From contig JAHIVG010000004.1 of the NCBI GenBank assembly GCA_018816705.1, forward strand, positions 1 to 63,756: DNA of 63,756 nucleotides, written 5' to 3'. The stretch is from Nanobdellota archaeon (GTDB lineage Archaea; Nanobdellota; Nanobdellia; Woesearchaeales; JAHIVG01). Under the pieces are notes generated by a model. That model did no database searches. It saw nothing but the letters and a program-made list of their open reading frames with translations, and was not told where the DNA came from. Both the position numbers and the translations under genes were made by a program. This document shows positions 1 to 63,756 of the stretch, piece after piece (positions within the stretch are counted from its first letter, which is position 1; the number at the start of each line of letters is the position of its first letter).

Positions 1-1
1 A

Positions 2-2422
2 ATGCATTTCTGGTCCGAGTTCAGGCGTATAGACCGATATCTGCTCGATGCGAAGTCACGCGGTTACGAGGAGGAGATACGCTCCATGTTCTCAGCCGCA
101 ACCAAGATTACTTTTGACGGTTCGAGCCAATGCATGATGCTGAGGAGCCTGAATTATATTAGCGAGTATGACAGGTTTGGGCACCGCGAAGTCTACTCGA
201 AAGCCAACAGGATCATCGAATGCATCGTATCACGGAACCTGTTCTTCGCCTACGGCCTGCATGACGAGGCATGGGTCTTCAAGAAATATGCTGAAAAGGG
301 ATTGGGTGACCGCTTCATCGAGGTCCTGGACCTGGCTGCCAGGATGCATGAGGACGATGAGCCCTTGACAGCTAAGAATGTCGATTGGTGGAGCGCCTAT
401 CATGGCATAATGTTCTTCCAGAAGTTCCCAGAGATGTATCAGCACATCGGCGATAGGGCCATTCCGTTATACAAGGACATCGTCAGGCGTTTCCCAGGCC
501 GTAATGATGCAGCCGATATAATAGCTGACATCAACCAAGTCTTGGAGCAGACTGAAGAGCTCACGCATAGTTGGCTCGGCTTCCTTGAGAAACACCTCCC
601 TTCAATCAAAGGGAAGAACCAAATGTATCGTGCTTTTAACTTCATCAGCGAAAGCAAAAAAGTCTTCGTGGAAGGGGCTGACCAGGCTGATTTCATGAGG
701 TATGGTGGGCTCATGCACAATCTCGGGCTGAGTGAATATCACTTCGCCCTCGAAGACCTGCTCAACTCAGACATCTCAGACAGGAAGAAAGTCAGCATAA
801 TGAAGGATTATAGGCGTATGAAATTACTGAAGGAGCTGCCTGACCCTACTCCTGACGACACCTGGTATCGGGAGACTGCAGAGCTGATGGACATAAGCTA
901 TCCAGACTTCAACCACCTGATAAAGAAGATGAGGTGGCTTGCTGGCGACAGGATGCGTCAACGTCTCGTTGACCAGCAACCTCATCTTGAGGGACTTGAC
1001 ATCTCGAAATATGAGCTAAAGCTCGGCTATTTCCATGAGCATGGATGGGACTATTTCAAGGCCATGGACGTCTTCCCAGTGCTTGATAAGAACGGATTGT
1101 TGTCAGACGAAAGGCTGACTGCATTGACCGCAGTAGTGAACTCTGACAGGCCGCTTGAGGACAAGGTGGAATTCCTGTCGAGGCTTGACAAGCAATCCGC
1201 CAAGTTCCTGCTGTTCCAGTCTCCTGAAGACCTCGATTTTGAGAGTTGGTATGCTGAGGCGCAGCGCAGGGTCCTTGGAAGCCTTGGTGTGAAGCTTGAT
1301 TATCCTATTGATTATGCCCTAAACGTTTTGGGCTGCGTGAAGGACGAGAAGGCAAGAGATCTCCTCAGGCAGATGGTGGCCCTTGAGGCAGAAGGACAGC
1401 ACAACAAGGCACTGTTCCCTGTGGGCAAGGTCTATGATGATGTAGAAGTTGTTCCGATCAGCGCTCCGGTCAGCTATCCTGAGGCCTTGAAGCATCTTGT
1501 GACCGGATTGTTAGGTCATCGGAATTCGAAATACATGAGACCTAACGAGGTGTTTGATGGAGATGACTTGTTCAAGGCGTATGAGTTGGTCAGCAACTGC
1601 CACATAAGGCCTGGACTGTTCTACAGGCACATCGAAAAAGACTTCAAGACCTTGAAGGGCAGGAGCCCGGAAGACGCGAAGGAGGCTGCGGCTGATAACA
1701 TCCTTGATGCCATGACCACATTCTATATGGGCAGGGACGGTAACGTGAATGGCAGGTATGAGCTCAGGCATATGATGAAGTTCGTGGCAGGCCTTAAGGA
1801 GGGCCTGAGCTTCAACGGCCTCACCACCAAGATGCAGGACTGGAACCTGTGGGACCTGGGAGATGGGATGAGGCTGCACTGCTGCGCCTTGCTCTCCAAG
1901 GACAAGGAGGCTGAGGAGATCGCATCCTTGTACTATCATGCCGACCCTTACATCGGGATGCTGCACCAGAACCCGCGGCTCGGCAAGGTAATGTCCAGGG
2001 CTGTCAGCGCAGGGATATTGGTCAATTGTTATAACAGGCACGGCGACCATGTCCTAGGGGTGGATTCGCCAGAGGCCGGTCCGCTGATAGACAGGATTGA
2101 TGATGGCCTGTGGCAGCCAAGCCTGGCGAAAGGCATTGCCGGCTCTGCAGTGGACACTGATGCAAGATACATCTTCTTCAATACTAATGGCATCCGTGGG
2201 AAATCGCAGAGGTTCCTGGATTTCGTGAAAGAGATGATGGCCTTCTCTGCCCCGACCGAAGTGTACCTCGAGAAGATGAAGGGTGATGGAAGGCTCGACA
2301 TCCCGAAGCAGGATAGGTATCTTGAGTTATGGTCAGGAGATGACCGGAAGGTCCAGGCAGGCAAGGGCCGAGGCCTCTACGTTCCGACAGAATTGTTCTG
2401 CGAGCTTGTGAATCAGCTTTAG
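2..2422 (+). CDS. Large hypothetical cytoplasmic protein (806 aa in window; may be 5'-truncated at the window edge)
   Basis: Continuous 2.4 kb ORF from the first codon of the window. Opposite-strand ORFs are short shadows. No TM helix, signal peptide or P-loop seen, and no family recognised. Confidence 0.6.
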   Translation: MHFWSEFRRIDRYLLDAKSRGYEEEIRSMFSAATKITFDGSSQCMMLRSLNYISEYDRFGHREVYSKANRIIECIVSRNLFFAYGLHDEAWVFKKYAEKGLGDRFIEVLDLAARMHEDDEPLTAKNVDWWSAYHGIMFFQKFPEMYQHIGDRAIPLYKDIVRRFPGRNDAADIIADINQVLEQTEELTHSWLGFLEKHLPSIKGKNQMYRAFNFISESKKVFVEGADQADFMRYGGLMHNLGLSEYHFALEDLLNSDISDRKKVSIMKDYRRMKLLKELPDPTPDDTWYRETAELMDISYPDFNHLIKKMRWLAGDRMRQRLVDQQPHLEGLDISKYELKLGYFHEHGWDYFKAMDVFPVLDKNGLLSDERLTALTAVVNSDRPLEDKVEFLSRLDKQSAKFLLFQSPEDLDFESWYAEAQRRVLGSLGVKLDYPIDYALNVLGCVKDEKARDLLRQMVALEAEGQHNKALFPVGKVYDDVEVVPISAPVSYPEALKHLVTGLLGHRNSKYMRPNEVFDGDDLFKAYELVSNCHIRPGLFYRHIEKDFKTLKGRSPEDAKEAAADNILDAMTTFYMGRDGNVNGRYELRHMMKFVAGLKEGLSFNGLTTKMQDWNLWDLGDGMRLHCCALLSKDKEAEEIASLYYHADPYIGMLHQNPRLGKVMSRAVSAGILVNCYNRHGDHVLGVDSPEAGPLIDRIDDGLWQPSLAKGIAGSAVDTDARYIFFNTNGIRGKSQRFLDFVKEMMAFSAPTEVYLEKMKGDGRLDIPKQDRYLELWSGDDRKVQAGKGRGLYVPTELFCELVNQL

Positions 2423-2461
2423 ACTGTTCCACCTTGCCTATATTTAAATACCCCCTACGCA

Positions 2462-2474
2462 ACATTTATAAATG
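2462..2474 (+). promoter_or_regulatory. TATA-like box upstream of the coiled-coil gene (a second one at 2439-2450)
   Basis: ACATTTATAAATG and TATATTTAAATA lie in the 173-nt gap after gene 1. They are more than 120 nt from ATG 2596, implying a leader, unlike most first genes here. Confidence 0.3.
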
Positions 2475-2595
2475 AAAGCCCACTTCTACGAATAAAATAC
2501 TTACTGTGGAGTAGATATATAGTAAGCGGATATTGTGAGGATATTTGCACAAGACAGAAAAATGAAAACATACTATTCAACGCGGGGTGGGGATA

Positions 2596-3795
2596 ATGGA
2601 TGAACAAGATGATTCGGAGAATGACAGTACTTTTCCAGTCCAAGGATTAGATTTTGAGGGTGGTAGCGGCATCGAAAACCTTGTCACTGAAGTGCAAAAG
2701 GCGCTTGACATGATCTCTGATGACAGGGATGGTGATGTCGCCAAGTACGACCGGCTCAGAGGAGAGATGAATTCAGCATTTGAGCAGATTATAGGCACAT
2801 TGGGCTCAGACCTACAGAACCTCAACCATATCCAAGACGCCACGCCGGGCGATGCGATCGTCACAGTCACTGAGCTGCATAAGAAAAGGAAGAGGAATCC
2901 AAGGTATGGGTCATTAATTGTTGGAACCACAAAGAATTTCTACCGTATAAGCAGGGGAAGGACGAGAATCCCCTTTTTTACTAAACTGCCAGTGGAAGTT
3001 CAGGTCGAGAAGAGCTTCGCGACATATGTTGACGAGCTTATCCAGGGTTATAGGCAGGCCAAGACCAACCTGGAGACTCACCAACGGTTCGCCGAGGCTG
3101 AAATAAGCGGTGCTGACAAGAAGATAAGGACCCTTTTCGACCTCGAAGAGAGGACCGTAAGGGGCCTTGAAGGGTTGAAGGCAAAGCTGGAAGGCGAGAA
3201 CGGATTATATGTGAGGCTGGCCAAGAAAAAGGGAGAGATAGAAGATTACGTAAAGGAGAATGAAGGAAAGGAAGAAGAGCCGAGCTATATGAGAAGACTG
3301 CTCACGCTTGAGCAGCAGACGAGGATGCTGCAGCTCGAGGTCAACAAGCTTGAAGGAGAGTTGAGATCAGGCTCGGTGGCCAGGGAGCAGGCGAGGAATT
3401 TCCGCGCGGGATATGCCACCATGCTGGAAGGGCTCAATTTCATGATCGGCCTGTCGGCCGAGGCACATAAGAAGATGGAGATAACATACGGCAACCTTGA
3501 GGCAACGTCAGGCATAAACCTTGCTGCTGCCGGGATGGCACAGGCCCTGAACGACGCCTATTCGGTCCAGAGCAAGATAAGGAGGCAGATGACAGGTTTC
3601 ATGCTCGGGACAGGCGTGTACGCCGGCAAGGCTGTGGAAGGCATGGAAATCTTCGACAAGCCTGTGCTCGACCCCAGCGGCATAGAATGCAATAAGAAGC
3701 TTGTCACATTAGCCCAAGAGGCCTCTAGGAAGCGCTTGCCCGGCGGGCAATATGCCAAGCTTAAACCAGGCCAGGAAGGCCAGCAGGGTCAATGA
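2596..3795 (+). CDS. Hypothetical coiled-coil protein (399 aa)
   Basis: The ORF track starts at GTG 2587. ATG 2596 is preceded by GGGGTGGGG (SD-like). The central part has long heptad-like charged stretches (LEGLKAKLEGENG..., LTLEQQTRMLQLEVNKLEGELR). The tail is Q/G-rich. No enzymatic motif. Confidence 0.7.
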   Translation: MDEQDDSENDSTFPVQGLDFEGGSGIENLVTEVQKALDMISDDRDGDVAKYDRLRGEMNSAFEQIIGTLGSDLQNLNHIQDATPGDAIVTVTELHKKRKRNPRYGSLIVGTTKNFYRISRGRTRIPFFTKLPVEVQVEKSFATYVDELIQGYRQAKTNLETHQRFAEAEISGADKKIRTLFDLEERTVRGLEGLKAKLEGENGLYVRLAKKKGEIEDYVKENEGKEEEPSYMRRLLTLEQQTRMLQLEVNKLEGELRSGSVAREQARNFRAGYATMLEGLNFMIGLSAEAHKKMEITYGNLEATSGINLAAAGMAQALNDAYSVQSKIRRQMTGFMLGTGVYAGKAVEGMEIFDKPVLDPSGIECNKKLVTLAQEASRKRLPGGQYAKLKPGQEGQQGQ

Positions 3796-3801
3796 GCGAA
3801 G

Positions 3802-4905
3802 ATGGACAGTGAAGACCCGCAAGCCAGGCTCGTCATCAGGACAGGCAAGAAGAAACGGTTTGACAGGACTGAGACTGCATCATACATCGCAAAGCTGACC
3901 GAACTTGTCCAGGGATTGGAGGAATTGGAGCCGCTTCAGGAATTCGAAGACTCAAAGGTCAGCAGTGTATTCCCTTTCTTGACCTACACCGAAGAGGGTG
4001 GAGTGCTTGAGACATTGTGTGTCGATCTTCGCTCAGGTTTCCCAGATTCATATGAGATTACAAATATAATGAGATCCTATGGCAGGCCGCTGTGGCCCTT
4101 CATGATTGACGACGAGAGGATCGAAAAGAAGGAGAAGGAACTTGCAGCCGAGGCCGCTGAAAGGCTATTGAAGGGTGAGGAGCCCGTCCAGGAGCAGAGG
4201 CTGTACCGGCTGATTGAGTTCAACAGGAAGGTCATGGCTTGCCTGAAAGATGGCACCCTGCCTGATCTTCATGGCCTGCATGAGACCTGGGAAGATGACT
4301 CAGTCGTCCTGCGAAGGGTTGAGTATAACCGCATGGAAAGCTCTCCGGTCTACTGGAGAATCACTATGAGCGATGCTGTTAAGAGAGGCAACGGTCTTTC
4401 AAGGCTCAATAGGTTATGGGGAGGCTCCAATAATGATAAGAAAAAGCCGTATACAATGGTCGATAGTGGTGACGGCAAGAATCCGAAGAGGGACAGCAGG
4501 CTCGACCATCTAATCAGCAATGCCTCTTTCCACCTTGATCCAGGAGTGCTCTATTGCGAGATCGATGAAGAATTCCCTGAAACGGTGCAAGAGGTCATCA
4601 GGATATCCTTCGGCCCTTTCTACCATCGGACGATAGGAAATTACCATCTCTTCAGGGAGGGCAGCATCGACGGTATCAAGCCGCTGGAACAGCTTGAAGA
4701 AGAGTTCGGAGATGATCTCAGCTTCGTGGCCTTAAGGGCTTATCAAGCGACATCAGGAGGCTTAGATAAGAATGTGACATTAAAGAGCTCCAATCAAGGG
4801 CTTGACGCTTACCTCAGGCTCGTGACCTTCCCACAGATGCATATCGTGTTAGCACCCGGATACCATACCCCTCCGCAGCTACCTGCAGGCGATTTTAATG
4901 GATGA
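3802..4905 (+). CDS. Hypothetical protein (367 aa)
   Basis: ORF lies 6 nt after the previous stop and overlaps the next gene by 8 nt, so it looks operonic. Acidic, with no TM helix or signal peptide. No family recognised. Confidence 0.65.
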   Translation: MDSEDPQARLVIRTGKKKRFDRTETASYIAKLTELVQGLEELEPLQEFEDSKVSSVFPFLTYTEEGGVLETLCVDLRSGFPDSYEITNIMRSYGRPLWPFMIDDERIEKKEKELAAEAAERLLKGEEPVQEQRLYRLIEFNRKVMACLKDGTLPDLHGLHETWEDDSVVLRRVEYNRMESSPVYWRITMSDAVKRGNGLSRLNRLWGGSNNDKKKPYTMVDSGDGKNPKRDSRLDHLISNASFHLDPGVLYCEIDEEFPETVQEVIRISFGPFYHRTIGNYHLFREGSIDGIKPLEQLEEEFGDDLSFVALRAYQATSGGLDKNVTLKSSNQGLDAYLRLVTFPQMHIVLAPGYHTPPQLPAGDFNG

Positions 4906-6889
4906 TACAAAGGACAATCTCCAGATATCAGAAAATGAAGGCGACATCCTGCTCGAGTCCAGGATACGCGCCACAGGGATAGACTGGAAGCTGCACTTCG
5001 ATGAGTTCACCCAGGAGCACAGGGCCCTGCTGCAAAAGCTCCTTGCCAACACGACTTTCGAGTATGAACTCCAGCCCATAGCGAAGCACGATCACCGATA
5101 CCTGATAGAGCTCCGCGGTCAGGGCATGCTGGATGATGCCAAGCAGATGCTTGCCCTGGCAGCCGAGATCCAGAATGACGATACAAGACTGTATGGCGCG
5201 CATGATGAGAGCGCTGCAAAAGTAGCTGAGATAATCCAGGCCTTGGGCTTGGCGTCCCTTTCTGAACTCGAACCGATCTTATCGCTCAATATATACAAAT
5301 CAGCCTTCTGCCTCCACCACGAGGGCCGGAGCACCTTCCTCCTCCACAAGAATGATGGGTCACCCTATATCGTGACAACGGATGAGGGCCACGATGCCCC
5401 TGGTGTGCCCATCGCGCCTTTAGTGCCGAGGGTACCTATTGAACCTGGTATTGTGCCGATCTCTGAATCCACAAGTATCATCAACAATCTCATGCCCTAT
5501 TTCGAGACAGACAAGGACGGCGTCAAGGATGCCCTGTACCGCATGGCAATTTACGGCATCACTGCCAGGATGGAGAATGTTCCGGTCAAGGTGACGGCGA
5601 GGTGGGATGGCCTCTCAAGGCTGCAGCATGGCATGCACCTGGCAGGCGTCCACTCAGCCATATTCCCATATCTGAGTGTCTCGAGCCAGGAAGACGGGGA
5701 GCTGGAAGACACGCTGAAGCAGCTCTACGCACAGCTCCAGGAAAGGCACATCGACCCTGAGGCTGAATTAGGGGAGTTCACCTACTCCAACGAGTGGCCC
5801 CTAAGCCTCGAGAGCAAGGCTTACGCTGACTTCCAGGCTATCGCCTCACGGCAAGGCAAGGAAGACCTGCTGAAGGCCAACATCGCCGTCGTAAGGATGA
5901 CCGCTGCCAATGCATTGGATGAGCTCGGACTGCCGATCGACGCTGACAAGCTCGACTACAGCCGGGGCAGGGAAGGCCTGATGGCTCAGCTCAGGGATAT
6001 CACGAGAGAGATAAAGAATAACGAGAAGAGGTATGGTTTCCTGCCGTTCGATCACATCATCGCATCTGACAGGCTCAAGACCGACCTGAGGACGAATGAT
6101 GACGAGATATGGATAGGCAGCAAAGGAGAGATCGAAAAGAGATGCAAGACCGTCTTCTCTGTCCGGCTCGAGGACGGATCCGTCCACAATTATGACATTG
6201 TCGATGACCAGAAAGAGGTCACAATGGCTGAGAGGGCGACCGGTTTCCCTGACTGGTACAAGCCCATGGCCTGCAACATCGGCGACAAGATAGTGACGAC
6301 CGACAAGGCTCGTGAGTGGACCTACGAGGGTGAGGTCAAGAATATCAAAGGGGGCATGGACGGGGAAGTAATCAATATATGCGGTGATACGAGGTTCTAC
6401 TATGTACAGCCCAGGAATCGCGATGCGCATACCAATGAGAAGCGTGACAGCCAAGCGAACATGTACTATGCCGATCGGCTGAAAGATGAGGAAGGGAACA
6501 TTATGTACGGCCAGGAGAAGCTTCTCAAGCATCTGGAGAGGAGGATCAGCGAGAGCCTGCCAGAGCATTTCTCAAGCCAGCTGAAGGTGAAGCCTGATGA
6601 CCTCCAATTCGATGAGGACAAGGAAGGCAATTTCATCCTGTTCCATCAGACCCAGATAGGGGGGAGACCAGCTCATCTTTACTTGGCCTACACACCAGAT
6701 TCGAACTTCTTGATAACCTGCGTAGGGGGGGAGCCCGACAGGCAGATGGCCTTTGACATCGTCAGGTCAGCGAAGCCGAATGCTGAAAAGTTCGCAGGAT
6801 TGGCCGCTTCCACCAGAGCGGATCTGCTCGAGCTTTCCTGCCTCGGCGAGACGCAGGAGCATTATGTGATAGGGTGCAAAAGTGATTAG
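4898..6889 (+). CDS. Hypothetical protein, tandem paralog 1 of 3 (663 aa)
   Basis: Shares three modules with 6976-8925. These are an N-terminal ~140-aa module, a middle module (RYGFLPFD.. / ..IWIGSKGEI..) and a C-terminal module (..NAEKFAGL..DLLEL..). Shares the N- and C-terminal modules with 8922-10256. Confidence 0.75.
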   Translation: MDDTKDNLQISENEGDILLESRIRATGIDWKLHFDEFTQEHRALLQKLLANTTFEYELQPIAKHDHRYLIELRGQGMLDDAKQMLALAAEIQNDDTRLYGAHDESAAKVAEIIQALGLASLSELEPILSLNIYKSAFCLHHEGRSTFLLHKNDGSPYIVTTDEGHDAPGVPIAPLVPRVPIEPGIVPISESTSIINNLMPYFETDKDGVKDALYRMAIYGITARMENVPVKVTARWDGLSRLQHGMHLAGVHSAIFPYLSVSSQEDGELEDTLKQLYAQLQERHIDPEAELGEFTYSNEWPLSLESKAYADFQAIASRQGKEDLLKANIAVVRMTAANALDELGLPIDADKLDYSRGREGLMAQLRDITREIKNNEKRYGFLPFDHIIASDRLKTDLRTNDDEIWIGSKGEIEKRCKTVFSVRLEDGSVHNYDIVDDQKEVTMAERATGFPDWYKPMACNIGDKIVTTDKAREWTYEGEVKNIKGGMDGEVINICGDTRFYYVQPRNRDAHTNEKRDSQANMYYADRLKDEEGNIMYGQEKLLKHLERRISESLPEHFSSQLKVKPDDLQFDEDKEGNFILFHQTQIGGRPAHLYLAYTPDSNFLITCVGGEPDRQMAFDIVRSAKPNAEKFAGLAASTRADLLELSCLGETQEHYVIGCKSD

Positions 6890-6975
6890 ATGCCAGACAT
6901 ATGCATATCCAAGACAGGCGAAGGGTTCTCGGTAGTTATTACCATTTGTATGCAGTACGGTAGGAGGCTTCTAGC

Positions 6976-8925
6976 ATGGACCTGACGCTCCGCATGATGA
7001 AAAATGAAGACGGCATCCGCATGGAGTCAGAGCTGGAATCACCTCACCTTACACAGGACATTGAGGAATTCATCGGACAACAGCGTGCCACGCTTGAGTC
7101 ACTCCTCCAGGCCGGGCCCTTGACCTACAAGCTAAGTTCGATGAGATATGAGAACGGGCTGTATTCCTTCATGTTCGAAGGAGAGGGACCGCTGGCTGAC
7201 GCTGTCAGGCTTCTCGACCAGGCTGAGGCCATCAGGTCTGACAAGGCCTTGCTCAACCAGGCTTATGATGGTTTGTCAGAAGAGGTCAGGAAGCTCCTGG
7301 AGAGGTTCAATGTCGATTCGTTGGAGCAGATCGCGCCTGTTGCACGTTTTAATATAATGATCCCATATTCTGCCATCAAGATACGGGACCATAAGTATTA
7401 CCTCGTCCGGGCCCCTGCTTCAGACGTGCCACGGATAATCTCAGACGGGCCTGTGCTCAGCGTCGAGGAATCGAGGCAGATCCCGCTTGATGATGTTACG
7501 GAAGTAGTTAACTTGTTTTCAGCCGCCTATTTTGATTATGATGATGATAGGCTGTCTGGGGAATTACGAAGGATGGCTGAAGGATACGTCAAGAGTGCAA
7601 AAGCCGATGGCTCTGCAGTTACGGATGCAGTCTGGGATTGCTACCGCAAGAAAAAGAACACCTATCAATTGCGCACTGTGGAGCCTGAGCTGCTGGAGCT
7701 CATGTCAGCGAGGAGCGTGAGCAATTCCCTGCTCCAAGGGACTTTCGTCCAGCTCCTCGACGAGCTCAAGGACAGGGTCCGGCCTTCTGATGAAAAGACC
7801 GGCACCATCCGTTATTCCGACAGCCTCGACGGCAACCAACTGGAGCTGATGGCCAATGACACGCCTTTCTACATGTTCGACCCCTTATTCAGGAAGGACC
7901 CCCAGGAGGCCTTTGAGGACGCGGTGTCCGGCGTGCTTAAGTCCGATTACCTGCGCATCCATCCGAAGGCCGTCGATCAAAGCAAGGGCCTGGAAGGGGT
8001 GATGAAGGGGATAGATAATCTCCTGATGAAGCTAGAGGCCGATCCGAGCAGGTTCGGATTCCTCCCCCATGACAAGGTCGTCATCCACCAGGCCGAGAGA
8101 TGCCCTGACCATCCCGGGAACATCTGGGACACCAGCTCAGGCACGGTCATCCGAAGGAGGGAAGATTATTATCCTGTCGAGTTCGAGGACGGGACGTGCC
8201 TTAGAGTAAGGCGTGAGGATATCAAGTATTACCCAGCGCTAGATACTCTGGCAAATATCAGTCCCATGTGGCATGACCGTCCAGAGCTGGCCCCTGGCGT
8301 CACTGTGCTGATAAAGCCTGAGAAGCAGGGCAAAGGTTACCATCCGGATGTCGTTCCAATGCTCGCGGAGAGGGACGGCCAGTTCGCGAAGATAGTCGGC
8401 TATTGCTATGACCTCAGGATGGACAGGATTGCCTTCCAGGACGGCAGGAGCTTCAAATCCACAACCAATCATTACGGGCTGAGCCAGGCGGTGATGAGAA
8501 AGGAATCCTCTGACCTTGAGGCTGTGGCGGGGGAAATCCGGAAAAACATCATGGACAGATTGATTTATGGATATATGTGCGCCTTATCATGCCGAGAGAT
8601 GTTCTTATTCCCCAAGGCGGGAGATGACGGCGGGATGGTGCTCAAGGCCATCAACGCAAGGAAGGGCACCAAGGCAATCTCCATCCTGGTGCAGACCCCT
8701 GGCCAGGACAGGTATGTCTGGAGCGCCCTCAACAAGAGGTATAATGACTTCAATTCCAGGTTCGATTATGAGAAAGAAGTGAGGGAGATCCTCGGTAACG
8801 ACTCAGATCCAGAGAAGAAGTTCATAGACCTCCTCCTGACGAAGAGCAGCCTCATGGAGTTCATCCACCTGCCGAAGGAGGGCAAGCCCACGGTCCTGCA
8901 ATATACCGGAAGGCATCCATTATGA
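6976..8925 (+). CDS. Hypothetical protein, tandem paralog 2 of 3 (649 aa)
   Basis: AGGAGG lies 7 nt upstream of the ATG. Alignable by eye to paralog 1: SRFGFLPHD vs RYGFLPFD, IWDTSSGTV vs IWIGSKGEI, DPEKKFIDLL..LMEF vs NAEKFAGLA..LLEL. Confidence 0.75.
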   Translation: MDLTLRMMKNEDGIRMESELESPHLTQDIEEFIGQQRATLESLLQAGPLTYKLSSMRYENGLYSFMFEGEGPLADAVRLLDQAEAIRSDKALLNQAYDGLSEEVRKLLERFNVDSLEQIAPVARFNIMIPYSAIKIRDHKYYLVRAPASDVPRIISDGPVLSVEESRQIPLDDVTEVVNLFSAAYFDYDDDRLSGELRRMAEGYVKSAKADGSAVTDAVWDCYRKKKNTYQLRTVEPELLELMSARSVSNSLLQGTFVQLLDELKDRVRPSDEKTGTIRYSDSLDGNQLELMANDTPFYMFDPLFRKDPQEAFEDAVSGVLKSDYLRIHPKAVDQSKGLEGVMKGIDNLLMKLEADPSRFGFLPHDKVVIHQAERCPDHPGNIWDTSSGTVIRRREDYYPVEFEDGTCLRVRREDIKYYPALDTLANISPMWHDRPELAPGVTVLIKPEKQGKGYHPDVVPMLAERDGQFAKIVGYCYDLRMDRIAFQDGRSFKSTTNHYGLSQAVMRKESSDLEAVAGEIRKNIMDRLIYGYMCALSCREMFLFPKAGDDGGMVLKAINARKGTKAISILVQTPGQDRYVWSALNKRYNDFNSRFDYEKEVREILGNDSDPEKKFIDLLLTKSSLMEFIHLPKEGKPTVLQYTGRHPL

Positions 8926-10256
8926 GGCATTCGATCGGTGAGCTCGTGCTGAAGCTCGAGCAGGGAAGGATCGTTTCGGAATCTGACATCTCGGTCACAG
9001 GCCTGGATTTCGAGGGCATAATCAAGGATTTCATCTGTCGGAACAGGCCTGCCCTCCTGAAGGTGCTTGAAAGACAGCCTCTGCATTACAATCTCAGGAA
9101 TGTATCCTGCCAGGAAGATGCCTATGTCCTGGAGTTCGAGGAGAGGGATGATTGGTCAGATGTCCAAGAATGCCTCAAGGCAGCCGAGCGGATACGCCAG
9201 GAACCGAAGGCCATGAACGAGGGATGGGAAAGGCTCTCGGCAAGAGTGAAGGAAGTGGCAGCGCATTACGGCGTCGATTCGGTTGCAGAGCTGGCAGAGA
9301 TTCCCAGCTTCAGGATCAAGCGTACAGCGATGGCGCTGGACAAGGGGTTTGGCACATGGTATTATCTCTACAAAGGAGAACCCGGGAAATATTTCATTGT
9401 GGTGCCGAATTTTGGAGAGCCTTTGCGAGGAGACCCAATTTTCGGTAACTTGGAAGATACTTCAGCAATTGCTCAAAACCTCAGGCCTCACATCGTTCTC
9501 CAGCGCGTGGACATCTCCCGTGAGTTCCATAAGCTCATTGATGAGAAGGCCAAGGAACTTGAGGACACAGGCCTGAGCCTGCTCGATCCTTACGCCCTCT
9601 CGCTCTACAGGTTCCAACACAGGGTTGAAGGCCCATTGCACCCGGACATCTTCAAGCATGCTATCATCCGTCCGACAGAGGACAAGGACCTGGAGTATAC
9701 CTTGAAGAAGCTGTTCAAAGCGATAAGTCGGCTGGAGCCTAAGGAAGAGTATGGAGCCCTGCTGGTGCCAGAGAATTATCCAAAGGATTCCCCATCTCAT
9801 AAACACCCGTTCTATTCGTTGGCTGAACACACTCATCAGGTTCTCAGTGAGGCATATGATAAAACTACTCAGTATAATCGTTACAGGGATGATCAAGGGA
9901 ACTTAGCTTTAAGGGATGTTTCGCATGGGAAGAAAGAGATCATGGACCAGACTTTGGTTTCCACACCGAAAGCGAATTATATCTTCACTTGCTCCATGCC
10001 AAATAATTTCAGGCTCGATAGCCTGACCGAGATCTTCACCTCCGATGCGTCTGATGAAAAAAAGTTCATGCAGACATTCCTGATTGTTCACACAGACCTC
10101 ATCGAGCTTGGTTCTTACAGACAGGGCCAGGAGCCAAGATTCATATTATACTCTAGCAGGGATATTTACGAGAAGGCGATGCGTTATCGGGCTGAGAAAA
10201 AAGAGTTGGATTCAGCCCGAAAAGCATATAAATACCGTTCGGCTTCTCAGCCATGA
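8922..10256 (+). CDS. Hypothetical protein, tandem paralog 3 of 3 (444 aa; lacks the middle module)
   Basis: ATGA overlap with paralog 2. The N-terminal module (..YVLEFEERDDW.DVQECLKAAERIRQ..VDSVAELAEIPSFRIK..) and C-terminal module (SDEKKFMQTFL..DLIELG) match paralogs 1 and 2. Confidence 0.75.
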   Translation: MRHSIGELVLKLEQGRIVSESDISVTGLDFEGIIKDFICRNRPALLKVLERQPLHYNLRNVSCQEDAYVLEFEERDDWSDVQECLKAAERIRQEPKAMNEGWERLSARVKEVAAHYGVDSVAELAEIPSFRIKRTAMALDKGFGTWYYLYKGEPGKYFIVVPNFGEPLRGDPIFGNLEDTSAIAQNLRPHIVLQRVDISREFHKLIDEKAKELEDTGLSLLDPYALSLYRFQHRVEGPLHPDIFKHAIIRPTEDKDLEYTLKKLFKAISRLEPKEEYGALLVPENYPKDSPSHKHPFYSLAEHTHQVLSEAYDKTTQYNRYRDDQGNLALRDVSHGKKEIMDQTLVSTPKANYIFTCSMPNNFRLDSLTEIFTSDASDEKKFMQTFLIVHTDLIELGSYRQGQEPRFILYSSRDIYEKAMRYRAEKKELDSARKAYKYRSASQP

Positions 10257-10552
10257 TGAGGGTGAGGTACAAGCTCTGGCTGGAGCACAAGGGCGAGCCC
10301 CTGCTCGGAGAGGGCCGTTATAGCATACTGAAGCTGCTCGAGGAGACGAATTCTGTCCAGCGCACAGCAGCTGTCCTGAGCATCGCTCCCAAGACTATAT
10401 ACAACTACATCAGCCGCATGGAATCCAGGCTTGGCAAGGACATCCTGATAGCCAAGAAGGGCGGTAGGCTCGGAGGAGCGAAGGTCTTCCTCACGCCGGC
10501 GGGCAAGAGGCTTATTGCCGAATATGAGGAAGCGAAGAAGAGGTTCAGATGA
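10253..10552 (+). CDS. ModE N-terminal-domain-like winged-helix transcriptional regulator (99 aa)
   Basis: The stretch ..LGEGRYSILKLLEETNSVQRTAAVLSIAPKTIYNYISRMESRLG..L..KKGG..GGAKVFLTPAGKRL.. resembles the ModE/LysR-type HTH N-domain. Sits directly upstream of the Mo/W cofactor genes, with ATGA overlaps on both sides. Confidence 0.7.
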   Translation: MMRVRYKLWLEHKGEPLLGEGRYSILKLLEETNSVQRTAAVLSIAPKTIYNYISRMESRLGKDILIAKKGGRLGGAKVFLTPAGKRLIAEYEEAKKRFR

Positions 10553-11796
10553 TAGATTACCTGCGCGTATCGATAACCGGAAGGTGCAATCTCAGCTGCG
10601 ACTACTGCCACAGGGAAGGCAATTCCGACACTTCCGACTTAAGTCTTGATAAATTCAAGGAGATAATCAAGGCCGCGCATGATACCGGCTTCCGCAAGCT
10701 GAAGCTCACCGGAGGGGAGCCGTTGCTCCATCCCCATCTGATCGACATGATAAGCTCAGCCAAGAGCACAGGCTTCAAGGACATCTCGCTCGTCACAAAC
10801 GGACTGATGTTACACGAGAAGGCAGAAGCCCTCAGAGCTGTCGGCTTAGACAGGCTGAACATCGGCTGTGATTCTCTCACCGGTCCGAGCGGCAAGACCG
10901 TCCAGAAGATTTCCGCAGGATTGAGGTCAGCGAAAGAAGCAGGCTTTGATCCGGTCAAGCTGAACATGGTCGTGCTGAAAGGCATCAACGACCATAAGAT
11001 CCAGGACATGATATCCTTCGCAGCCGAGAACGATGTCATGCTGCAGCTGATAGAGCTCATCCCGTTGGGCTGCAGCCCTGATTTCTTCAAGAGGCATTTC
11101 TTCTCCCTCGACGATGTCGAGAAGGATCTGTCAAAAGGTGCTGACAAGACTGTTGAGAGAGGGATGCAGGGAAGGAAGCAATATCATTACCAAGGTGCAA
11201 TTGTCGAGGTAGTTGGCCCGCATAAGGATGATTTCTGCGCTAACTGCACAAAGCTCAGGGTGGACAACCATGGCTTCATCAAGCCATGCCTGAAGGATGA
11301 CACGCTCATCGACTTCAACGGCCAGGACTCATTGAAGCTCGCGATAAAGATGAAGGAGGTAAAAAAAATGATAGACATATCATCGAAGGAGATTACGCCA
11401 AGGACTGCCTCGGCGTCTGGAAGGATAGTGCTGAAGAAAGCCACGATGGATACCATAAAGCAGAAGAAGATAAAGAAGGGAGACCCGTTCGAGGCCTCTA
11501 AGACAGCGGCCATGTACGCTGTGAAGAACACCCATAACCTGATACCTTACTGCCACCCGCTGCCGGTCGAGTCGGTCAAGATGGATTTCGAGATGCTGGA
11601 CGACGGGATAAGGATGGTCATCACTGTCAAGGCCCGCTACCGCACCGGCGTGGAGATGGAAGCATTGAACGGGGTGCTCATAGGCCTCTCGACCATCTGG
11701 GACATGGTGAAGTATCTCGAGAAAGACAGCAAGGGACAATATCCTGACACCAGGATCACTGATGTCCGCATCGATGAGAAGACCAAGGGGGCATGA
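10549..11796 (+). CDS. moaA: MoaA (GTP 3',8-cyclase, radical SAM) fused in-frame to MoaC (cyclic pyranopterin monophosphate synthase), 415 aa
   Basis: N-terminal radical-SAM CNLSCDYC (CX3CX2C). Second cluster motif CANCTKLRVDNHGFIKPC (CX2CX13C). The C-terminal 142 aa carry MoaC-like NLIPYCHPLP and GVEMEALNGV. The junction lies in an A8 run with an internal GGAGGT-N7-ATG (see findings). Confidence 0.85.
   Translation: MIDYLRVSITGRCNLSCDYCHREGNSDTSDLSLDKFKEIIKAAHDTGFRKLKLTGGEPLLHPHLIDMISSAKSTGFKDISLVTNGLMLHEKAEALRAVGLDRLNIGCDSLTGPSGKTVQKISAGLRSAKEAGFDPVKLNMVVLKGINDHKIQDMISFAAENDVMLQLIELIPLGCSPDFFKRHFFSLDDVEKDLSKGADKTVERGMQGRKQYHYQGAIVEVVGPHKDDFCANCTKLRVDNHGFIKPCLKDDTLIDFNGQDSLKLAIKMKEVKKMIDISSKEITPRTASASGRIVLKKATMDTIKQKKIKKGDPFEASKTAAMYAVKNTHNLIPYCHPLPVESVKMDFEMLDDGIRMVITVKARYRTGVEMEALNGVLIGLSTIWDMVKYLEKDSKGQYPDTRITDVRIDEKTKGA
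11355..11360 (+). promoter_or_regulatory. Internal Shine-Dalgarno (GGAGGT) 7 nt upstream of the in-frame ATG that begins the MoaC domain
   Basis: The sequence atgaaGGAGGTaaaaaaaATGatagac lies inside the moaA-moaC ORF. Confidence 0.5.
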
Positions 11797-11797
11797 C

Positions 11798-12301
11798 ATG
11801 GACATACCGTCTCTGCACAAGAGAGATGCGCCGAAGACGGCGTCAGCAGCCATAATCACGGTCTCCAGCCGTTTTTCAGGGGAGAAGGGTGATGCCGGTG
11901 GGGATCTGATAGAGAGGATGCTCAAAGATGCTCATATCCAGGTTGTCTCAAGGGACCGGGTTCCTGACGAGCTAGAGCTGATAACCGAGAGAATAAGAAA
12001 CTCGGCAGAGAAGGCCGATCTGATCATAACTACCGGCGGCACAGGACTTTCCAAAGATGATTTTACTGTTGAAGCGGCCCATCCATTGTTCGACAAGGAG
12101 CTGAAGGCATTTCATGTCCTGTTCACCCAGCTGAGCCATGGGCAGATAGGCAGCTCAGCTGTGATGTCCAACGCGACAGCAGGGATCATCGGCAATTCTG
12201 TCTGCTTCTGCCTTCCAGGCAGCCCGGATGCGTGCAGGCTTGCGCTGGAGAAGATAATCCTCCCTGAGATATCCCACATCAAGCAACAGGTGAGAAAATG
12301 A
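11798..12301 (+). CDS. moaB: MoaB/Mog-family molybdopterin adenylyltransferase (167 aa)
   Basis: AAIITVSSRFSGEKGD.GG.., ..DLIITTGGTGLSKDDFT.., ..PGSPDAC.. are typical MoaB/MogA motifs. ATG 11798 follows AAGGGGG. The ORF-track start at 11762 would overlap moaAC. Confidence 0.8.
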   Translation: MDIPSLHKRDAPKTASAAIITVSSRFSGEKGDAGGDLIERMLKDAHIQVVSRDRVPDELELITERIRNSAEKADLIITTGGTGLSKDDFTVEAAHPLFDKELKAFHVLFTQLSHGQIGSSAVMSNATAGIIGNSVCFCLPGSPDACRLALEKIILPEISHIKQQVRK

Positions 12302-13128
12302 AAAGGACAACATTATTTGTTACAGTTTTTTCCTTGTTGGTCGTGCTCGGCGGAATCTATGCCGTAATGACGCCCGAGGAGAAAATCCTCCGCCTGGCCA
12401 CGACGACAAGCACATATGATTCTGGATTGCTGGATTACATAATCCCTGTGTTCGAAGAAAAGTACAACATTGAAGTTCAGATAATTTCTGTTGGAACAGG
12501 CCAGGCGATCACGAATGGCGAGAGAGGCGACGTTGATGTTATAATGGTTCATTCACCTGAGGCTGAACTCAAGTTCATTGACAAAAGATATGGCATTGAC
12601 AGGTACTGCGTGATGTATAACGACTTCGTGATTGTCGGACCTGCAGAGGATCCAGCAGGCATAAAAGGCATGAACATCAAAGATGCGATGGGCGTCATCT
12701 CTGACCAGGAGGCCATATTTGTGTCGAGGGGTGATGACTCAGGCACACACAAGAAAGAGCTGAAGCTCTGGAAAGCATCAGGTATGATGCCGGCTGGAAG
12801 CTGGTACCTGGAGTCAGGCGACGGCATGGGGATGACGTTGCAGCTTGCGTCTGAAAAAGGCGCTTATACGCTTACTGACAGGGCGACCTTCACCTTCAGG
12901 AAAAAGACTCTTGACCTTGAGATACTTGTCGATGGCGACATCGGATTGCTGAACCCTTATGGCATAATCGCTGTCAACCCGGATATGCATCCTTCCGTAG
13001 ACTATGAATCAGCGACAGATTTCATCGACTGGTTCAAGGAGCCTTTGACACAGCAGCTTATTGCTCAATACCGAGTTGATGGTGAGCAGCTTTTCACGCC
13101 CCTGAACGGCGAATGCATCGGAGGCTAG
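12298..13128 (+). CDS. tupA: Tungstate/molybdate ABC transporter substrate-binding protein, TupA-like (276 aa)
   Basis: N-terminal hydrophobic anchor. Carries the TTTS motif (LATTTSTYDSGLL) and SRGDDSGTH, which I associate with TupA-type tungstate binding proteins. ATGA overlap with moaB. Confidence 0.75.
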   Translation: MKRTTLFVTVFSLLVVLGGIYAVMTPEEKILRLATTTSTYDSGLLDYIIPVFEEKYNIEVQIISVGTGQAITNGERGDVDVIMVHSPEAELKFIDKRYGIDRYCVMYNDFVIVGPAEDPAGIKGMNIKDAMGVISDQEAIFVSRGDDSGTHKKELKLWKASGMMPAGSWYLESGDGMGMTLQLASEKGAYTLTDRATFTFRKKTLDLEILVDGDIGLLNPYGIIAVNPDMHPSVDYESATDFIDWFKEPLTQQLIAQYRVDGEQLFTPLNGECIGG

Positions 13129-13131
13129 GTA

Positions 13132-13830
13132 ATGGGAGTCATTATCGAGGGATTTGTCGAAGCATCGCGCCTGATACTGACCCTTGACCCTGAAATAGTC
13201 GCAATAACCTGGTTATCGCTCAAGGTCTCTGTATCGGCTGTCGTACTAGGCTTCATTCTTGCAATGCCTATTGCATTGGCCCTTTCTTTCTACAATTTTC
13301 CCGGCAAGCAGTTTTTGGTGAACATTGTCAACACTTTGATGGGGCTCCCGCCAGTGGTTGTAGGACTTTTCGTCTACCTGATCCTCTCTGCGTCAGGGCC
13401 ACTTGGTTTCATGCAGCTGCTCTACTCGCCGGCTGCCATGATCATAGCCCAGCTCATAATCGTCATCCCGATAATTGCTGCGATAAGCTATAACTCAATT
13501 TCCTCGTTGGATTCCAGGCTGAAGGAGACAGCAGTATCCCTTGGAGCAAATAATCTCCAGGCGATGTGGCTTCTCATAATGGAAGCGCGGAAAGGGATCG
13601 TGACATCCATAATTGCTGGCTTCGGAGCCGCCATATCAGAAGTCGGTGCGATATTCATAGTCGGCGGAAACATAAGGTTTCACACAAGGGCATTGACCAC
13701 TGCAATAATGCTCGAGACAAGGAGGGGGCAGTTTGAGCTGGCGATTGCGTTAGGGATAATCCTTTTGGCAATGGCTTTCGCTGTCAACATCATACTCACA
13801 AGATACCAAGCGAGGGGCATCCCGAGATGA
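13132..13830 (+). CDS. tupB: ABC transporter permease, TupB-like (232 aa)
   Basis: Multi-TM protein with an EAA-like loop (KETAVSLGANNLQ..). GGAGGC precedes the ATG. Lies between the binding protein and the ATPase. Confidence 0.8.
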   Translation: MGVIIEGFVEASRLILTLDPEIVAITWLSLKVSVSAVVLGFILAMPIALALSFYNFPGKQFLVNIVNTLMGLPPVVVGLFVYLILSASGPLGFMQLLYSPAAMIIAQLIIVIPIIAAISYNSISSLDSRLKETAVSLGANNLQAMWLLIMEARKGIVTSIIAGFGAAISEVGAIFIVGGNIRFHTRALTTAIMLETRRGQFELAIALGIILLAMAFAVNIILTRYQARGIPR

Positions 13831-14531
13831 TACTTGAGTTAAAAGGGATTACGAAGACGTATGGGCAGCAGAAAGTGCTTGACTCTGTCTGTTTTTCAGT
13901 AGGAAAGCCAGAATTCTTCACGATCCTTGGCCCTAGCGGGGCTGGGAAGACCACACTCCTGAAGATAATCACCGGGTTCATCAGTTCAAGCGGTACTGTT
14001 CATTTCAAGGGCAGGAGATTAAACAATGGCTTCCCTGAAGGCATGGTCATAGGATTCCAGAACCCTATAATGTTCAACACTTCCGTCTTCAACAACATTA
14101 CTTACGGCCTGAAGATAAGGAAAAAGACAAGCAATTACATTGAGGGGAAGCTCAGGGATGTTCTCCATATCGTGCGGATAAACGATCTTAAGAGAAATGC
14201 CCTTAGCCTTTCTGGCGGAGAGGTACAAAGGGTGGCGCTGGCAAGGCTCTTGATGTTGGATCCCGAGCTCATACTGCTGGACGAGCCTACGGCGCACCTG
14301 GACCCGAGCAACGTTGGCAACATAGAGCATATCCTCCATAAAGTCAATAAGGAGATGGGCAAGACCATAATACTCGCCACCCACAACATCAACCAGGCAA
14401 AAAGGTTGTCTGACAGGCTTATGCTCCTAATCGATGGCAGGACCGTGGAGATTTCTGACAATGAGACCTTTTTCAATAAGCCCAAAAGCGCCGAGACGTC
14501 GAGATTTCTGAAAGGTGATATCGTATGGTAA
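13827..14531 (+). CDS. tupC: ABC transporter ATP-binding protein, TupC-like (234 aa)
   Basis: Walker A GPSGAGKTT, signature LSGGEVQRVALAR, Walker B LILLDEPTAHLD. ATGA overlap with the permease gene. Confidence 0.85.
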   Translation: MILELKGITKTYGQQKVLDSVCFSVGKPEFFTILGPSGAGKTTLLKIITGFISSSGTVHFKGRRLNNGFPEGMVIGFQNPIMFNTSVFNNITYGLKIRKKTSNYIEGKLRDVLHIVRINDLKRNALSLSGGEVQRVALARLLMLDPELILLDEPTAHLDPSNVGNIEHILHKVNKEMGKTIILATHNINQAKRLSDRLMLLIDGRTVEISDNETFFNKPKSAETSRFLKGDIVW

Positions 14532-15733
14532 AGCAGGGCTTTGGGGAACTGGCAGGCGCAAAGGAAGCGCTGAAGATCGCCATGTCCATTTGCAGGCCGC
14601 TTCCAGGGGAATCTTGCAGGGTCGAGGATTGCCTAGGAAGGGTTCTATCATCAGATGTCAAAGCGGGGATTGATGTCCCGCATTTCAACAAATCTGCCAT
14701 GGACGGTTATGCTGTGGTCGCATCTGACATCTTTGGCGCGAGCAACACGGATCCGATATCCCTCAAGCTGGTTGAGAAGATAGATGCAGGCAAAGTCCCG
14801 AAAAAAGCATTAACGAAAGGCTTATGCTCTGAGATTGCTACCGGCGCACCAATGCCTGTGGGTGCTGATGCAGTGGTGATGGTTGAATACACCGAGGCTG
14901 ACAAGGGCATTGTCAAGGTCTACAAGAGCATTGCTCCGGGCCAGAACGTCAACAAGGTCGGGAGCGACATAAGGAAAGGCTCTGTCGTCCTGAATAAAGG
15001 TATTCTTATCAAGCCGAGGCATTCCGGGGTCATGACCGCGCTGGGCCTGCAGGAAATCAAGGTCAAGACCAGGATAAAGGTCGCAATCATCTCCACCGGA
15101 GACGAAATAATCGAACCGGGCGAAAAGTTGGAGCCCGGCAGGATATATGACATAAACTCGCGGACAATCATCGACGCTGTCAAGGAATATGGTGCAATCC
15201 CTGTCTTCCTAGGGATAGCTAGGGATGACAAAGCAGATTACAAAGAAAAAATCCTCAAAGGCGTGGGAGAGGCTGATATTATCCTTCTTTCCGGCAGCTC
15301 ATCCCTCGGCGCAGAAGACATAATGACCGATGTCCTGGCAGATATCGGGAAGATACATGTCCATGGCATCGCGGTCAAGCCAGGCAAGCCGACAGTCATC
15401 GCTGAAGTCAAGGATAAGCTGGTGATCGGCCTCCCTGGATATCCGACGAGCGCGTTGTCCAATTTCTACATCATCGTCAGACCCGTCTTTGACTCAATGC
15501 TCGGAGTGAAGAGGAAAGGCGGATTCGTGCATGTAAAACTCTCGAGAAAGGTAGCCTCCACTATCGGCAGGCACGAATTCCTGGCAGTCAAATTAGATAA
15601 GGGCCTTGCAGTACCGGTGCAAAGGGGCTCATCTGCGATTACTACGCTTTCTGAAGCAGATGGCTTCATCGAGATCCCAAACAATGTCGAGGTGCTGGAG
15701 AAAGGAGAACAGGTTGAGGTGAGGCTGTTTTGA
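14525..15733 (+). CDS. moeA: MoeA molybdopterin molybdenum/tungsten transferase (402 aa)
   Basis: ..DVPHFNKSAMDGYAV.., ..ATGAPMP.GADAVVMVE.., ..ISTGDEI..PG.., ..SGSSS.G..D.. , ..GIAVKPGKP.. are the characteristic MoeA/gephyrin-E pattern. Confidence 0.85.
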   Translation: MVKQGFGELAGAKEALKIAMSICRPLPGESCRVEDCLGRVLSSDVKAGIDVPHFNKSAMDGYAVVASDIFGASNTDPISLKLVEKIDAGKVPKKALTKGLCSEIATGAPMPVGADAVVMVEYTEADKGIVKVYKSIAPGQNVNKVGSDIRKGSVVLNKGILIKPRHSGVMTALGLQEIKVKTRIKVAIISTGDEIIEPGEKLEPGRIYDINSRTIIDAVKEYGAIPVFLGIARDDKADYKEKILKGVGEADIILLSGSSSLGAEDIMTDVLADIGKIHVHGIAVKPGKPTVIAEVKDKLVIGLPGYPTSALSNFYIIVRPVFDSMLGVKRKGGFVHVKLSRKVASTIGRHEFLAVKLDKGLAVPVQRGSSAITTLSEADGFIEIPNNVEVLEKGEQVEVRLF

Positions 15734-16176
15734 CAGGGAAAATAATCTCAATAAACATCAGTGAGAAGAAAGGCACTCCCAAGGACCCTGTCGACGAGGC
15801 AGAGCTGAGGGTTGATCATGGCATAGTGGGCGATGCGCACGCCGGCCCGGGCATAAGGCAGGTATCTCTCATGGCGTCCGAGGACATAGAGGAGTTCAAG
15901 AGAACGGCAGCATCCAAGGTCTGCATCAAGCATGGCATCTTCGGGGAAAACTTGACCACTGAAGGTATAGACCTCGAAAAACTGCAGATCGGCGACAGGC
16001 TAAAGGTCGGCGAGGCCATCATCGAGATCACCAAGAAAGGCAAGGAATGCCACATCCCTTGCTCCATCGGCAGGACAGTTGGAAAATGCATCATGCCCGA
16101 GAAGGGTGTGTTCGGGAAGGTGTTGAAGGGTGGGATGATAAGTAAAGGCGATCAGATCAGGAAAATCGTCTCTTAA
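15730..16176 (+). CDS. MOSC-domain protein (148 aa)
   Basis: GKIISINISEKKGTPKDPV..A.L..DHGIVGDAHAG.GIRQVSL.. resembles the MOSC (Mo cofactor sulfurase C-terminal) beta-barrel family. The TTG start overlaps the moeA stop, so the start is uncertain. Confidence 0.65.
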   Translation: MTGKIISINISEKKGTPKDPVDEAELRVDHGIVGDAHAGPGIRQVSLMASEDIEEFKRTAASKVCIKHGIFGENLTTEGIDLEKLQIGDRLKVGEAIIEITKKGKECHIPCSIGRTVGKCIMPEKGVFGKVLKGGMISKGDQIRKIVS

Positions 16177-16925
16177 AGCCTCATCTTCTGCCACCTGGTC
16201 AGCATCGGCCTCTGTATGGTCTGCTCATAGGCCTTGTCCAGGTTCACAAGATGCCATTCCAATTCTTTCCTCGCCTTCTCGACAGGGATTCTCTGCTCGA
16301 CAAAAGCCTCATAATCCATCCTCAGAGGGTTCCCGAAGTTCCGCAGGCAGACACTCTGCCATGCCTGCTGGTGTAAGAGATAACCTACTTTATTCAGGTC
16401 ATCGATCCTATATTTGAGATATTCCTCGGGATTGTCCTTGAAAGGGATGAGTTCTCTCACCCTGTCCTCTGCTGTCTGCACATGATCCCTGACCACGCCT
16501 TCTGCATCCGTGACCGGCTCGAAATAAATCATCTTTTCTTTCATCTGCCCATCTTCCTCACAGGAGATGATAGCCTTGCTTTCTTCGGCGATCAGGGGCC
16601 CTTCAACGTATTCCCCCATAATGATGACCTGACTGATGTCGCTCCATCCGAATCCTGCGGGCTTGGGCCATTCGTAAGCATCATCCTGGAGGTATTGCGG
16701 CACGAGCATGCTCTTGCACACCGTATCCCTGAATAGGTAGAATCCGTACAGGATGTAACTCATGACCTCTCCAACATCTCCGGTCTCTTCCAGATGCTGT
16801 TTCGCGGAGTCGACCATGGCCTTGGGGATGAACCTCATCCGGCTCTCAAACGGCTCCAGCTTCTTCCCATAAGCCATTCCGCTCAGCTGGCTCGCAGATA
16901 ATTCCTTTGGTTTTCGCTTGAACAT
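16173..16925 (-). CDS. Hypothetical protein (250 aa)
   Basis: Clean 753-nt ORF convergent with the MOSC gene (4-nt overlap). No family recognised. Confidence 0.55.
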   Translation of the reverse strand: MFKRKPKELSASQLSGMAYGKKLEPFESRMRFIPKAMVDSAKQHLEETGDVGEVMSYILYGFYLFRDTVCKSMLVPQYLQDDAYEWPKPAGFGWSDISQVIIMGEYVEGPLIAEESKAIISCEEDGQMKEKMIYFEPVTDAEGVVRDHVQTAEDRVRELIPFKDNPEEYLKYRIDDLNKVGYLLHQQAWQSVCLRNFGNPLRMDYEAFVEQRIPVEKARKELEWHLVNLDKAYEQTIQRPMLTRWQKMRL

Positions 16926-16999
16926 GAAGGGGGGTATGTCCAGGTGATATATTAATCATTGTAGAAACCTTTAAATAACTCGATTCCACTGTTTCTGGC

Positions 17000-17545
17000 A
17001 TGAAGGAGCATTTCCATGCCATCAAGGACAAGTACGACGGCTTCTACAGGAAGATGATGAAGGACGGCATGCTACCCATGCGCTCCACTGACACAGGCTT
17101 CTGGCACGCGAGCATCAACCATGAGGTCTTCGAGGCCTTCCAGAAGATAGGCATCCACAAGGGCAAGCGCTTCTTGGATCTGGGGAGCGGAGACGGCTCT
17201 GTGGTTCTGATAGCCTCTCTATTCGGCCCGAAATGCGTCGGAGTGGAATCCGATGAGTGGCTCGTCATGGTGTCGAAGCGTATCCAGGGCGAACTTAAGC
17301 ATCTGCCAAAGGTCCCTACTGCATCCTTCATCAACCAGGACTTCATGTCCTACCCGGTGCACGGCTTCGACTTCATCTACCTCTGCCCTGACACCCCTCT
17401 CTACAGGGGATTAGAGACCAAGCTGCTGGATGAGATGAAGGGAAAACTTATCCTGTACGGCAACAACTTCTTCCCCCAGCACCTGAAAGAAGAGCAGAGC
17501 TTCGACGTCAACGGCACCAGGGTCGGGGTCTATAAGAAAGAATAA
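17000..17545 (+). CDS. Class I SAM-dependent methyltransferase-like protein (181 aa)
   Basis: Motif I-like FLDLGSGDGSVVLIASLFG followed by the acidic VGVESDE. Substrate unknown. Confidence 0.6.
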   Translation: MKEHFHAIKDKYDGFYRKMMKDGMLPMRSTDTGFWHASINHEVFEAFQKIGIHKGKRFLDLGSGDGSVVLIASLFGPKCVGVESDEWLVMVSKRIQGELKHLPKVPTASFINQDFMSYPVHGFDFIYLCPDTPLYRGLETKLLDEMKGKLILYGNNFFPQHLKEEQSFDVNGTRVGVYKKE

Positions 17546-17549
17546 AAAA

Positions 17550-18026
17550 TTAAGGCTCGCAGCATAACGCTGCTGCAACTAGATGATCAGCAGAAAAGCA
17601 GCTCCCGTCATCTCTCTGCAGCTCGAAATTGCATTGCCATGCATGCGATGTCGTCGGTCCGCTCTCAAGGACTTCCGGCCTTGGTTCAGCCAAGTTGGAG
17701 AAACATCCGCCGTTGATCACAAAGTCACTACCGCAGATGGCAGTGACCCTCTTTGAACAAGTGCCATCATCGGTATCAATATTATGTGACCAATGGCAAT
17801 TCTCGGCGATGTTGTAACCATCGCTATCATACACACCGCCACCTCCTCCTGCTGAGATGGGATAAGCTGCTTTCCCGGCCAGGCCGTGCTCGTTACGGCC
17901 CACCATCAGGCCGACGGCGAATATCGCCAGGAACGTGCCGATTACCGCCACGATCGGGAGGATGTGATGATAGTCGAAATGATGGGATTTCGCAGCCTTC
18001 TTCTTCACGCTTCTTCTCTTCGCCAT
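17550..18026 (-). CDS. Membrane-anchored Cys-rich secreted protein, small paralog (158 aa)
   Basis: Start refined to ATG 18026, with GAGGTGA 4 nt upstream that overlaps the upstream stop. Basic N-terminus (MAKRRSVKKKAAK), one TM helix, the motif YPISAGGGGG, 9 Cys, and a ...LCCEP C-terminal end. Confidence 0.6.
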   Translation of the reverse strand: MAKRRSVKKKAAKSHHFDYHHILPIVAVIGTFLAIFAVGLMVGRNEHGLAGKAAYPISAGGGGGVYDSDGYNIAENCHWSHNIDTDDGTCSKRVTAICGSDFVINGGCFSNLAEPRPEVLESGPTTSHAWQCNFELQRDDGSCFSADHLVAAALCCEP

Positions 18027-18036
18027 GGTCTCACCT

Positions 18037-18939
18037 CTATGGGGAGCAGCACACGCAGTTGTAAGTAGTGATACTAGATGGACCGCCACTCCATTGCATT
18101 GTGCATCCAAACAACTCTGATCTGTCCCGGAAATTAGTTTCATAGTTTTGCTCCAGGTGACCGAGCATACAGGTCATATCAATATCCTCACAGACCTCAT
18201 TACAATTACTTTCCGTTGCAAAGGGCGAACTATCATCAACCACTCGAACAGCACAATCATTAAGGATATCAAGGACATCCTGACCGTTTAAACCTCCAGC
18301 CTGACCATTACAGGGTGTGTCACTTCTTATCAAGTGCCCGGTCGAGTTCACGCAGACATATGCTGTGCCATCGCCTTCCATCGCATCGACTCGAAGAGTA
18401 TCATCTCCCACTAAACGAACAAAGTCCGCAAATGAAACTCCGCCGGTAAAATCGGATCCTGATGGTCCCATTACGGTTATTCCTTCCCAAAAATCCGCTA
18501 CATCATGGAAAACGGCATCTTCAAAAAAATCAGCATGAGAATAAAAATATACATCAGAAGAATCTTGAAATGTTATTTCAGAGTCAAATTCAACAACTCC
18601 TCTAATATTTGTCAAGCCATCCTCAGTAACCTTAAACAGAGGTTCGCCCCATAGTGTACCGACATTGAGCGAGTCGGATATTGTGGCAGAGGTCATCTCA
18701 CACACACCGTCAGCAGTGCATTCATGAGCGTTGATCTCGCTTCCGCCGCTCGGCCCGGCAGAGATCGAATATATCCTCTGGCCGACAGTGTTGCCGGAAT
18801 CGGTTTTCGTTGTCCCGATCATCATCCCCACAAGGAACACTATCACCATCATGCCGATGATGAGTATCCAGGGCAGCTTGCCATGCAGATTATTGACTTT
18901 GTTTACCTTCCTTACCGCCTTCTTCGCCAAGAGAATCAC
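18037..18939 (-). CDS. Membrane-anchored Cys-rich secreted protein, large paralog (300 aa)
   Basis: Basic N-terminus, one TM helix, the motif IYSISAGPSGGS, many Cys, and a ...CVCCSP C-terminal end. Same architecture as the downstream 158-aa gene. Confidence 0.65.
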   Translation of the reverse strand: MILLAKKAVRKVNKVNNLHGKLPWILIIGMMVIVFLVGMMIGTTKTDSGNTVGQRIYSISAGPSGGSEINAHECTADGVCEMTSATISDSLNVGTLWGEPLFKVTEDGLTNIRGVVEFDSEITFQDSSDVYFYSHADFFEDAVFHDVADFWEGITVMGPSGSDFTGGVSFADFVRLVGDDTLRVDAMEGDGTAYVCVNSTGHLIRSDTPCNGQAGGLNGQDVLDILNDCAVRVVDDSSPFATESNCNEVCEDIDMTCMLGHLEQNYETNFRDRSELFGCTMQWSGGPSSITTYNCVCCSP

Positions 18940-19073
18940 CTCAGTTTTACAATATTTATAAGTAATTATGACATAATTTGTATATAAATGTTTCTATTTT
19001 CCACCTAGGTTACTAATTTAGTATACCAATATACTAATTATTACTATAATCAAGGGTGATTATCGCCACAATC

Positions 19074-19081
19074 TTTTTATA
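19074..19081 (+). promoter_or_regulatory. TATA box for hisS (leaderless)
   Basis: TTTTTATA lies 31 nt upstream of ATG 19105, with no SD between. Confidence 0.4.
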
Positions 19082-19104
19082 CAAAACCCCACAACAACCG
19101 AAGC

Positions 19105-20355
19105 ATGAAGCTGCAGCTGGCCAAGGGCATGAGGGACATCGAGCCCGAGCAGAAGCTCAGGCGAGACGGGATAGTCACAGCCCTGAAAGCTGTCTTCGAG
19201 CGCTTCGGCTACCTGCCGTTAGAGACACCGACTCTAGAGCGCCTCGAAACATTATCTTCAAAATACGCCGGCGGGGACGAGATACTGAAAGAGACCTTCA
19301 GGCTGAAGGACCAAGGGAAACGAGAGTTAGGATTAAGATACGACCTGACAGTCCCGCTCTCAAGATACATCGGCATGAACCCGCAGCTCAAGATGCCTTT
19401 CAAGCGCTACGCCATAGGCAAGGTCTTCCGCGACGGCCCGATAAAGCTAGGGAGATACAGGGAGTTCTGGCAATTAGACGTCGACATCGTCGGCTCCAAG
19501 TCCATGCGCGCAGACGCAGAAACACTAACGCTAGCAGAAGCGGCCTTCAAGGAGCTAGGGCAGAAAGTCACCATAAAAGTCAACAGCAGAAAGCTGCTGA
19601 ACGGTCTGCTGGAAGATGCGGGAGTCAAGGACAAAGAGACAGTCATACTCACCTTGGACAAGCTTGAGAAGTTCGGCGAGGAAGCAGTCAAGCAAGAGCT
19701 CAAGGAGAAAGGCCTTGATGCCAAGACCATCACGAAGATATTCTCTTTCCTCATCCAGGACCTGAAACAGCTTAAAAAATCCATAAAAGATAAGGAAGGA
19801 CAGGATGGCATAAACGAACTAGAAGAATTATTCATGTTCCTGAAGGCCACCAAGAGCAAGGCTGAATTCGAAGTCTCTTTGGCAAGAGGACTGGCTTACT
19901 ACACCGGCACCGTCTTCGAGGTGTTCCTCAAGGACTCCCCGATAAAGAGCTCGATTGCTGCCGGCGGAAGATATGACAGGATGATAGGGCAGCTCCTCGG
20001 CGGGAAGCAGGATTTTCCGGCAGTGGGCATCAGTTTCGGCCTGGACGTATTGGCAGATGCCCTTCCTAAGGCAGATATCAAGACCAAAACTACATTGTAC
20101 ATCATCCCCATCGGCACTGACACGGAGAGCATGAAGCTCGCCGCGTATTTCCGCAATGCCGGCGTCAATACTGACATCGACGTCATCGGCAGGGGCGTAT
20201 CCAAGAACCTCAACTTCGCCAACACCATGGGCATCCCGCATGTCCTCTTCGTAGGCGAGGACGAGCTCGCCCAGTCGAGGTTCAAGCTGAGGGATATGAA
20301 GACTGGGAAGGAGGAGCTGCTTTCAAGAGAATTGATTATCGAGAAGCTCGCTTGA
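19105..20355 (+). CDS. hisS: Histidine--tRNA ligase (416 aa)
   Basis: N-terminal ..KGMRDI.P.. and class II motif 2, FRDGPIKLGRYREFWQLDVDIVG. Length and C-terminal anticodon-binding-like region fit HisRS. Confidence 0.9.
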   Translation: MKLQLAKGMRDIEPEQKLRRDGIVTALKAVFERFGYLPLETPTLERLETLSSKYAGGDEILKETFRLKDQGKRELGLRYDLTVPLSRYIGMNPQLKMPFKRYAIGKVFRDGPIKLGRYREFWQLDVDIVGSKSMRADAETLTLAEAAFKELGQKVTIKVNSRKLLNGLLEDAGVKDKETVILTLDKLEKFGEEAVKQELKEKGLDAKTITKIFSFLIQDLKQLKKSIKDKEGQDGINELEELFMFLKATKSKAEFEVSLARGLAYYTGTVFEVFLKDSPIKSSIAAGGRYDRMIGQLLGGKQDFPAVGISFGLDVLADALPKADIKTKTTLYIIPIGTDTESMKLAAYFRNAGVNTDIDVIGRGVSKNLNFANTMGIPHVLFVGEDELAQSRFKLRDMKTGKEELLSRELIIEKLA

Positions 20356-20358
20356 TCC

Positions 20359-20613
20359 TCAGTTCTTATAGATTCTTTTACGGTGGCCGATCTCGATGAC
20401 TAGGATCAACAGCTTGTCGTCCTTGATGTCCATGATCACCCTGTAGTCTCCGACACGCAGGGAGTAGAATGGGCTCCCGACCAACCTCTTGATATGAGAA
20501 TAAGGCCTTATCTTGCATCTCTCCAAGGTCATTACGATCCGTTTTTGGACCACTTTGGAAAATCTTTTCAGCTGCCTGAAAGCCAGTTGAGAATAGTCAA
20601 GTTCGTACATCAC
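20359..20613 (-). CDS. relE: RelE/ParE-family type II toxin (84 aa)
   Basis: ..A..QLKRFSK..QKRI...LE......H.KRL.GSPFYSLRVGDYRVIMDI.DDKLLILVIEIGHRK.IY is the typical RelE/StbE pattern. 4-nt overlap with the upstream small gene. Confidence 0.8.
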   Translation of the reverse strand: MMYELDYSQLAFRQLKRFSKVVQKRIVMTLERCKIRPYSHIKRLVGSPFYSLRVGDYRVIMDIKDDKLLILVIEIGHRKRIYKN

Positions 20614-20828
20614 AGACCAAGCTCCTTCTTCACCTGTTCATGAGTGTACACCCTGCCTTCTCGGATGTCCTTCTCGGCCTGCTTGATGTTCCTCTTGGTC
20701 TCTTCTGAGAGCTCCATGGTGTCCTCGATGAGGTCCCAGATAACCTCTTCATAGCTCTCCCTATCAAACATCTTCCTGGTCTTGAGCTCCTCAACCAGTT
20801 CCTTGCTCACCTGTATGGTGGTTACCAT
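20610..20828 (-). CDS. Cognate antitoxin (72 aa)
   Basis: Small acidic ORF immediately upstream of and overlapping relE. Assigned mainly by position and size. Confidence 0.65.
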   Translation of the reverse strand: MVTTIQVSKELVEELKTRKMFDRESYEEVIWDLIEDTMELSEETKRNIKQAEKDIREGRVYTHEQVKKELGL

Positions 20829-20867
20829 AGCAACTATATAACTCGCTATAGTATATAAAGATTGCGG

Positions 20868-21557
20868 TCATGAGAATCTGTACTTGACCAGATAGAAAAA
20901 TGCCTTCACGCCGTCCTTCCAGGATATCTTCTTGCCCTGATTTGCGGACCTGGGCTTGTAAGAAATCGGCACCTCGATTATCTTCACACCGCGCTTCAGC
21001 AGGGCTGCTGTCAGCTCCGGTTCGATCTCGAAATGCTTAGCCTTCAGCTTGACACCCTCAAGGCTCTCCTTGTAGAACATCTTGTAGCAGGTCTCCATGT
21101 CTGTTAGCGAGGAGCCGAATAGTATGGATGTGAACAACGAAAGCATGCGGTTCCCGACATAATGCACAGGTATGGCCCATTGGTAGTTGTGCTTCCTCCT
21201 GAACCTCGAGCCGTATATCGCTGTGCCCTTGCCATGCTGGATCAAGGCCTGATACATTTTCACAAGGTCTTCTGGGTTGTATTCCAGGTCTGCGTCCTGT
21301 ATCGTGATTATCTCTCCTGAAGCGTTCTCCAGGCCTGCCCTGATAGCAGTCCCCTTGCCGCCGTTCTTCTTGCTGACAAGCTTGACATCCTTCTTGCCTT
21401 CAGTAAATTTCTGGGCAATCTTTTTCGAGCCATCAGTCGAGCCGTCATCTACCACAACAAGCTCTCTATCTCCGGAAAATTCCAGCGAATACACCTTCTC
21501 AAGAAGCTCCTGCAGGGTCTTCTCCTCGTTGTAGACCGGGATTATGATGCTAAGCAT
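20868..21557 (-). CDS. GT2-family glycosyltransferase (dolichyl-phosphate sugar synthase-like, 229 aa)
   Basis: LSIIIPVYNEE.., ..VVVDDGSTDGS.., ..QDADLEY.. (DxD) are hallmarks of GT-A/GT2 enzymes. Confidence 0.85.
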   Translation of the reverse strand: MLSIIIPVYNEEKTLQELLEKVYSLEFSGDRELVVVDDGSTDGSKKIAQKFTEGKKDVKLVSKKNGGKGTAIRAGLENASGEIITIQDADLEYNPEDLVKMYQALIQHGKGTAIYGSRFRRKHNYQWAIPVHYVGNRMLSLFTSILFGSSLTDMETCYKMFYKESLEGVKLKAKHFEIEPELTAALLKRGVKIIEVPISYKPRSANQGKKISWKDGVKAFFYLVKYRFS

Positions 21558-22434
21558 TTTTATCGGTTGACACGATGACTTGGTCTTCTGTAAGTATAAG
21601 CGTGTGCTCTGCCTGCGCTACCATGCCGTCTCCTTTTTCCATGAGCGGCGGATAAGCATGCACCGCCTTGTGCATCTTCAGGTCCCTGAAGCCCAGCGTC
21701 ATCTGCCCTTTTGAGAAGTCAAGCCATCTCGTGGCGAACGGGAGATTGTTGTAGGGCTTGATGGCCTTGAGTATCTGCCTTGATATGTTGGTCCTGACAG
21801 CGCCCCGGCCGAGCTGGGAGAATATCATTGCTTCCCCTTTCTCTCTTATCATGCCCGCGCCGTCAGTTGCGAAGGGCTCTATGGCTATGGCTTGCGGCCT
21901 CTCCAATATTTCCGTGTCGCCGGTATCGAAATTGGGTATCGTCGGCTTTCCATGTATCACGAATTCCTGCAATCCGTGTCCTGAGAGGTTCCTGACCGGA
22001 TTGTAGCCGTATCCTGTGATCGCATTCTCGATGGCTGTGCCTATCTCTCCCAAGGACTTGTCTTGTTTCACTGCCTTGATAGCATCAGTCAGGGCTTTCT
22101 CTGCAGCTTCTATCAGCTTCCCATACTTGCCTGAAAGGTCGACTGTGGTTGCCGTGTCTCCGATGAAGCCTTCGACATGCACTCCGACATCTATCTTAAG
22201 AAGTTGGTCAGCAAGGACTGTCTCATCATCCTTTGTCGGTGTATAATGCGCAGCGCATGTGTCCATTGAAAGGTTGACGGGAAATGCGGGCTCTCCTCCG
22301 AGCTCACGTATCTTCTGCTCGACCTGGTCCGCCAGCTCCCGCAGGAGCAGTCCCTTCTTGGTTATGCTCTTGGCATAATCTCTTACCTCGCCGGCTATCT
22401 TGCCGGCCAGCAGCCACTTGTCGAGGTTTTCCAT
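21550..22434 (-). CDS. map: Type 2 (archaeal/eukaryotic-type) methionine aminopeptidase (294 aa)
   Basis: MENLDKWLLAGKIAGEVRDYA.., ..AFPVNLS.D.CAAHYTP.., ..DVGVHV.G.IGDTA.T.., ..GHG.. match the archaeal MAP2 layout. The 432-aa ORF-track entry is an unsupported N-terminal extension. The TATA palindrome lies 23-30 nt upstream of ATG 22434. Confidence 0.9.
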   Translation of the reverse strand: MENLDKWLLAGKIAGEVRDYAKSITKKGLLLRELADQVEQKIRELGGEPAFPVNLSMDTCAAHYTPTKDDETVLADQLLKIDVGVHVEGFIGDTATTVDLSGKYGKLIEAAEKALTDAIKAVKQDKSLGEIGTAIENAITGYGYNPVRNLSGHGLQEFVIHGKPTIPNFDTGDTEILERPQAIAIEPFATDGAGMIREKGEAMIFSQLGRGAVRTNISRQILKAIKPYNNLPFATRWLDFSKGQMTLGFRDLKMHKAVHAYPPLMEKGDGMVAQAEHTLILTEDQVIVSTDKNA

Positions 22435-22456
22435 GCAAGAAGTTTTCCCTGTGTTG

Positions 22457-22464
22457 TTTATAAA
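22457..22464. promoter_or_regulatory. Palindromic TATA element (TTTATAAA) in the 73-nt divergent map/maf spacer
   Basis: Lies 23-30 nt upstream of the map ATG (22434, minus strand). A second TTTAAGTA at 22478-22485 lies 23-30 nt upstream of the maf ATG 22508. Confidence 0.4.
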
Positions 22465-22507
22465 TTTTGTGAGAAGATTTAAGTACGAAAACAGTTCTAG
22501 CCATGGC

Positions 22508-23095
22508 ATGGTACAGATTATCCTCGCCTCTGCCTCAGAGCGGAGGAAAGAGCTGATGTTGAGGCTTATAGGCAAGAATTTCACCGTCCTGCCGAGCGGC
22601 TTCGATGAAGATAACACTCTTGATATGGAACCGGAAGAATTAGCCATGCATAATTCGAGGGGAAAGGCAAGAGATGTCGCAAAGCAGCACAGGTCAGCGG
22701 TCGTGATAGGCGTGGACACGCTTGTCTTCAGCCATGGCAAGGTCTTAGGGAAACCCGTCACTCCAGGAAAAGCCAAAGAGATGCTTAAAGGGATCAGCGG
22801 GAAGAACATCACTGTGATCAGCGGGATCACCGTGATCCATGACGGCAAAGAGCAGACTGATTATGAGCTCACAAAGGTGAAGATGAAGGATATGACAGAA
22901 GATGAGATAAACGCTTATGTGGCCTCGGATGAACCCTTGGATAAGGCAGGCGCTTTCGGAGCCATGGATAAGGGCGCATTGATGATAGAGAGTGTGCAAG
23001 GCTCGTTCTACAATGTTGTAGGGTTGCCGATATACAAGCTCAACCTGATGCTGAAAGAGATAGGAATCGAGCTTATGGAAATCCCTAATAGATGA
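22508..23095 (+). CDS. maf: Maf-family nucleoside triphosphate pyrophosphatase (195 aa)
   Basis: IILASASERRKELM.., ..D.LV...G...GKP.., ..KAGAFG.. are the Maf/YhdE pattern. Start refined to ATG 22508. Confidence 0.85.
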   Translation: MVQIILASASERRKELMLRLIGKNFTVLPSGFDEDNTLDMEPEELAMHNSRGKARDVAKQHRSAVVIGVDTLVFSHGKVLGKPVTPGKAKEMLKGISGKNITVISGITVIHDGKEQTDYELTKVKMKDMTEDEINAYVASDEPLDKAGAFGAMDKGALMIESVQGSFYNVVGLPIYKLNLMLKEIGIELMEIPNR

Positions 23096-23570
23096 CAGCC
23101 ACGACCAATCTCTGTATCTGGTCGAAACGCACCTTCTCAGGATCCGGCCTGTCGTTGTTATCGCCCTGGAATACAGCAAACCAGCCCTCATCGTCATGCC
23201 CTATCTTGATTACCCTATGGATTATCGTGCCCTGTTTTGTCTCATAGCTGACGATGTCACCCACATGAATGTCTTCGGGAGAACCCGGCCTTATCTCGAT
23301 GGCGTTCGCTTCGTAATCTAGGACTGGGTCCATGGAATTCGTATTTACGAATCCAGCCAGTATCGGATTATCGATCGTTATCGTGACAGAGTTGCCGTGT
23401 AGCCTTATGTCGTCCAGGCTTATCCTGTCATGCGGGGATGCCTGCTCAGGCCGGCCTGTGCCTTCCGGCTTCTGTAAAGGAGAAGTGGGGATGGATGCCA
23501 ACAGAGAGTGCGTAAGTACACCTAGTATGAAAACGTTCAATAGTATCATTAGATGTTTTTTGGTTGACAT
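23085..23570 (-). CDS. Signal peptidase I, archaeal/ER Sec11 type (161 aa)
   Basis: N-terminal TM helix. Ser motif TNSMDPVL, then GDIVSY, IIHRVI and GDNNDRPD, which is typical of the S26B family. Confidence 0.75.
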   Translation of the reverse strand: MSTKKHLMILLNVFILGVLTHSLLASIPTSPLQKPEGTGRPEQASPHDRISLDDIRLHGNSVTITIDNPILAGFVNTNSMDPVLDYEANAIEIRPGSPEDIHVGDIVSYETKQGTIIHRVIKIGHDDEGWFAVFQGDNNDRPDPEKVRFDQIQRLVVAVIY

Positions 23571-23603
23571 TTTACCCCCACAGAGTACTAATAGGATTAC
23601 TAC

Positions 23604-23633
23604 TATTTAAATCTTTCGGTTATTAGCTACTAC
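23604..23633 (-). promoter_or_regulatory. Conserved extended promoter element, copy 1 (upstream of signal peptidase)
   Basis: Plus strand reads TATTTAAATCTTTCGGTTATTAGCTACTAC. On the coding strand this is AGTAG-N10-GAAAG-NN-TTAAATA. Confidence 0.4.
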
Positions 23634-23663
23634 AGAGTAGTTATATAATGACAGAAGAATCTT

Positions 23664-23882
23664 TCACCTGAAAGGCTTTATTGACTCGATCAATCTGGTC
23701 AACGACAACTGTGTCCTGCCGTTGTCCCTTTCCCTGACCTCGATGGTCACACCATGGCCAAGTCCTGTGAGACCGAACACTTTCACCTTCTTAGCATGTT
23801 CTCTAGGCCCCTCTTCGATAGGCTCAGCAGAAAAATAACCCGCCCCCCGACCTAAGTAAGAATCTTTGTCCATGATGATCAC
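23664..23882 (-). CDS. Small hypothetical protein (72 aa)
   Basis: ORF with a conserved BRE/TATA-like element 24-32 nt upstream of ATG 23882. No family recognised. Confidence 0.4.
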   Translation of the reverse strand: MIIMDKDSYLGRGAGYFSAEPIEEGPREHAKKVKVFGLTGLGHGVTIEVRERDNGRTQLSLTRLIESIKPFR

Positions 23883-23905
23883 AAGATGGCAATAAGCATA
23901 GCAAG

Positions 23906-23935
23906 TATTTAAATCTTTCTATTATTCACTACTAT
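23906..23935 (-). promoter_or_regulatory. Conserved extended promoter element, copy 2 (upstream of the 72-aa ORF)
   Basis: Plus strand reads TATTTAAATCTTTCTATTATTCACTACTAT. The TATA lies 24-32 nt from ATG 23882. Confidence 0.4.
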
Positions 23936-23959
23936 TTAGTAAGTAAATCAATATGTGCC

Positions 23960-24358
23960 CTATTTGATCACAAGCGCTTCCATGCCGAACTCGGAGGCGA
24001 TCTCTTCCAGCGCTGACAAGGGCTTCTCCAGCATATTCCCTGAGCCATCGCATTTAACATCATAGCTCCCGAAGCTGACTTTGTCATTGTTCACATCTAC
24101 AGTCATCAGGGTCACATACCTATGAGCGATGACAGTCGAATTATCGATATCATCACGGACATCATATGAGTGGACACCGATATGGCCGGTGGGCTTCCCG
24201 CAGTTCATCCGGTCCATGATGGCCTTTATTACAGGATTGACCTTCTCCTCGAATTCCTCGACAGAGATGTCTTCTCCGCAGAGATAGACGCCGTAAAAAC
24301 CCGGTTTCTTATACACCATCGCCTGTTCAGTCTCTGTTGTCGCTTGATCCCCTTCCAT
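23960..24358 (-). CDS. Hypothetical protein (132 aa)
   Basis: ORF lies 1 nt downstream of purS on the same strand and is probably co-transcribed. No confident family. Confidence 0.5.
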   Translation of the reverse strand: MEGDQATTETEQAMVYKKPGFYGVYLCGEDISVEEFEEKVNPVIKAIMDRMNCGKPTGHIGVHSYDVRDDIDNSTVIAHRYVTLMTVDVNNDKVSFGSYDVKCDGSGNMLEKPLSALEEIASEFGMEALVIK

Positions 24359-24359
24359 C

Positions 24360-24800
24360 TTATTCCCTCAATATCTTTACCTGCTGGTAGTGAGGATTAG
24401 CCAATAACTCATATATAAGGTTTTTTATCTTGACGCCCTTGGAATCCATCACCCACAGCGTCCCTTTTTCGAGATGTTTTATCATGTCAAGGCCGAGCCT
24501 TTCCCTCAACGTATGCAACAAGGCCTCAGGCTCTGCATCATCCTGCACGATGATCCCTGTCTCACCCTTCCGTAATCTTTTCTCGTCGAGGAACCTGACG
24601 AAGTTCTTGTTGGCGTTCACCAGTACGTCGACATCAGAGACGGCCTGTTTGAATCCTTTCTTGCTGCCGTCGACATCGAACATGTAATAATCATAACGCT
24701 TCAATGCCTCGACCTTATGGCCGAGCTTCCGCATGGTCTGCAGCGCAGTCCTGGCAGTTGTGTCAGGTATCTTCAAGCCGACTGCCATCTCGACCTTCAT
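24360..24800 (-). CDS. purS: PurS (FGAM synthase subunit), tandem-duplicated form (146 aa)
   Basis: Two PurS-like halves. Half 1 is VEMAVGLKIPDTTARTALQTMRKLGH..V..LKRYDYYMFDV..LVNANKNF. Half 2 is ..LLHTLRERLGLD.I..LEKGTLWVMD...LLANPHYQQVKI. 4-nt overlap with purQ. Confidence 0.7.
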   Translation of the reverse strand: MKVEMAVGLKIPDTTARTALQTMRKLGHKVEALKRYDYYMFDVDGSKKGFKQAVSDVDVLVNANKNFVRFLDEKRLRKGETGIIVQDDAEPEALLHTLRERLGLDMIKHLEKGTLWVMDSKGVKIKNLIYELLANPHYQQVKILRE

Positions 24801-25525
24801 CCTCTCCCCTCGATGTATTTCCTCATTGACACGAATATCTTCGATGCCGGTAATAAACCAGGACGGCCCAGCTGGAAGCCGAACGTGGCCCTCTCAGGGT
24901 GTGGCATCATGGCCAACACATTCCCCTCTGGATTGCATATCCCTGCAGCACCGAGAGCGCTGCCGTTTACAGTCTCATCGATCTCACCCACACGATTACA
25001 GTACTGGAATACGAGCTGTTTCCCGAGCCTCTCGAACAATCCTTTCTCCTTGGAGACGAAGCGGCCTTCTGCGTGGGCGATAGGCATCGGAATGATCATC
25101 TTCCTGAGCTGAGAAGTGAACGCTGTCTTCCTGCTGTTCACCCTGACAAGGACCCATCTGCAATAGAAGCCTGGCATTGCCTGGTTTATGTTCGGAGCCA
25201 CACCGAGCTGGACCTCTTTTTTCCACCCTGGTACAAGACCGTTCTCGACCAGCATTTGGCAGCCGTTGCATATGCCCAGCACCGGCTTTCCAAGCGCGGC
25301 CTGCTCCTTTATCACCTGCATGATCGGGTCGCGGGCGGCGATTATCCCTGCGCGTATCCTGTCCTCGTATGACCAGCCTCCTGGCAGGACGTACCCGTCG
25401 TACTTTTCCAGGCCTTCGTTCTTGTTCCACCTGATGATATCTGCCGGCAGCCTGCACTTCCTCAACGCGTATGCTGTCTCGCGCTCGCAGTTCGTGCCCG
25501 GGAACTGTATCACTGCAACCTTCAT
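24797..25525 (-). CDS. purQ: Phosphoribosylformylglycinamidine synthase, glutaminase subunit PurQ (242 aa)
   Basis: MKVAVIQFPGTNCE.., GICNGCQML (nucleophile Cys) and MMPHPER. Start refined to ATG 25525, which forms an ATGA overlap with the purL stop and has AGGAGG 7 nt upstream. Confidence 0.9.
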   Translation of the reverse strand: MKVAVIQFPGTNCERETAYALRKCRLPADIIRWNKNEGLEKYDGYVLPGGWSYEDRIRAGIIAARDPIMQVIKEQAALGKPVLGICNGCQMLVENGLVPGWKKEVQLGVAPNINQAMPGFYCRWVLVRVNSRKTAFTSQLRKMIIPMPIAHAEGRFVSKEKGLFERLGKQLVFQYCNRVGEIDETVNGSALGAAGICNPEGNVLAMMPHPERATFGFQLGRPGLLPASKIFVSMRKYIEGRG

Positions 25526-27813
25526 GACATCGCCTCCTTGAGCGAGTTCTGCCATGCCTCTTTCAGGTTGGCTACCGGCTGGTTCCTGAGCCCTTTTATC
25601 ATGAAGTCATCCCTGCAGGTCTTGCCGAGGTTATGGTGCCAGAGTCCTCTCTCCTGAAGCATCCTCTTGACAGCCATCATCTTCTTGCTGTCCACCTCGA
25701 TGACATAGCCAGGGCTCTCTGAGAACAACAATGATGCCAACTCTCCGTTCGGCAACGATACATCAACCCCTAGACCGCCCATGATGGCCATCTCTGCCAG
25801 GCAGCACGCCAGGCCGCCGTCGGAAATGTCATGGCATGACAACAGCAATCCTTTATCTATCGCTTCGATGACGAACTCCATCTTTCCTCTTTCTTCCTTG
25901 AGGACTGGCTTGGGCACATTCTTCCCCAATTCTCCGTGTAGATGATAGAATACAGAGCCGCCTAATTCGTTGTTCCTCTTGCCGATAAGTATCAATCCTG
26001 AGCCTTCTTTCTTCAGGCCTGGGGTTATTGCCTTCTTGTAATCGTCCATGATTCCCAGGCAGGCTATCACCGGGCTTGGTGCCACAGAACTGCCCTTTGA
26101 TGATTCGTTGTAGAATGACACGTTCCCTGAGATGAACGGGATGGGTTCTTTCGAGAACGGCTTGCCTATCTTCCGAGCAGCGTGTGATATCCCTTTGACT
26201 GCCTGGACGAATTCCCAGAAGTACTGCGGCTTCTCGGGGTTGCCGAAGTTCAGGCAGTCTGTCATGGCAACCGGTTTTGCTCCGATGCATGCGACGTTGC
26301 GCATGGCCTCTGCTACTGCATTTATTCCGGCCCAATAAGGGTCGATCTTCCCGTATCTGGGGACTGCATCAGTCGACAATGCCACTCCCACTTTGCTGCC
26401 CGGCAGCGGAGCCAGAAGCCCTGCATCTGCCTTTCCAGGCGGGAAGACTGTCCTGCCTATGACAGAGGTATCGTAATGTTCGTAGATGTGATGTCTTGAG
26501 CAGATGTTGGGATGGGAGAGCATGCTTAGGAATGCCTTGTCCAAGTCGATATCTCTCAGCTTTGACTCTTTGAATGTCCTCTTCGGCGCCTTGGCTTTCC
26601 TTCTATAAGTGACACCAGAAGTCACTTCCATAATAGGTGCGTCGCATACCAGTTCGTCCTTGTACCATAACCTGTAGTCAGGGTTCCTCGTGATCTTGCC
26701 TATGACCTTTGCCTGCGCCTTCTCCGCTATCTCTGGCAGGGCGAAGTCCTCGTTGTATATCCTCAAAAGCTTTGATGTGAATGAAGGCGGGACTACCCAT
26801 GTGAACCTTTCCTGAGTCTCTGAGCAGGCCGTGACCCACGGGTCCATCTCGAATGCTGTGTGGATGTCGTCGATGATGAGTTCAATGCCGAAGCCGGCTG
26901 CCGATCCGAGTTCTGATGTGGCGCACATTATGCCTCCTGCTCCCATGTCTTTGAAGCCTACTGGGATGTTGTCCTTCCTGACCTCTTTGAATACTTGTGC
27001 CGTGGCCCTGAGCAGCATGTTCTTGAGGAAGGGGTCAGGCACCTGCACTGCTCCGCGGTTGGATTCCTTCGCCTGTTCGTCTAAAGTCAGGGATGCGAAG
27101 CTCGCGCCGCCGAAACCTGAGTTGTCGGTTGCCTTTCCCACGACGATGACGTCATACCCGACTGCATTCTCTGGAGCGTAGCTGTGGATGATATCTTTCT
27201 CTTTCACCAGGCCGAGGCAGACAACGTTGACGAGGCAGTTGTCGTCGAAGCTATCATCGAAGTATAGGTCGCCTGCCAATACAGGGATGCCTACTGGGTT
27301 GCCGTAGCCTGCTATGCCGTTCACAACCTCGTTTGCCACATATCTTGTGCGATTCTTGTTCTCGCCGAAAGTATTCCCGAATCTCAATGGATCCGCGGTG
27401 GCGATTATGTCAGCTCCCATGCACAATACGTCTCTCATGATGCCCCCTATTCCTGTTGCAGCGCCCTCGAAGGGCACGACCTGGCTCGGGTGGTTGTGTG
27501 ATTCGTGGCTCATGACGATGCCATATCGTTCTCCCCTGTGTTCGGTCAGGAAGACTATGCCGGAATCCTCCTTCGGACCGAGGATGACGTTTGATGCCTC
27601 AGTCGGGAGCATCTTCAATATCGGCCTGCTGCTCTTGTAGCTGGAGTGCTCAGACCACTGGATGTTGAATATGTGCAGCTCGGTCATGGTCGGGTCCCGA
27701 CTCAATTTCTTGACTATGGACCTGGCCTCCTGCACTGTCAAAGAGAGGGAATTCTTCTTCAAGAAGGCTGCCAGCTGCTTGTCGCTCAGCTTTGATATGT
27801 TTTCAGTCCGCAT
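25522..27813 (-). CDS. purL: Phosphoribosylformylglycinamidine synthase subunit PurL (763 aa)
   Basis: ..WSEHSSYKSS.., ..SHESHNHPS.., ..GAATG.GG..RD.., ..D.GAGG.. are repeated PurM-like domains typical of small PurL. Confidence 0.92.
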   Translation of the reverse strand: MRTENISKLSDKQLAAFLKKNSLSLTVQEARSIVKKLSRDPTMTELHIFNIQWSEHSSYKSSRPILKMLPTEASNVILGPKEDSGIVFLTEHRGERYGIVMSHESHNHPSQVVPFEGAATGIGGIMRDVLCMGADIIATADPLRFGNTFGENKNRTRYVANEVVNGIAGYGNPVGIPVLAGDLYFDDSFDDNCLVNVVCLGLVKEKDIIHSYAPENAVGYDVIVVGKATDNSGFGGASFASLTLDEQAKESNRGAVQVPDPFLKNMLLRATAQVFKEVRKDNIPVGFKDMGAGGIMCATSELGSAAGFGIELIIDDIHTAFEMDPWVTACSETQERFTWVVPPSFTSKLLRIYNEDFALPEIAEKAQAKVIGKITRNPDYRLWYKDELVCDAPIMEVTSGVTYRRKAKAPKRTFKESKLRDIDLDKAFLSMLSHPNICSRHHIYEHYDTSVIGRTVFPPGKADAGLLAPLPGSKVGVALSTDAVPRYGKIDPYWAGINAVAEAMRNVACIGAKPVAMTDCLNFGNPEKPQYFWEFVQAVKGISHAARKIGKPFSKEPIPFISGNVSFYNESSKGSSVAPSPVIACLGIMDDYKKAITPGLKKEGSGLILIGKRNNELGGSVFYHLHGELGKNVPKPVLKEERGKMEFVIEAIDKGLLLSCHDISDGGLACCLAEMAIMGGLGVDVSLPNGELASLLFSESPGYVIEVDSKKMMAVKRMLQERGLWHHNLGKTCRDDFMIKGLRNQPVANLKEAWQNSLKEAMS

Positions 27814-27843
27814 CTAACCCCGAAAACTGAGAGTTCCGTGCCG

Positions 27844-27873
27844 TATTTAAGGCTTTCGGTGAGTTGCTACTCT
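27844..27873 (-). promoter_or_regulatory. Conserved extended promoter element, copy 3 (upstream of purL)
   Basis: Plus strand reads TATTTAAGGCTTTCGGTGAGTTGCTACTCT. The TATA lies 31-39 nt from purL ATG 27813. Confidence 0.4.
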
Positions 27874-27933
27874 TGAATAAATATCAGAAAAACATTTATA
27901 TCAGCCCCTATTCCACTGGAATGGGGGAATGAT

Positions 27934-28737
27934 TTGCCAGAACCATTGAGAGAAGGACCTGCATATGAGAAGCTTACAGCCAGGTTGGAGGGGAATCCGA
28001 AACATTTTGCTAATATTTATACGAATCCCCAAGGTCTGTTGCTAGCTGGAACGCCAACAAGAATGAGTTCTTATTTGATAACCAAGCTAAATGAGGTGAT
28101 GCATGGTTTTGATCATCTGTTTGTCGCTTTTCCAAGGGGCACGGATTCCGATTTTTTTCCAATAGACTTTGTCCCTGTCACTCAAGGCATACCAAACAGA
28201 GAGCGCGATATTGAATTGCTCCCCGGGGTCTTAATATTCCATGAAGGACTTTTCGGAGCCGGCTATGACCCCGATACAGGCCAGTTCTATCGAAATGATG
28301 TTGTCCAGTTTGAGCCAGACATGTTCCATTTCGATGGCCTTGAAGAGGTCACACTTAGCAGGGACTTCAGGCATCCAAATTTCGCAAGCCTTTATGAACC
28401 TGAAATAGACCTGAAACCCAACTCGGAATTGGCATTGAGAGGAAGGATATATTCTGATCTTGGAAGGGTTGATAAACTTAAAACACTTCTTGCAGATGCT
28501 AATCCTGACCTTGCCATACCGGATGATTATGTTCTGTCAAGATGGATAGATTTTTATTGTGCCTGGCTTCTTCACCAAGCAACACCTATTCCTTCTGACG
28601 TGGCTATGGATCATTCATTCATTGCGAAAAAGGTGGAAGGAAGAACAGGAGATGGGACTCATGTTGTGGTCGGTGATATCGGAGGTCAAGTCCCAAAAGG
28701 GACTGTTGTCGCAAAATTAAGACCCTACAAAGGTTAG
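27934..28737 (+). CDS. Hypothetical protein (267 aa; TTG start, uncertain)
   Basis: Clean ORF in a visibly AT-richer stretch. A TATA-like ATTTATAT sits at 27894-27901. The first in-frame ATG is only at codon 44. No family recognised. Confidence 0.5.
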   Translation: MPEPLREGPAYEKLTARLEGNPKHFANIYTNPQGLLLAGTPTRMSSYLITKLNEVMHGFDHLFVAFPRGTDSDFFPIDFVPVTQGIPNRERDIELLPGVLIFHEGLFGAGYDPDTGQFYRNDVVQFEPDMFHFDGLEEVTLSRDFRHPNFASLYEPEIDLKPNSELALRGRIYSDLGRVDKLKTLLADANPDLAIPDDYVLSRWIDFYCAWLLHQATPIPSDVAMDHSFIAKKVEGRTGDGTHVVVGDIGGQVPKGTVVAKLRPYKG

Positions 28738-29885
28738 TTCAATACCTTGAGCGCCTCACCCACAGTATAGCAAGACCCTGTCACCAGCACCAGCTTCTCG
28801 TCCTTGGCTTTTTCCAAGGCTTTCTTGACTGATTTTATTATCTCGTGCGGCTTGGTGCAGTGCCTGGCCAGCAGCTCAGCAGGGCAGGCCCTCTCTGTCT
28901 TCGGCTCGCAGAAGATGAACCTGCTGGCCTTCTTCTCCAACACATGGATCATCCCCTTGTAATCCTTGTCTTTCAGTATGCCCACGACAGCCACGGCTCC
29001 GGATGGGAAATCATCGATGACTGTCTTCATCGCGTGCAGGTTGTGGGCGCTGTCCAGCAGGTAATTATTGATACGTTGCATCCTTCCCGGCCATCTCGTC
29101 TCCTGGATGCCGTCTCGAAGCGTCTCGGGCTTCACAGGATATTTCAGTTTCAATTGGTCTATGACCTTCTGGACGATAAGAGCGTTCTTGCGCTGGAACT
29201 CGCCGTCCAGCCCTGGTTTGATGACTGATTTATCCCTGACTTCGGTCACTGGAGATCTCATCTTGGACGCAACCCGTTTGATTACCTGCAAGGCCTCCCC
29301 TTCGGCACCTGTAACTACCGGTACTCTGGGCTTGATGATGCCAGCTTTCTCAGCGGCGATCTCTGGTATAGTATCGCCTAGCCATCCGATGTGCTCCAAA
29401 CCGATGTTGGTTATCACAGAAACCAGAGGAGTTATCACATTGGTCGCGTCAAGCCTTCCGCCCAGGCCTACCTCCATGACAGCTATCTTGACGCATTTCT
29501 GCTTGAAGTGCATGAACTGCAGGGCAGTAACTGCCTCGAAATATGTAGCGCCGGATCCTTTCAAGGAATCCTTGTGCTCTGACACCAGGGCTGCCAGCTC
29601 ATCATCTGTTATGTGCTCGCCATCGACCCAGAAGCGTTCGTTGATCTTTATCAGGTGGGGGCTTGTGGCCAGGCCTGTACTGTAACCTGCCTTGTGCAGG
29701 ACTGTCGCAAGCATGGCTGCAACAGATCCCTTGCCGTTCGTGCCAGCGATATGGACATAATCCATCCCCTCTTCAGGGTTGCCCATCATGGCCAGGAGCT
29801 TCTCCATCCTGTCCAGGGACAGGTCCCAGCCCTTGGCCTTCAGGGATTCGAGGAAATTCAAGGATTCTATGTGATCCATTTTCAT
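28734..29885 (-). CDS. folC: Folylpolyglutamate synthase/dihydrofolate synthase (Mur ligase family, 383 aa)
   Basis: P-loop HIAGTNGKGSVAAML, then ..EVGLGGRLDATNV.. and ..DSAHN.. . Start set to ATG 29885 (MKMDHIESL..). The ORF-track start 29942 is also possible. Confidence 0.85.
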   Translation of the reverse strand: MKMDHIESLNFLESLKAKGWDLSLDRMEKLLAMMGNPEEGMDYVHIAGTNGKGSVAAMLATVLHKAGYSTGLATSPHLIKINERFWVDGEHITDDELAALVSEHKDSLKGSGATYFEAVTALQFMHFKQKCVKIAVMEVGLGGRLDATNVITPLVSVITNIGLEHIGWLGDTIPEIAAEKAGIIKPRVPVVTGAEGEALQVIKRVASKMRSPVTEVRDKSVIKPGLDGEFQRKNALIVQKVIDQLKLKYPVKPETLRDGIQETRWPGRMQRINNYLLDSAHNLHAMKTVIDDFPSGAVAVVGILKDKDYKGMIHVLEKKASRFIFCEPKTERACPAELLARHCTKPHEIIKSVKKALEKAKDEKLVLVTGSCYTVGEALKVLN

Positions 29886-29990
29886 GATGATGTTCGTGAC
29901 CTTAAAAAATTTTTCCACTCGGACATTATAGCATGATAGCACTCAGAAGGAGCAAAAGTATTAAAAACATGAGTTCACTCCCCCATTGAT

Positions 29991-30524
29991 ATGGACTTGG
30001 ATATTTCACACACAGCAACTATCTATATATGGGAAGGAGCGCAGCCTTTTGATATTGATGATGTCCTATTCCCATTAGGTGGAATGGTAACACCTGCTTT
30101 AGGCGAGTTACAGGCTACCGGATTAATAAGGAGACCACTATATTGCTCGCCGACTCTTAGGATTTATCCTGTTACAAAGGAGATGGAAGAAGAGCATAGA
30201 AGGCAAGGTGAGTTAGAGAAGGCATATAAGAGATCAGGATTTGCCACACCCATACTTGAAGAGAGATTGGCAAAGTATGGTCTACCAGTCCCTGACCATG
30301 AGATTACATTCGTTCCGCGTTATGAGAACAAGGGAGTTGAACTGAAACAAATTGCAGCTGTTGCAGTACACTTAGATATAGATATTCATAGAGGAATGAA
30401 AGTCCTTGCTGTTCCTGGCACATCTTTAGAGAAAGATTGGTTGTATGCCTCTGAGGAGATAGCTGATAAATTGGGGATGACTGTCCCTAGTGAGGTCTTC
30501 ACAACTCCTTCTGCTCCCCAATGA
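29991..30524 (+). CDS. Hypothetical protein (177 aa)
   Basis: Clean ORF with lower GC than its neighbours. No family recognised. Confidence 0.5.
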   Translation: MDLDISHTATIYIWEGAQPFDIDDVLFPLGGMVTPALGELQATGLIRRPLYCSPTLRIYPVTKEMEEEHRRQGELEKAYKRSGFATPILEERLAKYGLPVPDHEITFVPRYENKGVELKQIAAVAVHLDIDIHRGMKVLAVPGTSLEKDWLYASEEIADKLGMTVPSEVFTTPSAPQ

Positions 30525-30786
30525 CTTCTTTCTCTCTCAGCTCCTCGACCTCAGAATATTCCCTTTTCCGCTCATCAATGAGCTTCCTGAGGGGATCCCT
30601 CAATTCCTGAGCAGAATTCCTCACGAAAGTTTTCAGCTCTTCTGGCAGGTTCTTGCCGTGGAGGTCCATCAGCCGGGATAGCATCCTGGCCTTGAGAAAG
30701 GGGTCTTCCAGGTTTTCGACCATCATCTTGAAGTATTCGGTCTTCTGCCTCTTTTCCATCTCTTCAAAGCTCTCATCATCTAGCAT
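30499..30786 (-). CDS. Hypothetical helical, charged protein (95 aa)
   Basis: ORF convergent with 29991-30524 (26-nt overlap). Highly charged and predicted helical. Confidence 0.45.
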   Translation of the reverse strand: MLDDESFEEMEKRQKTEYFKMMVENLEDPFLKARMLSRLMDLHGKNLPEELKTFVRNSAQELRDPLRKLIDERKREYSEVEELREKEVIGEQKEL

Positions 30787-30920
30787 GCTAGCGCTCTCTT
30801 CTTCAAACGCATATAGGTCATGCCGTTCCTACGCTCAATCTGCCTGTGCATCACGCTTTTTCCCGTGACTGTTATGATGTTCATCTTTCTGTCTGAATAA
30901 TTGATGTACAACCCTCTCAT
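30780..30920 (-). CDS. Possible small ORF (46 aa), translationally coupled to 30499-30786
   Basis: Found by hand and below the ORF-track cutoff. ATG 30920 is preceded by GGGGGTG 8 nt upstream. Its stop overlaps the downstream ATG by 7 nt (ATGCTAG). Sequence: MRGLYINYSDRKMNIITVTGKSVMHRQIERRNGMTYMRLKKRALAC. Confidence 0.25.
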   Translation of the reverse strand: MRGLYINYSDRKMNIITVTGKSVMHRQIERRNGMTYMRLKKRALAC

Positions 30921-30999
30921 TGGCTAAACACCCCCATGCTCCCCTGGACTTCGGGGTATATAAAAGTTTCGATATCCTTTGAACATCACTTCAGAGTGG

Positions 31000-31012
31000 T
31001 TAAATATATAAA
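31000..31012 (+). promoter_or_regulatory. TATA box for the receiver-domain gene
   Basis: TTAAATATATAAA. A second TATATAAAA sits at 30957-30965. Confidence 0.35.
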
Positions 31013-31034
31013 CATGTGTTGTTTTCCATGTATC

Positions 31035-31409
31035 ATGGAAGGCAAAAAGAAGATAGTCTTTGCTGAGGATGAACTATTACAAAGAGTGTGTATAAGTGAT
31101 CTATTGCATGGATTAGGATATGTAGTGTATGTATTTGACAATGGCAAGGAAGCCTTTGAGATGATACCTAAGATAAATGAACGTTCCGGCTTGGACCTCT
31201 TGATAACTGATAACATGATGCCAGGTATGAGAGGTAGGGAGATAATCATGGCCTTGAACCAGGAGGGATACACATTCCCGATACTGGTGGTTTCAACAAA
31301 CGATATCACAAAACACGTTAAATATGGAGGCCGCCTGGAATTCTTGCAGAAACCTTATTCCTCGGATGATATCCAAGAGAAGGTTGAAGGCCTTATCGGC
31401 AAGCCTTGA
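31035..31409 (+). CDS. Stand-alone response-regulator receiver domain (CheY-like, 124 aa)
   Basis: Acidic pocket VFAEDE, phospho-acceptor LLITDNMMPGM, ..VVST.. and ..LQKP.. (conserved Lys). Start chosen 23-35 nt downstream of the TATA at 31000-31012. ATG 31014 is the alternative. Confidence 0.7.
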   Translation: MEGKKKIVFAEDELLQRVCISDLLHGLGYVVYVFDNGKEAFEMIPKINERSGLDLLITDNMMPGMRGREIIMALNQEGYTFPILVVSTNDITKHVKYGGRLEFLQKPYSSDDIQEKVEGLIGKP

Positions 31410-32100
31410 CTACCATGGACAGGATGTCAGGCCTATTCGTGCATATTCCAACAAGGCCCAGCTTCATAAGCTCCCGTAGCTCTTCATAACGTTCTTCGTG
31501 CCAGGAGATGATGCCAATGCCTTCCTTCTTCAGGCTGTTTATCAGGTCCGGCGTAGAGAGCTTGTGCGGCCTCGCCAACCTATATTCCCAGCACGGATGG
31601 AAAAAGTCTGCTCCTGCAGACCTCACGACCGCGATAGGATCCATAGGGATGGCTGTCACCAGCACCGATGTCTTTATCCTCGGCTCCAGCTGTTTTATCT
31701 TCTTGAGCACGGGATGATGGAAAGATATGGCTATCGTCTTATCGATGTGACCGTTTTCAGTCACGATCCTGACAAACTCTTCTTCCATGCCCTGCACCTT
31801 GAGCTCGCAGTATAACCCGGCTTTCCCTTTAATGAGGTCGATTACGTCCCGCAGTGTCGGGATGGGCTCGCCGTTCTTCAGCTCGAATTTCCGAATCTCA
31901 CTAAGGCTCATGTCCCCTATTAGACCCTTCCCGGTCGTCGTCTTGCTCAGGTCGAAGTCGTGCATCACAATAAGTTCCCCGTCCTTGGACTTGTGCACGT
32001 CACATTCGACCCAATCCGCGCCCTGTTGGATGGCCTTCCTGAACGCTTTTGGAGAATTCTCAAGGAACAGTTCTGACGCGCCGCGGTGGGCTATCCTCAT
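31393..32100 (-). CDS. Glycerophosphodiester phosphodiesterase (GDPD family, 235 aa)
   Basis: MRIAHRGAS....ENS..AF..A...GAD.VECDVH.SKDGELIVMHD is the canonical GDPD N-terminus (H-R..E..D..H). Confidence 0.85.
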   Translation of the reverse strand: MRIAHRGASELFLENSPKAFRKAIQQGADWVECDVHKSKDGELIVMHDFDLSKTTTGKGLIGDMSLSEIRKFELKNGEPIPTLRDVIDLIKGKAGLYCELKVQGMEEEFVRIVTENGHIDKTIAISFHHPVLKKIKQLEPRIKTSVLVTAIPMDPIAVVRSAGADFFHPCWEYRLARPHKLSTPDLINSLKKEGIGIISWHEERYEELRELMKLGLVGICTNRPDILSMVVKACR

Positions 32101-32372
32101 GAGTCATATCCTTGGAGCCGCTGCAATTCCTGTATGGCACCCAGACGGTTCTCGGCCGAGCCTGGATTGGACCTGAGTATCTCTTCCTGTCTTCTGTAAT
32201 ATTCCAGGACTCTCTGGTATAGATCAGGCGTTGCAGTCTCTTGAGTTGGGCTTTTCAAGGCTGGAATACTTTCTTCCAGCATGGTCAGGACACCCCTCAA
32301 GTTGATTTCAGGGATGCCTTGAATACTGCTTATGACCTGCCCCAGCGCTTCCCTCACTTCTGTTTCTTGCAT
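32097..32372 (-). CDS. Hypothetical small protein (91 aa)
   Basis: ORF overlapping the GDPD start by 4 nt. No family recognised. Confidence 0.45.
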   Translation of the reverse strand: MQETEVREALGQVISSIQGIPEINLRGVLTMLEESIPALKSPTQETATPDLYQRVLEYYRRQEEILRSNPGSAENRLGAIQELQRLQGYDS

Positions 32373-32424
32373 ATCAACCCCCCTGAGCAGTGGTGGGAAA
32401 CGTTGATACTTTTAAATGTTGCTC

Positions 32425-33021
32425 TCAGCAAGAAATCTCCTGTAAGCCTTCTGTCAGGCAGACCACCCTGTTGTTGGCGACCTCGTAATGGCTGATGTCT
32501 GAGTTGTCTATCTTCTGCTTGCAGCAGAGGTTGTTGGCAGTGTTCTTTGCGAGCTCGTCGTAGTCATTCTGCATGCTGTCCAGTTCCTCTTCGTGGATCG
32601 CATCCCCGACGTTCAGCTGGCGCAGCCTCTCTTCGAGATCTGCCTCAAGCTCATCTATCTCTCCCTCAAATGCCTGGACCGTGAACGAGTAGTTGGTCAT
32701 CAGGGTGCTTAATTCGCTCCTGCACCCGGAGTACTGGCGCGCGTTCTGCTCTATCTTCAGCAACAGGTCCCTGTTGAACTCCTCGCAGGACGTGACTTTT
32801 GCCTGCTCAGATGATAGGTTCTGCCTCACCACAACGATGTCATGGCCATAGTCCTCGATGGAATAATTGGACCTCTGTATGGTCTGATAGGTCTCATATC
32901 CTATCACACCCGGCCTGATTACGAAAAATATCAGGAGGAAGAGCAGGACCACAGCCCCCACAGAGACCGCTATGGACATCTGGGTGTGCTTCTTGAACAA
33001 TCTCTCCATGCGCTCGAGCAT
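32425..33021 (-). CDS. Membrane-anchored coiled-coil protein (198 aa)
   Basis: N-terminal TM helix (IAVSVGAVVLLFLLIFFVI), a charged heptad-like ectodomain, and conserved-looking Cys pairs near the C-terminus. Confidence 0.55.
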   Translation of the reverse strand: MLERMERLFKKHTQMSIAVSVGAVVLLFLLIFFVIRPGVIGYETYQTIQRSNYSIEDYGHDIVVVRQNLSSEQAKVTSCEEFNRDLLLKIEQNARQYSGCRSELSTLMTNYSFTVQAFEGEIDELEADLEERLRQLNVGDAIHEEELDSMQNDYDELAKNTANNLCCKQKIDNSDISHYEVANNRVVCLTEGLQEISC

Positions 33022-33135
33022 GGCTGTTCAATAAGCTAAGAAGGATATAAAGGTTTTGAATATGTGGACAGGACTTCATAGTGGTTACATCACAATAAAA
33101 CATAAATATCATCCGCAATCTACAATGGTGGCATA

Positions 33136-33768
33136 ATGGATGTTCAACCTCTAGAATCCGAACATATCCAAAAAGGCCGAGTTCTACTTATGCCGTTCAA
33201 GGGCTGCCTGTGCCATTTTGAGATAATCAAGGTCATGGATGACAGTTGCACTGTCAAGGGGCCGTCCGGCATCACGAACCTGAGGATTTCGGCCATACAG
33301 GATGCGGTCCTGCTGCCAGAAGGGACTGTCTATGCTGTGGGGATGCAGGACTACATGATGCTGCCTTTCATGGGCTATCCTGAGATTCCGGCTGAGTTTG
33401 ATGAGTCAAGGGATATAATCGAGGCATTCTACCGTAATGGCAATTCATCCCCTCACATGCGCTCCGTAGATGACTTTGCTGCCATAACCCCCGGCTCGCA
33501 CCTGTTCCTCCACGGAACGAATCATTTTGTCGAGGTCCTGGTGAGGGAACGCTCCCTGGAAGGGGACATCATGACGATAACGCCCCATTACTTCGCCAGG
33601 GGCAGGTTCAAGCCCGATGGCACAGGCCATCCCATCCATTATGACATGCACGGCCACCACCCAACCGAGATCCACAAGCTCGTGGAGATACACAAGGCAG
33701 ATCACATCGACAGGCCGGACCTGTCCAACGGCAGGGTCTATCTGATCAACTTAGAGGGAAGGATTTAG
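33136..33768 (+). CDS. Hypothetical protein (210 aa)
   Basis: Clean ORF with a His-rich C-terminal part (HPIHYDMHGHHPTEIHKLVEIHKADH). No family recognised. Confidence 0.55.
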   Translation: MDVQPLESEHIQKGRVLLMPFKGCLCHFEIIKVMDDSCTVKGPSGITNLRISAIQDAVLLPEGTVYAVGMQDYMMLPFMGYPEIPAEFDESRDIIEAFYRNGNSSPHMRSVDDFAAITPGSHLFLHGTNHFVEVLVRERSLEGDIMTITPHYFARGRFKPDGTGHPIHYDMHGHHPTEIHKLVEIHKADHIDRPDLSNGRVYLINLEGRI

Positions 33769-34025
33769 CCCGATTTCAGATATTTCTCCTTTCGGAACAT
33801 ATATCAGTGACAGCATGGCAGCGGATTTCAAGGCTCATGTCAAGAACCTCAGGTCGTAGACCGCTGGCACGTCGCAGAATGCTCCGGAAGCTCGTGTTTT
33901 TTAACACCCAGAATTCCACTATGATACTACTCCTTCACCCACTGGTCGCCGAAAGGCACGAGGATGGCAGCTGAGGAGATCGCCCTGATTCTCACCTGAT
34001 GTTGTCGTTCTGGCTGCAGCGATGA

Positions 34026-34033
34026 TTTATATA
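34026..34033 (+). promoter_or_regulatory. TATA box for the amidinotransferase-fold gene (leaderless)
   Basis: TTTATATA lies 30 nt upstream of ATG 34056. Confidence 0.4.
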
Positions 34034-34055
34034 CACCATTTCCATCCCCATATAC

Positions 34056-34901
34056 ATGCTGTACGTGGACGACGAGACTTCCAGGTTAGAGGGGGTAATA
34101 CTAGGCATAGCTGATGACATCGGCGAGATAAGGCCGAACAATCCCAAGATAGCTGAGCACATTAGGAATGGCACGACCCCCACTCAAGGATCTATCATCC
34201 GCGAGGTTGAAGGATTCAAGCAGGTCCTCGAAGACAACGGGGTAAAGGTCTACCGGCCGGAGAACATCGATGGCGTGCTGCAGGTTTTTACCAGGGATAT
34301 CGGTTTTGTCATAGACAATAGGTTTGTCAGGGCCAGGATGCAGCATCAGAGCACGGAATCAGAATACAAGGCCATCACTCACCTCTTGAAGGGTTATGAT
34401 ATACTCGAGCCGCCCGAAGGTGTCCTCATCGAGGGTGGAGACATTGTCCTCGCTCCTGGGAAGGTGTTTGTCGGCATCGGCAAGCGCACCAACCAAGCAG
34501 GATACGAGTTCATCAGGGACAGTTTCAGGAATCGGTCGGTGTATCCGATGATGCCTTACGTGAGCGATGACCCACAGAAGAACGTCCTGCATCTGGACTA
34601 CGTGTTCCAGCCAGTGGGCGAGGAGCACATGCTCGTCTACGCCGAGGGCTTCAAGAGGTCGCCCGACCATATCTTCAGGCATTTCAAGCCGATCTTCCTC
34701 ACCCTGGATGAGAAATATCATCTTGCTTCTAACGTGCTCTCACTCTCTCCGGAGAAGGTCGTCTCTGCGAAAGGATTCACCAGGGTCAATGACGAGCTGA
34801 GGAAGATAGGCCTGGATGTGATTGAACTGCCATACGCAGAAGTGGCCAAGTTCAACGGTCTCTTCCGCTGCTCCACCTTACCTTTGTACCGCAAGCCTTA
34901 A
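34056..34901 (+). CDS. Amidinotransferase/DDAH-fold (guanidino-group-modifying enzyme superfamily) protein (281 aa)
   Basis: ..NVLHLDYVF.. (His/Asp) and the C-terminal ..NGLFRCSTLPL (nucleophile Cys near the C-terminus) are typical of DDAH/amidinotransferase/arginine deiminase folds. TATA at 34026-34033 lies 30 nt upstream, suggesting a leaderless transcript. Confidence 0.65.
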   Translation: MLYVDDETSRLEGVILGIADDIGEIRPNNPKIAEHIRNGTTPTQGSIIREVEGFKQVLEDNGVKVYRPENIDGVLQVFTRDIGFVIDNRFVRARMQHQSTESEYKAITHLLKGYDILEPPEGVLIEGGDIVLAPGKVFVGIGKRTNQAGYEFIRDSFRNRSVYPMMPYVSDDPQKNVLHLDYVFQPVGEEHMLVYAEGFKRSPDHIFRHFKPIFLTLDEKYHLASNVLSLSPEKVVSAKGFTRVNDELRKIGLDVIELPYAEVAKFNGLFRCSTLPLYRKP

Positions 34902-34926
34902 AAACCAAAGCTACTGAATATGCTGT

Positions 34927-35319
34927 ATGGATAAAAAGACCCTCATCGCGGGCTTGGTGGCAGGCTTGGTCTACTTCCTCATCACGCTGCTTTTCAGCAT
35001 CGTGGGGATGCCATACATGCAGGAATCCTTCTTCAGGCTGCATGGCATACTATGGTATGTGCTGAAGCTGCCCTTCGACCTCCTCATAGGCATCCTGTTC
35101 GCCATAGTCTACGGATACATCCGCAATTCCATCCCAGGCAAGTACTGGAACCGGGGCTTCACCTACGGCTTCTTCGTCTTCTTCCTGGCAGAGATACCCA
35201 TGCTAGCCTTCCTGAGCCTGACCTTCACTCTCCCGGGCATCCTTCTCCTGATCTGGACTGTCGGCAGCTTCATTGCCAGGCTGCTCATGGGCTTCGTACT
35301 AGCGTTATTCATCAAGTAG
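34927..35319 (+). CDS. Small integral membrane protein (130 aa, about 4 TM)
   Basis: Four hydrophobic segments. No family recognised. Confidence 0.55.
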   Translation: MDKKTLIAGLVAGLVYFLITLLFSIVGMPYMQESFFRLHGILWYVLKLPFDLLIGILFAIVYGYIRNSIPGKYWNRGFTYGFFVFFLAEIPMLAFLSLTFTLPGILLLIWTVGSFIARLLMGFVLALFIK

Positions 35320-35323
35320 GGGT

Positions 35324-37468
35324 GTGCACTTGGACAAGAAAAGGGAAAAGCTGCTGTTCTATTCGATTACAGCCCTTGGCATATCTTCCGTCATCACCCA
35401 AATCCTGCTCATGCGGGAATTCCTCTCAGTCTTCTACGGCAACGAGCTCGTGCTCGGCATGATCCTAGCGAATTGGCTCCTGCTGACAGGGGTGGGAGCA
35501 TGGCTCGGCCGCTACGCTGACAGGTTCAAGGGCAAGCTCAGGCTCATCATCTATTCCCAGATTGCCATCGCATTCCTGCCTTTTGTCAACATCCTGCTCA
35601 TCCGCTGGCTCCGCAACGTGATCTTCCCGGTCGGGAGCATGGTCGGCATCGTGGAAATCTTCCTCAGCTCTTTCATCCTGCTCCTGCCGTACTGCATCAT
35701 ATCAGGCTTCCTCCTCACTCTCTTCTGCACCGTCTTCTCGTTCAAGCAGGACGCGAAGGCCATCGGCAGGGTCTACTTCATCGACAATATCGGCGACATC
35801 TTGGGAGGGATCCTCTTCAGTTTCATCCTTGTTTTCCTCCTGAATCCCTTTCAGATGATATTCTTCATCATGTTCATCAACCTCTTGGCTGCCCTGCTGC
35901 TGGCGATCTTCATCAAGAACACCCTCTTGGAGTATGTCCTCATCGCTCTGCTGGCTCTGTCAGTCCTGGCAGTCGCAATAGACTTCGACACGATCTCCAC
36001 CAAGATGCAATATGAAGGCCAGGAGCTGATAGCCAACGAGCATTCCCTCTACGGACATCTTGTTGTGACAAGAAGCGAGGACCAGCTTAACTTCTATGAG
36101 AACGGCGTCATCCTCTTCTCCACCGAGAACACCATATCGAACGAAGAGACCGTGCATTATGCCATGGTGCAGCATCCATCGCCCAAAAGGGTCCTGTTGA
36201 TATCAGGCGGCGTGGCAGGCACGCTGGACGAGATCCTCAAGTATGATGTCGAGCATGTTACGTATGTCGAGCTCGATCCTAAAGTCATCGGGCTCGGGCA
36301 AAGATACGCATCTCTTCCCGACGACGACAGGATCACCATAGTCAACAAGGATGCGAGGACCTACATAAAAGAGATCCACGAAGAGTTCGACCTTGACCTC
36401 TTCGATGTCATCATCATAGACCTGCCTGATCCTGGCACTGCACAGCTCAACAGGTTCTACACCCTGGAATTCTTCGAGGAGGCTAAAAGGATACTCAACC
36501 ATGACGGCATCCTCGCCACAAGCCTGATCTCGACCGAGAACTACATCAATCCTGAGGCAGTGAAGCTCAACTCGGTGCTGTATAATACCCTCCAGACAAT
36601 CTTCTCCAACACCATCATAATCCCGGGCACAAGGAATCATTTCATAGCTTCCGAGAATGACTTGACCTACGGCATCGCCGGCATGATTGAAGCTTTGAAC
36701 ATCTCGACCAGCTATGTGAACGCCGGATACCTGATGGGTGAGATCACCGAGGAGAGGGTGAGGTATCTTTTCAGCACGCTGGATCCGGATGTAGGCCTCA
36801 ATCTGGACTTCGAGCCGGCGTCATACTACCATCACCTGCTCTACTGGCTGAGCCATTTCAAGGTCAACTACTTCCTGTTGATCGGGATCATCCTGGCGAT
36901 CACCCTGGTCTTCGTCATCAGGCTGAGGCCTGTGAGCTTTGCCATATTCACCACCGGCTTCGCCGCATCTGGCCTCGAAGTGATCCTGCTCATCGGCTTC
37001 CAGATAATCTATGGTTTCATCTATCACATGATCGGAATTATCATAACCATGTTCATGCTCGGCCTTGCCGTAGGCTCATTCTACATGAACAGGACGCTCA
37101 AGAAGAGGAAGATAGGCTCTCTCATCAAGCTCGAGCTTCTCATCGCGGGCCTGGCTATAGCCTTGCCCTTCATCCTGATAGCCAGCGGCAGCACCGCAAT
37201 CGTCCTTGTGCCTCTCCTTACTTTCCTCGTGGCTCTCCTTACCGGCATGGAGTTCCCTCTGGCATCCAAGCTGTGTTTCAGCAAGGTCTCGAAGACAGCC
37301 GCCTCATTGTACAACGCAGACCTGGTCGGTGCTTTCGTCGGAGCGCTTCTGGTGTCTGCTCTCCTGCTGCCGCTCCTCGGCCTGCTAAAAGTCTGCCTGT
37401 TGATCAGCGGCCTGAACTTAGTCAGCGCCGGAATACTGTTCATCAAGAGAAATAGTTATAAAGCATGA
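35324..37468 (+). CDS. Membrane-embedded spermidine synthase-like (polyamine aminopropyltransferase family) protein (714 aa)
   Basis: About 7 N-terminal TM helices. Central soluble domain has ..RVLLISGGVAGTLDEILKY..V..VTYVELDP.., ..FDVIIIDLPDP.. and ..FYT.EFF. (SpeE/class I MTase motifs). Further C-terminal TM helices follow. GTG/TTG start is uncertain. Confidence 0.8.
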   Translation: MHLDKKREKLLFYSITALGISSVITQILLMREFLSVFYGNELVLGMILANWLLLTGVGAWLGRYADRFKGKLRLIIYSQIAIAFLPFVNILLIRWLRNVIFPVGSMVGIVEIFLSSFILLLPYCIISGFLLTLFCTVFSFKQDAKAIGRVYFIDNIGDILGGILFSFILVFLLNPFQMIFFIMFINLLAALLLAIFIKNTLLEYVLIALLALSVLAVAIDFDTISTKMQYEGQELIANEHSLYGHLVVTRSEDQLNFYENGVILFSTENTISNEETVHYAMVQHPSPKRVLLISGGVAGTLDEILKYDVEHVTYVELDPKVIGLGQRYASLPDDDRITIVNKDARTYIKEIHEEFDLDLFDVIIIDLPDPGTAQLNRFYTLEFFEEAKRILNHDGILATSLISTENYINPEAVKLNSVLYNTLQTIFSNTIIIPGTRNHFIASENDLTYGIAGMIEALNISTSYVNAGYLMGEITEERVRYLFSTLDPDVGLNLDFEPASYYHHLLYWLSHFKVNYFLLIGIILAITLVFVIRLRPVSFAIFTTGFAASGLEVILLIGFQIIYGFIYHMIGIIITMFMLGLAVGSFYMNRTLKKRKIGSLIKLELLIAGLAIALPFILIASGSTAIVLVPLLTFLVALLTGMEFPLASKLCFSKVSKTAASLYNADLVGAFVGALLVSALLLPLLGLLKVCLLISGLNLVSAGILFIKRNSYKA

Positions 37469-37487
37469 CTGTATCGGACTGAAAAGG

Positions 37488-37733
37488 ATGGTCAATATCA
37501 AATATCTCAGGATGATTGACAGGATCGCTGCATGGACATTGTTCGGCGTGATAATAATATTCTTGGTCTCAGGCTGGAACATGACCGGTAGGATACAGCT
37601 CTTCCCGGCCCACATAGCGCTCCGCATCCACAGACTAACGCACATACCACTGCTGATTCTGCTGTTCACACACCCTGCGATTTGCGTCTACAGGACCATA
37701 ATAAGATGGCGAAGAAAAAAGAGAAAAGGGTAG
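37488..37733 (+). CDS. Possible small 2-TM membrane protein (81 aa)
   Basis: Two hydrophobic helices and a basic tail (RWRRKKRKG). Overlaps the inferred amrS start by 28 nt, so either call could shift. Confidence 0.4.
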   Translation: MVNIKYLRMIDRIAAWTLFGVIIIFLVSGWNMTGRIQLFPAHIALRIHRLTHIPLLILLFTHPAICVYRTIIRWRRKKRKG

Positions 37734-38902
37734 AGAACCTGCTCTTCAAGAGGATAACCCGCAGGCAGTTCATAGGCTATGGCGCCGCAGGCCTGGCAGC
37801 CCTTTCTGCAGGCGGATACCTGCTGAACAAAGCTTTGAAGAAGCCAGGCTCTTCAATCTTTCCAGGGGAAGCGCCTTCCGAGCTCTGGAAGTGGAGCAAA
37901 GAGGGCTACCACTACAGGAAGCTCGGGGAGAACGTCCAATGTGAGGTCTGCCCGAACAGCTGCCTTCTTGAACCAGGGGACAGGAGCATCTGCCGCAACA
38001 AGATAAACCATGAGGGCAAGCTCTACACGCTAGCTTACGGCAACCCATGCGCAGTTCACATCGATCCGATAGAGAAGAAGCCCTTGTTCCATTTCCTGCC
38101 GCAGTCTCTTGCATTCTCCATAGCCACTGCTGGCTGCACCTTCCGCTGCCTGAACTGCCAGAACTGGAGCATATCCCAGTCCAAGCCTGAGGAGACTAGG
38201 AATTATGACCTGATGCCCGGCAAAGTGATCGAAGCGGCAATGCAGAACAAGTGCAGTTCGATAGCCTACACGTATTCAGAGCCCACCGCCTTCTATGAGT
38301 ACATGTATGACAGCTCAAAACTCGCCCAGGGCCGCGGCATCAAGAACATCTGGATCACCAACGGGTCGATGAATGAGGAAGCCTTGAGGGATCTCTGTAA
38401 ATATATGGATGCCGCGAATGTCGACCTGAAAGGATTCAAGGAAGACATCTACAACGAGCTGAATGCCGGCCAGCTGAAGCCCATCCTGCACACGCTGAAG
38501 GTGCTCAAGGAGGAGAAGAAATGGTTTGAGATCACGAACCTGGTCGTGCCTTCTTGGACAGATGACTTAGGCATGATCAGGGAGATGTGCTCCTGGCTGG
38601 ACAAAGAAGGCTTCTCTGATTACCCTCTGCATTTCTCAAGGTTCACGCCGCTGTACAAGCTGACGCATCTTCCGCCCACGCCGGTCAAGACGCTGGAGAA
38701 TGCTCGCAAGATAGCCCAGGATGAGGGCATCAAGTTCGTCTACATCGGCAACGTGCCCGGCACCGAGGCCCAGAACACCTACTGCCCCAGATGCAGCAAG
38801 CTCTTGATCGAGAGGCAGGGCTACTTGATAAAACAAAACCATATAAAAGATGGCACATGTGAGTTCTGCGGGGAGAAGATTCCAGGGGTGTGGACATTAT
38901 GA
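37706..38902 (+). CDS. amrS: AmmeMemoRadiSam system radical SAM enzyme with N-terminal twin-arginine (Tat) signal (398 aa)
   Basis: Tat-like ITRRQFIGYGAAGLAALSAGG. Auxiliary Cys cluster CEVCPNSCLL.PGDRSICRNK. Radical-SAM core GCTFRCLNCQNW (CX3CX2C). Confidence 0.85.
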   Translation: MAKKKEKRVENLLFKRITRRQFIGYGAAGLAALSAGGYLLNKALKKPGSSIFPGEAPSELWKWSKEGYHYRKLGENVQCEVCPNSCLLEPGDRSICRNKINHEGKLYTLAYGNPCAVHIDPIEKKPLFHFLPQSLAFSIATAGCTFRCLNCQNWSISQSKPEETRNYDLMPGKVIEAAMQNKCSSIAYTYSEPTAFYEYMYDSSKLAQGRGIKNIWITNGSMNEEALRDLCKYMDAANVDLKGFKEDIYNELNAGQLKPILHTLKVLKEEKKWFEITNLVVPSWTDDLGMIREMCSWLDKEGFSDYPLHFSRFTPLYKLTHLPPTPVKTLENARKIAQDEGIKFVYIGNVPGTEAQNTYCPRCSKLLIERQGYLIKQNHIKDGTCEFCGEKIPGVWTL

Positions 38903-40383
38903 AAAAAAAACGCTATATACGCATTTTTCCGACCTGGGTAATATATTTTATTATCATATTAGTTGTCCTTAGTATCCCAGTCATATTACTTCGTAATGGA
39001 AATTCTGAGATAAATGAGGACAGGAACGTCAGGCAAGCAGCTGTCGCCGGCACTTGGTATCCAGGCTCAAAGAGCGACCTGGAAAAATCAGTCGATGATT
39101 ATTTTGCGAAGGCTGCAGAGCCAGACCTGGAGAAGGACATAAAGGGCCTCATCGTGCCCCACGCAGGCTATGTCTATTCCGGCCAGGTGGCTGCGCAGGG
39201 CTTCAACCAGCTGACCAAGCAGTATGACAAGGTCTTCATCCTAGCCAGTAACCACGCCCAGGGTGTTGATGTTAAAGGCATTTCAGTGCCTGATTTCACG
39301 CATTACAGCACGCCGCTCGGCGAGGTCAAGGTGTCCGAGATTGCGCAAGAGCTGTTGGATCACGACCTCTTCGTCAGCGTCCCTGCTGCTCACACCACTC
39401 ATGTCATCGAGATTGAGCTGCCTTTCCTCCAGCAGAAGCTTGGAGATTTCGAGATCATACCTTTAGTAACTGGACCCCTGAACTTTGAGCAGATCCAGCA
39501 GGCTGCAGACATACTGTCGCAATATATCGACAGCCGCAGCCTGATTGTTGTCAGCTCTGACCTGTCGCATTATCACCCGTACGACGAGGCTCTCCTGCTC
39601 GACACGACATGCATAAAGGAGGTAGAGGCGCAGGACTTCGAGGGCGCTGCGAAGTGCGAGGCCTGCGGCCTCTACGCGATGTTCATCCTTCTGGAGCTAT
39701 CGAAACGGAACGGCTGGCAGGCCAAGATTGTCGACTACAAGAACAGCGGCGACACCTCGGGAGACAAGTCTAGTGTTGTTGGTTATAGCTCGATAATATT
39801 CTACGAACAGCTGCTGACCGAGGAGGAGAAGACGACCTTGTTGAAGCTTGCCCGGCAGCAGCTGGAGTCCATCTACGGCGAGGTCGAGATGGAGGAGTAC
39901 GAGCTCACCCCGAACCTGAGGAAAGTGCAGGGGTGTTTCTCGACGCTGAACAAGGACAGTAACCTCAGGGGCTGCATCGGTCACATCCTGCCGCAGGAGG
40001 AGCTGTATAAGTGCGTCATGGACAACATACAGAACGCTGCCTTGCACGATGCGCGCTTCCAGCCCGTGACAGAACAGGAGCTTGAGGACATTGAGATAGA
40101 GATAAGCGTGCTCACCGTGCCAGAGAAGCTCCCTTTTGAATCAGGAGAGGACCTGTTGCAGAAGCTCAGGCCAGGCATCGACGGTGTGGTGTTGAAGAAG
40201 GGTTTCCGCCAGTCTACATATCTTCCGCAGGTCTGGGACATGTTCCCTGATGCTGAGACCTTCCTCTCCAGCCTCTGCATGAAAGGCGGTATGCCGGTTG
40301 ATTGCTGGCAGGACACGAGCACAGAGGTCCTTACTTATCAGGCGATAGTTTTCGATGAATCAGAAATACCTCAGCAGGATTAG
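38899..40383 (+). CDS. amrB: Fused AmmeMemoRadiSam system protein B (Memo-like) + protein A (AMMECR1-like) with N-terminal signal anchor (494 aa)
   Basis: ATGA overlap with amrS. N-terminal MKKKRYIRIF + TM helix. Memo motifs AVAGTWYPGS and IVPHAGYVYSG. AMMECR1 motif ..LRGCIGHI.. plus the C-terminal ..STYLPQVW.. . Confidence 0.85.
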   Translation: MKKKRYIRIFPTWVIYFIIILVVLSIPVILLRNGNSEINEDRNVRQAAVAGTWYPGSKSDLEKSVDDYFAKAAEPDLEKDIKGLIVPHAGYVYSGQVAAQGFNQLTKQYDKVFILASNHAQGVDVKGISVPDFTHYSTPLGEVKVSEIAQELLDHDLFVSVPAAHTTHVIEIELPFLQQKLGDFEIIPLVTGPLNFEQIQQAADILSQYIDSRSLIVVSSDLSHYHPYDEALLLDTTCIKEVEAQDFEGAAKCEACGLYAMFILLELSKRNGWQAKIVDYKNSGDTSGDKSSVVGYSSIIFYEQLLTEEEKTTLLKLARQQLESIYGEVEMEEYELTPNLRKVQGCFSTLNKDSNLRGCIGHILPQEELYKCVMDNIQNAALHDARFQPVTEQELEDIEIEISVLTVPEKLPFESGEDLLQKLRPGIDGVVLKKGFRQSTYLPQVWDMFPDAETFLSSLCMKGGMPVDCWQDTSTEVLTYQAIVFDESEIPQQD

Positions 40384-40449
40384 GCTTACCTCGTACAGCA
40401 GCACCAATGGAATCCCTATCAACACTTGAGTAATCACGTCTGGCGGGTC
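40360..40449 (-). pseudogene. Remnant of a tatC 3' end (last 29 codons + stop), duplicated copy
   Basis: 40360-40414 matches 41514-41568 at 54/55 nt. 40415-40449 still aligns without gaps but with many differences. The remnant translates to ..DPPDVITQVLIGIPLVLLYEVSLILLRYF*, against ..TPPDVVTQVLIAIPLVLLYEVSLTLLRYF* in the intact tatC. Confidence 0.8.
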
Positions 40450-40477
40450 AAGAATAGTGTAATAATCACTCTGTCTT

Positions 40478-40930
40478 TTATGTATCCTGCTTGAAAGCGG
40501 ATAACAACTTCGGATAAATCACTTTCAGAAATTCCAGGACCTTTTTCGCAAACTCTGCATTGAATTCCTTTCCATAATACAGGATGCCGTTCCTGTAGTA
40601 TCTCAGGTCATTCATGAACCTCACTTGTCTCTCACCGAACTCCATCTTTCTCATATAGGACACTTCTGCCTCGTGGGCACCTTCGCCAGACGAGACAAAT
40701 CCCTTAATTAGCATCCTTGCCCTTATCAGCTCGATCAGCGCGTCATAAGAGCCTTCGATGTAGACATTCGCGCTGTCGTCAGACAGTCCCATCTTGCTGA
40801 TGGCCTGGTCGATGAATCGTTTCCTCTTCTGGGATTCATTGATCAAAGACCTTGCCCTGGATTTGTTGGGGCTGCTTTTTCTGATTGTCCCCTGCTCAAT
40901 GAATTCCTCAAAGCTTTTCAAAGGCCTCAT
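40478..40930 (-). CDS. HEPN-domain protein (150 aa)
   Basis: Helical protein overlapping the upstream MNT gene by 4 nt. The C-terminal ..NDLRYYRNGILYYG.. resembles the HEPN R-x-x-x-x-[HY] region (no His seen). The pairing with MNT is typical. Confidence 0.6.
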   Translation of the reverse strand: MRPLKSFEEFIEQGTIRKSSPNKSRARSLINESQKRKRFIDQAISKMGLSDDSANVYIEGSYDALIELIRARMLIKGFVSSGEGAHEAEVSYMRKMEFGERQVRFMNDLRYYRNGILYYGKEFNAEFAKKVLEFLKVIYPKLLSAFKQDT

Positions 40931-41466
40931 AGCTCCACTCCGCCCGAAAGGGTGATTCCGTTCAGGATATTCTCCCTGAGATCTACAATCACCTTATTCA
41001 AGCGCCCGTAATATTGTATGTTGATATCCCTTTCAAGAAGCCGGCTATATCCAGTCAAGTCCAGGTCACACCTTTTTGTCCCAATTATTGCTATGTCGAC
41101 GTCCGAGCTCATGACGTCCTCGCCTAATGAATAGCTCCCGAATAAAATAATGGTGCAGCCTGGGAACCGTTCCTCCAAGAATTCTGGGAGCTTGGATTCG
41201 TAGAGCATTTTTAGGTTCTCAACGCGCTTCATTTGGATTGCCTTAAGGCTGTTGCGATTAAGTTGGGCTGTGACAAGGTTAATAGTCTTGCTCTTTTCCT
41301 GGCTGATAAGTTCCCGCAGACCTTTAATGGCCTTGCCTACTGCTGTTGGCGAAACTTTTAGTGTGCGGGCAATCTCCCTTAAATTCATCGTTGTCCCTGC
41401 TTTAATGCATAGAAGCCTGAATATCTCATTCTGCAACCTTGTAAACTTTAGTTTATATATGTTCAT
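40927..41466 (-). CDS. Nucleotidyltransferase (MNT-type) with N-terminal wHTH (179 aa)
   Basis: Minimal NTase signature ILFGSYSLGEDVMSSDVDIAIIG (GS-x9-12-[DE]xD). N-terminal HTH-like LREIARTLKVSPTAVGKAIKGL. Confidence 0.8.
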   Translation of the reverse strand: MNIYKLKFTRLQNEIFRLLCIKAGTTMNLREIARTLKVSPTAVGKAIKGLRELISQEKSKTINLVTAQLNRNSLKAIQMKRVENLKMLYESKLPEFLEERFPGCTIILFGSYSLGEDVMSSDVDIAIIGTKRCDLDLTGYSRLLERDINIQYYGRLNKVIVDLRENILNGITLSGGVEL

Positions 41467-41513
41467 TTTAGTTTATAGGTGTAAACTTATCTTTATATGT
41501 TTTTCGGTTCAAG

Positions 41514-42206
41514 TCAGAAATACCTCAGCAGGGTTAGGCTTACCTCGTACAGCAGCACCAATGGAATCGCGATAAGCACCTGGGTAACGACGTCCGGTGG
41601 GGTGATGATCGCTGCAAGGACGAATATGCCGACGTAGATGTAAGGCCTCTGCCTCTTCAGGAAGCCTACAGATATGAGGTTGAGCTTCTTCAGCATTATC
41701 AGGATGAGCGGCAGCTCGAACACGAAGCCGAGAGCTATGCAGATGGTCAGGATGAAGCTGATCAATGCCTTGACGCTCCACAGGTTCTGTATGTCTGCCA
41801 GGCCGGACAGGCTTGCGAGGAAATACAAGGTGACTTTCAGGAAGACGAGATATGCGAATGCAGCTCCGACAAAGAACAGCAGGAAGAACCCCGGTATGAA
41901 ATACCTGACAGCTGCCATCTCCCGCTTGGTGGCTGCCGGCTTGAAGAACAGTATCGCCTCGTACAGGATTATGGGGCTTGACACCACTATGGCAAACAAT
42001 AATCCCAGCCTGAGCTGGGTGTAGATGAACTCTACAGGTGTAAGGACCACCACAGGGACATTCGCTATTAGCAGATCAGACAACATCTGCTTCAGTATGA
42101 TGGGAGAGAGGAAGACCCCGACGAAGAAGGTTATCCCGACCCAGATGATTATGACGAGCAGGCGCTTCCTCAGTTCATCCAGGTGCTCTATCAGCGGCTG
42201 CCGCAT
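41514..42206 (-). CDS. tatC: Sec-independent protein translocase TatC (230 aa)
   Basis: HL.ELRKRL.., six hydrophobic helices, and ..FLLFF.G..F.Y.. and ..ITPPD.. motifs typical of TatC. Confidence 0.9.
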   Translation of the reverse strand: MRQPLIEHLDELRKRLLVIIIWVGITFFVGVFLSPIILKQMLSDLLIANVPVVVLTPVEFIYTQLRLGLLFAIVVSSPIILYEAILFFKPAATKREMAAVRYFIPGFFLLFFVGAAFAYLVFLKVTLYFLASLSGLADIQNLWSVKALISFILTICIALGFVFELPLILIMLKKLNLISVGFLKRQRPYIYVGIFVLAAIITPPDVVTQVLIAIPLVLLYEVSLTLLRYF

Positions 42207-42207
42207 C

Positions 42208-42345
42208 TTACTTGAGCCCTTTCCTGTACTCCTTCACAGAGCCGCCCATTGCCCGTGCTAGCTGAGGCAGCTTCTTGGGCCCGAAGAGTATCAGCACTAT
42301 CACAAGGATTATCAAGATTTCAGTCATTCCGATCGCCATGGCCAT
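42208..42345 (-). CDS. tatA: Sec-independent protein translocase TatA/E (43-45 aa)
   Basis: Found by hand. M(AM)AIGMTEILIILVIVLILFGPKKLPQLARAMGGSVKEYRKGLK carries the TatA hallmark LFGPKKLP. The GGGGTG position favours ATG 42339. Its stop codon lies 1 nt upstream of the tatC start. Confidence 0.75.
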   Translation of the reverse strand: MAMAIGMTEILIILVIVLILFGPKKLPQLARAMGGSVKEYRKGLK

Positions 42346-42459
42346 CACCCCGAGATAGGGTTGGACAGATAGAATAAAAACTTTATGTTTACGGCTCTTG
42401 TCTCATGCCTGTAGCACGAATCCGGAATCCATGCCTGGACCGGCAAGAAGGCAACATGG

Positions 42460-42476
42460 ATACCATCAGATGGTAT
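42460..42476. promoter_or_regulatory. Perfect 8-1-8 palindrome ATACCATC-A-GATGGTAT in the tatA/antiporter intergenic region
   Basis: Read directly. Flanked by three copies of (C/T)ATGCCTG at 42404, 42430 and 42475. Confidence 0.3.
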
Positions 42477-42597
42477 GCCTGGCATGCGGGCTCATGATTC
42501 ATCCATACAAATACAGCACAAAATTTAAATACTAGTATATTGATGATTATATCAGTATACAAATTAATATACTCAATGACACCTGTTGGGGGTTATT

Positions 42598-44286
42598 ATG
42601 GAAAGCATAGCGTTGACCGTCGTAGTGTACTTTGTCTTCACCATAATCGGCGGCATCATAGCCACCAGGTTCAAGCAGCCGAGCGTGACCATGCTATTGC
42701 TGATGGGCCTCCTCATAGGGCCCCATGCGTTCAGGCTGGCCGGTAGCAGGGTCATCACCGGCTACGTCGTGGAGCTCGGCGCCATCCTCCTCCTGTTCAT
42801 AATAGGCCTGGAATTCTCGCTCAAGAAACTGCAGAAGATAGGCATAAAGGCGGCTGTCATCGGACTGCTCAAGGTGGGCATCGTGCTTTTCCTGGTCCTC
42901 CAGATCGGGCTGCTCCTCGGCCTGGATTTCAGCACCTCCCTCATACTCGGCGCTGCCCTGTCATTCAGCTCGACAGTGATAATCATAAAGGTGCTCGAGC
43001 AGAAGGCCATGATAAACAGGGACGAGATCCCGCTGCTCGTGGCCGTGCTGATAATAGAAGACCTCATCGTGGTGTTCATGCTCGCGTTCTTCTCCAGCTT
43101 CGCCGGCAAGTCCTTCATGGACGGCCTCCAGGAGACCATCCTCGGCCTGGTAGTCCTGGCCTGCGTCTACGTCATGCTGACCAGGATACTGAAATCCGTC
43201 TTCCGCTGGGTCGAGAAGAACAGCAGCGAGGACATAACCCCGTTCTTCGCCCTCGGCCTCTGCAGCAGCATGAGCTACCTCGCCTATGTGCTGCGCCTCT
43301 CGCCGACCATCGGCGCGTTCCTGGCAGGCAGCGTCATCGCCTCCATGCCCGGCAACAAGAGGTTCCTGAGCTCCTTGAACCCCTATGTGATGATGGTGAC
43401 CAGCATGTTCTTCATAGCCGTCGGCACCATGGTCGATATGAGGGTCGTGGTCGACAACGCGTGGATCATCATAGTCCTCATCGCCGCGGTCCTGGTAATC
43501 AGGTATCTTGCCATATTCCTCATCACCTCCATCGTTGCGAACTTCAGGAGTGAGCAGGCGGCCTTCTTCTCGGTGGCCATGTTCTCTGTCGGCGAGCTCT
43601 CATTGCTGATTGCGCAGGTCACCAAGCCCTATGCATCCATCGACATAATCTCCATCTCGGCCGCTATAGTGTTCATATCATCACTGCTGATGACCTTCAC
43701 CTTGCCTTCCTCCCAGAGGCTTTCCTCATGGGCCGTCGTGCCCAGGAGGTTCCAGAGTAGGATGAACAACCTGTCCGGCCTGATAAAATCCCTGCTCGAG
43801 GGCCTTGACACCGACAGCAGGGCCAGCTCCATGTTCAAGAGCTGCCTGTCCAAGACCTTCAAGGCCGGCCTCGCCTCTGTCGTGCTTGTTGTCGCGGCTT
43901 CAGCGACCGGCAGGTTCCTGCCCGACGGCGCGGCAAAGGTGGTGGCGGCGGCCCTCGCCCTGGTGACGGCCTATATGCTTTTCAACATGGGCAGGCATCT
44001 CAACGATGCCATGGACCACCTGGCTGCTGTCTACACCAACAGCTGCCCTGAGACGCACATGAGCCGGGCCCTCTCCACCCTCCGCGCCCTGCTGATATCT
44101 TTCCTTTCCCTGGTGGCAGGGCTGTTCATGCCGTTCCTGCTCTTCTCGCTGGGGCTGCCTGCCTGGAGCATCATATTCGCGTATCTTCTCATAATCCTGA
44201 GTGCGTATCTGGTGATAGGGAGCATGTCCCATATCCGCATCGGGATACCCGCGGTGCCGAGGAAGAGGTTCGTCAGGCCGTTCTGA
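42598..44286 (+). CDS. Cation:proton antiporter (CPA2/Kef-like Na+/H+ exchanger family, 562 aa)
   Basis: About 12-13 TM helices. The N-terminal ..GGIIATRFKQPSV...L.MGLLIGPH.. is typical of CPA family members. ATG 42598 follows GGGGGT. Confidence 0.75.
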   Translation: MESIALTVVVYFVFTIIGGIIATRFKQPSVTMLLLMGLLIGPHAFRLAGSRVITGYVVELGAILLLFIIGLEFSLKKLQKIGIKAAVIGLLKVGIVLFLVLQIGLLLGLDFSTSLILGAALSFSSTVIIIKVLEQKAMINRDEIPLLVAVLIIEDLIVVFMLAFFSSFAGKSFMDGLQETILGLVVLACVYVMLTRILKSVFRWVEKNSSEDITPFFALGLCSSMSYLAYVLRLSPTIGAFLAGSVIASMPGNKRFLSSLNPYVMMVTSMFFIAVGTMVDMRVVVDNAWIIIVLIAAVLVIRYLAIFLITSIVANFRSEQAAFFSVAMFSVGELSLLIAQVTKPYASIDIISISAAIVFISSLLMTFTLPSSQRLSSWAVVPRRFQSRMNNLSGLIKSLLEGLDTDSRASSMFKSCLSKTFKAGLASVVLVVAASATGRFLPDGAAKVVAAALALVTAYMLFNMGRHLNDAMDHLAAVYTNSCPETHMSRALSTLRALLISFLSLVAGLFMPFLLFSLGLPAWSIIFAYLLIILSAYLVIGSMSHIRIGIPAVPRKRFVRPF

Positions 44287-44303
44287 CGCGGATTATTGGC
44301 AAG

Positions 44304-44313
44304 TTTAATATAT
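44304..44313 (+). promoter_or_regulatory. TATA box for the Trm11-like gene (leaderless)
   Basis: TTTAATATAT lies 31 nt upstream of ATG 44335. Confidence 0.4.
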
Positions 44314-44334
44314 CCTTATCCCGGTCCCTGCTGC

Positions 44335-45228
44335 ATGATGATCCTAGCCCATCTCAAAGGTGTGCCCCTGGCTGAGGCCGAGGCCCTGGCTGCCCTCCAG
44401 CTGAAAAACACGAAAAGGGACGGCCGCTTCTTCATCGGGGAGGCGGAACCAAGAAAAGTCATGCTGGCCTATTCGCACGCCGTCTATGAGCTGCTGTTCT
44501 CATGCGATGCCGCAGGGCTGGAGAAGAGATGCGAGGTTTTTGACTGGCAGATGTATTGCCGAGGCAGCTATGCTGTCCGCTCGAGCAAGAGCCAGGTGGA
44601 GCTGGCGGACATCATCTGGCGGTCGTTGAGGCAGCCGAAGGTAGACCTGTCAAAGCCCAAGACCGTATTCCAGTTCTTCTTCGGCAGGAAGGCATATGCG
44701 TGCAGGCTGCTGCAGGAGATGCCGAAGCCCTTGCCCAGCACGACGTCCTGGCCTGAGTTCCACCCTGCAAGCATGGACACCCGCCTGGCCAGGGCCATGG
44801 TCAACCTCGCGCAATCCAAGACTATTCTTGATCCTTTCTGCGGCATCGGCACCATCCCCATCGAGGCTGCCTTGCAGGACAGGAAAGCGATGGGCTCAGA
44901 CATCGATCCCATCATGGTGAAACGCGCCAGGATCAATGCCAAACATCTCAAGGCCAAGGCTGCATTAAAAGTCGCTGATGCTTTCAAGGCAAATGCTCCC
45001 ACTATGGTTACTGAGCTGCCCTTCGGCAAGAACTCCAGGATGATTGGTCCGGACGATTTCTTCGAGGGATTCTTGAAACGCTGCAAGGCCAAGAGGCTTG
45101 TCGCAGTCTTCCCAGAGGACAAGAAGATACTGCGGGCAGCGAAGAGGCACTGGAAGGTCGAACAGCACCACACGATACGGGTCCACAAGAGCCTCACCAA
45201 GATGCTGCTGGTGTGTTCTCAGAAGTAG
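44335..45228 (+). CDS. Trm11/Trm-G10-like N2-guanine RNA methyltransferase (UPF0020 family, 297 aa)
   Basis: ..P.SMD.RLARAMVNLA......ILDPFCGIGTIPIEAAL.. (SAM motif I) and ..VTELPFGKNS.. (a variant of D/N-PPY). TATA at 44304-44313 lies 31 nt upstream of ATG 44335. Confidence 0.65.
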   Translation: MMILAHLKGVPLAEAEALAALQLKNTKRDGRFFIGEAEPRKVMLAYSHAVYELLFSCDAAGLEKRCEVFDWQMYCRGSYAVRSSKSQVELADIIWRSLRQPKVDLSKPKTVFQFFFGRKAYACRLLQEMPKPLPSTTSWPEFHPASMDTRLARAMVNLAQSKTILDPFCGIGTIPIEAALQDRKAMGSDIDPIMVKRARINAKHLKAKAALKVADAFKANAPTMVTELPFGKNSRMIGPDDFFEGFLKRCKAKRLVAVFPEDKKILRAAKRHWKVEQHHTIRVHKSLTKMLLVCSQK

Positions 45229-45231
45229 AAA

Positions 45232-45243
45232 TTTTATAAATTA
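45232..45243 (+). promoter_or_regulatory. TATA box for the fabD-like gene (leaderless)
   Basis: TTTTATAAATTA lies 31 nt upstream of ATG 45263, directly after the preceding stop codon. Confidence 0.4.
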
Positions 45244-45262
45244 TGCTGCATTCCCCCCTCCT

Positions 45263-46192
45263 ATGATAGTGGGCGTATTCCCGGGGCAGGGTAACCAGTA
45301 CATGGGCATGGGGCAGGATGTTTTTGAGAACCATAAGACAGCCAGGCTCAGAAGTAAGTATGCAGCCAAAGTGACAGGCATCGATATCCCGAGAATATCC
45401 CATGAGGGTACCCCTGAAGAGCAGAGGGAGCCTGTAAATCTTCAGCTCATCACTTATGTTCATTCCTGCTTCATGCACGATATCCTAAAAGAAGAGACTG
45501 GGCTGGATATCTTCTGTTACGCAGGCCACTCAGTCGGTGAGTATGCAGCCCTGTATGCCGCAAATTCCTTCTCTTTCGCTGACGGCGCGAGGATAGTCAA
45601 GAAAAGGGCTGAGTTCATGAAGAGGGATATAGATATCCAACGGTTTCCGGATGGACATTTCCTGGTTGCCTTGTTGGGTGCAGATGTGGGTGAAGTGAAG
45701 CGCTTATGTCTCGAATCAGGCCTGCAGGTGGCACTTTACAATTCACCTGGCAATATTGTCATCGGAGGCCATCCAGACTTGATAGAAGAATGGGAGGAAA
45801 AGATGCCCGGCAGGCCACGTAAGCTTGGTGTCCCAGGACCCTTCCACACGAAGTATTTCGTCAACGCTGGAGAAAGCCTTAAAGAGTACCTCAAGGGGCT
45901 TGATCTAAGGGTGCCTGAAGGGCTTGTATACTCTAATTACACTGCTGAGCCTTATGAGAAGGATATTGAAGACCCGATACTGCATATGATATACAACCTG
46001 GCTGAACAGCTTTCCAACCCTGTAAGGTGGATGCAGATCATCCAGAACATGCCTGACCTCGAGCTGGCCATTGAGATGGGACCTGGCAAGTCATTGGCAG
46101 GGATGATAAAGAAGACCAGGCCTGAGGTGAAGACTCTATCTGTCCAGGATATGCCTAGTTTGGAATCTGCTGTTGCTGAGCTCTCTTCATGA
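45263..46192 (+). CDS. fabD: FabD-like malonyl-CoA:ACP transacylase / acyltransferase-domain protein (309 aa)
   Basis: VFPGQGNQYMGMG, nucleophile elbow GHSVGEYAALYAA, ..YNSPGNIVIGG.., ..PGPFHT.. and ..NPVRW.. . Start refined to ATG 45263, which is 31 nt downstream of TTTTATAAATTA. Confidence 0.8.
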   Translation: MIVGVFPGQGNQYMGMGQDVFENHKTARLRSKYAAKVTGIDIPRISHEGTPEEQREPVNLQLITYVHSCFMHDILKEETGLDIFCYAGHSVGEYAALYAANSFSFADGARIVKKRAEFMKRDIDIQRFPDGHFLVALLGADVGEVKRLCLESGLQVALYNSPGNIVIGGHPDLIEEWEEKMPGRPRKLGVPGPFHTKYFVNAGESLKEYLKGLDLRVPEGLVYSNYTAEPYEKDIEDPILHMIYNLAEQLSNPVRWMQIIQNMPDLELAIEMGPGKSLAGMIKKTRPEVKTLSVQDMPSLESAVAELSS

Positions 46193-46931
46193 CCAGCACG
46201 TTGACAGGGTCGAGCATGGTCAGTTCTCCGGTGTTCTTGTCAGTGTCCCATCTGACCATGTACATCTTCATGATGGCCAGTTCTGGGCCTTCTCTCGTAT
46301 GATGATTGTGGACTTCAAGGGTGTATTCAGGGTCTTCACCGTCATAGATTGCCTTCAGTCGCTTGAATTCCATGAAATAGGATCCAATCACCTCGTCACT
46401 GTTGGTGAGGCCCTTCACTCTTGGATCAAAGATATCCAATAGTTGATACTTGCCTCTTTCTGTCTGGTCCGGGGTTATCATGAAGCTGAGCCCACCGTCG
46501 AATGTCTTGATGCCGTCTTCTGTCTTCTCGACACCGACAAAATATGCCTCTGGAACGCTCAGACCCATCCCTCGCATGTTCTCGATGGATTCAGGGAGCC
46601 TTGTCTCGTATGACATCGAGGGAGCTATTGCATAATGCCTCCTCATCTCATGCCTTGGGCAGGTCTTGCCCACATATCCAGTCCCGAGCTGGATGACTAT
46701 CTGTTCCGAGCCTTGGTCGAATAACTCATCAGCCCCCCTTGATAGGAACACCATAGGGTGGGAGAGCCCAAGATAAGGCAGCTGCTCAGCCAGGTCCTTC
46801 GCCGAATACCCTCTCAACAATCTCTCTTTGAGCTCATCAATTCTCTTATCATCGTCAGCCGATTCCCTAGTAAGAATGAGTTCAAGAGCCCGCATCGAAT
46901 CCTGGACTTCCGGCTTCATACAGGGGTGCAT
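46155..46931 (-). CDS. Hypothetical protein (258 aa)
   Basis: Clean ORF convergent with fabD (38-nt overlap). No family recognised. Confidence 0.55.
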   Translation of the reverse strand: MHPCMKPEVQDSMRALELILTRESADDDKRIDELKERLLRGYSAKDLAEQLPYLGLSHPMVFLSRGADELFDQGSEQIVIQLGTGYVGKTCPRHEMRRHYAIAPSMSYETRLPESIENMRGMGLSVPEAYFVGVEKTEDGIKTFDGGLSFMITPDQTERGKYQLLDIFDPRVKGLTNSDEVIGSYFMEFKRLKAIYDGEDPEYTLEVHNHHTREGPELAIMKMYMVRWDTDKNTGELTMLDPVNVLVMKRAQQQQIPN

Positions 46932-47109
46932 ATCGCTTTTATTTAAAAATCTATCGGTCCGTTACTATCATTTAAGGACAAATTTATCACCTAACGGTGC
47001 CGATAAGTTCCCTAATAAAAATATCAATTATTAGTATATTAGTATACCTTTTCAGGATACCATAAGATGTTGCAGTCATGCGGCCCACACCCATGTTCAA
47101 TATGCTTGA

Positions 47110-47373
47110 CTACAATAATTTCGCGCCGCTGCCCGAGACTCTTTTGAACCCTTTGATCAGATGGATCCGGTTCTTTATAGAATCATATATCTTCTCGATC
47201 TCTGCCGGCGTGAAATCGACTATCCCAGAAGAGCTCTTACCCATATAGCAGACGGATATCGACTCCCTGTCTGGATGCAGCAGGTCTTCGTTGATGACTA
47301 TCTCTTTCACGTTGCCGCTTGTCTCCACACGGGCAATCCCGTCCGGATTTTGCTTCCTGATCCTTATTTGCAT
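47110..47373 (-). CDS. Hypothetical small protein (87 aa)
   Basis: ATG preceded by AAGGGGGTTGATCA, with a TATA-like TTTAAATAC about 40-50 nt upstream. No family recognised. Confidence 0.45.
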   Translation of the reverse strand: MQIRIRKQNPDGIARVETSGNVKEIVINEDLLHPDRESISVCYMGKSSSGIVDFTPAEIEKIYDSIKNRIHLIKGFKRVSGSGAKLL

Positions 47374-47584
47374 TGATCAACCCCCTTATGACTATCTTAA
47401 AATGGTGACATGTATTTAAACTTTGTCATCGACATGGGTTTGTAGAAAATCATTTTATCACGGCCATGCTCAGGGCGGTAAATAAGGGGGGTGATTGGCC
47501 GGAGCGACTTATCCCCCAGATTTATGACAAGGCCCGTTTGATGCATGAATATCGATGCATAAATATAAAAACAACCCGCGTTTC

Positions 47585-48220
47585 ATGCCCAGCATGAGGG
47601 CTGTCATCTTCGACATGGACGGCGTGCTTCTCGACTCATGCGCAGACCACGAGGCCGCCTGGAAGAGTATATGGGAAGATTTCCACATCCAGGATGAGTT
47701 CGATTTCTCGTCGATGTCAGGCATGGATACCGACGAGATAGCTGAGATGCTCCATCAGAAGTTCGGTGTTGATGCCGAGGCCATAGCAGCAAGGAAGCAT
47801 GAACATGAGCGCAACCTTAAGGTCAATTATATGCAGGGCGCAGAAGAGCTCATCTCCACCCTGAAGGCAAGGTTCATCCTGGGATTAGGCACTTCATCTC
47901 CGACCCAATCACTAAAGGCCTATGATGCCAAGCTCGGATTCCTGGCCAATTTCAAGGAATATGTGAATTCCGAGCTCGTGGAGCGTGCCAAGCCAGCACC
48001 AGACATCTATCGCGAGGTGGCAAGACGCCTGGATGTGCCGCCGGAGGAATGCTGCGTCATCGAGGACAGCGGCAACGGGATAAAGGCTGCAAAGGCTGCA
48101 GGCATGAAATGCATTGCCATCATGAACAATTACCTTTCTGTGAAGGACATGCAGCTCGCAGACGCTGCTGTAGAGAACCTTTCAGAGATCACTATCGACA
48201 TGATCGAGAAACTGAGGTGA
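47585..48220 (+). CDS. HAD-superfamily hydrolase (beta-phosphoglucomutase-like subfamily, 211 aa)
   Basis: Motif I AVIFDMDGVLLDS, motif II ..LGLGTSS.., motif III/IV ..K..P..Y....... and ..CVIEDSGNGI.AAKAAGM. The TATA-like ATAAATATAAAA at 47559-47570 argues against the ORF-track start 47555. ATG 47594 is an alternative. Confidence 0.8.
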   Translation: MPSMRAVIFDMDGVLLDSCADHEAAWKSIWEDFHIQDEFDFSSMSGMDTDEIAEMLHQKFGVDAEAIAARKHEHERNLKVNYMQGAEELISTLKARFILGLGTSSPTQSLKAYDAKLGFLANFKEYVNSELVERAKPAPDIYREVARRLDVPPEECCVIEDSGNGIKAAKAAGMKCIAIMNNYLSVKDMQLADAAVENLSEITIDMIEKLR

Positions 48221-48225
48221 ATATC

Positions 48226-49485
48226 ATGGACAAAGGAACCAACTATGAAGTCAAGGACATCAAGCTCGCAGAACAGGGCAGGAAGAACATCGAGTATGCA
48301 GAGCTGCAGATGGGCGCGCTCTTGAAGGTGAAGGAGCGCTTCGCCAAGGAGAAACCCCTGAAAGGCATCAAGGTCGGCCTCGCACTGCATGTAACGAAAG
48401 AGACTGCAGTCCTGGTCAGGACCTTGGTTGCAGGCGGCGCTGAAGTCGCAATCACAGGATGCAACCCTTTGAGCACGCAGGATGACGTCGCCGCAGCCCT
48501 TGCAGAGGAAGATATCAAGGTCTGGGCGTACAAGGGCGAGAACAAGGAGGATTACTATCGTTACATAACCAAAGTGATAGAATTCAAACCTGACGTTACC
48601 ATTGACGACGGCTGCGACCTCGTGTCAGAAGTGCACACGAAACATCCTGAATTGATAAAGGACATTATCTGCGGCTGCGAGGAGACCACCACGGGCATAA
48701 TCAGGCTCAGGGCGATGGAGAAAGACGGCAAGCTGCTCTATCCGGTCTTCGCCGTGAACGACCAGTTCACCAAGCACCTGTTCGATAACTACTATGGCAC
48801 AGGCCAGAGCACCTGGGACGGCATACTGAGAGCCTCGAACACCCTCATAGCAGGAAAGAATGTTGTAGTCGCAGGCTACGGACAGTGCGGCAAGGGTGTT
48901 GCTGCAAGGGCACTAGGCATGAGTGCAAATGTCATAGTGACTGAGATCGACCAGTTCAAGGCCCTGCAGGCCGCCATGGACGGCTTCAGGGTCATGAAGA
49001 TGGAGGATGCATCCAAGATAGGCGATATCTTTGTGACGGTTACAGGCAACAAGCACGTGATAACCGTGGACCACATCAAGAAGATGAAGGAAGGTGCGAT
49101 ATTCTGCAACTCAGGGCATTTCGACAACGAGATAGATGTCGAGGGGCTTGAGAAGGCCGCCAAGAAGCGTAGGATAAGGCCTTTGTTCGACGAGTACACC
49201 ATCAACGGCAAGAAGGTCTTCTTGGCTGGCGAAGGAAGATTAGTGAACCTCGCTGTGGCAGAGGGCCACCCATCGACCGTCATGGCCATGTCGTTCTGCA
49301 ACCAGGCATTAGCGGTAGAATACGGCGTGAAGAACAAGGACAGGCTCAAGCCCGGCGTGGTCAAGCTGCCTGGGAAGATGGACCGGCATGTGGCCGACCT
49401 CCAGCTAGAGGCGATGAAAATAGAATACGATAGGCTCACGCCTGAGCAGGAGAAATACCTCAACAGCTGGGAAGAGGGCACGTGA
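48226..49485 (+). CDS. ahcY: Adenosylhomocysteinase (419 aa)
   Basis: ..YEVKDIKLAEQGRKNIEYAE.QM..L.., ..TGCNPLSTQDDVAAAL.., NAD-binding VVAGYGQCGKGVA and ..NSGHFDNEID.. . GAGGTGA lies 5 nt upstream of ATG 48226. The ORF-track N-terminal extension overlaps the HAD gene. Confidence 0.92.
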   Translation: MDKGTNYEVKDIKLAEQGRKNIEYAELQMGALLKVKERFAKEKPLKGIKVGLALHVTKETAVLVRTLVAGGAEVAITGCNPLSTQDDVAAALAEEDIKVWAYKGENKEDYYRYITKVIEFKPDVTIDDGCDLVSEVHTKHPELIKDIICGCEETTTGIIRLRAMEKDGKLLYPVFAVNDQFTKHLFDNYYGTGQSTWDGILRASNTLIAGKNVVVAGYGQCGKGVAARALGMSANVIVTEIDQFKALQAAMDGFRVMKMEDASKIGDIFVTVTGNKHVITVDHIKKMKEGAIFCNSGHFDNEIDVEGLEKAAKKRRIRPLFDEYTINGKKVFLAGEGRLVNLAVAEGHPSTVMAMSFCNQALAVEYGVKNKDRLKPGVVKLPGKMDRHVADLQLEAMKIEYDRLTPEQEKYLNSWEEGT

Positions 49486-49505
49486 GTCCTGATTGATGGT
49501 TACGC

Positions 49506-49511
49506 TTTTTT
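49506..49511 (+). terminator. T6 tract after ahcY (archaeal oligo-T terminator candidate)
   Basis: cgcTTTTTTcc lies 21 nt after the ahcY stop and just before the pilin-operon TATA. Confidence 0.35.
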
Positions 49512-49513
49512 CC

Positions 49514-49527
49514 ATAAATTTATAAAT
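49514..49527 (+). promoter_or_regulatory. TATA box for the pilin/vWA operon
   Basis: ATAAATTTATAAAT lies about 55-65 nt upstream of ATG 49581, which has a purine-rich AGAGGGAAAGAG leader. Confidence 0.4.
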
Positions 49528-49580
49528 GATGCCGGCAGAGATAGCTATGAAGTAGTTTGAGGGCTAAAAGAGGGAAAGAG

Positions 49581-49997
49581 ATGCGCATAGGACAAGCTAG
49601 CATGGAATACATCATCGTCATCGGCTTCGCCCTGCTGATGGCCTTCCCGCTCATAATGATCTTCTTCTCCCAGAGCCAGGATGTGACCGATCAGCTCAGC
49701 ATGAACCAGGTGAGGGAGATAGGCCGCAAGGTGATTAACACGGCCGAGAAGGTGTACTACCTCGGCGAGCCCTCGCAGACCATCCTCAAGGTATACCTCC
49801 CTAGCCACGTCGATAGTTTTATCGTGAACGGTACCACCCAGGAGATCGTGTTCAAGGTGAAGATAGAGAGTTCCTTGAGCGATGTCGTGTTCAGGTCAGA
49901 CGTCCCCATATACAATTCCAGTCTGTTGCCGGTCTCAGGCATCAGATTCATCAAGATAAGGACTGTAGATGGCAGGGTGAACATCACAGATGCGTAG
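49581..49997 (+). CDS. Class III signal peptide (archaeal type IV pilin-like) protein 1 (138 aa)
   Basis: MRIG|QASMEYIIVIGFALLMAFPLIMIFF has a short basic leader, Gln at +1, S-x-E-[YF] and a hydrophobic helix. This matches the 'Class III signal peptide' family motif and Methanococcus EppA-type pilins. Confidence 0.75.
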   Translation: MRIGQASMEYIIVIGFALLMAFPLIMIFFSQSQDVTDQLSMNQVREIGRKVINTAEKVYYLGEPSQTILKVYLPSHVDSFIVNGTTQEIVFKVKIESSLSDVVFRSDVPIYNSSLLPVSGIRFIKIRTVDGRVNITDA

Positions 49998-50394
49998 CCA
50001 GATCTCGATGGAGTTCATGGTCCTAATCGCGGTAGGGATACTCAGCTTCATCGTGGTCATCGTCATTGTCGGGGACCAGGTCAAGGAGATGTATGATGAC
50101 AGGGAGTATATAATGACGAGGAACATCGCCATCGAGCTCCAGAACGAGTTCTACCTGGCTGCCCAGGTGCATCACGGCTATGAGCGCACAATTGAGGTTC
50201 CCGATGACGTGGAAGGGATAACTATGGAAATTGCCCTCAACACCGAGACTGCTATCCTGACCGTCAAGTCAGCGAGATACGAGCACGTCATGAACGTCCC
50301 CCATAACATCAAGGGCACCTTGCTGGCAGGAGTCGACAACGTGATAGCCAACAACCACAGCCTGGTGCTGATCAAGCCGGAGCTGATAGGATGA
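49990..50394 (+). CDS. Class III signal peptide (pilin-like) protein 2 (134 aa)
   Basis: MRS|QISMEFMVLIAVGILSFIVVIVIV. 8-nt overlap with the previous gene. Confidence 0.75.
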   Translation: MRSQISMEFMVLIAVGILSFIVVIVIVGDQVKEMYDDREYIMTRNIAIELQNEFYLAAQVHHGYERTIEVPDDVEGITMEIALNTETAILTVKSARYEHVMNVPHNIKGTLLAGVDNVIANNHSLVLIKPELIG

Positions 50395-51509
50395 GCCGCC
50401 GCTCCCAGGTGTGGTACATGGACTTCATTATGTCCTTCTTCATATTCTCTGTCGTGATAGTGATATTCATGCATTTCATCGTCAACAAGAGCGAGGAGAG
50501 CAAGGTGGTCCAGGACCAGCTTCTCACTGACGCGAGGATAATCTCCAATTCACTCATGCTGCCTGGCTACCCGTTGAACTGGGACCACACGAACGTGGAC
50601 AGGATAGGCATAACGGACAAGAACAGCAAGTTCAACAGGACCAAGCTCCTGGAGTTCCAGAAGCTTACCTATTCAGAGATGAGGAAGAGGTTCGACGTCC
50701 CGCACGACTTCATGATCTTTTTCGAGGGCGACAACCGCAAGTCTGTTCCCGTCTTCGGCGTGTGCAGCGTCGGCCACCCGGACATGGACCTCTCTTCGAA
50801 GAGGAAGATTGCGTATTACACCAGGAACATAGAGGATGCCGTCCTCGACCCGGACAGCCATGAAGTGTATGACGACCTGGATGAGATGGGCATCACTGCT
50901 GTTGACACATTCTGCGAAGAAGGCCATACGAAATGCAACGGGCTGACCGCAGAACTTGAGAATGATCTCTTTGACTACGACCTCCTCATCGTGGAGAACG
51001 GAGACCTCGACCTGGTGCCATCATTCCTTTCCTGGGCCGAGAAGGGCCTGCCGACTTTGCTCATCGGCGACTTCACCACTGCCGGGATGATGGGCATGAA
51101 TGTGGACCATACAGAGACTGTTGGCTCGACCGATGCCATCATGGCAAAGGAACTTCCCTTCCTTGACCTAACAGCAGACTCGATGATATCCATGAACCAT
51201 GATTATGTAGTGCTGACGAATAATGATCCGAATGTCATCGTCGAAACTTATGCCACTTCGGACGAGTGGGGCACCGGTATAATGGCCTGGACCTATTCCG
51301 ACGGCACCATCTACCACTTCAGCTCCGCAGACATACTGTCGCCCCCGGACTTCTACGACCAGCTGAAGCTCGGCATCTACGACCTTGCCAATCATAATTG
51401 CTCCAAGCTGGACCTGTCAGCTGTGGATTATAGCAACGTGGTCAAGCTCTCGAGGTTCCTGGTCAAGAAGAACAGGGTCATAAACATGGTGATACTTACA
51501 TGGGACTAG
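50391..51509 (+). CDS. Pilin-like N-terminus protein 3 (372 aa)
   Basis: MSRRS|QVWYMDFIMSFFIFSVVIVIFMHFIV. ATGA overlap with the previous gene. The globular part is unrecognised. Confidence 0.6.
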   Translation: MSRRSQVWYMDFIMSFFIFSVVIVIFMHFIVNKSEESKVVQDQLLTDARIISNSLMLPGYPLNWDHTNVDRIGITDKNSKFNRTKLLEFQKLTYSEMRKRFDVPHDFMIFFEGDNRKSVPVFGVCSVGHPDMDLSSKRKIAYYTRNIEDAVLDPDSHEVYDDLDEMGITAVDTFCEEGHTKCNGLTAELENDLFDYDLLIVENGDLDLVPSFLSWAEKGLPTLLIGDFTTAGMMGMNVDHTETVGSTDAIMAKELPFLDLTADSMISMNHDYVVLTNNDPNVIVETYATSDEWGTGIMAWTYSDGTIYHFSSADILSPPDFYDQLKLGIYDLANHNCSKLDLSAVDYSNVVKLSRFLVKKNRVINMVILTWD

Positions 51510-54500
51510 ACCCTAGAAAAGGATTCGTGTTCACCCTCGACTCGATGCTGGGAGCCACGCTCCTCCTCTTAGGGATTGCGGTGTTCTCGCTCTTCTTCAT
51601 CACCGAGGTCGACACGACACAGCCCACTCTCCTCTCGCAGGACTCCATAGATTTCCTCTCTGAGATGGGCATGGTGGAGATCGATGCTCCTGTCCTGCAC
51701 GACCTGAGGGAAATCGGTCCTTCACTGGACACAGACCTTTCAGTATTGGAGCAGATAGCCCTCTTCTGGGTCAAAGAGGAGCATGACGCAGCCTACGATC
51801 TCTCAAGATATGTCTTCGAAAAGATGATCCCTCCGCAGTACGGCTACAGCATCGTCGTAGGCGGAGAGGAGATATATTCAAGGGCCAAGCCTGGCAACAA
51901 GACCCTGGTCAGCTCCAAGAAGACTGTTACCGGCATCGAGAAGGACAAGGAGGTGGAGAGGTTCTTGACCTATGCCCACCTGACAGGCATGGACACATAC
52001 TTATACGACAGGTATGTCTACTTCGGAGGCTTCACCGGCCAGGGCAACATCACTGTCGCCATCGACCTGCCGGAATACATCAACATCACCAACGTCACCA
52101 TAGAGGGTGCTTTCAGCCACAACTTCTCGCTGTTCATCAACAGCACATGGGCAGGCTACTACAACTTCACAGATGATGACCCCATGAAGGCCGAGACCTT
52201 CTGGGTGAACTACTCATATTTCAACGATTTCGAACGCGGCAACATCACCATGATGCACATCAGGTTCAACACCTCAGACCTTGGTTATATCGGCGGTGGC
52301 TACATCAAGGTAAGGATGAACATGAGCACCAACCAGAGCAACATGACGCCGCAGTTCACCGAGTATCACGGCGAAAGCTACCTGCAGCGCCACTATTTCC
52401 CGCAGGTGGACGGCTTCGTCAACCAGTACGGCTCTTACTACTTCCCACCGAGGCTGCTGAACATCTCAGGCATGCTCCACTACCGCTCTGACATAGGCCA
52501 GGTTGACAATGTCTCCCTCAAGCTCATCATCGGCAACGAGAGCATCTTCAACGACACATCATTCTATGGTGATGAGATCGTCAAGCTCGTACCTGATAAC
52601 TTCTCCGGCCTCAACCTGGCTCTTCTTGCGGGCAAGAACGTGCCCATGCGCTTCGGCTGGATTGGCGCAAACTTCTCCTTCGGCGGCGTGAAGGCAGTGC
52701 TGATCACTGACTTGTCAACCAGTATGGACTATGATATTCCCCAGACCGGAGGCGGTGAGGTAAGGGGATGTGATGATCCTCTGCTGTATGATGACTCGAC
52801 CGAGAGGCTGTCGCTGGCGAAATGCCTGGACAAAGATTTCGTTAACAACTTGCTAGATGAGTCTTTACACTCTAACGTAGGACTTGTATCGTTCTCGACC
52901 AGGTCTGACAGGTTCACCGAGCTCCGGGATGATGCTGCCATGCTTATCGGAGACATTGACGAATACGAGACAATAAGCGCCACCTGCATCGCCTGCGGCA
53001 TATTCAAGGCCATCGAGCTGCTCAAGGAATATGACATCCTTCTCCCAAAACACAGCGACTACAAGTACAACCTGGACTTTATCCTCCCTGGCAATGACCC
53101 TCCAGCAGGATGGAAAGACCTGGCATTCAACGACGATGACTGGCTCACGGGCACTGCTCCATTCGGTTTTGGATTTGATGGGATAAATACTAACATCGAC
53201 CGAACAATGATGAATCCCACTTATGAATACCGACCGATATCCTATTGCTATTATCCTTCAGGGACTGATTGTGCCGGTTTCCTGACATGTTCCCCAGCCC
53301 TTGTGAACACTGATGATGAGATCAACCAATGTTTACTGAACGACACCACTCAAGCTCCTGCAGTCTTCCAGGTCGGTGACACTTCCAGCACTCCCACGAG
53401 CAAGGTCTCTTATCCTGAGGAGACCAAAGTACAGCATGTCAACGACCTGTACAGGTTCCCGGCGTGCGACAGGGTGACAGAATACTGTTTCAGATTCGAC
53501 ACGACGCCAAATGTCTGGCAGCAAAAGCCCCCACCTTCCGCGGATTTCATCATTTTCAGGCCCTTCTCTGACAGGTATGAAAAGGTTTATTCGTTCCAAA
53601 GGAGCCTTAGTAAGGAATTCGACCTCAACACCGGCAGGAAGGTATGCTATAACCCTAACCAAAAGATAAAGATTCTTGATGGCGACGTCATTGGCCTGTT
53701 CACCAACTTCGGCGAGATCTACGACACTGCTCCGAGCGGAGGCACACAGATACGGAAGCAAGGCCTACACGACGAATTACTTTACTCGGATCCCACAAGG
53801 GGCGGGCGGCTGATGGTAGGGATGAAATGCGAGCAGGACAGGCAGCAGCGCAACATAACCGCAGTATTCGGCACAGACGGATTCTCAGACCGTGATGCCA
53901 AGAACTTGCTCACAGAGATAGACATACTTCCGGAAGAGGATGTCACTTACAAGATAACTTATGCAATATATTCCGCTTCTGGAACATTTAGAGGTTGGCG
54001 CGATGTGTGTGATGGATCGCTTGAAAAGGGTGTCGTGACACACCTGGAATGCCTGGCGCCGGCTCTTCCTGATAATGATAGATATTTTTCTTCGATGCTC
54101 AATAAAGCTTACATGCAGCTTGAGATCCTCTTCGACTGCGAGAGCTGCACATCAGGCAAGGTCCACATCGACTATGTGGGCATAACTGCAATCACCTCTT
54201 CTGGCGACCTGTATTTCAGGAAGAAGTTTGATGTCTCAGAGCAATATGATGAGGTCATACTTGAAGTGTTAGACGACGACAGCGCCACGGTATATATTGA
54301 TGGTGTGCAGATTCCCACAAATGACTACCTCGGCAGGGACTGGTTTCACTTCAGGAATCTGACTGGACCACGGATTCCCAGCCCAGGCCGGCACATCCTT
54401 GCCGTAAAGCTTGAGAACCAAGACATCGATTCGATGTCCTTCGATTCCCAGCTCAAGACCCCTGCACCGAGGAACTCTTCGATTCCAAGGGCCATGGTCG

Positions 54501-55591
54501 TCATGAGCGATGGAGTAGCCAATATGTGCTATCCCACTGGTTTGTGCGGCTCTATATTGAATCCTCCAATCATTGACCCTGCACAGCAGGCGAGAGATTT
54601 CGCCTGTGAAGCATTCATCAAGCACGGAATCAGGATATACAGCATCGGATTCGCTGTTAGTGGCAGCGGCCTCACGACGCTTGAGAATATCGCTGCATGC
54701 GACGACGAAAATCATTTCTACCAATCCCAGGACCCTGAGGAGCTCCAGGAGATCTATGACACCCTAGCAGAGGACATCGCCAAGCTAGGCTACGAGGCAC
54801 AGGCCGCATCCATCTTAGGTGATGTGGAGAGCATCCTCTACAACGACTCCTACCTGGAGTTCAACATCTCTACGGGAAGCGATCCCATATCCACAGGACT
54901 GATCCCCCTCACCGTCCAGACCCCTCCATTCGGCAACAACATCTCGGAACTGAACATCTCGTTGAGGGACGGCATGATCATCCAGGATGCCAGGATAACA
55001 TCATACTCCGGCGACAAGTGGACCAGGCTCGTCTGGATCAACAACTCTCTCGAGAACCTTACAGTCTTCAACCTGACTGACTTCGGAAGGGACTATGTCC
55101 TGCTCGGAGACCCGTTCATCATCGAGTTCCCCCCGGATGCCCTCAGGGGTGGAGGCAACATGATACACTCAGACACAGGCATCACGCCGACTGGACTCAC
55201 TAACGGTTCGCCCAGCAACCGCCTCATATTCACAACCCTAATCTCGCCCAGGTCAAGGAGCCTCGGCCTCGGAGATTATGAGGAAGGGTGCGGATGGAAC
55301 ATCGAATTCGAAGACGACCTGAAGAAGCTCATGCTCACCCCTCAACATTACGCAGGGCCGCTTGTATGCGCATACAACTCCACAAACCACACCCTGCAAG
55401 ACAACGCCTATGACGGGAACAATTCCATGCATATCGCGCTGCACGACCTCCTGAGCAGGCTGGATTTCGACCAGGACGGACGCCTTGACGTGGAGATCGG
55501 CGAGCCCAACCTTCTGATCAAGACCGCGACCACTGACAGGATACCCAACCTCTGGGGGCCGACGCTGGTGGAGGTGAAGATCTGGCAATGA
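51500..55591 (+). CDS. Giant pilin-anchored vWA-domain protein, paralog A (1363 aa)
   Basis: N-terminus MGLDPRKG|FVFTLDSMLGATLLLLGIAVFSLFF. vWA MIDAS AVLITDLSTSM (D404), ..VGLVSFS.., ..TCIACGI.. then, about 480 aa later, ..MVVMSDGVAN (D1004), ..IYSIGFA.. and ..LQEIYDTLAEDI. About 18 N-x-S/T sequons in residues 180-400. C-terminal DFDQDGRLD. Confidence 0.8.
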   Translation: MGLDPRKGFVFTLDSMLGATLLLLGIAVFSLFFITEVDTTQPTLLSQDSIDFLSEMGMVEIDAPVLHDLREIGPSLDTDLSVLEQIALFWVKEEHDAAYDLSRYVFEKMIPPQYGYSIVVGGEEIYSRAKPGNKTLVSSKKTVTGIEKDKEVERFLTYAHLTGMDTYLYDRYVYFGGFTGQGNITVAIDLPEYINITNVTIEGAFSHNFSLFINSTWAGYYNFTDDDPMKAETFWVNYSYFNDFERGNITMMHIRFNTSDLGYIGGGYIKVRMNMSTNQSNMTPQFTEYHGESYLQRHYFPQVDGFVNQYGSYYFPPRLLNISGMLHYRSDIGQVDNVSLKLIIGNESIFNDTSFYGDEIVKLVPDNFSGLNLALLAGKNVPMRFGWIGANFSFGGVKAVLITDLSTSMDYDIPQTGGGEVRGCDDPLLYDDSTERLSLAKCLDKDFVNNLLDESLHSNVGLVSFSTRSDRFTELRDDAAMLIGDIDEYETISATCIACGIFKAIELLKEYDILLPKHSDYKYNLDFILPGNDPPAGWKDLAFNDDDWLTGTAPFGFGFDGINTNIDRTMMNPTYEYRPISYCYYPSGTDCAGFLTCSPALVNTDDEINQCLLNDTTQAPAVFQVGDTSSTPTSKVSYPEETKVQHVNDLYRFPACDRVTEYCFRFDTTPNVWQQKPPPSADFIIFRPFSDRYEKVYSFQRSLSKEFDLNTGRKVCYNPNQKIKILDGDVIGLFTNFGEIYDTAPSGGTQIRKQGLHDELLYSDPTRGGRLMVGMKCEQDRQQRNITAVFGTDGFSDRDAKNLLTEIDILPEEDVTYKITYAIYSASGTFRGWRDVCDGSLEKGVVTHLECLAPALPDNDRYFSSMLNKAYMQLEILFDCESCTSGKVHIDYVGITAITSSGDLYFRKKFDVSEQYDEVILEVLDDDSATVYIDGVQIPTNDYLGRDWFHFRNLTGPRIPSPGRHILAVKLENQDIDSMSFDSQLKTPAPRNSSIPRAMVVMSDGVANMCYPTGLCGSILNPPIIDPAQQARDFACEAFIKHGIRIYSIGFAVSGSGLTTLENIAACDDENHFYQSQDPEELQEIYDTLAEDIAKLGYEAQAASILGDVESILYNDSYLEFNISTGSDPISTGLIPLTVQTPPFGNNISELNISLRDGMIIQDARITSYSGDKWTRLVWINNSLENLTVFNLTDFGRDYVLLGDPFIIEFPPDALRGGGNMIHSDTGITPTGLTNGSPSNRLIFTTLISPRSRSLGLGDYEEGCGWNIEFEDDLKKLMLTPQHYAGPLVCAYNSTNHTLQDNAYDGNNSMHIALHDLLSRLDFDQDGRLDVEIGEPNLLIKTATTDRIPNLWGPTLVEVKIWQ

Positions 55592-58500
55592 GAAGGAGGA
55601 AGGGGATATTGTTCACCATTGATGCAGTCCTGGGAGCGACGCTGCTGCTCTTAGGCATATTCATGTACTCGCTCTTCTTCGTGACAGAGGAGGAGACCAC
55701 CCAGTCCGCCTACTTCTCCCGCGACGCCGTCGACTTCCTGGCGCAGGTGAGGATGGACGAGCTGGACTTCCGTTTCCTGCACGACCTTAACAGGATCTCC
55801 TTGTCTATCGATCCTGACATCAGCGTCCTCGAGCAGATGGCTCTCTTATGGGTCAAGGGGGAGTACGAGGCATCGCAGCTGCTGTGCAACTATACTTTCC
55901 TTGAGCTCATACCCGAGCAGTACGGCTTCGAGATAAGGGTCGGCAATGACGTCGTGTGCAACCGCTACAAACCGGGTAGCGAGACCGTTATCACCTCCAA
56001 GAGGAGCATCTCCGGCATCGAGAAGTCCCAGCAGACAGAGAGGTTCCTGTCGTATGCGCATCTTACCGGCATGGACAACTTCCTGATGGACTTCTACACC
56101 TATTTCCAGGGGTTCACCGGCCAGGGCAACATCACCGTGCTCATGGAGGTCCCTGAGTTCATCTCCATAAGGAACGTGATCATCGAGGGCTCTTTCAGCG
56201 ACAATTTCGAGTTCCATATAAACGGGAACGGGTCAGGCAACTTCACGACCAACAGGACGAATCCTCTCGGTGCTGAGACCTTCATCATCGACCCCGTGCA
56301 TTTCAGCAATTTCGGTGGGGAGAACAGGACCTCGTTCTCGATAAGGTTCAACTCGAGCGAAGGGCAGCTCGGATACATCGGCGGCGGTTATATCCGGGTC
56401 ACGGCCAACATCAGCGCCAACAACACCCACCTGAAGGAGGGCATGAGGCAGTTCACGCATATAGCGAATGACACGTTGATAACAAGATATTACCTTCCGC
56501 AGGTCGAGGGGGTGATCAATCTCTATGGGTCTTATTACTTCCCCCCTGATATCTCGAACTTATCTGCTAGCCTGCACTACAAGTCAGACATCGGCCAGTT
56601 AGACGATGTTTATCTCCAACTGGTCTTGGCGAACCAGACGATCTTCTTCGACGAGAACTTCACAGGAGAGGAGACAATCGACCTCGACCCCGAGCGTTTC
56701 TCAGCGCTCAATCTCAGCAAGCTTGCTGGCAAGAACGTCCCCATGCGCTTCGGCTGGACAGACATCGCACCTTATGGGGGAGGAGGTGTGGATGCCATAC
56801 TCATCACTGATATCTCAGGAAGCATGGCATGGAACATAACTCCTGGAGATGGTTGGTTACGTACGGATGGAGAGACATGGGGGAACGACTGCGATAATAC
56901 CAAGATGTACACGAGCAACAGGACTATGCGCCTTGCCTTGGCAAAATGCCTTGACAAGAGATTCGTCGATATAATCCTCGAAGACCTCAGCCCGAGCAGG
57001 ATGGGCTTGGTATTTTTCTACCATACACTCATTCCCTTATACACAAATGTTGTCCCTTTAAAGGATTATACAAGCAGGTCGTACTTGCATAATAAAATCG
57101 ATGCAATTGACAATCCTGTAGGGAACACTTGTGTCTCATGCGGCATCTATAAGGCGATGGAACTGCTTTTCAAGCCTGGAACGCCAATCCCTGCTGAAAG
57201 CCAATGGAAATACACTCTTGAATATCCCGATGCTGCACCTCCAGGAAACTGGGATGCGCTGGAATATGATGATGGATCATGGCCGCAAGGGCAGATGCCT
57301 ATCGGCTTCGGTCCTGATTCGAACACTGTCATCGACCCGCTGTACATGGGCGGTGATCTGATGAGGGATTCTGTAGATGTGATTCCGAGTTACAGCCTGT
57401 TCAGCGGGGAATCCTGCTGGGGTGATGGCTCCATGCTTCAGAATCTCGACGGTAACTTCCTTTGCCTCCAGAACACCAGCCCATCGCTGAATTGGGTTCA
57501 GATGGTCGGTGATGTATCCCAGCAGGCTAACCGGCTCGGCATATACGATATTGAGACGCTAGTGCAGGACTCGAATGATATGTACAAGATCCCCTATTAT
57601 TGCGGTCAGTTGGATGACTTCAGGTTCTTCTTCAATGTCGTGCCTGGTGTCTGGTCAGACAGGGTCTTCGTGGAATTCCTTGTGCTGCGGCCGTTCTACG
57701 ATCCAGGCCTGAAGTATGAGGTGAAGCACTCTTTCAGGAAGCGCCTGACGACCTATGAGGCCGTTGGCTCTCCTGAGGTTGGAAATAATTCGGAATATCT
57801 CGGCCCGCCGAGCGCTCGGACTTTCGTGCCTAACGGATTCCCACTGACCGACATCCAGGAAGGCGATGTCCTCGGCCTGTACACCTCATTTCCCCCACTC
57901 AAGGTCAGGAAACCAGGCACCGGAAGGCTCCTCTATGAATCCGGGTATGAGGACATCATTGATGACAGCCAGAGCCAGGAAATGAGACAGTTGACGATAG
58001 GCGCGAAATGCAACATGTCGATAAGACCCACCATATCTACGACCTTCAAGTCCGAACCATTTACTGATATAGAGGAGTATGATTATATCGAGGCCGAGAT
58101 TAATTTTATGCCAGAGGAGGACCTATGGTATGATATCTTCTTCTTCAATACCTCAGACCTTGAATGGGTATGGGCATGTTCAGGCCATGTCGAAGCTACA
58201 GGTGAGATTTTCGAGGAGGACTGTAGGCTGAACGTCAATCCACCCTCAGATTTCTTCAACGCCGAGTCGAGAATCAGCATAAAGCTCGATTTCATCTTTG
58301 ATTCATATTGCAGGAGCGGCCCCTGTACAGCCCATCAGGTAAAATTGGATGAGATTGATTTTGTAGGTGTAGAATCGAATGGGACGATATATCTGAGGAA
58401 GACCTTCAACGTCAACCAGTCGCAGTTCGCGGATCCCACTTTACGATTGAGATCAGATGACCGCGCTGATATGTACATCAATGGGCAACGGATCGACGGC

Positions 58501-59796
58501 GGCTGGACGCCTTATCCAGGACTGGAATGGGATGAAGAGATAAACTTATTTGAAGACCTGTTCCACCCGGGCGAGAACATGATTTCTGCGATTGTCTATA
58601 ACCAGGATGCATCATCATTGGATTTCGACGCCGAGATCCATTTCGGGGATTACCCTCAGGACAACAAGAGGAGGGCTATGCTGGTGATGAGCGATGGAGA
58701 GGCAAACACATGTTTGCCGGGTGGTTTTGGGACCTGCATTAACGGATTTTCTGCCGGGAATGAGACCATAAACCTGTCATGCAGGGCTCATGATCAATAT
58801 GGGATAGATGTCTACACCATAGGTTTCGCCCTGGATCCTTCACGTGATCCTGAAGCGATTGACATCCTCAATCAATCTGCCTGCTGCGATAATTGCTCAC
58901 ATTTCTATTCGAGCCAGTCCGCTGAAGAGCTGGTTCAGATCTATCAGGAAATCGCCCAAGAGTTACGGGGCCTTGAATATATCTCGCAGTCAGCCCTCAT
59001 CGAGGGCAACATCTTCAGCATCCTCTACAACGACTCCTATCTCGAGGTAAACTCCACCGTGCCCGAAGCCTTCACGATCAAGGGCCAGATACCTATCACC
59101 GTCCAATCACCGAGGTTCGGGAACAATGACACCGAGTTCACCGCGTCCTTCGGCCCCAACATCCATATCCTAGACGCGCGGCTCACGTCCTACTCCGCAG
59201 ACAGGTGGACAGACCTGGCATGGGTCTACAACCAGTACGGGAACCACACCATATTCGACCTCTCGAATTTCAGCATGAGATACCAGCTGATGGGCGACCC
59301 ATACATAATAGAGATAAACCCCGCCTATCTCGCTCCCGGCAACAACACCTTCCGCATAGAGACAGCCTACAGCCCCACCAACAGGAGCGGGGGCTCTCCG
59401 GACAACTCGCTCATATACACCACCCTGGTCTCACCTAATGCCATGACAGAGGGCCTCGGAGGATACTTCGAGGGGTGCAACTGGACATTGCAGTTCGAGG
59501 ACCTGACGAACTCGAGCATCCTCGTCCCGTCAACCTATGACGGGAAGCATAGATGCGCCTATTCTGCCCTCAATCACTCTGAAGGCAACTGTGTCCTCTA
59601 CAATGATTGTTCCTACGACCGTAACAATTCCATAGACAACGCCATGCACACCCTGCTTGAGCGGCTCGACTTCGACAAGGACGGCCTCATAGATATGGAC
59701 CTCGACCAGGCCAGCATCCAGGTCGAGACGGCCACCGTGCCCGACATCCCCTCGCTCCTCGGGCCGGAGATGCTTGAGGTGAGACTATGGCAATGA
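55588..59796 (+). CDS. Giant pilin-anchored vWA-domain protein, paralog B (1402 aa)
   Basis: N-terminus MRRRKG|ILFTIDAVLGATLLLLGIFMYSLFF. AILITDISGSM (D408) ... AMLVMSDGEAN (D1036), ..VYTIGFA.. and ..LVQIYQEIAQEL. Collinear with paralog A throughout. ATGA overlap with A. Confidence 0.8.
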   Translation: MRRRKGILFTIDAVLGATLLLLGIFMYSLFFVTEEETTQSAYFSRDAVDFLAQVRMDELDFRFLHDLNRISLSIDPDISVLEQMALLWVKGEYEASQLLCNYTFLELIPEQYGFEIRVGNDVVCNRYKPGSETVITSKRSISGIEKSQQTERFLSYAHLTGMDNFLMDFYTYFQGFTGQGNITVLMEVPEFISIRNVIIEGSFSDNFEFHINGNGSGNFTTNRTNPLGAETFIIDPVHFSNFGGENRTSFSIRFNSSEGQLGYIGGGYIRVTANISANNTHLKEGMRQFTHIANDTLITRYYLPQVEGVINLYGSYYFPPDISNLSASLHYKSDIGQLDDVYLQLVLANQTIFFDENFTGEETIDLDPERFSALNLSKLAGKNVPMRFGWTDIAPYGGGGVDAILITDISGSMAWNITPGDGWLRTDGETWGNDCDNTKMYTSNRTMRLALAKCLDKRFVDIILEDLSPSRMGLVFFYHTLIPLYTNVVPLKDYTSRSYLHNKIDAIDNPVGNTCVSCGIYKAMELLFKPGTPIPAESQWKYTLEYPDAAPPGNWDALEYDDGSWPQGQMPIGFGPDSNTVIDPLYMGGDLMRDSVDVIPSYSLFSGESCWGDGSMLQNLDGNFLCLQNTSPSLNWVQMVGDVSQQANRLGIYDIETLVQDSNDMYKIPYYCGQLDDFRFFFNVVPGVWSDRVFVEFLVLRPFYDPGLKYEVKHSFRKRLTTYEAVGSPEVGNNSEYLGPPSARTFVPNGFPLTDIQEGDVLGLYTSFPPLKVRKPGTGRLLYESGYEDIIDDSQSQEMRQLTIGAKCNMSIRPTISTTFKSEPFTDIEEYDYIEAEINFMPEEDLWYDIFFFNTSDLEWVWACSGHVEATGEIFEEDCRLNVNPPSDFFNAESRISIKLDFIFDSYCRSGPCTAHQVKLDEIDFVGVESNGTIYLRKTFNVNQSQFADPTLRLRSDDRADMYINGQRIDGGWTPYPGLEWDEEINLFEDLFHPGENMISAIVYNQDASSLDFDAEIHFGDYPQDNKRRAMLVMSDGEANTCLPGGFGTCINGFSAGNETINLSCRAHDQYGIDVYTIGFALDPSRDPEAIDILNQSACCDNCSHFYSSQSAEELVQIYQEIAQELRGLEYISQSALIEGNIFSILYNDSYLEVNSTVPEAFTIKGQIPITVQSPRFGNNDTEFTASFGPNIHILDARLTSYSADRWTDLAWVYNQYGNHTIFDLSNFSMRYQLMGDPYIIEINPAYLAPGNNTFRIETAYSPTNRSGGSPDNSLIYTTLVSPNAMTEGLGGYFEGCNWTLQFEDLTNSSILVPSTYDGKHRCAYSALNHSEGNCVLYNDCSYDRNNSIDNAMHTLLERLDFDKDGLIDMDLDQASIQVETATVPDIPSLLGPEMLEVRLWQ

Positions 59797-62507
59797 GACG
59801 CGGCGTGTTCTTCATAATAGACGCCTTCCTGGCTGTCATGCTCCTGTTCGTGGCTGTCATAGTCATCTCCACCTATTTCGTGACAGAGGAGGAGACCACC
59901 CAATCGGAGTTCCTCAGCAGGGATTCGGTGGACCTGCTGGCGGAGGTCAAGATAAAGGACCTCGACCAGGACTCAATCAATCAGATAACCGCCCTCGGTT
60001 CGGCCTACAAGATGAACTACACCGTTCTCGAGCAGATAGCCCTCTTCTGGATCAAGAATGAGACAGACGCTGCGAGGGAGCTGTCAAGGATCATCTTCGG
60101 CAACTACATCCCCGAAAGGTACGGCTACAGCGTCATGGTCGGGGGCCAGATGGTCCATTCGAGGAACATCTCCAAGCAGACCGCTGTCAGGAGCGCCTCG
60201 CATATGGTCTCGGGCATCGAGCAGGACAAGCCGGTTGAGGGCTACACGGCAAGGGTGTACCTGACCACCTCGCCGTACAGGAAGGTCTCTTCTTACATCT
60301 ATTTCGGCGGCTTCGTCGGAGAGGGCAACCTCAGCGCAGAGATAATGCTCCCGGATAACTACACCAACATGATCGAGGTCTACTTCGAGGGCGTGCTGAG
60401 CACCGACGCGCTGCTTTCCGTCAACGACCAGTACGCCCAGACCCTGCACAGGAAGGCCCTGTCAGACATGGATGCTGACAACTACACGCTGTCCACTGCA
60501 GTGCACTCGCTGTTCCAGCCCGGGAGGAACACCATCAACATAACCTTCAACGTCACCCAGGCGAACCAGTCGCTCGGCTTCATCGGCGGCGGCTACCTCA
60601 GGGTTGACACCAACACCACAGCCCAGTTCGATCCCAGGAGGTATGACATCGACAATTCCACGCAGAGGCAGTATTTCACGGGAATCGACGGCCTGATCAA
60701 CATCTATGATTCGATATATGTCGGAGGTGACCTGAAGCAGATGAGCCTCTACCTCCATTATGATTCCAATTTCAGCAGCTACAACTCGAGCAACTTCTCC
60801 ATCTACCTGAATGTCGGCAACGTGACCGTCTTCATGGACAACAACGTTACGGGTGAGGAGTACGTCAACATCTCAGATTCCCAGCTCAGCAGCAAGCTCA
60901 ACTACTCTGCGTTGAGCGGCCAGACCATACCCATTAGGATGGGGTCCAGCGGCATCAACTACTCTGAATACGACGCTGGCAACAATGATGTCATCCTGGT
61001 CACAGACCTTTCCGGCAGCATGCAGTGGAGGTTGACTTCAAACGTGAACGGTAACATTGTCAATGATTGTTCCGACCCCCAGATCTATGATTCCGACACG
61101 AGAAGGATAAGCTTAGCCAAGTGCCTTGATAAGGACTTCGTCAGCCTCATCCTTAACCTTAGCGGAAACCGCGTCGGGCTCGTGGGATTCAACATCGACG
61201 CTTACACATGGGATAGCCTGACGACTGACGTGAGTTCCCTCATAAGCTCCATCAACAACTACCCGGACAGCCCCTCCGATGGCACCTGCATCTGCTGTGC
61301 GATCAATAGGGCATACAACATACTCAATTCTGAGAGCAACGCTTCAAGGAACAAGTTCATAATCGTCATGAGCGATGGCATCCCCGGCAGGAGGTGCATC
61401 GGCTCTGGGGCATGCTCAACCAGCTTCAAGGGAACAAGCACCTCCGGAAGCTTCTGCTGCAGCGGCAACTCTGGAGATTGCAACAATCCTTCGTGCAACG
61501 GACCGAGCAAGAACGCGAACTGGAGCTCATGGAGAGCCCACGACGATCTGAACGCCACGGTCCATGCCATAGGCTTCGGCCCCGTATCGAGCTGCTACCT
61601 CGCAAATTTCACATTGAACAACGTGGCTGAGTCTGGGGACGGTGAGTATTATGCGAGCAGCAATGCCACCGAGCTGCAGGACATCTACATGGGCCTGGCA
61701 AATAACATATTGACGTATACATACAAGGCCCAGGCGATAATCCTGACAGGCAACCTCATCAAGTCCAGGCTCTTCCCGGACTCGCATTTCGAGCTGAACT
61801 TCACGCCCTATGTGAACATCGAATCAGCCGGTGATATACCCCTCTCGGTCGAGCTCCCGCCTTTCAACAACAATTTCACCAACGGCACCTTCCGTATCCC
61901 GCCCAACATCACCCTCGCTGAGGTGCTCGTCACCTCCTACTCAGGCGACAGGTGGACCAATGACGTGATCGTGTTCGGTGATACATCGACAGTAGTGCCC
62001 TACAACCTCTCTTCTTATGGCTCTAACTACCGTCTGCTAGGTGATCCGTTCATCGTCCAGATCCCGCCCAACTATTTCGAGTCTGGCACCAACGTGACTG
62101 TGAGGATTGACACCGGGCTCTCGCCGGACAATGTCTCTGGCGGCTCACCTGATAACAGGCTGATCTTTACCGTTCTGGCGAGGACCAATGCCGAGTCAGA
62201 GGGAGTCGGTGCATTGGCAGATGGCTGCACATGGGATATCCGCTTTGAGGATGGCTCCGCCCTCAATGCTACTATACCAGCCGACTATTCCGGTAACAAT
62301 CAGTGCAGGTTCTTCAACGCCAGCTATGACCGCGATGATGCCATAGAGAGCGCTGCCTTCATCCTGTTCAGCCAGCTGGACCTGGACGGCGACGGCCTCC
62401 TCGACATAAGGTTCGACAAGCAGTCCCTCAACACGAACGTGCTGGTAACTTCAGGTGTGCCGTATCTCTGGGGTCCCACACTTGTGGAGGTGAGGGTATG
62501 GCAGTAG
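59787..62507 (+). CDS. Pilin-anchored vWA-domain protein, paralog C (906 aa; uninterrupted vWA)
   Basis: N-terminus MAMRRG|VFFIIDAFLAVMLLFVAVIVISTYF. VILVTDLSGSM (D407) ... FIIVMSDGIPG (D530), ..VHAIGFG.. and ..LQDIYMGLANNI. A Cys-rich loop follows the SDG. N- and C-terminal modules are shared with A and B. Confidence 0.8.
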   Translation: MAMRRGVFFIIDAFLAVMLLFVAVIVISTYFVTEEETTQSEFLSRDSVDLLAEVKIKDLDQDSINQITALGSAYKMNYTVLEQIALFWIKNETDAARELSRIIFGNYIPERYGYSVMVGGQMVHSRNISKQTAVRSASHMVSGIEQDKPVEGYTARVYLTTSPYRKVSSYIYFGGFVGEGNLSAEIMLPDNYTNMIEVYFEGVLSTDALLSVNDQYAQTLHRKALSDMDADNYTLSTAVHSLFQPGRNTINITFNVTQANQSLGFIGGGYLRVDTNTTAQFDPRRYDIDNSTQRQYFTGIDGLINIYDSIYVGGDLKQMSLYLHYDSNFSSYNSSNFSIYLNVGNVTVFMDNNVTGEEYVNISDSQLSSKLNYSALSGQTIPIRMGSSGINYSEYDAGNNDVILVTDLSGSMQWRLTSNVNGNIVNDCSDPQIYDSDTRRISLAKCLDKDFVSLILNLSGNRVGLVGFNIDAYTWDSLTTDVSSLISSINNYPDSPSDGTCICCAINRAYNILNSESNASRNKFIIVMSDGIPGRRCIGSGACSTSFKGTSTSGSFCCSGNSGDCNNPSCNGPSKNANWSSWRAHDDLNATVHAIGFGPVSSCYLANFTLNNVAESGDGEYYASSNATELQDIYMGLANNILTYTYKAQAIILTGNLIKSRLFPDSHFELNFTPYVNIESAGDIPLSVELPPFNNNFTNGTFRIPPNITLAEVLVTSYSGDRWTNDVIVFGDTSTVVPYNLSSYGSNYRLLGDPFIVQIPPNYFESGTNVTVRIDTGLSPDNVSGGSPDNRLIFTVLARTNAESEGVGALADGCTWDIRFEDGSALNATIPADYSGNNQCRFFNASYDRDDAIESAAFILFSQLDLDGDGLLDIRFDKQSLNTNVLVTSGVPYLWGPTLVEVRVWQ

Positions 62508-63454
62508 GCAGGCGGGGTGTGATCTTCACGTTCATATCCATAACTGTGCTGTTCTTCACGATAACCTTCATCTACAACACTTCGCAGTACAGGCTGAGGG
62601 ACAACATCTTCCTTGCAGAGTCCAGGATAATCGCCCTGGACCGCTTCATCTCTGATACAGAATCAGATCTCGAGCGTGCGCTTTACATCGCTGCCTTCAG
62701 GACGCTTCTTGCCATGAACCCGCAGGATGCCGCTGACGATTACATCACAGACATCGACGATAAGTTCCACGAGATGATGATATACGGCAATCTCGACGGG
62801 CAGCCGAGGGCTCTCATAAACGACTCGAACATACTGTTGTGGACCGAGAAGATGGAGGCGCAGGGCTCGAAACTGAGCATCCTCTTCAGCCTGACACCGC
62901 TCAACATCGATGTGCATATGGTCTCACCCTGGGATGTCGAGGTAGAGCTGGACTCCACGCTTGAGGTCGAGGACATAGGCGGGGCTGCCAAGTGGGTGAG
63001 GAACATCACGACCAGGACCAAGGTCAACATCATAAATTTCCCCGACCCTGTGTACGGTCACGGCGGCGCCCAGCCGAACATCATCAAGGAGTCCGTGTAT
63101 ACTATCGAGGAGATCCGGACGAATGACGATAAGCTCAAGGAGCATTGGGAATCCCAAAGATACTTGCCCTGCCCCGGCGCTCCGGACTACATCCAGCGCC
63201 TTGGCGGCCAGCTCGGGGGGAAATCCGAGTACGGCATCGAGAGCCTCGCTTTTCCGAGCAATTACCTTCCGGGCCCAGACATCAAGAACAAGAGCATGGT
63301 CGACCATATATACTGGAGCTCTGCCAACCCAATCCACTGCCCTGTGGACGTCATACCCAGCCTCAGGATGGACAACACCGAGATAACAGTAGGTGTGGTG
63401 GGGCGATGGGACTTCTACGACGTCAACGTCGACGACGCCAGGTGCAGCACTTAA
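62498..63454 (+). CDS. Pilin-like N-terminus protein (318 aa), last gene of the operon
   Basis: MAVGRRG|VIFTFISITVLFFTITFIY. 10-nt overlap with paralog C. The globular part is unrecognised. Confidence 0.6.
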   Translation: MAVGRRGVIFTFISITVLFFTITFIYNTSQYRLRDNIFLAESRIIALDRFISDTESDLERALYIAAFRTLLAMNPQDAADDYITDIDDKFHEMMIYGNLDGQPRALINDSNILLWTEKMEAQGSKLSILFSLTPLNIDVHMVSPWDVEVELDSTLEVEDIGGAAKWVRNITTRTKVNIINFPDPVYGHGGAQPNIIKESVYTIEEIRTNDDKLKEHWESQRYLPCPGAPDYIQRLGGQLGGKSEYGIESLAFPSNYLPGPDIKNKSMVDHIYWSSANPIHCPVDVIPSLRMDNTEITVGVVGRWDFYDVNVDDARCST

Positions 63455-63621
63455 GCTTGGTCCTTCATCAATGAGTACAACACTTTACGTGCACCCGTTA
63501 CTTCTTTATCAGGCACTGACTATATGAGGGTTGGTGTGGGCATTGGGTTGGTAGCATATGGGGACATGTAGTTTTGCGAGGCATGCGGTGGTTCTGGTGG
63601 ACATCAATATGGGACATGTCA

Positions 63622-63693
63622 TAGAAATCCTAAAATCCGACTACCCAGCCCTGAAGGACTGGGCTTGCGTCGGATTTTCGAGACGGATTTCTA
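63622..63693. repeat. Compound inverted repeat / extended hairpin downstream of the operon
   Basis: TAGAAATCC-T-AAAATCCGAC ... GTCGGATTTT-CGAGAC-GGATTTCTA has perfect 9- and 10-nt arms. An inner CCCAG/CTGGG stem is also present. Confidence 0.5.
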
Positions 63694-63756
63694 GGACACA
63701 AAAAAAGCAGAAAACCATAATACTAACAAACGCATTCATCCTCACCCTGAAGGGCA

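Follow-up and report, generated by a model that had tools for sequence, protein, structure and literature searches.

Layout of the block and coding evidence

The window analyzed here, a 63,756-nucleotide stretch of DNA from a Nanobdellota archaeon, opens with six large co-directional genes, and the question raised by this locus is what kind of system they encode. A first-pass annotation made from the letters alone had described them as ORFan genes of no nameable family. ORF calling bore out the layout given there, including sizes, gaps, overlaps and plus-strand orientation. The block consists of g1 (2..2422, 806 aa, open at the window edge), g2 (2587..3795, 402 aa with a GTG start, acidic and helical with heptad-like segments), g3 (3802..4905, 367 aa, globular), g4 (4898..6889, 663 aa, a long-form modular paralog), g5 (6976..8925, 649 aa, the second long form) and g6 (8922..10256, 444 aa, the short form), which are spaced by gaps of 164, 6 and 86 nt and by overlaps of 8 and 4 nt. 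The two figures originally given for g2 are each correct but belong to different start codons: 399 aa corresponds to the ATG at 2596 (gap of 173 nt) and the 164-nt gap to the GTG. The plus-strand spacer between g1 and this ATG (2423..2595) contains TATA-like boxes at about 2439-2453 and 2464-2475 and a GGTGGGG ahead of the ATG; from these elements it probably functions as promoter of g2-g6. Two transcription units would fit the arrangement in a related metagenomic locus (L081), where the g1 homologue is divergent from the g2-g6 homologues.

The six genes are real. GC contents at codon positions 1, 2 and 3 are about 0.55, 0.36 and 0.65 in all six ORFs, their codon usage correlates with that of the rest of the window at 0.91-0.94 and is thus native, and for four of them tblastn finds homologues elsewhere. 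As had been claimed, the proteins are uniformly acidic (pI 5.0-6.1), and none has a transmembrane helix or a P-loop: no 19-residue hydrophobic window exceeded 1.32 and no Walker A motif was detected in any of them.

Relatives of the block in other genomes

Searches of the six proteins against Pfam, NCBIfam, PHROGs, PADLOC, PDB sequences and phage and plasmid records returned no known family, and Foldseek searches against PDB and BFVD did not assign one either. The term ORFan, on the other hand, has to be abandoned, since at least six further metagenomic lineages of uncultured microbes contain remote homologues. Relatives of the paralog family are few: exhaustive HMMER searches of 1.84 billion representatives gave six non-self matches. 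L081 carries homologues of all gene families of the block in the same order (variant A; E-values of 1e-58 for g1, 2e-16 for the GNAT described below, 2e-12 for g2, 5e-44 for g3, 1e-32 for g4 and 4e-11 for g6). With no family assigned to any of the six proteins and the block kept as a unit in another genome, the first-pass view of an undescribed system is partly supported. By sequence comparison, the block is best described as an archaeal gene cluster that is rare but conserved, not as a set of true orphans.

A second form of the cluster (variant B) was detected in L087 (1e-71 for g1, 2e-13 for g4, 2e-9 for the GNAT), L084 and L086. It lacks g2 and g3, and its additional genes code for a small radical SAM enzyme and for a double AAA ATPase. 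The core common to both variants consists of the g1 protein, a paralog-family protein and a small acetyltransferase of the GNAT type. Since variant B dispenses with g2 and g3 but retains these three, the conserved core is the enzyme-linked part and not the coiled coil. Protein identity among the homologues is about 20-30%.

Domain structure of g1 and the cluster GNAT

It had been stated that none of the six ORFs carries a recognizable catalytic signature. This holds for the ORFs as given, but g1 is truncated by the window edge. In its relative P0002, residues 442-562 are 81% identical to residues 1-121 of g1 (121-aa overlap), and 441 more residues precede them, so that complete g1 spans at least about 1247 aa; the window covers its C-terminal 806 aa, and the N-terminus lies beyond the window edge. 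Residues 63-156 of P0002 match the Pfam GNAT family (PF00583, 4e-7). Judged from this relative, full-length g1 (about 1250 aa) would carry an N-terminal NAT-type GNAT just outside the window. P0002 is colinear with a split gene pair of L081: its residues 33-180 correspond to a 237-aa GNAT and residues 343-472 to residues 129-256 of the 1063-aa g1 homologue, and on this alignment fusion and pair qualify as a Rosetta-stone case.

The attachment of the GNAT differs between lineages: here it forms one chain with g1, in L081 a separate gene encodes it, and in variant B it is coupled in translation to the g4-like gene. In this variant it lies directly 3' of the g4-like gene in L084, L087 and JGI 3300042731, which are all three loci with an identifiable downstream gene; in L087 the g4-like stop and the GNAT start share one base. 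A partial gene 3' of P0009 in L086 also matches the cluster GNATs. The GNAT accompanies the cluster in all lineages found.

P0002 alone matched no PDB chain. When a profile of the cluster GNATs (alignment A12) was compared with the PDB, the best matches were Naa20 (2.5e-14), Naa50 (9e-11) and archaeal Ard1/SSO0209 (2e-9 to 4e-8), followed by Naa30 and Naa10. The best 22 PDB matches were all NATs, and the beta6-beta7 Tyr loop lay within the alignment. By its profile, the cluster GNAT is closest to the N-terminal-acetyltransferase (NAT) type. The acetyl-CoA motif (canonical Q/RxxGxG/A) is degenerate in P0002 (QGSVVF) and also in P0021 (RNRRIF), and is nearer the canon in L081 (QGKGVS) and L084 (QRRGVF).

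The remainder of g1 was modeled with AF2 at low confidence (mean pLDDT 50, pTM 0.31). The model shows helical hairpins for residues 1-660 followed by a beta-beta-alpha-beta-alpha-beta-beta arrangement for residues 670-806 (pLDDT 65-83), and on this basis g1 is probably mostly alpha-helical, with a solenoid-like region of about 850 aa in the full-length protein. The C-terminal domain (1799..2419, plus strand, residues about 600-806) is where the family, which includes the L087 (714 aa) and L081 proteins, is conserved best (alignments A6, A11). This domain contains the invariant motif RLxCCAxLSxDxExxExxSxxYxADPYI (1871..1957, plus strand, residues 624-652; three-lineage alignments A6, A10), and H655, N675-C676 and D688-S689-x-E691-x-G693 are also invariant. 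In Foldseek, g1 matched Naa50 (6yzz, probability 0.95) and Naa10 (9fpz_2, probability 0.92) at E-values of only 0.4-1, and the consistent matches were all GNAT folds (Naa50, Naa10, the ICL2 C-terminal domain, RimJ and SpeG; E 0.4-4). The topology of the C-terminal domain is therefore predicted to be GNAT-like alpha/beta. An hhalign comparison of this domain with the cluster's own GNATs detected no relation, no NAT auxiliary subunit was among the g1 Foldseek matches, and g1 showed no sequence similarity to PDB chains or to Pfam families, including those of the NAT auxiliary subunits (Naa15, Naa25, Naa35).

The remaining proteins of the block

g2 has a homologue in L081 (5885-7114, 409 aa) and matches no family. 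The proposal that it is a long coiled coil is partially supported by two heptad segments (residues 142-184 and 304-334), which come from a crude heptad scan, and by weak matches to SMC-like and mitofusin heptad regions. The g3 homologue of L081 (7148-8368, 406 aa) is 31% identical, and g3 carries the conserved motifs PFLxYTExGG, CVDxxSGFP, LWGGxN and GPFYH. No match for g3 was found in Pfam or PDB. The stop-start overlap of g3 and g4 is kept (8 nt in the window, 4 nt in L081).

As proposed in the first-pass annotation, the last three genes are paralogs, with E-values far beyond chance (1e-27 for g4/g5, 5e-19 for g4/g6, 4e-12 for g5/g6). All three share a C-terminal module of about 100 aa (alignment A2). 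They also share the N-terminal module, but between g4 and g6 it extends over about 300 aa instead of the 140 aa originally given. The middle module (YGFLP, IWxGSxGE, FPxWY) is indeed confined to g4 and g5 and absent from g6; outside the window it recurs in P0005 and P0007-P0010. In g4 it covers 6023..6487 on the plus strand (residues about 376-530; alignment A3), with YGFLP at 379-383, IWIGS at 404-408, FPDWY at 450-454 and an IGDKIV. The AF2 model of g4 (pLDDT 58-90 for residues 310-600, very low confidence for the N region) shows this module as beta-rich with long beta-hairpins, but Foldseek searches with it against PDB and BFVD gave no match and thus did not confirm the earlier SH3/Tudor guess. 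Among the relatives of g4, P0005 from L081 scores best (1e-32; P0007-P0010, 1e-9 to 1e-13). Since P0005 is the best L081 match of both g4 and g5, g5, which has a GGAGG 8 nt upstream of its ATG, represents a lineage-specific duplication. The short form of L081, P0006, matches g6 best in the window (1.7e-11).

To view the block as a cytoplasmic assembly of several subunits, as suggested earlier, is still reasonable, but the scaffold, cytoskeleton or cage version of this idea drew no direct support from the analysis. Such a scaffold, cage or filament would be built from g2 and oligomerizing g4/g5/g6, with g1 and its GNAT as mere modifier or regulator. It is compatible with six soluble, acidic proteins free of transmembrane segments and with the heptad-like segments of g2; long and short paralogs share N and C modules as hetero-oligomers would, the pair recurs in L081, and the start/stop overlaps suggest stoichiometric co-production. 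However, no likeness in fold or sequence to cytoskeletal, encapsulin, BMC, gas-vesicle or cage proteins was found, variant B drops g2 and g3 while retaining GNAT, g1 and the g4-like protein, and the g4 N region is predicted poorly. We consider a structural assembly unlikely.

Genomic setting

The last gene overlaps a ModE-type HTH gene (10253..10552, plus strand, 99 aa) by ATGA, as the first-pass annotation had noted. This gene is the first of a molybdenum cofactor/molybdate operon and lies outside the system: L011 and L029 keep modE-moaAC...moeA but have no block, and 80 other loci with the conserved modE-moaAC operon do not have the block beside it. The neighbors of the block are housekeeping genes, its composition is native, and no integrase, transposase or tRNA was found near it.

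In L081, genes for Elp3 (TIGR01211, 5e-191) and for a tRNA/rRNA m5C methyltransferase lie downstream of the cluster on the same strand. Together with the radical SAM enzyme of variant B and the beta-rich middle module of g4, which recalls the KOW, SH3 and Tudor classes, this setting might indicate a complex for tRNA/rRNA modification or processing, in which the GNAT acetylates RNA or aminoacyl-tRNA and the g4/g5 beta-barrel modules bind RNA. The window, however, has the molybdenum cofactor operon and no RNA-modification neighbor, the pI values are unusual for RNA binders, neither a helicase nor a THUMP/PUA-type domain was found, and the GNAT profile matched protein NATs, with no RNA acetyltransferase among the PDB matches listed. 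We rate this explanation as improbable.

Even less credit is due to a degraded provirus or mobile-element remnant, or to a chance juxtaposition of unrelated fast-evolving genes. The missing database annotation and the fact that other archaea lack the block at the corresponding position would be explained in this way, but PHROG searches gave nothing below E = 0.015, IMG/VR scans, phage and plasmid records and BFVD gave no match, composition is native, and the gene order preserved in L081 at 20-30% protein identity argues for selection on the unit.

A conflict or defense system is the alternative we take more seriously, although it remains doubtful. The GNAT and, in variant B, a radical SAM enzyme resembling viperin/MoaA together with the AAA protein would serve as effectors, the g1 and g4 families as sensors or scaffolds, and g2/g3 as lineage-specific adaptors. 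The very rare and patchy distribution, the low identity of large, fast-evolving proteins, the paralog expansion, the module swaps between the variants and the absence of the block beside modE-moaAC elsewhere are in line with this view, as are the PADLOC matches of the variant B radical SAM enzyme to pVip (7e-10) and of the AAA protein to IetA (2e-17), both at superfamily level. In contrast, PADLOC gave no significant match for the six window proteins or their L081 homologues (best, g2 to PbeC, 2.5e-4, 17.8 bits, of coiled-coil type), and the usual effectors, such as a nuclease, protease, TIR or Sir2, are absent. The NAT-like GNAT (Naa20 and Naa50 best) is unlike a small toxin, and the housekeeping neighbors, native codon usage, lack of mobility genes and silence of phage and plasmid records also speak against defense.

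A proposed scaffolded acetyltransferase complex

Our preferred reading, to which we assign a probability of about 35%, is that the cluster encodes an undescribed scaffolded acetyltransferase complex, analogous but not homologous to NatA/NatB and equipped with lineage-specific partners. g1 would organize the cluster through its N-terminal NAT-type GNAT, the helical region and the C-terminal GNAT-like domain, and might act as a self-scaffolded acetyl-CoA-dependent protein acetyltransferase. Here, the catalytic GNAT would sit on a large helical auxiliary region as in NatA/NatE or NatB, collapsed into one polypeptide. The helical/coiled g2, the globular g3 and g4/g5/g6 may assemble on g1 in the cytoplasm, be it as stoichiometric partners, as adaptors or as dedicated substrates. 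We infer the physical complex, catalytic competence, the protein N-terminal substrate and the roles of g2-g6.

The acetyltransferase reading draws on the GNAT of P0002, the colinear L081 pair, the GNAT linkage in both variants, the NAT-like profile, the g1 model, the conserved clusters, and native codon usage in a housekeeping setting. It also draws on Met-Asp starts (the NatB substrate class), which in a post hoc count occur in four of the five complete block proteins vs two of 34 other ORFs. It is weakened by the position of the GNAT outside the window, its degenerate motif, the failure of P0002 alone to match a PDB chain, the dissimilarity of g1 to the NAT auxiliary subunits, the poor g1 model with its high Foldseek E-values and the negative hhalign result. 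The gene content of variant B (radical SAM, AAA, no g2/g3) is untypical of a housekeeping NAT. If the reading is correct, a protein-acetylation complex is encoded where the genes seemed orphan.

Comparison with known systems

Large non-GNAT domains fused to a GNAT occur in bacterial Pat/YfiQ, and MshD and Eis carry two GNAT folds per chain. Like the predicted full-length g1, these are large multidomain acetyltransferases with a GNAT plus a big region or a double GNAT. Pat combines an NDP-forming acyl-CoA-synthetase-like domain with a C-terminal GNAT, both detectable by Pfam; neither was found by Pfam here, and the domain order and helical region of g1 are different. The multi-gene anti-phage systems Iet and pVip of PADLOC are also patchy and fast-diverging and resemble variant B in its AAA and radical SAM components, but the window cluster has neither and the matches are generic to the superfamilies.

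Closer parallels are the eukaryotic complexes NatB (Naa20-Naa25), NatA/NatE (Naa10-Naa15-Naa50) and NatC (Naa30-Naa35-Naa38), which, like the cluster, link a GNAT of the NAT type to a very large, mainly helical partner (700-1000 aa) and are cytoplasmic and soluble as the block proteins are. The binding of Naa50 to Naa15 in NatE may weakly parallel a second GNAT-fold unit on the g1 scaffold. The NAT complexes differ in that their auxiliary families are unrelated to g1 in sequence, in that GNAT and scaffold are fused and the acetyl-CoA motif is degenerate in the present lineage, and in that they have no counterpart of the four or five conserved partners (g2, g3, g4 family). They are universal, whereas the cluster is rare and patchy.

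By profile, archaeal Ard1 (SSO0209 of Sulfolobus, Thermoplasma Ard1) falls into one GNAT subfamily with the cluster enzyme, and its host is also an archaeon. This enzyme has been described as monomeric, and an auxiliary-subunit homologue was not found (PMC5390088). The cluster GNAT, in contrast, either shares a chain with a giant partner or is encoded beside it, within a multi-gene cluster, and it is probably an extra, specialized paralog and not the housekeeping NAT.

Structure and composition of the gene block

The first-pass annotation had placed six consecutive ORFs on the forward strand (2..10256), and we found that its coordinates match exactly. The window edge cuts gene 1 (g1, 2..2422, 806 aa), the reading frame of which stays open there; next come g2 (2587..3795; 402 aa from a GTG, or 399 aa from the ATG at 2596, which comes after GGTGGGG), g3 (3802..4905, 367 aa), g4 (4898..6889, 663 aa), g5 (6976..8925, 649 aa) and g6 (8922..10256, 444 aa). 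The genes are spaced by gaps of 164, 6 and 86 nt and by overlaps of 8 and 4 nt, and g6 shares an ATGA overlap with the gene of a 99-aa ModE-type HTH protein. The GC periodicity at the third position is strong in all six genes (about 0.55/0.36/0.65). The encoded proteins have pI values of 5.0-6.1, and neither a Walker A motif nor a TM-like hydrophobic stretch was present in any of them.

When codon usage of g1-g6 was compared with that of the housekeeping genes of the window, correlations of 0.91-0.94 were obtained, and the GC content is flat throughout the window. Since both parameters agree with those of the remaining sequence, we rejected recent horizontal transfer of the block. We detected neither tRNA nor Rfam RNA in the window, and no integrase or transposase; tblastn against phage and plasmid records gave no match to the block proteins, IMG/VR scans were empty and the best PHROG match of the block proteins only reached an E-value of 0.015. 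The idea that the block is a mobile remnant appears hardly credible to us.

Homologues and two cluster variants

The block genes had been regarded as ORFans, and this view did not survive an exhaustive HMMER search, in which a profile built from the paralogs g4, g5 and g6 was run against 1.84e9 representative proteins. Six non-self relatives were detected: P0005 (793 aa, 6e-46), P0006 (580 aa) and P0007-P0010 (632-677 aa). A k-mer-seeded protein search with g4 retrieved only g4 itself, and with g1 or the g1 alignment it retrieved only P0002, a relative of g1. According to exact look-up, this search missed homologues on contigs L081 and L087 that are present in its own collection, and thus its failure to return anything but the query does not show that a protein is an orphan where relatives share 20-30% identity. 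Metagenome scans with g3 alignment patterns and with a custom YYxADPYIG pattern returned nothing; these scans did not even recover the JGI contig L082, which the collection may not include. Exact look-up of g3 and P0002 gave no contig on record.

A local phmmer all-against-all comparison of the relatives' contigs defined two variants of the cluster. Variant A is represented by L081, a 76-kb MAG contig with 39% GC. Its minus strand encodes a 237-aa GNAT and a 1063-aa homologue of g1 (1e-58), the genes of which overlap by 22 nt. Divergently from this pair run the genes of a 409-aa homologue of g2 (2e-12), a 406-aa homologue of g3 (5e-44), which overlaps the next gene by 4 nt, P0005 as counterpart of g4/g5 (1e-32) and P0006 as counterpart of g6 (4e-11). 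Hence, the block has been preserved in its entirety in L081, with protein identities of only 20-30%. The divergent transcription of the g1 homologue and two TATA-like boxes in the g1-g2 spacer of the window fit the assumption that g1 and g2-g6 are separate transcription units.

On the same strand after the L081 block (12602-16299) we found genes for Elp3 (TIGR01211, 5e-191), a YkuD-domain protein and a tRNA/rRNA m5C methyltransferase. Elp3 and the methyltransferase beside the cluster would be in line with an RNA-modification complex, a reading that we consider highly improbable. No neighbour of the Elp3, YkuD or m5C methyltransferase type accompanies the block in the window.

Variant B is represented by L087 (1774-12522) and, in fragmentary form, by L084, L086 and a JGI contig. 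Retained here are a 714-aa homologue of g1 (1e-71), a protein of the g4 type and a 186-200-aa GNAT, the gene of which directly follows the g4-like gene (in L087 stop and start share one base). In place of g2 and g3, which are missing, variant B encodes two proteins of 754 and 328 aa, a radical SAM enzyme of 264 aa and a double-AAA ATPase (649 aa in L087); the 328-aa protein carries a strongly conserved HGDPHTKxMRCLGDSHY motif. We rejected equivalence of g3 with the 328-aa family, and of g1 or g2 with the 754-aa family, as hhalign found no relation in any of these cases. The conserved core of the cluster is GNAT plus g1-like plus g4-like protein, since these three persist in variant B.

Search for known protein families

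The six proteins had also been described as unplaceable in known families, and our searches bear this out: scans of Pfam, NCBIfam, PHROGs and PADLOC with the block proteins and their homologues yielded no significant family, and PDB sequence and profile searches with g1, g3 and the g4 family found nothing either. In PADLOC-DB 2.0 the only match of the six window proteins was that of g2 to PbeC (2.5e-4, 17.8 bits) in a coiled-coil region; the L081 and L087 homologues matched nothing there, the exceptions being generic hits of the radical SAM and AAA proteins in variant B. The matches of g2 to LmuB and PbeC involve coiled-coil segments only (15-18 bits), and g2, which has no Walker A motif, shows none of the ABC ATPase heads that flank the long coiled coil in SMC/Rad50-like proteins.

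A conflict or defence system is the main rival to an acetyltransferase reading of the cluster. It would be in keeping with the rarity and fast divergence of the cluster, its expanded paralogs, the modules swapped between variants A and B and the AAA and radical SAM genes that variant B carries. However, there is no PADLOC or effector signature, the composition is native and the neighbourhood is of the housekeeping type. On balance, we consider this explanation unlikely.

Gene 1 and a predicted upstream GNAT domain

P0002 (562 aa) is itself incomplete, as it reaches the end of its contig. Over its final 121 residues it shares 81% identity with residues 1-121 of g1, and residues 63-156 of P0002 form a GNAT domain (PF00583, E 4.4e-7, 30.6 bits at a cutoff of 20.7). 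The same family was recognized in the GNATs of L081 (2.4e-9) and L087 (4.6e-8). Residues 33-180 of P0002 align to the 237-aa GNAT of L081 and residues 343-472 to residues 129-256 of the 1063-aa protein. Given this colinearity of P0002 with the two separate genes of L081, we infer that full-length g1 in the lineage of the window consists of a GNAT and about 1050 aa, which adds up to at least about 1247 aa. The GNAT of the window genome would then lie upstream of the window edge, fused to g1 as predicted from the 81% identical P0002. GNAT and g1-like sequence are fused in P0002, adjoining in L081 and located in the same cluster in L087, and this Rosetta-stone fusion suggests that the GNAT is physically tied to the g1 protein. 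The first-pass annotation had seen no catalytic signature in the block, and here it has to be supplemented: the predicted enzymatic handle would lie just beyond the window edge, hidden from it. That the proteins form a purely structural assembly appears improbable to us.

The AF2 model of g1, calculated from four sequences, is poor (mean pLDDT 50, pTM 0.31). Residues 1-660 are modelled as about 35 helices in hairpin-like pairs, with pLDDT mostly below 50. Residues 670-806 constitute a predicted alpha/beta C-domain (pLDDT 65-83) of the order beta-beta-alpha-beta-alpha-beta-beta, which bears the invariant motifs of the family (RLxCCAxLSxDxE..ADPYI..H..P, NC and DSxExG). Foldseek of the g1 model against the PDB gave no significant E-value, and GNAT folds were the only coherent match group: Naa50 (probability 0.95, TMt 0.44), Naa10 within NatA (0.92 and 0.89), the acetyl-CoA-binding C-domain of ICL2, RimJ and SpeG. 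HEAT and solenoid proteins were matched with low probability only. Comparison of the C-domain with the cluster GNATs by hhalign revealed no relation, and we treat a GNAT-like C-domain of g1 as a lead from modelling and not as a result.

Subfamily assignment of the cluster GNAT

When A12, a profile of the four cluster GNATs, was compared with PDB sequences, the 22 best matches were all N-alpha-acetyltransferases. Naa20 ranked first (2.5e-14), followed by Naa50 (9e-11), archaeal NAT/Ard1 (2e-9 to 4e-8), Naa30 (about 9e-8) and Naa10 (about 1e-7); RimI appeared only at 2e-4. P0002 alone had no PDB match at E<=0.05. The alignment of A12 with Naa20 spans beta2-beta7 and includes the Tyr-containing beta6-beta7 loop, where 'dyyd..p.dDay' of A12 aligns at the sequence level with 'EYYsas.gePdEDAY' of Naa20. 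In NATs a conserved Tyr of this loop confines the active site to protein N-termini; one Tyr is kept in the sequences of all four cluster GNATs (GYHEDD in P0002). The acetyl-CoA motif after beta4 (Q/R-x-x-G-x-G/A) is close to canonical in L081 (QGKGVS) and L084 (QRRGVF), and it is degenerate in P0002 (QGSVVF) and L087 (RNRRIF), where the Gly of the motif is missing. As far as sequence similarity can tell, the cluster GNAT is nearest to the N-alpha-acetyltransferases among the characterised GNAT subfamilies.

Met-Asp is the substrate class of NatB, and the catalytic subunit of NatB, Naa20, is what the cluster GNAT matches best. Among the five complete block proteins, four have Met-Asp at their start (g2 from the ATG at 2596, g3, g4 and g5; start codons at window positions 2596, 3802, 4898 and 6976), compared with 2 of 34 other ORFs of the window (hypergeometric probability about 9e-4, computed by hand for a post hoc comparison). 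This pattern is inconsistently kept in the homologues of L081 and variant B, and it is therefore recorded here but not built on.

The modular paralogs g4, g5 and g6

As the first-pass annotation had proposed, g4, g5 and g6 are without question paralogs (BLASTP 1e-27, 5e-19 and 4e-12). Two points of its modular scheme had to be revised: the N-terminal part common to g4 and g6 covers about 300 aa and not 140, and the C-terminal module amounts to about 100 aa in g4, g5 and g6 according to the alignment of the three proteins (A2). The middle module (YGFLP, IWxGSxGE, FPxWY) is restricted to g4 and g5. A pair of long-form and short-form paralogs occurs both in the window genome and in L081. Among the window proteins g6 is the best match of P0006, and g4 and g5 both match P0005 best, which suggests a g4/g5 duplication specific to the lineage of the window.

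The AF2 model of g4 (7 sequences) is of low to moderate quality (pLDDT 56). Residues 310-600 are confidently predicted as a beta-rich middle part plus a long helix, with long hairpins at residues 386-530 (pLDDT 72-90); the C module is beta/alpha and the N region is unpredicted. Foldseek of g4 gave no match below E = 0.03 in the PDB, and in BFVD there was none at E<=0.001 and no TMq above 0.10. The sole profile lead for the middle module is a weak DUF4926 match in P0008 (0.007). The SH3/Tudor/KOW-like barrel guessed in the first-pass annotation for this module was neither confirmed nor excluded by the model.

Chromosomal context

The window, a stretch of archaeal chromosome, encodes an archaeal-type MoaA fused to MoaC, ModABC and MoeA, and in addition HisRS, PurL/PurQ, SAH hydrolase, a type II methionine aminopeptidase and a Memo-AMMECR1 plus radical SAM trio. 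The Mo operon (10253-15733, forward strand) comprises the 99-aa ModE HTH-only protein, the 415-aa MoaA-MoaC fusion, a 179-aa ORF, ModA, two further ORFs and MoeA. Among 185,579 species representatives the nearest MoaA-MoaC is only 53% identical, which indicates that the source organism has no sampled close relative. None of the 80 loci retrieved in a genome scan with MoaA-MoaC as anchor contained the block; as the best identity was only 53%, this absence holds for distant archaea and not for close relatives. In two of these loci (L011 and L029) the same Mo operon begins at modE and has unrelated genes upstream, and thus the ATGA coupling of g6 and modE is specific to the lineage of the window and probably incidental. 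On these grounds we rejected the idea that block and Mo-cofactor operon are functionally linked. L011 and L029 share the gene order of the Mo operon, and their taxonomic labels conflict (Thermoplasmatales and Woesearchaeota MAGs).

Several other regions of the window deserve mention. At 21550-22848 (reverse strand), 11 kb from the block, the type II methionine aminopeptidase, another enzyme of nascent-chain processing, is extended N-terminally by about 140 aa, for which no family match was obtained. A very hydrophobic 714-aa protein at 35324-37468 (forward strand; GRAVY 0.74) has a spermidine-synthase-like domain in its middle. At 37682-40383 (forward strand) a radical SAM gene precedes that of a 497-aa Memo-AMMECR1 fusion, an AmmeMemoRadiSam-type set with two of its three parts fused. 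Finally, five co-directional overlapping genes with little annotation (372, 1363, 1402, 906 and 318 aa) extend over 50391-63454 (forward strand). The four proteins checked, all except that of 318 aa, are very acidic, with pI values of 4.4-4.6, and three of them show weak matches to von Willebrand A domains.

Interpretation and comparison with known N-terminal acetyltransferases

Taken together, the cluster is a real, conserved and unannotated system with one enzymatic handle; the observation of the first-pass annotation was confirmed and its interpretation is in part supported. With g1, g2, g3 and the g4 family it contributes no fewer than four new protein families, which have clear conserved motifs and no annotation, and it is best filed as a proposed scaffolded N-terminal acetyltransferase (NAT)-type enzyme built from new protein families. 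A scaffolded acetyltransferase is the best-supported mechanism, to which we assign a probability of about 0.35. An NAT-type GNAT would be tethered to the giant helical g1 protein, a second GNAT-fold domain might reside on the same scaffold, and lineage-specific partner proteins would work with the tethered enzyme. Even if the NAT analogy fails, a well-delimited, multi-lineage system with an enzymatic handle remains that is approachable by experiment.

For the NAT auxiliary subunits (Naa15/NARP1, Naa25/Mdm20, Naa35/Mak10) we observed no sequence similarity to g1, which is therefore not a member of these families. In Pfam, auxiliary-subunit families included, neither g1 nor P0011 and P0012, which were searched alongside, had a match at E<=1. 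A profile of the g1-family alignment (A10) found nothing relevant in the PDB at E<=5, and no NAT auxiliary subunit was listed among the top 50 Foldseek matches of g1. Since g1 resembles no Pfam family and no solved chain in sequence, we claim analogy to the eukaryotic NAT complexes and not homology. The resemblance to eukaryotic NatB and NatA/E would concern the proposed working mode and not the sequence.

A more far-reaching version, which we consider rather unlikely, is that of an independently evolved or very ancient archaeal multi-subunit NAT holoenzyme with a GNAT on a giant scaffold and a second GNAT-fold domain. Here, a Naa20/Naa50-like GNAT would be joined by g2, g3 and the long and short subunits of the g4 family, all of them entirely new protein families. 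If this were true, archaeal NATs would act not only as monomers, and the cluster would offer a prokaryotic model for the origin of NAT scaffolds.

Archaeal NATs have been described as monomeric, no auxiliary subunit has been found for them and scaffolds are held to be eukaryotic (PMC5390088); a literature search for NAT scaffolds in Asgard archaea gave nothing relevant. In the present conserved archaeal cluster an NAT-type GNAT is either fused to a predicted helical protein, about 1000 aa in size, or encoded next to it, and this would provide a testable case of acetyltransferase scaffolding beyond the eukaryotes.

Follow-up and report, generated by a model that had tools for sequence, protein, structure and literature searches.

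The window analysed here, a 63,756-nucleotide stretch of DNA from a Nanobdellota archaeon, carries a chain of overlapping genes whose products combine pilin-like N-termini with very large vWA proteins. This raises the question of whether the locus encodes a pilus-associated fiber or tip complex with vWA adhesins built onto pilin-type N-termini, as proposed in an earlier sequence-only reading, or a system of another kind.

Organization of the operon

Seven ORFs on the + strand (O1~O7), read from the sequence, form one co-directional chain at 49581-63454, with successive overlaps of 8, 4, 10, 4, 10 and 10 nt. The sequence-only reading had counted eight, but the segment 3′ of O7 (63455-63756) holds no further comparable ORF. 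Its other descriptions of the chain agree with our analysis, which recovered the 4-10 nt overlaps, the TATA-like box, the ORF sizes of 1363, 1402 and 906 aa, and every N-terminal string and internal motif that it quoted. Two elements precede the chain, the first of which lies ~55 nt 5′ of the ATG of O1:

49514-49527, + strand: A/T-rich TATA-like element ataaatttataaat, putative promoter, read directly from the sequence
Just 5′ of the O1 ATG, + strand: purine-rich SD-like stretch agagggaaagag, read directly from the sequence

With more than 150 homologs of O6 in the databases, and 906 clusters at 50% identity that the vWA family profile retrieves at E ≤ 1e-30, the chain consists of genuine genes rather than chance ORFs.

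The +1 Gln proteins O1~O3

The first three genes encode proteins with Gln at position +1:

49581-49997, + strand: O1, small pilin-like protein, 138 aa, MRIG|QASME (+1 Gln, +5 Glu; family N-terminal logo)
49990-50394, + strand: O2, small pilin-like protein, 134 aa, MRS|QISMEFMVL (QxSxExxxL; family N-terminal logo)
50391-51509, + strand: O3 (long form), 372 aa, MSRRS|QVWYMD (+1 Gln, +3 Trp, +6 Asp; family logo)

O1 and O2 are homologous over their full length (hhalign 97.4%), and the N-terminal logos of both families show 100% conservation of +1 Gln and +5 Glu, with Lys/Arg at -2 and Ala/Gly/Ser at -1 in the O1 family. O3 consists of an N-terminal helix and a globular domain without recognised fold; in its family +1 Gln, +3 Trp and +6 Asp are conserved at 100%, 86% and 94%, respectively, and its gene invariably sits between O2 and the vWA gene in related loci. 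The N-terminal 29 residues of O3 align in register with the N-terminus of the vWA family. The three proteins share a Methanococcus EppA-type N-terminus, in which a basic leader precedes Gln at +1 and an acidic residue follows at +5 (Glu) or +6 (Asp). The features of the family logos match those reported for EppA substrates among the pilins of M. maripaludis, in which the Epd minor pilins (EpdA-C, 130-156 aa) resemble O1 and O2 in the short leader, the Gln at +1 and the Glu at +5 (PMC3875500).

The assignment of class III N-termini made from sequence alone stands at the level of family-wide motifs and of the O1 and O2 families, in which PF04021 Class_IIIsignal matches 14/37 and 6/37 members, respectively, in addition to DUF7266 in 12/37 O2 members. 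For the individual proteins of the window it is weaker: O1 (E 0.027) and O2 (E 0.034) reach 14.5-14.8 bits against a gathering threshold of 23.7 bits, and the curated pilin models match none of the N-termini of O4~O7, which counts against a pilus. A custom HMM built from the pilins that adjoin TadC in relatives gives O1 a score of 91.6 bits.

Giant vWA paralogs O4~O6

In line with the sequence-only reading, the three central genes encode collinear paralogs; their identity is 37-42%:

51500-55591, + strand: O4, vWA paralog, 1363 aa (Pfam VWA match in two pieces, residues 445-511 and 991-1087)
51500-51589, + strand: O4 class III-like N-terminus
51590-52684, + strand: O4 N-module
52685-53029, + strand: O4 vWA N-half, DxSxS at 52709-52723
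53030-54472, + strand: O4 nested vWA insertion, residues 511-991
54473-54799, + strand: O4 vWA C-half, MIDAS Asp at 54509-54511
54800-55588, + strand: O4 C-module
55588-59796, + strand: O5, vWA paralog, 1402 aa, architecture as O4, DxSxS at 56809-56823, MIDAS Asp at 58693-58695
57169-58656, + strand: O5 nested vWA insertion, residues 528-1023
59787-62507, + strand: O6, core vWA protein and conserved family ortholog, 906 aa (homologs, AF2 model)
59787-59882, + strand: O6 N-terminal helix
59883-60971, + strand: O6 N-module
60972-61721, + strand: O6 vWA, uninterrupted, DxSxS at 61005-61019, Asp at 61374-61376
61722-62504, + strand: O6 C-module

The MIDAS, earlier described as intact in all three, could be assigned to D404/S406/S408/T495/D1004 of O4, D408/S410/S412/T514/D1036 of O5 and D407/S409/S411/T500/D530 of O6, and is invariant in 66 members of the vWA family. 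The proposed order of N-module, vWA domain and C-module applies to O6, whereas the vWA domain of O4 and O5 is split by an insertion of ~480 aa; the C-module beyond the vWA domain measures ~260 aa rather than the ~330 aa suggested before. O6 shares 56-57% identity with Nanoarchaeota proteins. Proteins O4~O7 begin with a pilin-like N-terminus, KKG|F-x-F-[ST]; in the logo of the vWA family, -2 is Lys/Arg in 100% and -1 Gly in 88%, followed by +3 Phe, +4 Ser/Thr and +6 Asp (93%), and then by ~20 hydrophobic residues. In the AF2 model of O6 (mean pLDDT 86), residues 4-32 form the N-terminal helix, followed by a helical bundle and β domains; this predicted structure has no obvious canonical pilin fold, which speaks against a pilus subunit.

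Structural similarity search placed Streptococcus sanguinis PilB, a minor pilin of modular build with a vWA module, closest to O6 among solved structures (Foldseek E 3.5e-11), and the PilB profile match spans the whole O6 vWA domain (E 3.2e-10), although the sequence identity of PilB to the vWA family is only ~15%. This type IV pilin (PDB 7b7p/7ba2) is proposed to act in a PilABC tip complex that primes assembly and mediates adhesion (PMC8179133, PMC9934059). Both PilB and O4~O6 fuse a pilin-type N-terminus to a vWA domain with a MIDAS, and share an operon with other minor pilin or pilin-like genes. However, PilB is bacterial, is ~460 aa long and has E5 and a canonical pilin module, whereas the archaeal O4~O6 (906-1402 aa) have Asp at +6, a KKG|F leader, an extra N-module of ~360 aa and the C-module, in addition to the insertion in O4 and O5.

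The top Foldseek and HMM matches in the PDB after PilB are the pilus-tip adhesins Mfa5, PitA, SpaC and RrgA. This ranking bears on whether the proteins belong to a BatA/BatB-type or MoxR-associated vWA system, intracellular or membrane-bound, acting in aerotolerance or as a chaperone and unrelated to pili. BatB is also among the Foldseek matches, and the O6 vWA domain has weak NCBIfam matches of this type (E about 1e-6, far under the cut-off). These matches span only the generic vWA fold, and the pilus adhesins outrank them in both searches. Moreover, no related locus contains a MoxR or DUF58 partner, and N-glycosylation sequons reach ~3 times the composition-based expectation in O4~O6 (34 in O6), which indicates an extracellular location. 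We thus regard such a system as hardly credible.

Nested insertion in O4 and O5

The two ends of the O4 insertion form a conserved β-sandwich (W..DDxW..G..FGFG ... YFRKxF..DD.A.VY.NG), which is split by a ~330-aa module of low conservation. The AF2 model of the O4 insertion is confident at both ends only, and Foldseek gave weak matches to GH2-type jelly rolls. O4 and O5 differ most in the insertion, with 31% identity compared to 47-52% for the flanking modules. Insertion hot spots are present in the vWA domain across the family.

The last gene product O7

The chain ends with a further pilin-like protein:

62498-63454, + strand: O7, 318 aa, MAVGRRG|VIFTF, pilin-like N-terminus (family logo)

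Neither +5 nor +6 of O7 is acidic, and its family logo shows KKG, +3 Phe and +4 Thr with no conserved acidic residue. In almost every locus its gene comes after the vWA gene. The similarity between O7 and the vWA family is confined to the N-terminal segment, which can be aligned in register across O3, O7 and the vWA proteins.

A cassette linked to pilus machinery in DPANN archaea

In 60 of the 62 testable related loci, the vWA gene has O2, O3 and O7 on its flanks, and all related loci with the O1-O2-O3-vWA-O7 cassette are from DPANN archaea; the synteny check suggested by the sequence-only reading thus revealed a widespread DPANN locus that is not peculiar to the source organism. In 31 of the 35 related loci with ≥7 kb on both flanks, the cassette adjoins the gene of an archaeal ATPase of the T2SSE type, a pair of T2SSF/TadC-like genes and small pilin genes in tandem, typically in the order O1-O2-O3-vWA-O7-X434-ATPase-TadC-TadC-pilin, where X434 is a family of ~434-aa proteins with a winged helix and a coiled coil, defined from locus L001. 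In the PDB this ATPase matches A. fulgidus GspE2 best, then FlaI and CpaF, and its score against the FlaI model (260 bits) is far under the cut-off of 550; these matches place it among the archaeal type IV filament ATPases. In the 63.7-kb contig, custom HMMs and Pfam scans detected neither an ATPase or platform protein, as had been noted before, nor a major pilin, and an A24/prepilin peptidase was likewise missing, as noted before, and the ATPase is unlinked in the remaining 4/35 relatives; both observations weigh against a pilus.

These gaps, together with the unmatched N-termini of O4~O7, would fit ordinary membrane-anchored adhesins with an uncleaved signal anchor, whose proximity to pilus genes would mean no more than shared regulation of surface structures. 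Yet the strict conservation at -2, -1, +3, +4 and +6 is superfluous for a simple anchor, the cassette is co-operonic with small Q-type pilin-like proteins through translational overlaps, and the gene order with ATPase and TadC genes is kept across at least five DPANN phyla, making plain anchoring quite improbable.

A second alternative, a pseudopilus or bindosome-like display system, accepts the type IV machinery and the class III N-termini and has them build a short envelope-spanning stub that anchors the vWA proteins and presents them at the cell surface, with no long tip-adhesin fiber, modelled on the bindosome proposed for Sulfolobus sugar-binding proteins. In archaea, some large substrates other than pilins are known to carry class III signal peptides (bindosome; 10.64898/2026.04.22.720090), the vWA proteins are far bigger than known pilins, and the synteny fits a stub equally well. 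On the other hand, relatives have 1-4 tandem small pilin genes beside the platform genes, which suggests a polymerised filament, and PilB is a genuine pilus subunit. A stub is possible, if unlikely.

Relation to known type IV filaments

Archaeal type IV filament System 1 (Epd) is reported to occur in DPANN (PMC3875500; 10.64898/2026.04.22.720090). As in the related DPANN loci, the Epd platform protein is split over two genes; however, the Epd locus has its own EppA peptidase, its 74-aa major pilin is encoded elsewhere, and no giant vWA subunit has been described for it. The DPANN ATPase may fall in System 1 or 4A.

Bacterial sets such as FimU-PilVWX with PilY1/PilC, GspHIJK and TadE/F/G resemble the cassette in co-encoding four to five low-abundance pilin-like proteins and a vWA adhesin, which presumably prime assembly and come to lie at the tip. 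A GspK-type cap lacks the acidic residue, as does O7. PilY1, which carries a β-propeller at its C-terminus, does not belong to the pilins; no PilY1 structure is among the top 50 Foldseek matches, and no match to TadG or the Tad Pfam/NCBIfam models was found. Any homology to these complexes beyond the vWA fold would be putative.

According to the main text of a recent preprint, archaeal type IV filament loci often encode an adhesin, including some Nanoarchaeota/DPANN loci with two platform genes, and “PilY-like” or large adhesin-like proteins occur in subsystems 2 and 4A/4B; that main text mentions no vWA domain, no class III N-terminus on the adhesin and no O1-O2-O3-vWA-O7 cassette (Sivabalasarma & Albers 2026). 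The literature searched contains no paper naming or characterising the cassette, consistent with the sequence-only reading, to which no characterised archaeal system of this composition was known; some overlap with the preprint is possible.

Proposed assembly of the filament tip

Synteny, N-terminal motifs and the PilB match support the fiber or tip complex first suggested from sequence. On the gene families, motifs, synteny and fold described above, we propose, with a probability of roughly 0.6, that O1~O7 are the pilin/adhesin module of a DPANN-conserved type IV filament (Tad/Epd-like pilus) locus, forming a minor-pilin priming/tip complex on which giant vWA adhesins are displayed interchangeably. 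To our knowledge, a pilin of 900-1400 aa would far exceed any characterised one, which counts against the proposal.

The pilin-type N-terminal helix would insert all seven products in the membrane, and the short basic leader would presumably be cleaved by a prepilin peptidase encoded elsewhere; as a further point against the proposal, a single peptidase could process both the +1 Gln and the KKG|F N-termini of the operon only if its specificity were broad, and two peptidases would otherwise be required. The N-terminal helices may then bring O1, O2, O3, one vWA protein (a presumed stoichiometry) and O7 together as a priming/tip complex, beneath which the ATPase and the two-part platform would polymerise the small major pilin. 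O7 is the candidate top subunit because it lacks an acidic residue at +5/+6, as in GspK-type caps. The N-glycosylated vWA protein would probably be the adhesin at the distal end, exposing its MIDAS metal site to a putative ligand. The Nanobdellota genome carries three alternative vWA subunits, two with the fast-evolving ~480-aa β-sandwich module, and such alternative subunits and insertions would give different binding specificities for host cells or surfaces. As very large sticky proteins with pilin-type N-termini, the giant vWA proteins are good candidates for how tiny symbiotic DPANN cells grip their hosts or surfaces.

Proteins of the vWA family are already deposited in databases under “VWA domain-containing protein”.

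Operon organization and genomic surroundings

The operon consists of seven co-directional genes and not eight, as counted in the sequence-only reading.

Genes of the operon (coordinates, strand, name, length and type of product)
49581-49997, +, O1, 138 aa, small pilin-like protein
49990-50394, +, O2, 134 aa, small pilin-like protein
50391-51509, +, O3, 372 aa, medium pilin-like protein
51500-55591, +, O4, 1363 aa, giant vWA protein
55588-59796, +, O5, 1402 aa, giant vWA protein
59787-62507, +, O6, 906 aa, giant vWA protein
62498-63454, +, O7, 318 aa, pilin-like protein without the acidic residue

Neighboring ORFs from O1 to O7 overlap by 8, 4, 10, 4, 10 and 10 nt. The single chain joined by overlaps of 4-10 nt thus holds at all six junctions, and the N-terminal strings and internal motifs quoted in the sequence-only reading were all found in the ORFs. 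Upstream of O1, the sequence displays the A/T-rich TATA-like element expected from that reading (49514-49527) together with a purine-rich stretch, and the next gene upstream encodes S-adenosylhomocysteine hydrolase. The contig, which the window spans in full, ends 300 nt past O7; in place of an eighth gene, there is a short open frame that runs off the contig end and has no similarity to the gene following O7 in the closest relative.

The PurL encoded on the same contig shares 66-69% identity with proteins of Nanoarchaeota MAGs and about 60% with those of Woesearchaeota, and O6 matches entries of Nanoarchaeota MAGs named “vWA domain-containing protein” at 56-57% identity. From these identities, we assign the window to a DPANN archaeon of the Nanoarchaeota/Woesearchaeota lineage.

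N-terminal features of the pilin-like proteins

All seven proteins start with a short basic leader that ends in a small residue, namely MRIG↓Q in O1, MRS↓Q in O2, MSRRS↓Q in O3, RKG↓F in O4, RRKG↓I in O5, RRG↓V in O6 and GRRG↓V in O7, where the arrow marks the putative cleavage site. The leader precedes a hydrophobic helix with an acidic residue near position +5; the acidic residue is missing in O7 only. N-terminal logos derived from family alignments of related loci revealed that the anchored sequences have Lys/Arg at position -2 in 79-100% and Gly/Ala/Ser at -1 in 100% of members, with a median leader of 5-10 residues. The O1 and O2 families combine Lys/Arg at -2 and Ala/Gly/Ser at -1 with an invariant Gln at +1 (100%), Ser/Ala at +3 and an invariant Glu at +5 (100%), followed by about 20 hydrophobic residues, and the O3 family has Gln at +1, Trp at +3 and Asp at +6 (94%). 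The vWA family is characterized by Lys/Arg at -3/-2, Gly at -1 (88%), Phe/Tyr/Ile/Val at +1, Phe at +3, Ser/Thr at +4 and Asp at +6 (93%). The O7 family shares the KKG leader end, Phe at +3 and Thr at +4, and is a cap-like exception in lacking the acidic residue.

The proposed class III signal was found by PF04021 (Class_IIIsignal) at E<0.01 in relatives of the two small proteins (14 of 37 O1-family and 6 of 37 O2-family members), whereas O1 and O2 of the window scored below the gathering threshold (E 0.027-0.034; 14.5-14.8 bits against 23.7). Scanning the 40-residue N-termini at E≤10 yielded these sub-threshold matches alone, leaving O3-O7 unmatched. In addition, 12 of the 37 O2-family members match DUF7266, for which our literature search returned nothing.

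O1 and O2 are homologs that align from end to end (97.4% probability in hhalign), and O1 scores 91.6 bits against an HMM of the small pilins encoded beside the platform genes in relatives. O3, O7 and the vWA family have only the N-terminal 26-29 residues in common, which align in register. A search of PDB sequences with the O1-family profile gave no pilin match, and a word-indexed homolog search with the O7-family profile retrieved eight proteins, all unnamed or annotated as “hypothetical protein”. Screening the entire window for N-termini of this kind with a long hydrophobic stretch behind them returned the seven operon proteins as the only real genes; two further ORFs were discarded as internal starts inside the genes of an ABC permease and a Na+/H+ exchanger.

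We also observed that one operon carries two types of cleavage site: A/G/S↓Q...E in O1-O3 and KKG↓F.F(S/T).D in O4-O7. In Methanococcus maripaludis, two such leader types are processed by different peptidases, EppA and FlaK. EppA was not found in the window or the locus flanks, and a crude screen for GxGD plus multiple transmembrane segments gave no obvious A24 peptidase candidate in the 10-kb flanks of 86 loci.

Structure of the giant vWA proteins

O4, O5 and O6 are collinear paralogs of 37-42% identity. The intact MIDAS reported from the sequence was confirmed in each of them with all five residues (DxSxS, Thr and Asp), which vary little or not at all among 66 homologs. Pfam VWA likewise bore out the predicted domain, with scores above threshold for O4 (30.5 bits, in a match split between residues 445-511 and 991-1087) and O6 (32.4 bits; VWA_2, 38.7 bits) and slightly below the cut-off of 23.8 bits for O5 (22.7 bits). 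Pfam and NCBIfam scans of the seven operon proteins gave vWA matches only. The profile of the vWA family retrieves 906 clusters (at 50% identity) with E≤1e-30.

The AlphaFold2 model of O6 (mean pLDDT of 86) begins with an N-terminal helix (residues 4-32) and a helical bundle (residues 39-107), continues with β-rich domains that extend to about residue 395 and with a vWA fold (about residues 400-645), and ends in a β-rich C-terminal module of about 260 residues with one helix. Structural similarity search using Foldseek revealed that the predicted fold matches vWA structures, the best PDB hit being PilB of Streptococcus sanguinis, a modular vWA type IV minor pilin (E 3.5e-11), followed by inter-alpha-inhibitor heavy chain 1 and then the pilus-tip adhesins PitA, SpaC, Mfa5 and RrgA. 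Profile-based searching of PDB sequences gave the same picture. The global match between O6 and PilB covers 357-426 columns, but with an RMSD of 9-12 Å.

Each of O4-O6 contains 34-37 N-x-S/T sequons, corresponding to 2.5-3.75 per 100 residues and about three times the expectation from composition, compared to 0-0.5 per 100 residues in cytoplasmic proteins of the same contig. This richness fits extracellular, heavily N-glycosylated proteins.

A nested insertion in the vWA domain

Alignment to the 66-member family profile showed that O4 and O5 correspond to O6 plus an insertion of about 480 residues, located between helix α3 and strand β4 of the vWA domain (residues 511-991 of O4 and 528-1023 of O5). 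The simple succession of N-module, vWA and C-module previously drawn for O4 and O5 had missed this insertion. Across the vWA family, insertions concentrate at a main hot spot at about profile position 497, with inserts of 110-700 residues, and at a second (about 525-540) and a third one (about 400-415); in O6 numbering, the hot spots fall within about residues 400-545 (window about 60984-61420).

The ends of the O4/O5 insert are conserved in many homologs, some of which possess them alone as a module of about 165 residues, and its middle is variable. Conserved ends around a variable middle point to a nested architecture, in which the vWA domain holds a β-sandwich that in turn holds a variable module. 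The insert is also the most divergent part between O4 and O5, with 31% identity compared to 47-52% in the flanking modules. The O4 insertion has no Pfam match, and its AlphaFold2 model (pLDDT of 56.8 overall) is confident at the ends only; Foldseek returned weak matches (E about 1e-3) to GH2-type sugar-binding jelly rolls. Given these weak matches and the poor model, the insert is tentatively assigned as a probable galactose-binding-like β-sandwich with a nested module.

The hot-spot inserts of the family are unrelated modules, for which precomputed Pfam annotation gives CUB, BNR-like and GH115_C-type domains in some members. This variety suggests that the vWA domain may serve as a scaffold for the swapping of binding modules.

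Conserved gene context in DPANN archaea

We consider the gene context of the vWA homologs to be the decisive evidence on the nature of the operon. Contigs with O6 homologs display the same order of a small, a small, a medium and a vWA gene, then a gene of roughly 310-410 aa. The usual neighbors, either downstream or divergently upstream, are the genes of a protein of about 380-430 aa, of a T2SSE ATPase and of two T2SSF platform proteins. A scan of GTDB species representatives matched at least 280 stretches; among the matches listed, 80 loci belong nearly all to the Woese-, Pace-, Aenigmat-, Alti-, Parv- and Nanoarchaeia lineages. Using our own HMMs, we detected O2, O3 and O7 together with the vWA gene at 60 of the 62 testable loci. 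Moreover, where each flank measures at least 7 kb, the T2SSE ATPase and two T2SSF genes adjoin the cassette in 31 of 35 loci.

The typical order reads O1-O2-O3-vWA-O7-X434-ATPase-TadC-TadC-pilin(1-4). The ATPase is nearest to GspE2 of A. fulgidus, FlaI and CpaF. The small proteins encoded downstream of TadC in relatives start with KGQAAMEFLMTYGWAIL and have no PF04021 match; by motif, size and position, they are candidates for the major pilin. A single vWA gene is present in most genomes; two occur in a few, and the window has three. The linkage to a type IV filament ATPase and platform is seen in relatives and not in the window, where our HMMs detected no ATPase, TadC, X434 or extra pilin. 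Pfam scans of the window's other genes gave housekeeping functions only, with no A24 peptidase among them, in agreement with the earlier statement that ATPase, platform and prepilin peptidase are absent from the window.

X434 is an unnamed family of about 434 aa defined from one related locus, L001. This gene (13723-15027 of L001, with equivalents of about 380-430 aa in 54 related loci) always lies directly upstream of the pilus ATPase, and its product has a winged-helix-like N-terminal region and a long coiled coil, with no Pfam family. It is possibly a cytoplasmic accessory factor or regulator of the pilus machine.

Very large secreted-type proteins are also encoded directly upstream of the cassette in some relatives: a 1293-aa NosD/β-helix protein in L001 (38-3919) and a 1104-aa F5/8 type C (discoidin) protein in the Altiarchaeia locus L005 (5337-8651). 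In two Altiarchaeota loci (L018 and L063), the vWA and O7-like genes are duplicated as a pair, vWA-O7-vWA-O7, and the O7 homologs are enlarged to 620-690 aa. The paired duplication hints that the two products may work as a unit.

We read the operon as the predicted pilin and adhesin half of a type IV filament system that is conserved in DPANN archaea. That the hydrophobic N-termini are uncleaved membrane anchors, with the linkage to pilus genes reflecting mere co-regulation, would accord with the unmatched N-termini of O4-O7; in view of the strictly conserved positions around the putative cleavage site of the vWA family and of the conserved order with ATPase and TadC genes, we consider this quite improbable.

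Comparison with known systems

O1 and O2 resemble the EppA-processed pilins of M. maripaludis, which have a leader of 5-13 residues ending in Gly, Gln at +1 and Glu at +5; the minor pilins EpdA-C of this species are 130-156 aa long (PMC3875500). The Epd-like System 1 combines such pilins with two platform genes, a clade 1 ATPase and a 9-TM EppA peptidase. Of these features, the Q/E pilins are seen here and the two platform genes in relatives; the DPANN ATPase is placed only as archaeal GspE2/FlaI/CpaF-like.

Three other systems do not fit, and two of them, the archaellum and a Bat/MoxR-type system, were rejected. The archaellum comprises a FlaI-equivalog ATPase with FlaH, FlaJ, FlaF/G and archaellins; with the FlaI model, which has a cut-off of 550 bits, the linked ATPase reaches 252-260 bits, and no FlaH or FlaF/G is present in the loci. 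PilY1/PilC is a non-pilin with an N-terminal vWA domain and a C-terminal β-propeller. By contrast, the present proteins have a pilin-type N-terminus and a C-module of β-strands and one helix, and the top 50 Foldseek matches include no PilY1 structure. A Bat/MoxR-type vWA system would account for the vWA domain, but none of the loci encodes a MoxR/DUF58 partner.

Clusters of Tad-like ATPase and platform genes have been described before in DPANN archaea, but their matching pilins were not identified (PMC4858521; PMC9563170). The first left the cognate pilins of nanoarchaeal ATPases unidentified and discussed vWA proteins as cytoplasmic ArnB-type regulators (Makarova et al. 2016, PMC4858521), and the second, a Nanohaloarchaeota study of 2022, described DPANN Tad-like clusters with “no pilins annotated” (PMC9563170). 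A 2026 preprint classifying archaeal type IV filaments (10.64898/2026.04.22.720090) assigns to DPANN both System 1 (Epd-like, with two platform genes) and subsystem 4A, and it refers to “PilY-like” adhesins; its main text contains no mention of vWA domains or the cassette. Our search of the literature on DPANN together with pilins, vWA and class III signal peptides found no published description of the cassette, in line with the sequence-only reading, which knew of no characterized archaeal system of such composition. Within the searchable literature, the cassette is thus unnamed and uncharacterized. Bacteria already provide examples of its principle, namely a modular vWA pilin that belongs to a tip complex of minor pilins.

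A proposed tip complex for host recognition

By analogy with GspHIJK, FimU-PilVWX-PilY1 and especially PilABC of S. sanguinis (PMC9934059), we propose a five-subunit tip complex. After cleavage of their leaders, the pilin-type subunits O1, O2, O3, a vWA protein and O7 would assemble into a priming or tip complex, beneath which small Q-type pilins would polymerize into the pilus. Adhesion to a ligand would be the role of the glycosylated vWA/MIDAS module, and O7, devoid of the acidic residue, could form the cap. The three paralogs with their fast-evolving nested inserts may provide alternative specificities. The model builds on the observed families, motifs, fold, gene order and signs of an extracellular location; leader cleavage, filament assembly, tip position and the ligand are its predicted elements.

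DPANN archaea are mostly obligate episymbionts, and little is known of how they locate their hosts and stay attached to them. The interest of the cassette lies in its candidates for both the pilins and a host-binding adhesin of these archaea: a putative full set of two small Epd-like pilins, three more subunits of pilin type and, within these, a MIDAS-bearing adhesin. The “modular pilin” principle, established for PilB and PilC of S. sanguinis, would thereby be extended to archaea and to subunits of three times the size, and the insertion hot spots and three paralogs offer concrete handles on host specificity. Tentatively, with a probability of about 0.35, we read the cassette as the long-missing pilin set and host-recognition device of the DPANN type IV pilus, a five-family tip complex whose adhesin is a class III-signal subunit of 0.8-1.7 kaa with a vWA scaffold bearing hot spots for fast-evolving modules; by swapping the tip subunit, genomes with three paralogs could then change the host or surface they recognize or widen its range. 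A bindosome-like pseudopilus that displays the vWA proteins at the cell surface would employ the same filament machinery and class III N-termini and fits the gene context equally well; as candidate major pilins lie beside TadC in relatives and the best structural match of O6 is a pilus subunit, we regard it as a less likely possibility.

Other features of the window

Three further features of the window were noted. At 2-10256 (+), six co-directional large ORFs encode proteins of 806, 402, 367, 663, 649 and 444 aa with no Pfam match and, for one only, weak coiled-coil-type PADLOC matches. The ORFs at 4898-6889, 6976-8925 and 8922-10256 appear paralog-like, with an N-terminal region similar by eye. 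All six look cytoplasmic, since they have neither signal sequence nor sequon enrichment. At 10549-15733 and 24797-27813, a MoaA-MoaC fusion, MoaB-like, MoeA, a molybdate/tungstate-type ABC transporter, PurL and PurQ represent cofactor and purine biosynthesis beyond what is usual for a reduced DPANN genome. Finally, a Mur-ligase-like protein with Mur_ligase_M and Mur_ligase_C domains is encoded at 28734-29942 (-) on this archaeal contig.

Follow-up and report, generated by a model that had tools for sequence, protein, structure and literature searches.

Genomic context of the three paralogs

The window, a 63,756-nt stretch of contig JAHIVG010000004.1 from a DPANN archaeon (Nanoarchaeota/Woesearchaeales-type), carries three paralogous genes on the forward strand: A (51500..55591, 1363 aa), B (55588..59796, 1402 aa) and C (59787..62507, 906 aa). 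Sequence identity is 40% between the A and B proteins and 37% between A and C, and the open reading frames of A and B are unbroken. Both of these proteins consist of a leader (pilin-like in A), a hydrophobic helix, an N-terminal domain of ~360 aa, a vWA domain and a C-terminal domain of ~260 aa, and in both the vWA domain is split by an insert that itself contains a further insert, giving a three-level architecture. Paralog C, whose vWA domain is uninterrupted (approximately residues 399-650, nt 60981-61736), represents the base form of the family. The deeper a domain is nested, the lower its identity: 44-52% for the outer domains and 20-27% for the innermost. The coordinates and sequence strings given in the original prediction were all correct when re-checked.

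Residues 1-34 of A (51500..51601, + strand) were read by eye as a putative class III (prepilin-type) signal, MGLDPRKG followed by FVFTLDSMLGATLLLLGIAVFSLFFI. Positions R6, G8, F11 and D14 do not vary between the three paralogs, and the family consensus is KKGxxFSxDAL; no Pfam or NCBIfam pilin model matches these N-termini. Three upstream operon genes (49581..51509, + strand) also encode proteins with pilin-like N-termini, of 138 aa (GQASMEYIIV), 134 aa (SQISMEFMVL) and 372 aa. Their stop/start overlaps continue up to gene A, which is translationally coupled with these pilin-like neighbours. Downstream of C, a 318-aa gene (62498..63454, + strand) with a hydrophobic N-terminus (MAVGRRGVIFTFISITVLFF) is the last one visible in the window. 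Gene order is kept at two other loci, L001 and L002, where a long vWA gene follows counterparts of the small genes (135, 129 and 358-386 aa) and syntenic genes of 324 and 336 aa correspond to the 318-aa gene. In L001 this counterpart is followed by one T2SSE and two T2SSF genes, a set also found downstream in L003, where a homologous large vWA gene lies upstream of pilus genes with different neighbours. The window itself contains no pilus ATPase or platform genes, which are present in two syntenic loci. A, B and C belong to an operon that resembles those of archaeal type IV pili.

A complete vWA domain in two halves

The distance between the MIDAS motif and the MSDG strand had been predicted to be greatly extended in A and B, and counting in the sequences gave the same values: 600 residues in A, from D404 (nt 52709, TDLSTSM) to D1004 (nt 54509, MVVMSDG), and 628 in B, from D408 (nt 56809) to D1036 (nt 58693), versus 123 in C, from D407 to D530. 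Pfam and AlphaFold2 (AF2) delimited the two halves in A. The N-terminal half (residues 396-510, 52685..53029, + strand; VWA_2) comprises beta1 with MIDAS D404-x-S406-x-S408, alpha1, beta2, beta3, alpha2, MIDAS T495 and alpha3, and the C-terminal half (residues 991-1100, 54470..54799, + strand; VWA) comprises beta4 (AMVVMSD) with MIDAS D1004, alpha4, beta5, alpha5, beta6 and alpha6. In B, alignment to A places these halves at residues 400-529 (nt 56785-57174) and 1023-1133 (nt 58654-58986, + strand).

The Pfam matches of the two halves are collinear, with residues 445-511 of A occupying positions 25-92 of the VWA_2 profile and residues 991-1087 positions 100-173 of VWA (30.5 bits, cutoff 23.8). 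In C, residues 457-535 cover profile positions 34-117 without a break (VWA_2, 1.7e-9 over residues 402-531; VWA, 1.3e-7), and just 17 residues separate alpha3 from beta4. AF2 models both halves of A in the canonical order of elements, mostly with pLDDT above 90: values are 71 in the first block and then 89-98 in the N-terminal half, and mostly 87-97 in the C-terminal half, with 67-71 in the beta4-alpha4 loop. The MIDAS residues (D-x-S-x-S, T and D) are complete in A and B and invariant or nearly so across the family; in the SDG motif, D and G are invariant among 84 sequences. These data confirm that the vWA domain of A and B is interrupted, as predicted, and complete.

In the canonical topology, alpha3 ends and beta4 begins at the pole away from the MIDAS, so the insert, which links the C-terminal end of the former to the N-terminal end of the latter, would exit there, beside the N- and C-termini of the vWA domain. 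The added modules are thus unlikely to flank the metal site, and cooperation with it is not implied.

A split jelly roll within the insert

AF2 secondary structure and confidence were used to set the limits of the jelly roll in A. Its N-terminal piece (residues 511-587, 53030..53260, + strand) contains a W..Y strand, PPAGWKDLAFNDDDWLTGTAPFGFG (from residue 534, nt 53099), an NTNID strand and a hairpin, and its C-terminal piece (residues 888-990, 54161..54469, + strand) contains KVHIDYVGITAI, GDLYFRKKFDV (GDLYFRKKF from residue 902, nt 54203), ILEVLDDDSATVYIDGVQI, GRHILAVKLENQD and SFDSQL. Strings equivalent to these opening and closing motifs are found in B, where the pieces align to residues 530-606 (nt 57175-57405, + strand) and 918-1022 (nt 58339-58653, + strand). 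Within the N-terminal piece the pLDDT stays at 90-97 as far as residue 569, and in the C-terminal piece it is mostly 83-93, with two blocks at 74-76.

No Pfam family reached threshold with the joined flanks of A as a single sequence, so the assignment needs a family profile. We built one from 22 'de-inserted' inserts, with their flanks joined. It matches solved GH78, GH2 and lectin jelly rolls (E 4e-7 to 5e-3), with alignments across the junction; the matches include 3w5m (4.3e-7), the lectins 6t0q/6kbj (1.6e-5, query 19-123) and the GH2 entries 3gm8 (33-154), 5n6u (30-151) and 3bga (7-153). The C-terminal piece gives profile matches to 3w5m, 6i60, 7kmm and GH2 entries, the N-terminal piece aligns with the N-terminal strands of solved jelly rolls, and Glyco_hydro_2_N is matched by 4 of the 22 members. 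An Altiarchaeal homolog, P0054, carries this jelly roll unsplit in the equivalent vWA loop (E 4.7e-19), its two pieces lying 8 residues apart; the C-terminal piece matches it over profile positions 74-167 (E 1.8e-16) and the N-terminal piece aligns with residues 32-53 of its insert. The proposal that the insert is a galactose-binding-domain-like jelly roll, itself split, is therefore supported, and the high pLDDT together with the sequence evidence suggests that the halves reassemble.

The innermost module

With these limits the nested part of A is ~300 aa long (residues 588-887, 53261..54160, + strand); in B it aligns to residues 607-917 (nt 57406-58338, + strand). The original prediction of an unrecognised middle segment holds, at this size and not at 340 aa. 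The module is Cys-containing and has no Pfam match, and hmmsearch against 1.84 billion representatives retrieved only B and the Nanoarchaeota proteins P0002 and P0003. There are apparently two beta-rich subdomains (~650-740 and 770-887), and the module looks like two beta-sandwiches. It is poorly modelled, with pLDDT of 30-89 in context and 47 when modelled alone, and Foldseek returned just generic two-sandwich proteins (TM <=0.23). A Foldseek search with the whole model gave no informative match.

Recurrence across the family

The base form with an unbroken vWA domain accounts for ~70 of the 98 family members, and ~24 have the split jelly roll, all of them DPANN wherever the source names the organism. 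In 22 members, including A and B, shared opening and closing motifs bracket inserts of 370-650 aa at one vWA site. This recurrence and the significant joined-flank matches to solved jelly rolls show that the split is not due to chance. The innermost domains are of at least three mutually unrelated kinds (type 1; type 2, which occurs singly or in two copies; and the P0033 type), and the search for a relation between the module of A and the type-2 middle found none; by sequence comparison, these modules behave as cassettes across the family. Inserts of other members contain CUB, FG-GAP or LamG-like domains.

Proposed function and alternative explanations

The A protein has 34 N-x-S/T sequons where ~10 are expected, an approximately three-fold enrichment, and Cys residues are conserved, which suggests that A and B are surface-located. 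We favour, with some confidence, the reading that A and B are very large surface proteins of pilin-like type, made by a DPANN archaeon and probably incorporated into an archaeal type IV pilus-like filament as minor or tip subunits. In them the split vWA domain carries a jelly roll carrying the ~300-aa module, and they would serve in adhesion. Carbohydrate binding by the jelly roll, an adhesin role and a single head bearing several binding surfaces are plausible predictions.

For this reading we infer a scheme of pilus incorporation, adhesion, ligand classes and three-dimensional arrangement. The short positively charged leader and hydrophobic helix would anchor A and B in the membrane or filament. 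The alpha3-beta4 loop of the vWA domain has acquired the jelly roll, and a jelly-roll loop after the third or fourth strand the lineage-specific module, leaving three nested levels with every host domain still complete. The MIDAS would bind an acidic group of a protein ligand via Mg2+/Mn2+, as in bacterial pilus tip adhesins, while at the opposite pole the jelly roll, together with the rapidly evolving module nested in it, would project and add lectin-like or other recognition surfaces, setting partner or surface specificity. Tandem paralogs and interchangeable innermost modules could then constitute a repertoire, and the nested layout suggests a customisable attachment protein.

The architecture could be real and its nested modules structural, acting as a strut or shield or as the place where the operon's other minor pilins dock, with the MIDAS as the sole site for an external ligand, if any. 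Many galactose-binding-domain-like modules of glycosidases are structural, and the best profile matches, GH2 and GH78, contain such modules that are often non-binding. The inferred exit of the insert near the other domains of the protein is also consistent with this, and the sparse sequons of the A insert (4 of the 34) could mean partial burial. We nevertheless consider it unlikely, since no other domain diverges as fast as the innermost one, which relatives replace with unrelated domains, a pattern more typical of exposed recognition modules than of conserved assembly interfaces, and the CUB, FG-GAP and LamG-like inserts of relatives are typical interaction domains. Somewhat less probable still is that A and B are not pilus subunits at all, being instead surface or S-layer-associated vWA proteins anchored by the single N-terminal helix, or pilus assembly or regulatory factors, with TadG-like anchors and vWA/MoxR-type partners as precedents. 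The lack of a pilin model match would fit, as would the regulatory role proposed for vWA proteins near archaeal type IV pilus loci and the pilus-anchoring role proposed for TadG (PMC4858521). Against it stand the conserved place of these genes within a run of genes with pilin-like N-termini upstream of T2SSE/T2SSF, the extracellular character indicated by the many sequons and Cys, the absence of a MoxR/GvpN ATPase from the locus, and the closest solved vWA domains, which belong to pilus tip adhesins and not to MoxR partners.

Failure of the jelly-roll halves to reassemble, with the W..DD.W..G.PFGFG segment pairing with the orphan middle and the YFRK segment alone forming a truncated or circularly rearranged jelly roll, is improbable. 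The N-terminal piece alone is weak (7.9 bits against P0054) and most PDB matches of the profile are limited to positions 70-155; however, the alignments to 6t0q, 3gm8, 5n6u and 3bga run collinearly over both pieces, P0054 has them nearly contiguous at the equivalent site, the N-terminal piece is kept in the 22 inserts whichever middle domain comes next, and pLDDT is ~90 for both in context. Least credible of all is an artefact, be it a misassembled contig, a gene fusion or frameshift, or the insertion of an intein or mobile element; nothing was found in its favour, and besides the unbroken reading frames and the sharing of the split by so many members, P0002 and P0003 are full-length homologs with the A/B architecture on independent contigs of other assemblies, the Pfam scan gave no intein, Hint or transposase match, and the insert is 20-34% identical between paralogs, hence ancient.

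Comparison with known systems

The nearest solved vWA domains are those of the pilus/fimbrial adhesins Mfa5, S. sanguinis PilB, GBS104 and RrgA. PilB is a type IV pilin whose vWA module confers adhesion, and experiments showed both its adhesin role and its binding of Mg/Mn (PMC8179133). PilB (PDB 7b7p) is encoded in a type IV pilus locus and has a class III signal, putatively shared by A, B and C, and a pilin-type hydrophobic segment; as in the archaeal proteins, a vWA domain whose MIDAS is complete comes next, and 7b7p aligns over the entire vWA domain of the family (profile 379-635, E 4e-6). PilB is a bacterial, bimodular protein of ~460 aa with just two short 'arms' beside the MIDAS, whereas the archaeal proteins are 900-1400 aa long and have sizeable additional domains on the N- and C-terminal sides and, in A and B, a two-level nested insert that would lie at the opposite pole.

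Makarova et al. 2016 (PMC4858521) describe a pair of large predicted tip adhesins in archaeal type IV pilus systems of clade 1 (Methanococcus Epd-type). The likeness lies in the layout of the locus, where two large proteins are accompanied by several proteins with class III signals, a single secretion ATPase and a pair of TadC/T2SSF genes, and in the QxSxE-type motif of the small pilins. The large clade-1 proteins, however, carry DUF2341 (PilY-like) and not vWA (PMC4858521), and Pfam found no DUF2341 in A, B or C.

RrgA (2ww8), GBS104 (3tw0) and Mfa5 (6tnj/6to1), pilus-tip adhesins with vWA/MIDAS domains, are sequence-detectable relatives of the vWA domain studied here. They belong to sortase pili, a different assembly system; A, B and C have no LPxTG motif, and a general Pfam scan gave no match to CnaB/isopeptide domains. 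RrgA is also built of nested domains ('Russian doll'), with the vWA domain as the innermost guest bearing small arms near the MIDAS, whereas in A and B it is the outermost host. Integrin beta, an adhesion receptor, likewise has three-level nesting with a MIDAS-bearing vWA-type domain: its beta-I/vWA-like domain lies inside the hybrid domain, and the hybrid inside PSI. In this eukaryotic protein the order is reversed, with the vWA-type domain innermost, and homology with A and B beyond the vWA fold is not implied.

The jelly roll shares the motifs W..FDDS.W..G and YFRK.F...L.L..DD...VYLNG and a like strand order with Glyco_hydro_2_N (PF02837), the GH78 N-domains 3w5m/6i60 and the lectins 6t0q/6kbj. 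In those proteins the motif blocks are ~30-45 residues apart, whereas in the split-insert family another inserted domain sets them 300-600 residues apart, and the vWA domain in turn plays host to the jelly roll.

A complete vWA domain interrupted by a long insert

Large paralogous vWA proteins are encoded by three + strand genes, A (51500-55591, 1363 aa), B (55588-59796, 1402 aa) and C (59787-62507, 906 aa), which lie in tandem and are translationally coupled. A and B are 40% identical over 100% of their length (BLASTP), and A and C 37% identical in a three-way alignment. The MIDAS Asp and the Asp ending strand beta4 are separated by 123 residues in C (D407-D530), 600 in A (D404-D1004) and 628 in B (D408-D1036). 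The original prediction had read this spacing as a vWA domain split by an insertion; its residue numbers and nucleotide coordinates were all correct on recheck.

Pfam searches matched one unbroken stretch of C to profile positions 34-117, and C scored 38.7 bits on VWA_2 (cutoff 27). Residues 445-511 of A correspond to VWA_2 positions 25-92 (18.9 bits, below the cutoff of 27) and residues 991-1087, the C-terminal half only, to VWA positions 100-173 (30.5 bits, above the gathering score of 23.8); B scored 22.7 bits, just under threshold. Since the halves are collinear in A and unbroken in C, no vWA element is missing, and profile alignment places some 480 inserted residues of A between about vWA positions 95 and 100. 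The metal-site residues are likewise present: D404/S406/S408, T495 and D1004 in A, D407/S409/S411, T500 and D530 in C, and D408/S410/S412 and D1036 in B, together with an aligned Thr in a column invariant in A, B and C. Across 51-84 homologs the D-x-S-x-S motif, the Thr before alpha3 and the Asp ending beta4 are invariant or nearly so.

We modelled A 390-1102 (713 residues; model numbering is the A residue minus 389) with AlphaFold2 (AF2), using an 84-sequence family alignment (mean pLDDT 77.9, pTM 0.62). DSSP assignment recovered the canonical six-strand alpha/beta order, nearly all of it at pLDDT >90, with beta1 (9-15), alpha1 (47-65), beta2 (70-76), beta3 (82-87), alpha2 (90-98) and alpha3 (108-119) before the insert and beta4 (608-614), alpha4 (638-653), beta5 (655-662), alpha5 (666-677), beta6 (684-687) and alpha6 (690-707) after it (all in model numbering). 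The vWA domain predicted to be split thus appears complete, with collinear halves, ordered elements and the MIDAS set in place. In A the MIDAS Thr precedes alpha3 and the MIDAS Asp ends beta4. Because the chain leaves the vWA domain after alpha3 and returns at the start of beta4, the established vWA/I-domain topology would put the insertion point at the pole opposite the metal site, beside the domain's own N- and C-termini.

The Cys-rich beta4-alpha4 loop beside the MIDAS also varies. Relative to C (61374-61570), where it contains 6-8 Cys, it lacks about 20 residues in A (54509-54650) and is apparently shorter in B as well, as read from the sequences. About 45 residues in A and about 65 in C separate the MIDAS Asp from the beta5 'IGF'.

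The insert as a split jelly roll

Inserts of 370-650 aa occupy exactly the same vWA site in 22 of the 98 family hits, A and B included. All 22 open with W.Y...PP..W....[FY].D..W..G....G[FY] and close with YYFRK.F......L.V.SDD.A.VYLNG....W......G.N.LAV.L.N....FD.EL. A profile (A2) built from the joined ends of the inserts (N-terminal 66 and C-terminal 106 residues of each) was searched against all PDB sequences, and it matched GH78 rhamnosidases (3w5m, 4.3e-7; 6i60, 6.5e-5), two-domain lectins (6t0q and 6kbj, 1.6e-5), the jelly roll of a sialate esterase (7kmm) and many GH2 sugar-binding domains (E up to 5e-3). Several of the alignments run collinearly across the artificial junction (query 19-123 for 6t0q, 33-154 for 3gm8, 30-151 for 5n6u and 7-153 for 3bga). 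The Pfam family Glyco_hydro_2_N (PF02837) was matched by 4/22 joined sequences (best 4.8e-6), and the joined flanks of A itself matched no Pfam family.

An unsplit counterpart is found in P0054, an altiarchaeal homolog of 1074 aa (locus L003, 8001-11225). Its insert, at the same vWA site, is only 169 aa long and matches both profile pieces in order, with 8 residues between them (4.7e-19). By this match it is the same jelly roll in unsplit form, and P0054 represents a natural intermediate step from the plain to the doubly nested proteins. In the AF2 model of A, the N-terminal piece of the jelly roll (A 511-587) stays at pLDDT 90-97 as far as residue 569 and drops to 72-77 by 587; the C-terminal piece (A 888-990) is mostly at 83-93, with two blocks at 74-76. 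Such values in both pieces would be unusual for orphaned strands. Foldseek matches of the whole 713-residue model (IBDV VP2, reelin, PNGase and similar, TM ~0.1-0.25) were discarded as multi-sandwich noise.

The recurrence in 22 inserts, the junction-crossing alignments and the unsplit P0054 together bear out the proposal of a split jelly roll lodged in a vWA loop, and support its assignment, at the level of sequence profiles, as a galactose-binding-domain-like (PF02837-like) fold. Profiles and model strongly suggest that its two pieces reassemble into one domain in three dimensions. That they stay apart we consider very improbable, given that both map collinearly onto solved domains and that P0054 carries both without a break. 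Even less credence attaches to the split being an artefact, such as one of assembly, as the same architecture occurs on independent contigs. An intein or mobile element was also rejected: the insert has no such domains and is ancient and conserved.

An orphan module at the innermost level

Within the jelly roll lies a further module, A 588-887 and B 607-917. The original prediction had not recognised it, and our searches agree: A 588-887 matched no Pfam family, and an exhaustive HMMER search of 1.84 billion representative proteins with a three-sequence profile found only B and two homologs, P0002 and P0003. A word-indexed (5-mer) homolog search, run with the middle alone and with a chimera alignment, returned no matches, most likely a limit of the index.

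The in-context AF2 model shows two beta-rich blocks, at about A 650-740 (pLDDT 56-76) and 770-887 (65-89), with low-confidence stretches before and between them. Modelled alone from four sequences, the module reached a mean pLDDT of 47, and Foldseek aligned this model only to generic tandem beta-sandwich proteins at TM <=0.23 (BDI_1231, arrestins, a CBM22 tandem, neuropilin b1b2 and PNGase F), matches that lean weakly towards two beta-sandwiches. The innermost module is a Cys-containing, lineage-specific domain, probably made up of two such sandwiches. We regard the resulting three-level nesting of vWA, jelly roll and guest in A and B as very probable.

Exchange of modules within the family

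The base form of the family is about 900 aa long, like C. Source organisms, where named, are DPANN archaea (Nanoarchaeota/Woesearchaeota, Aenigmarchaeota, Altiarchaeota and Parvarchaeota); most hits are unnamed. The jelly roll holds guests of several kinds. The orphan domain (type 1) is found in A, B, P0002 and P0003. In seventeen members the guest is an unrelated domain of about 230 aa (type 2; ANLWE..GD..P.DFSSG ... YYLD.GGK ... FDN), present in two copies in P0011 and P0036; hhalign detected no relation between the type-1 and type-2 middles (probability 0.2%), and a type-2 profile found nothing credible in PDB or Pfam. The homolog P0033 contains a third kind, and the guest of P0006 has only its last ~95 residues in common with type 1.

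The vWA domain has taken other modules in other members: a CUB domain at the same alpha3/beta4 site in P0055 (2.8e-5), with a near-identical insert, judged by eye, in P0067; a domain at the alpha3/beta4 site in P0082 that was assigned by eye as LamG-like; six FG-GAP repeats that follow the MIDAS loop of P0092 (7.7e-34); and a repeat array of about 330 aa after beta4 in P0060, P0066, P0070, P0090 and P0095-P0097. Between A and its three full-length relatives (B, P0002 and P0003), identity drops with nesting depth, from 44-52% in the outer N- and C-terminal domains to 37-42% in the vWA, 26-34% in the jelly roll and 20-27% in the innermost module. Successive domain insertion can be followed through the family as a natural series: a plain vWA, then a vWA whose jelly roll is unsplit, then one whose jelly roll holds one of several unrelated guests. 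Both host folds appear to remain intact throughout.

Predicted surface features and pilus-like gene context

The N-termini of A, B and C consist of a short basic leader followed by a hydrophobic helix. That of A reads MGLDPRKG/FVFTLDSMLGATLLLLGIAVFSLFFI, in which a class III signal-like motif, PRKG/FVFTLDSMLGATLLLLGIAVFSLFF, can be recognised by eye and is conserved across the family; no Pfam or NCBIfam pilin model matched, and for A, B and the small proteins encoded nearby the two libraries yielded vWA alone. N-x-S/T sequons are about threefold over-represented (34-37 found versus 10-14 expected), and we infer that A, B and C are surface proteins. In A, 4/34 sequons fall inside the 487-aa insert and 19 in the first 391 residues. 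No LPxTG sorting signal occurs in A, B or C. Public records label family proteins 'VWA domain-containing protein' or 'hypothetical protein', so that standard annotation overlooks ~480 residues per protein.

Three overlapping genes upstream of A encode products with pilin-like N-termini, and one further gene downstream of C encodes a hydrophobic N-terminus; the window ends about 300 nt beyond it (63454-63756). Two of the three upstream genes, small and overlapping at 49581-50394 (138 and 134 aa), have the N-termini GQASMEYIIV and SQISMEFMVL, by eye archaeal pilin signals of the Q-x-S-x-E type, and their products matched nothing in Pfam or NCBIfam. Two related loci on other contigs, L001 and L002, keep the gene order of the window: two proteins of ~130 aa, one of 358-386 aa, a long vWA protein, a ~906-aa vWA protein and one of ~330 aa. 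In L003 the large vWA gene (P0054) is comparably placed among different neighbours. In L001 and L003, genes for a T2SSE ATPase and two T2SSF/TadC proteins follow downstream after a few intervening genes. No T2SSE or T2SSF genes were found elsewhere within the window, and the assembly genes of its operon probably sit just past its end. In L001, a Nanoarchaeota locus, a 434-aa gene, the T2SSE ATPase gene and two T2SSF genes (17811-22849) follow the pilin-like genes, and a gene for a 1293-aa NosD/beta-helix protein (4126-8007), absent from the window, separates the AdoHcyase gene from the pilin genes.

This layout matches the model of a clade-1 archaeal type IV pilus, which comprises a pair of large proteins predicted to be tip adhesins, five or more class III signal proteins, a single ATPase and two TadC genes (PMC4858521), except that the large proteins of that model are DUF2341 proteins and those described here are vWA proteins.

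Relation to known adhesins and possible role

In sequence-profile comparisons, the solved vWA domains nearest to this one belong to pilus or fimbrial adhesins: Mfa5 (6tnj, 3.6e-8), Streptococcus sanguinis PilB (7b7p, 4e-6, whole domain aligned), GBS104 (3tw0) and RrgA (2ww8). Experiments have established PilB as a type IV pilin that is adhesive and whose vWA domain binds metal (PMC8179133). Type IV pilins that bear a vWA module (PilB, TadG), tip adhesins that combine a vWA domain with nested organisation (RrgA) and nesting to three levels about a vWA-type domain (integrin beta) are already known. What differs here is the archaeal DPANN host lineage, a galactose-binding-domain-like jelly roll that is both guest and host, an inner site used as a cassette for unrelated domains, and a guest in A and B that is essentially an orphan. 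Unlike in RrgA and integrin beta, the vWA domain of A and B is the outermost host and not a guest. To sortase-assembled pilus adhesins of the RrgA/GBS104 type, the archaeal, LPxTG-free A, B and C are related by analogy and the shared vWA domain only. We found no description of the family in the literature on DPANN/Woesearchaeota vWA pilins.

On balance, we favour reading A and B as modular, pilin-like adhesive subunits in which vWA, jelly roll and guest are nested. After processing at the signal-like motif they would enter a type IV pilus-like filament of a DPANN archaeon, as its tip or as minor subunits. Through a divalent cation, the MIDAS would engage an acidic group on the ligand. At the opposite end of the vWA domain, the jelly roll and its guest would contribute additional surfaces for recognition that evolve faster, and paralogs with exchangeable guests would make up an attachment repertoire. 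For adhesion itself we see an even chance or slightly better. The insert could instead have a structural role, which we think unlikely; less likely still, A and B could be surface or assembly proteins outside any pilus.

DPANN archaea are believed to live in attachment to other cells, and few of the molecules that make and specify this contact are, to our knowledge, known. The family provides concrete candidates: large, glycosylation-rich (by sequons) and pilin-like proteins with a MIDAS vWA domain akin to those of bacterial pilus tip adhesins, encoded in a conserved pilus operon. The nested layout points to the innermost module, orphan and fastest-diverging, as the part to probe for specificity. 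More tentatively, the vWA proteins of DPANN type IV pilus loci might form a 'plug-in' receptor-binding platform, with the vWA domain and one jelly-roll loop as insertion hot spots that repeatedly take unrelated modules, and with the innermost, fastest-evolving module setting the host cell or surface of an episymbiotic archaeon. Such modules may include the orphan two-sandwich domain, type 2 in one or two copies and the P0033 type, and, elsewhere in the vWA domain, CUB, LamG-like, FG-GAP and propeller-like repeats. In function, such a platform would resemble phage receptor-binding proteins with their exchangeable tips.

Remainder of the window

The remaining sequence is ordinary chromosomal DNA, with purL/purQ, hisS, molybdenum cofactor (Moco) synthesis and SAH hydrolase genes among others; tRNA and Rfam searches of the window gave no hits. 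Six consecutive + strand ORFs at 2-10256 (806, 402, 367, 663, 649 and 444 aa) have no Pfam match and no signal-like N-termini. Two of them, 4898-6889 and 6976-8925, are paralogs (BLASTP 1e-27, 21% identity), with which the ORF at 8922-10256 appears to have an N-terminal region in common. Two gene fusions were also observed, MoaA (radical SAM plus Mob_synth_C)-MoaC at 10549-11796 and Memo-AMMECR1 at 38890-40383.
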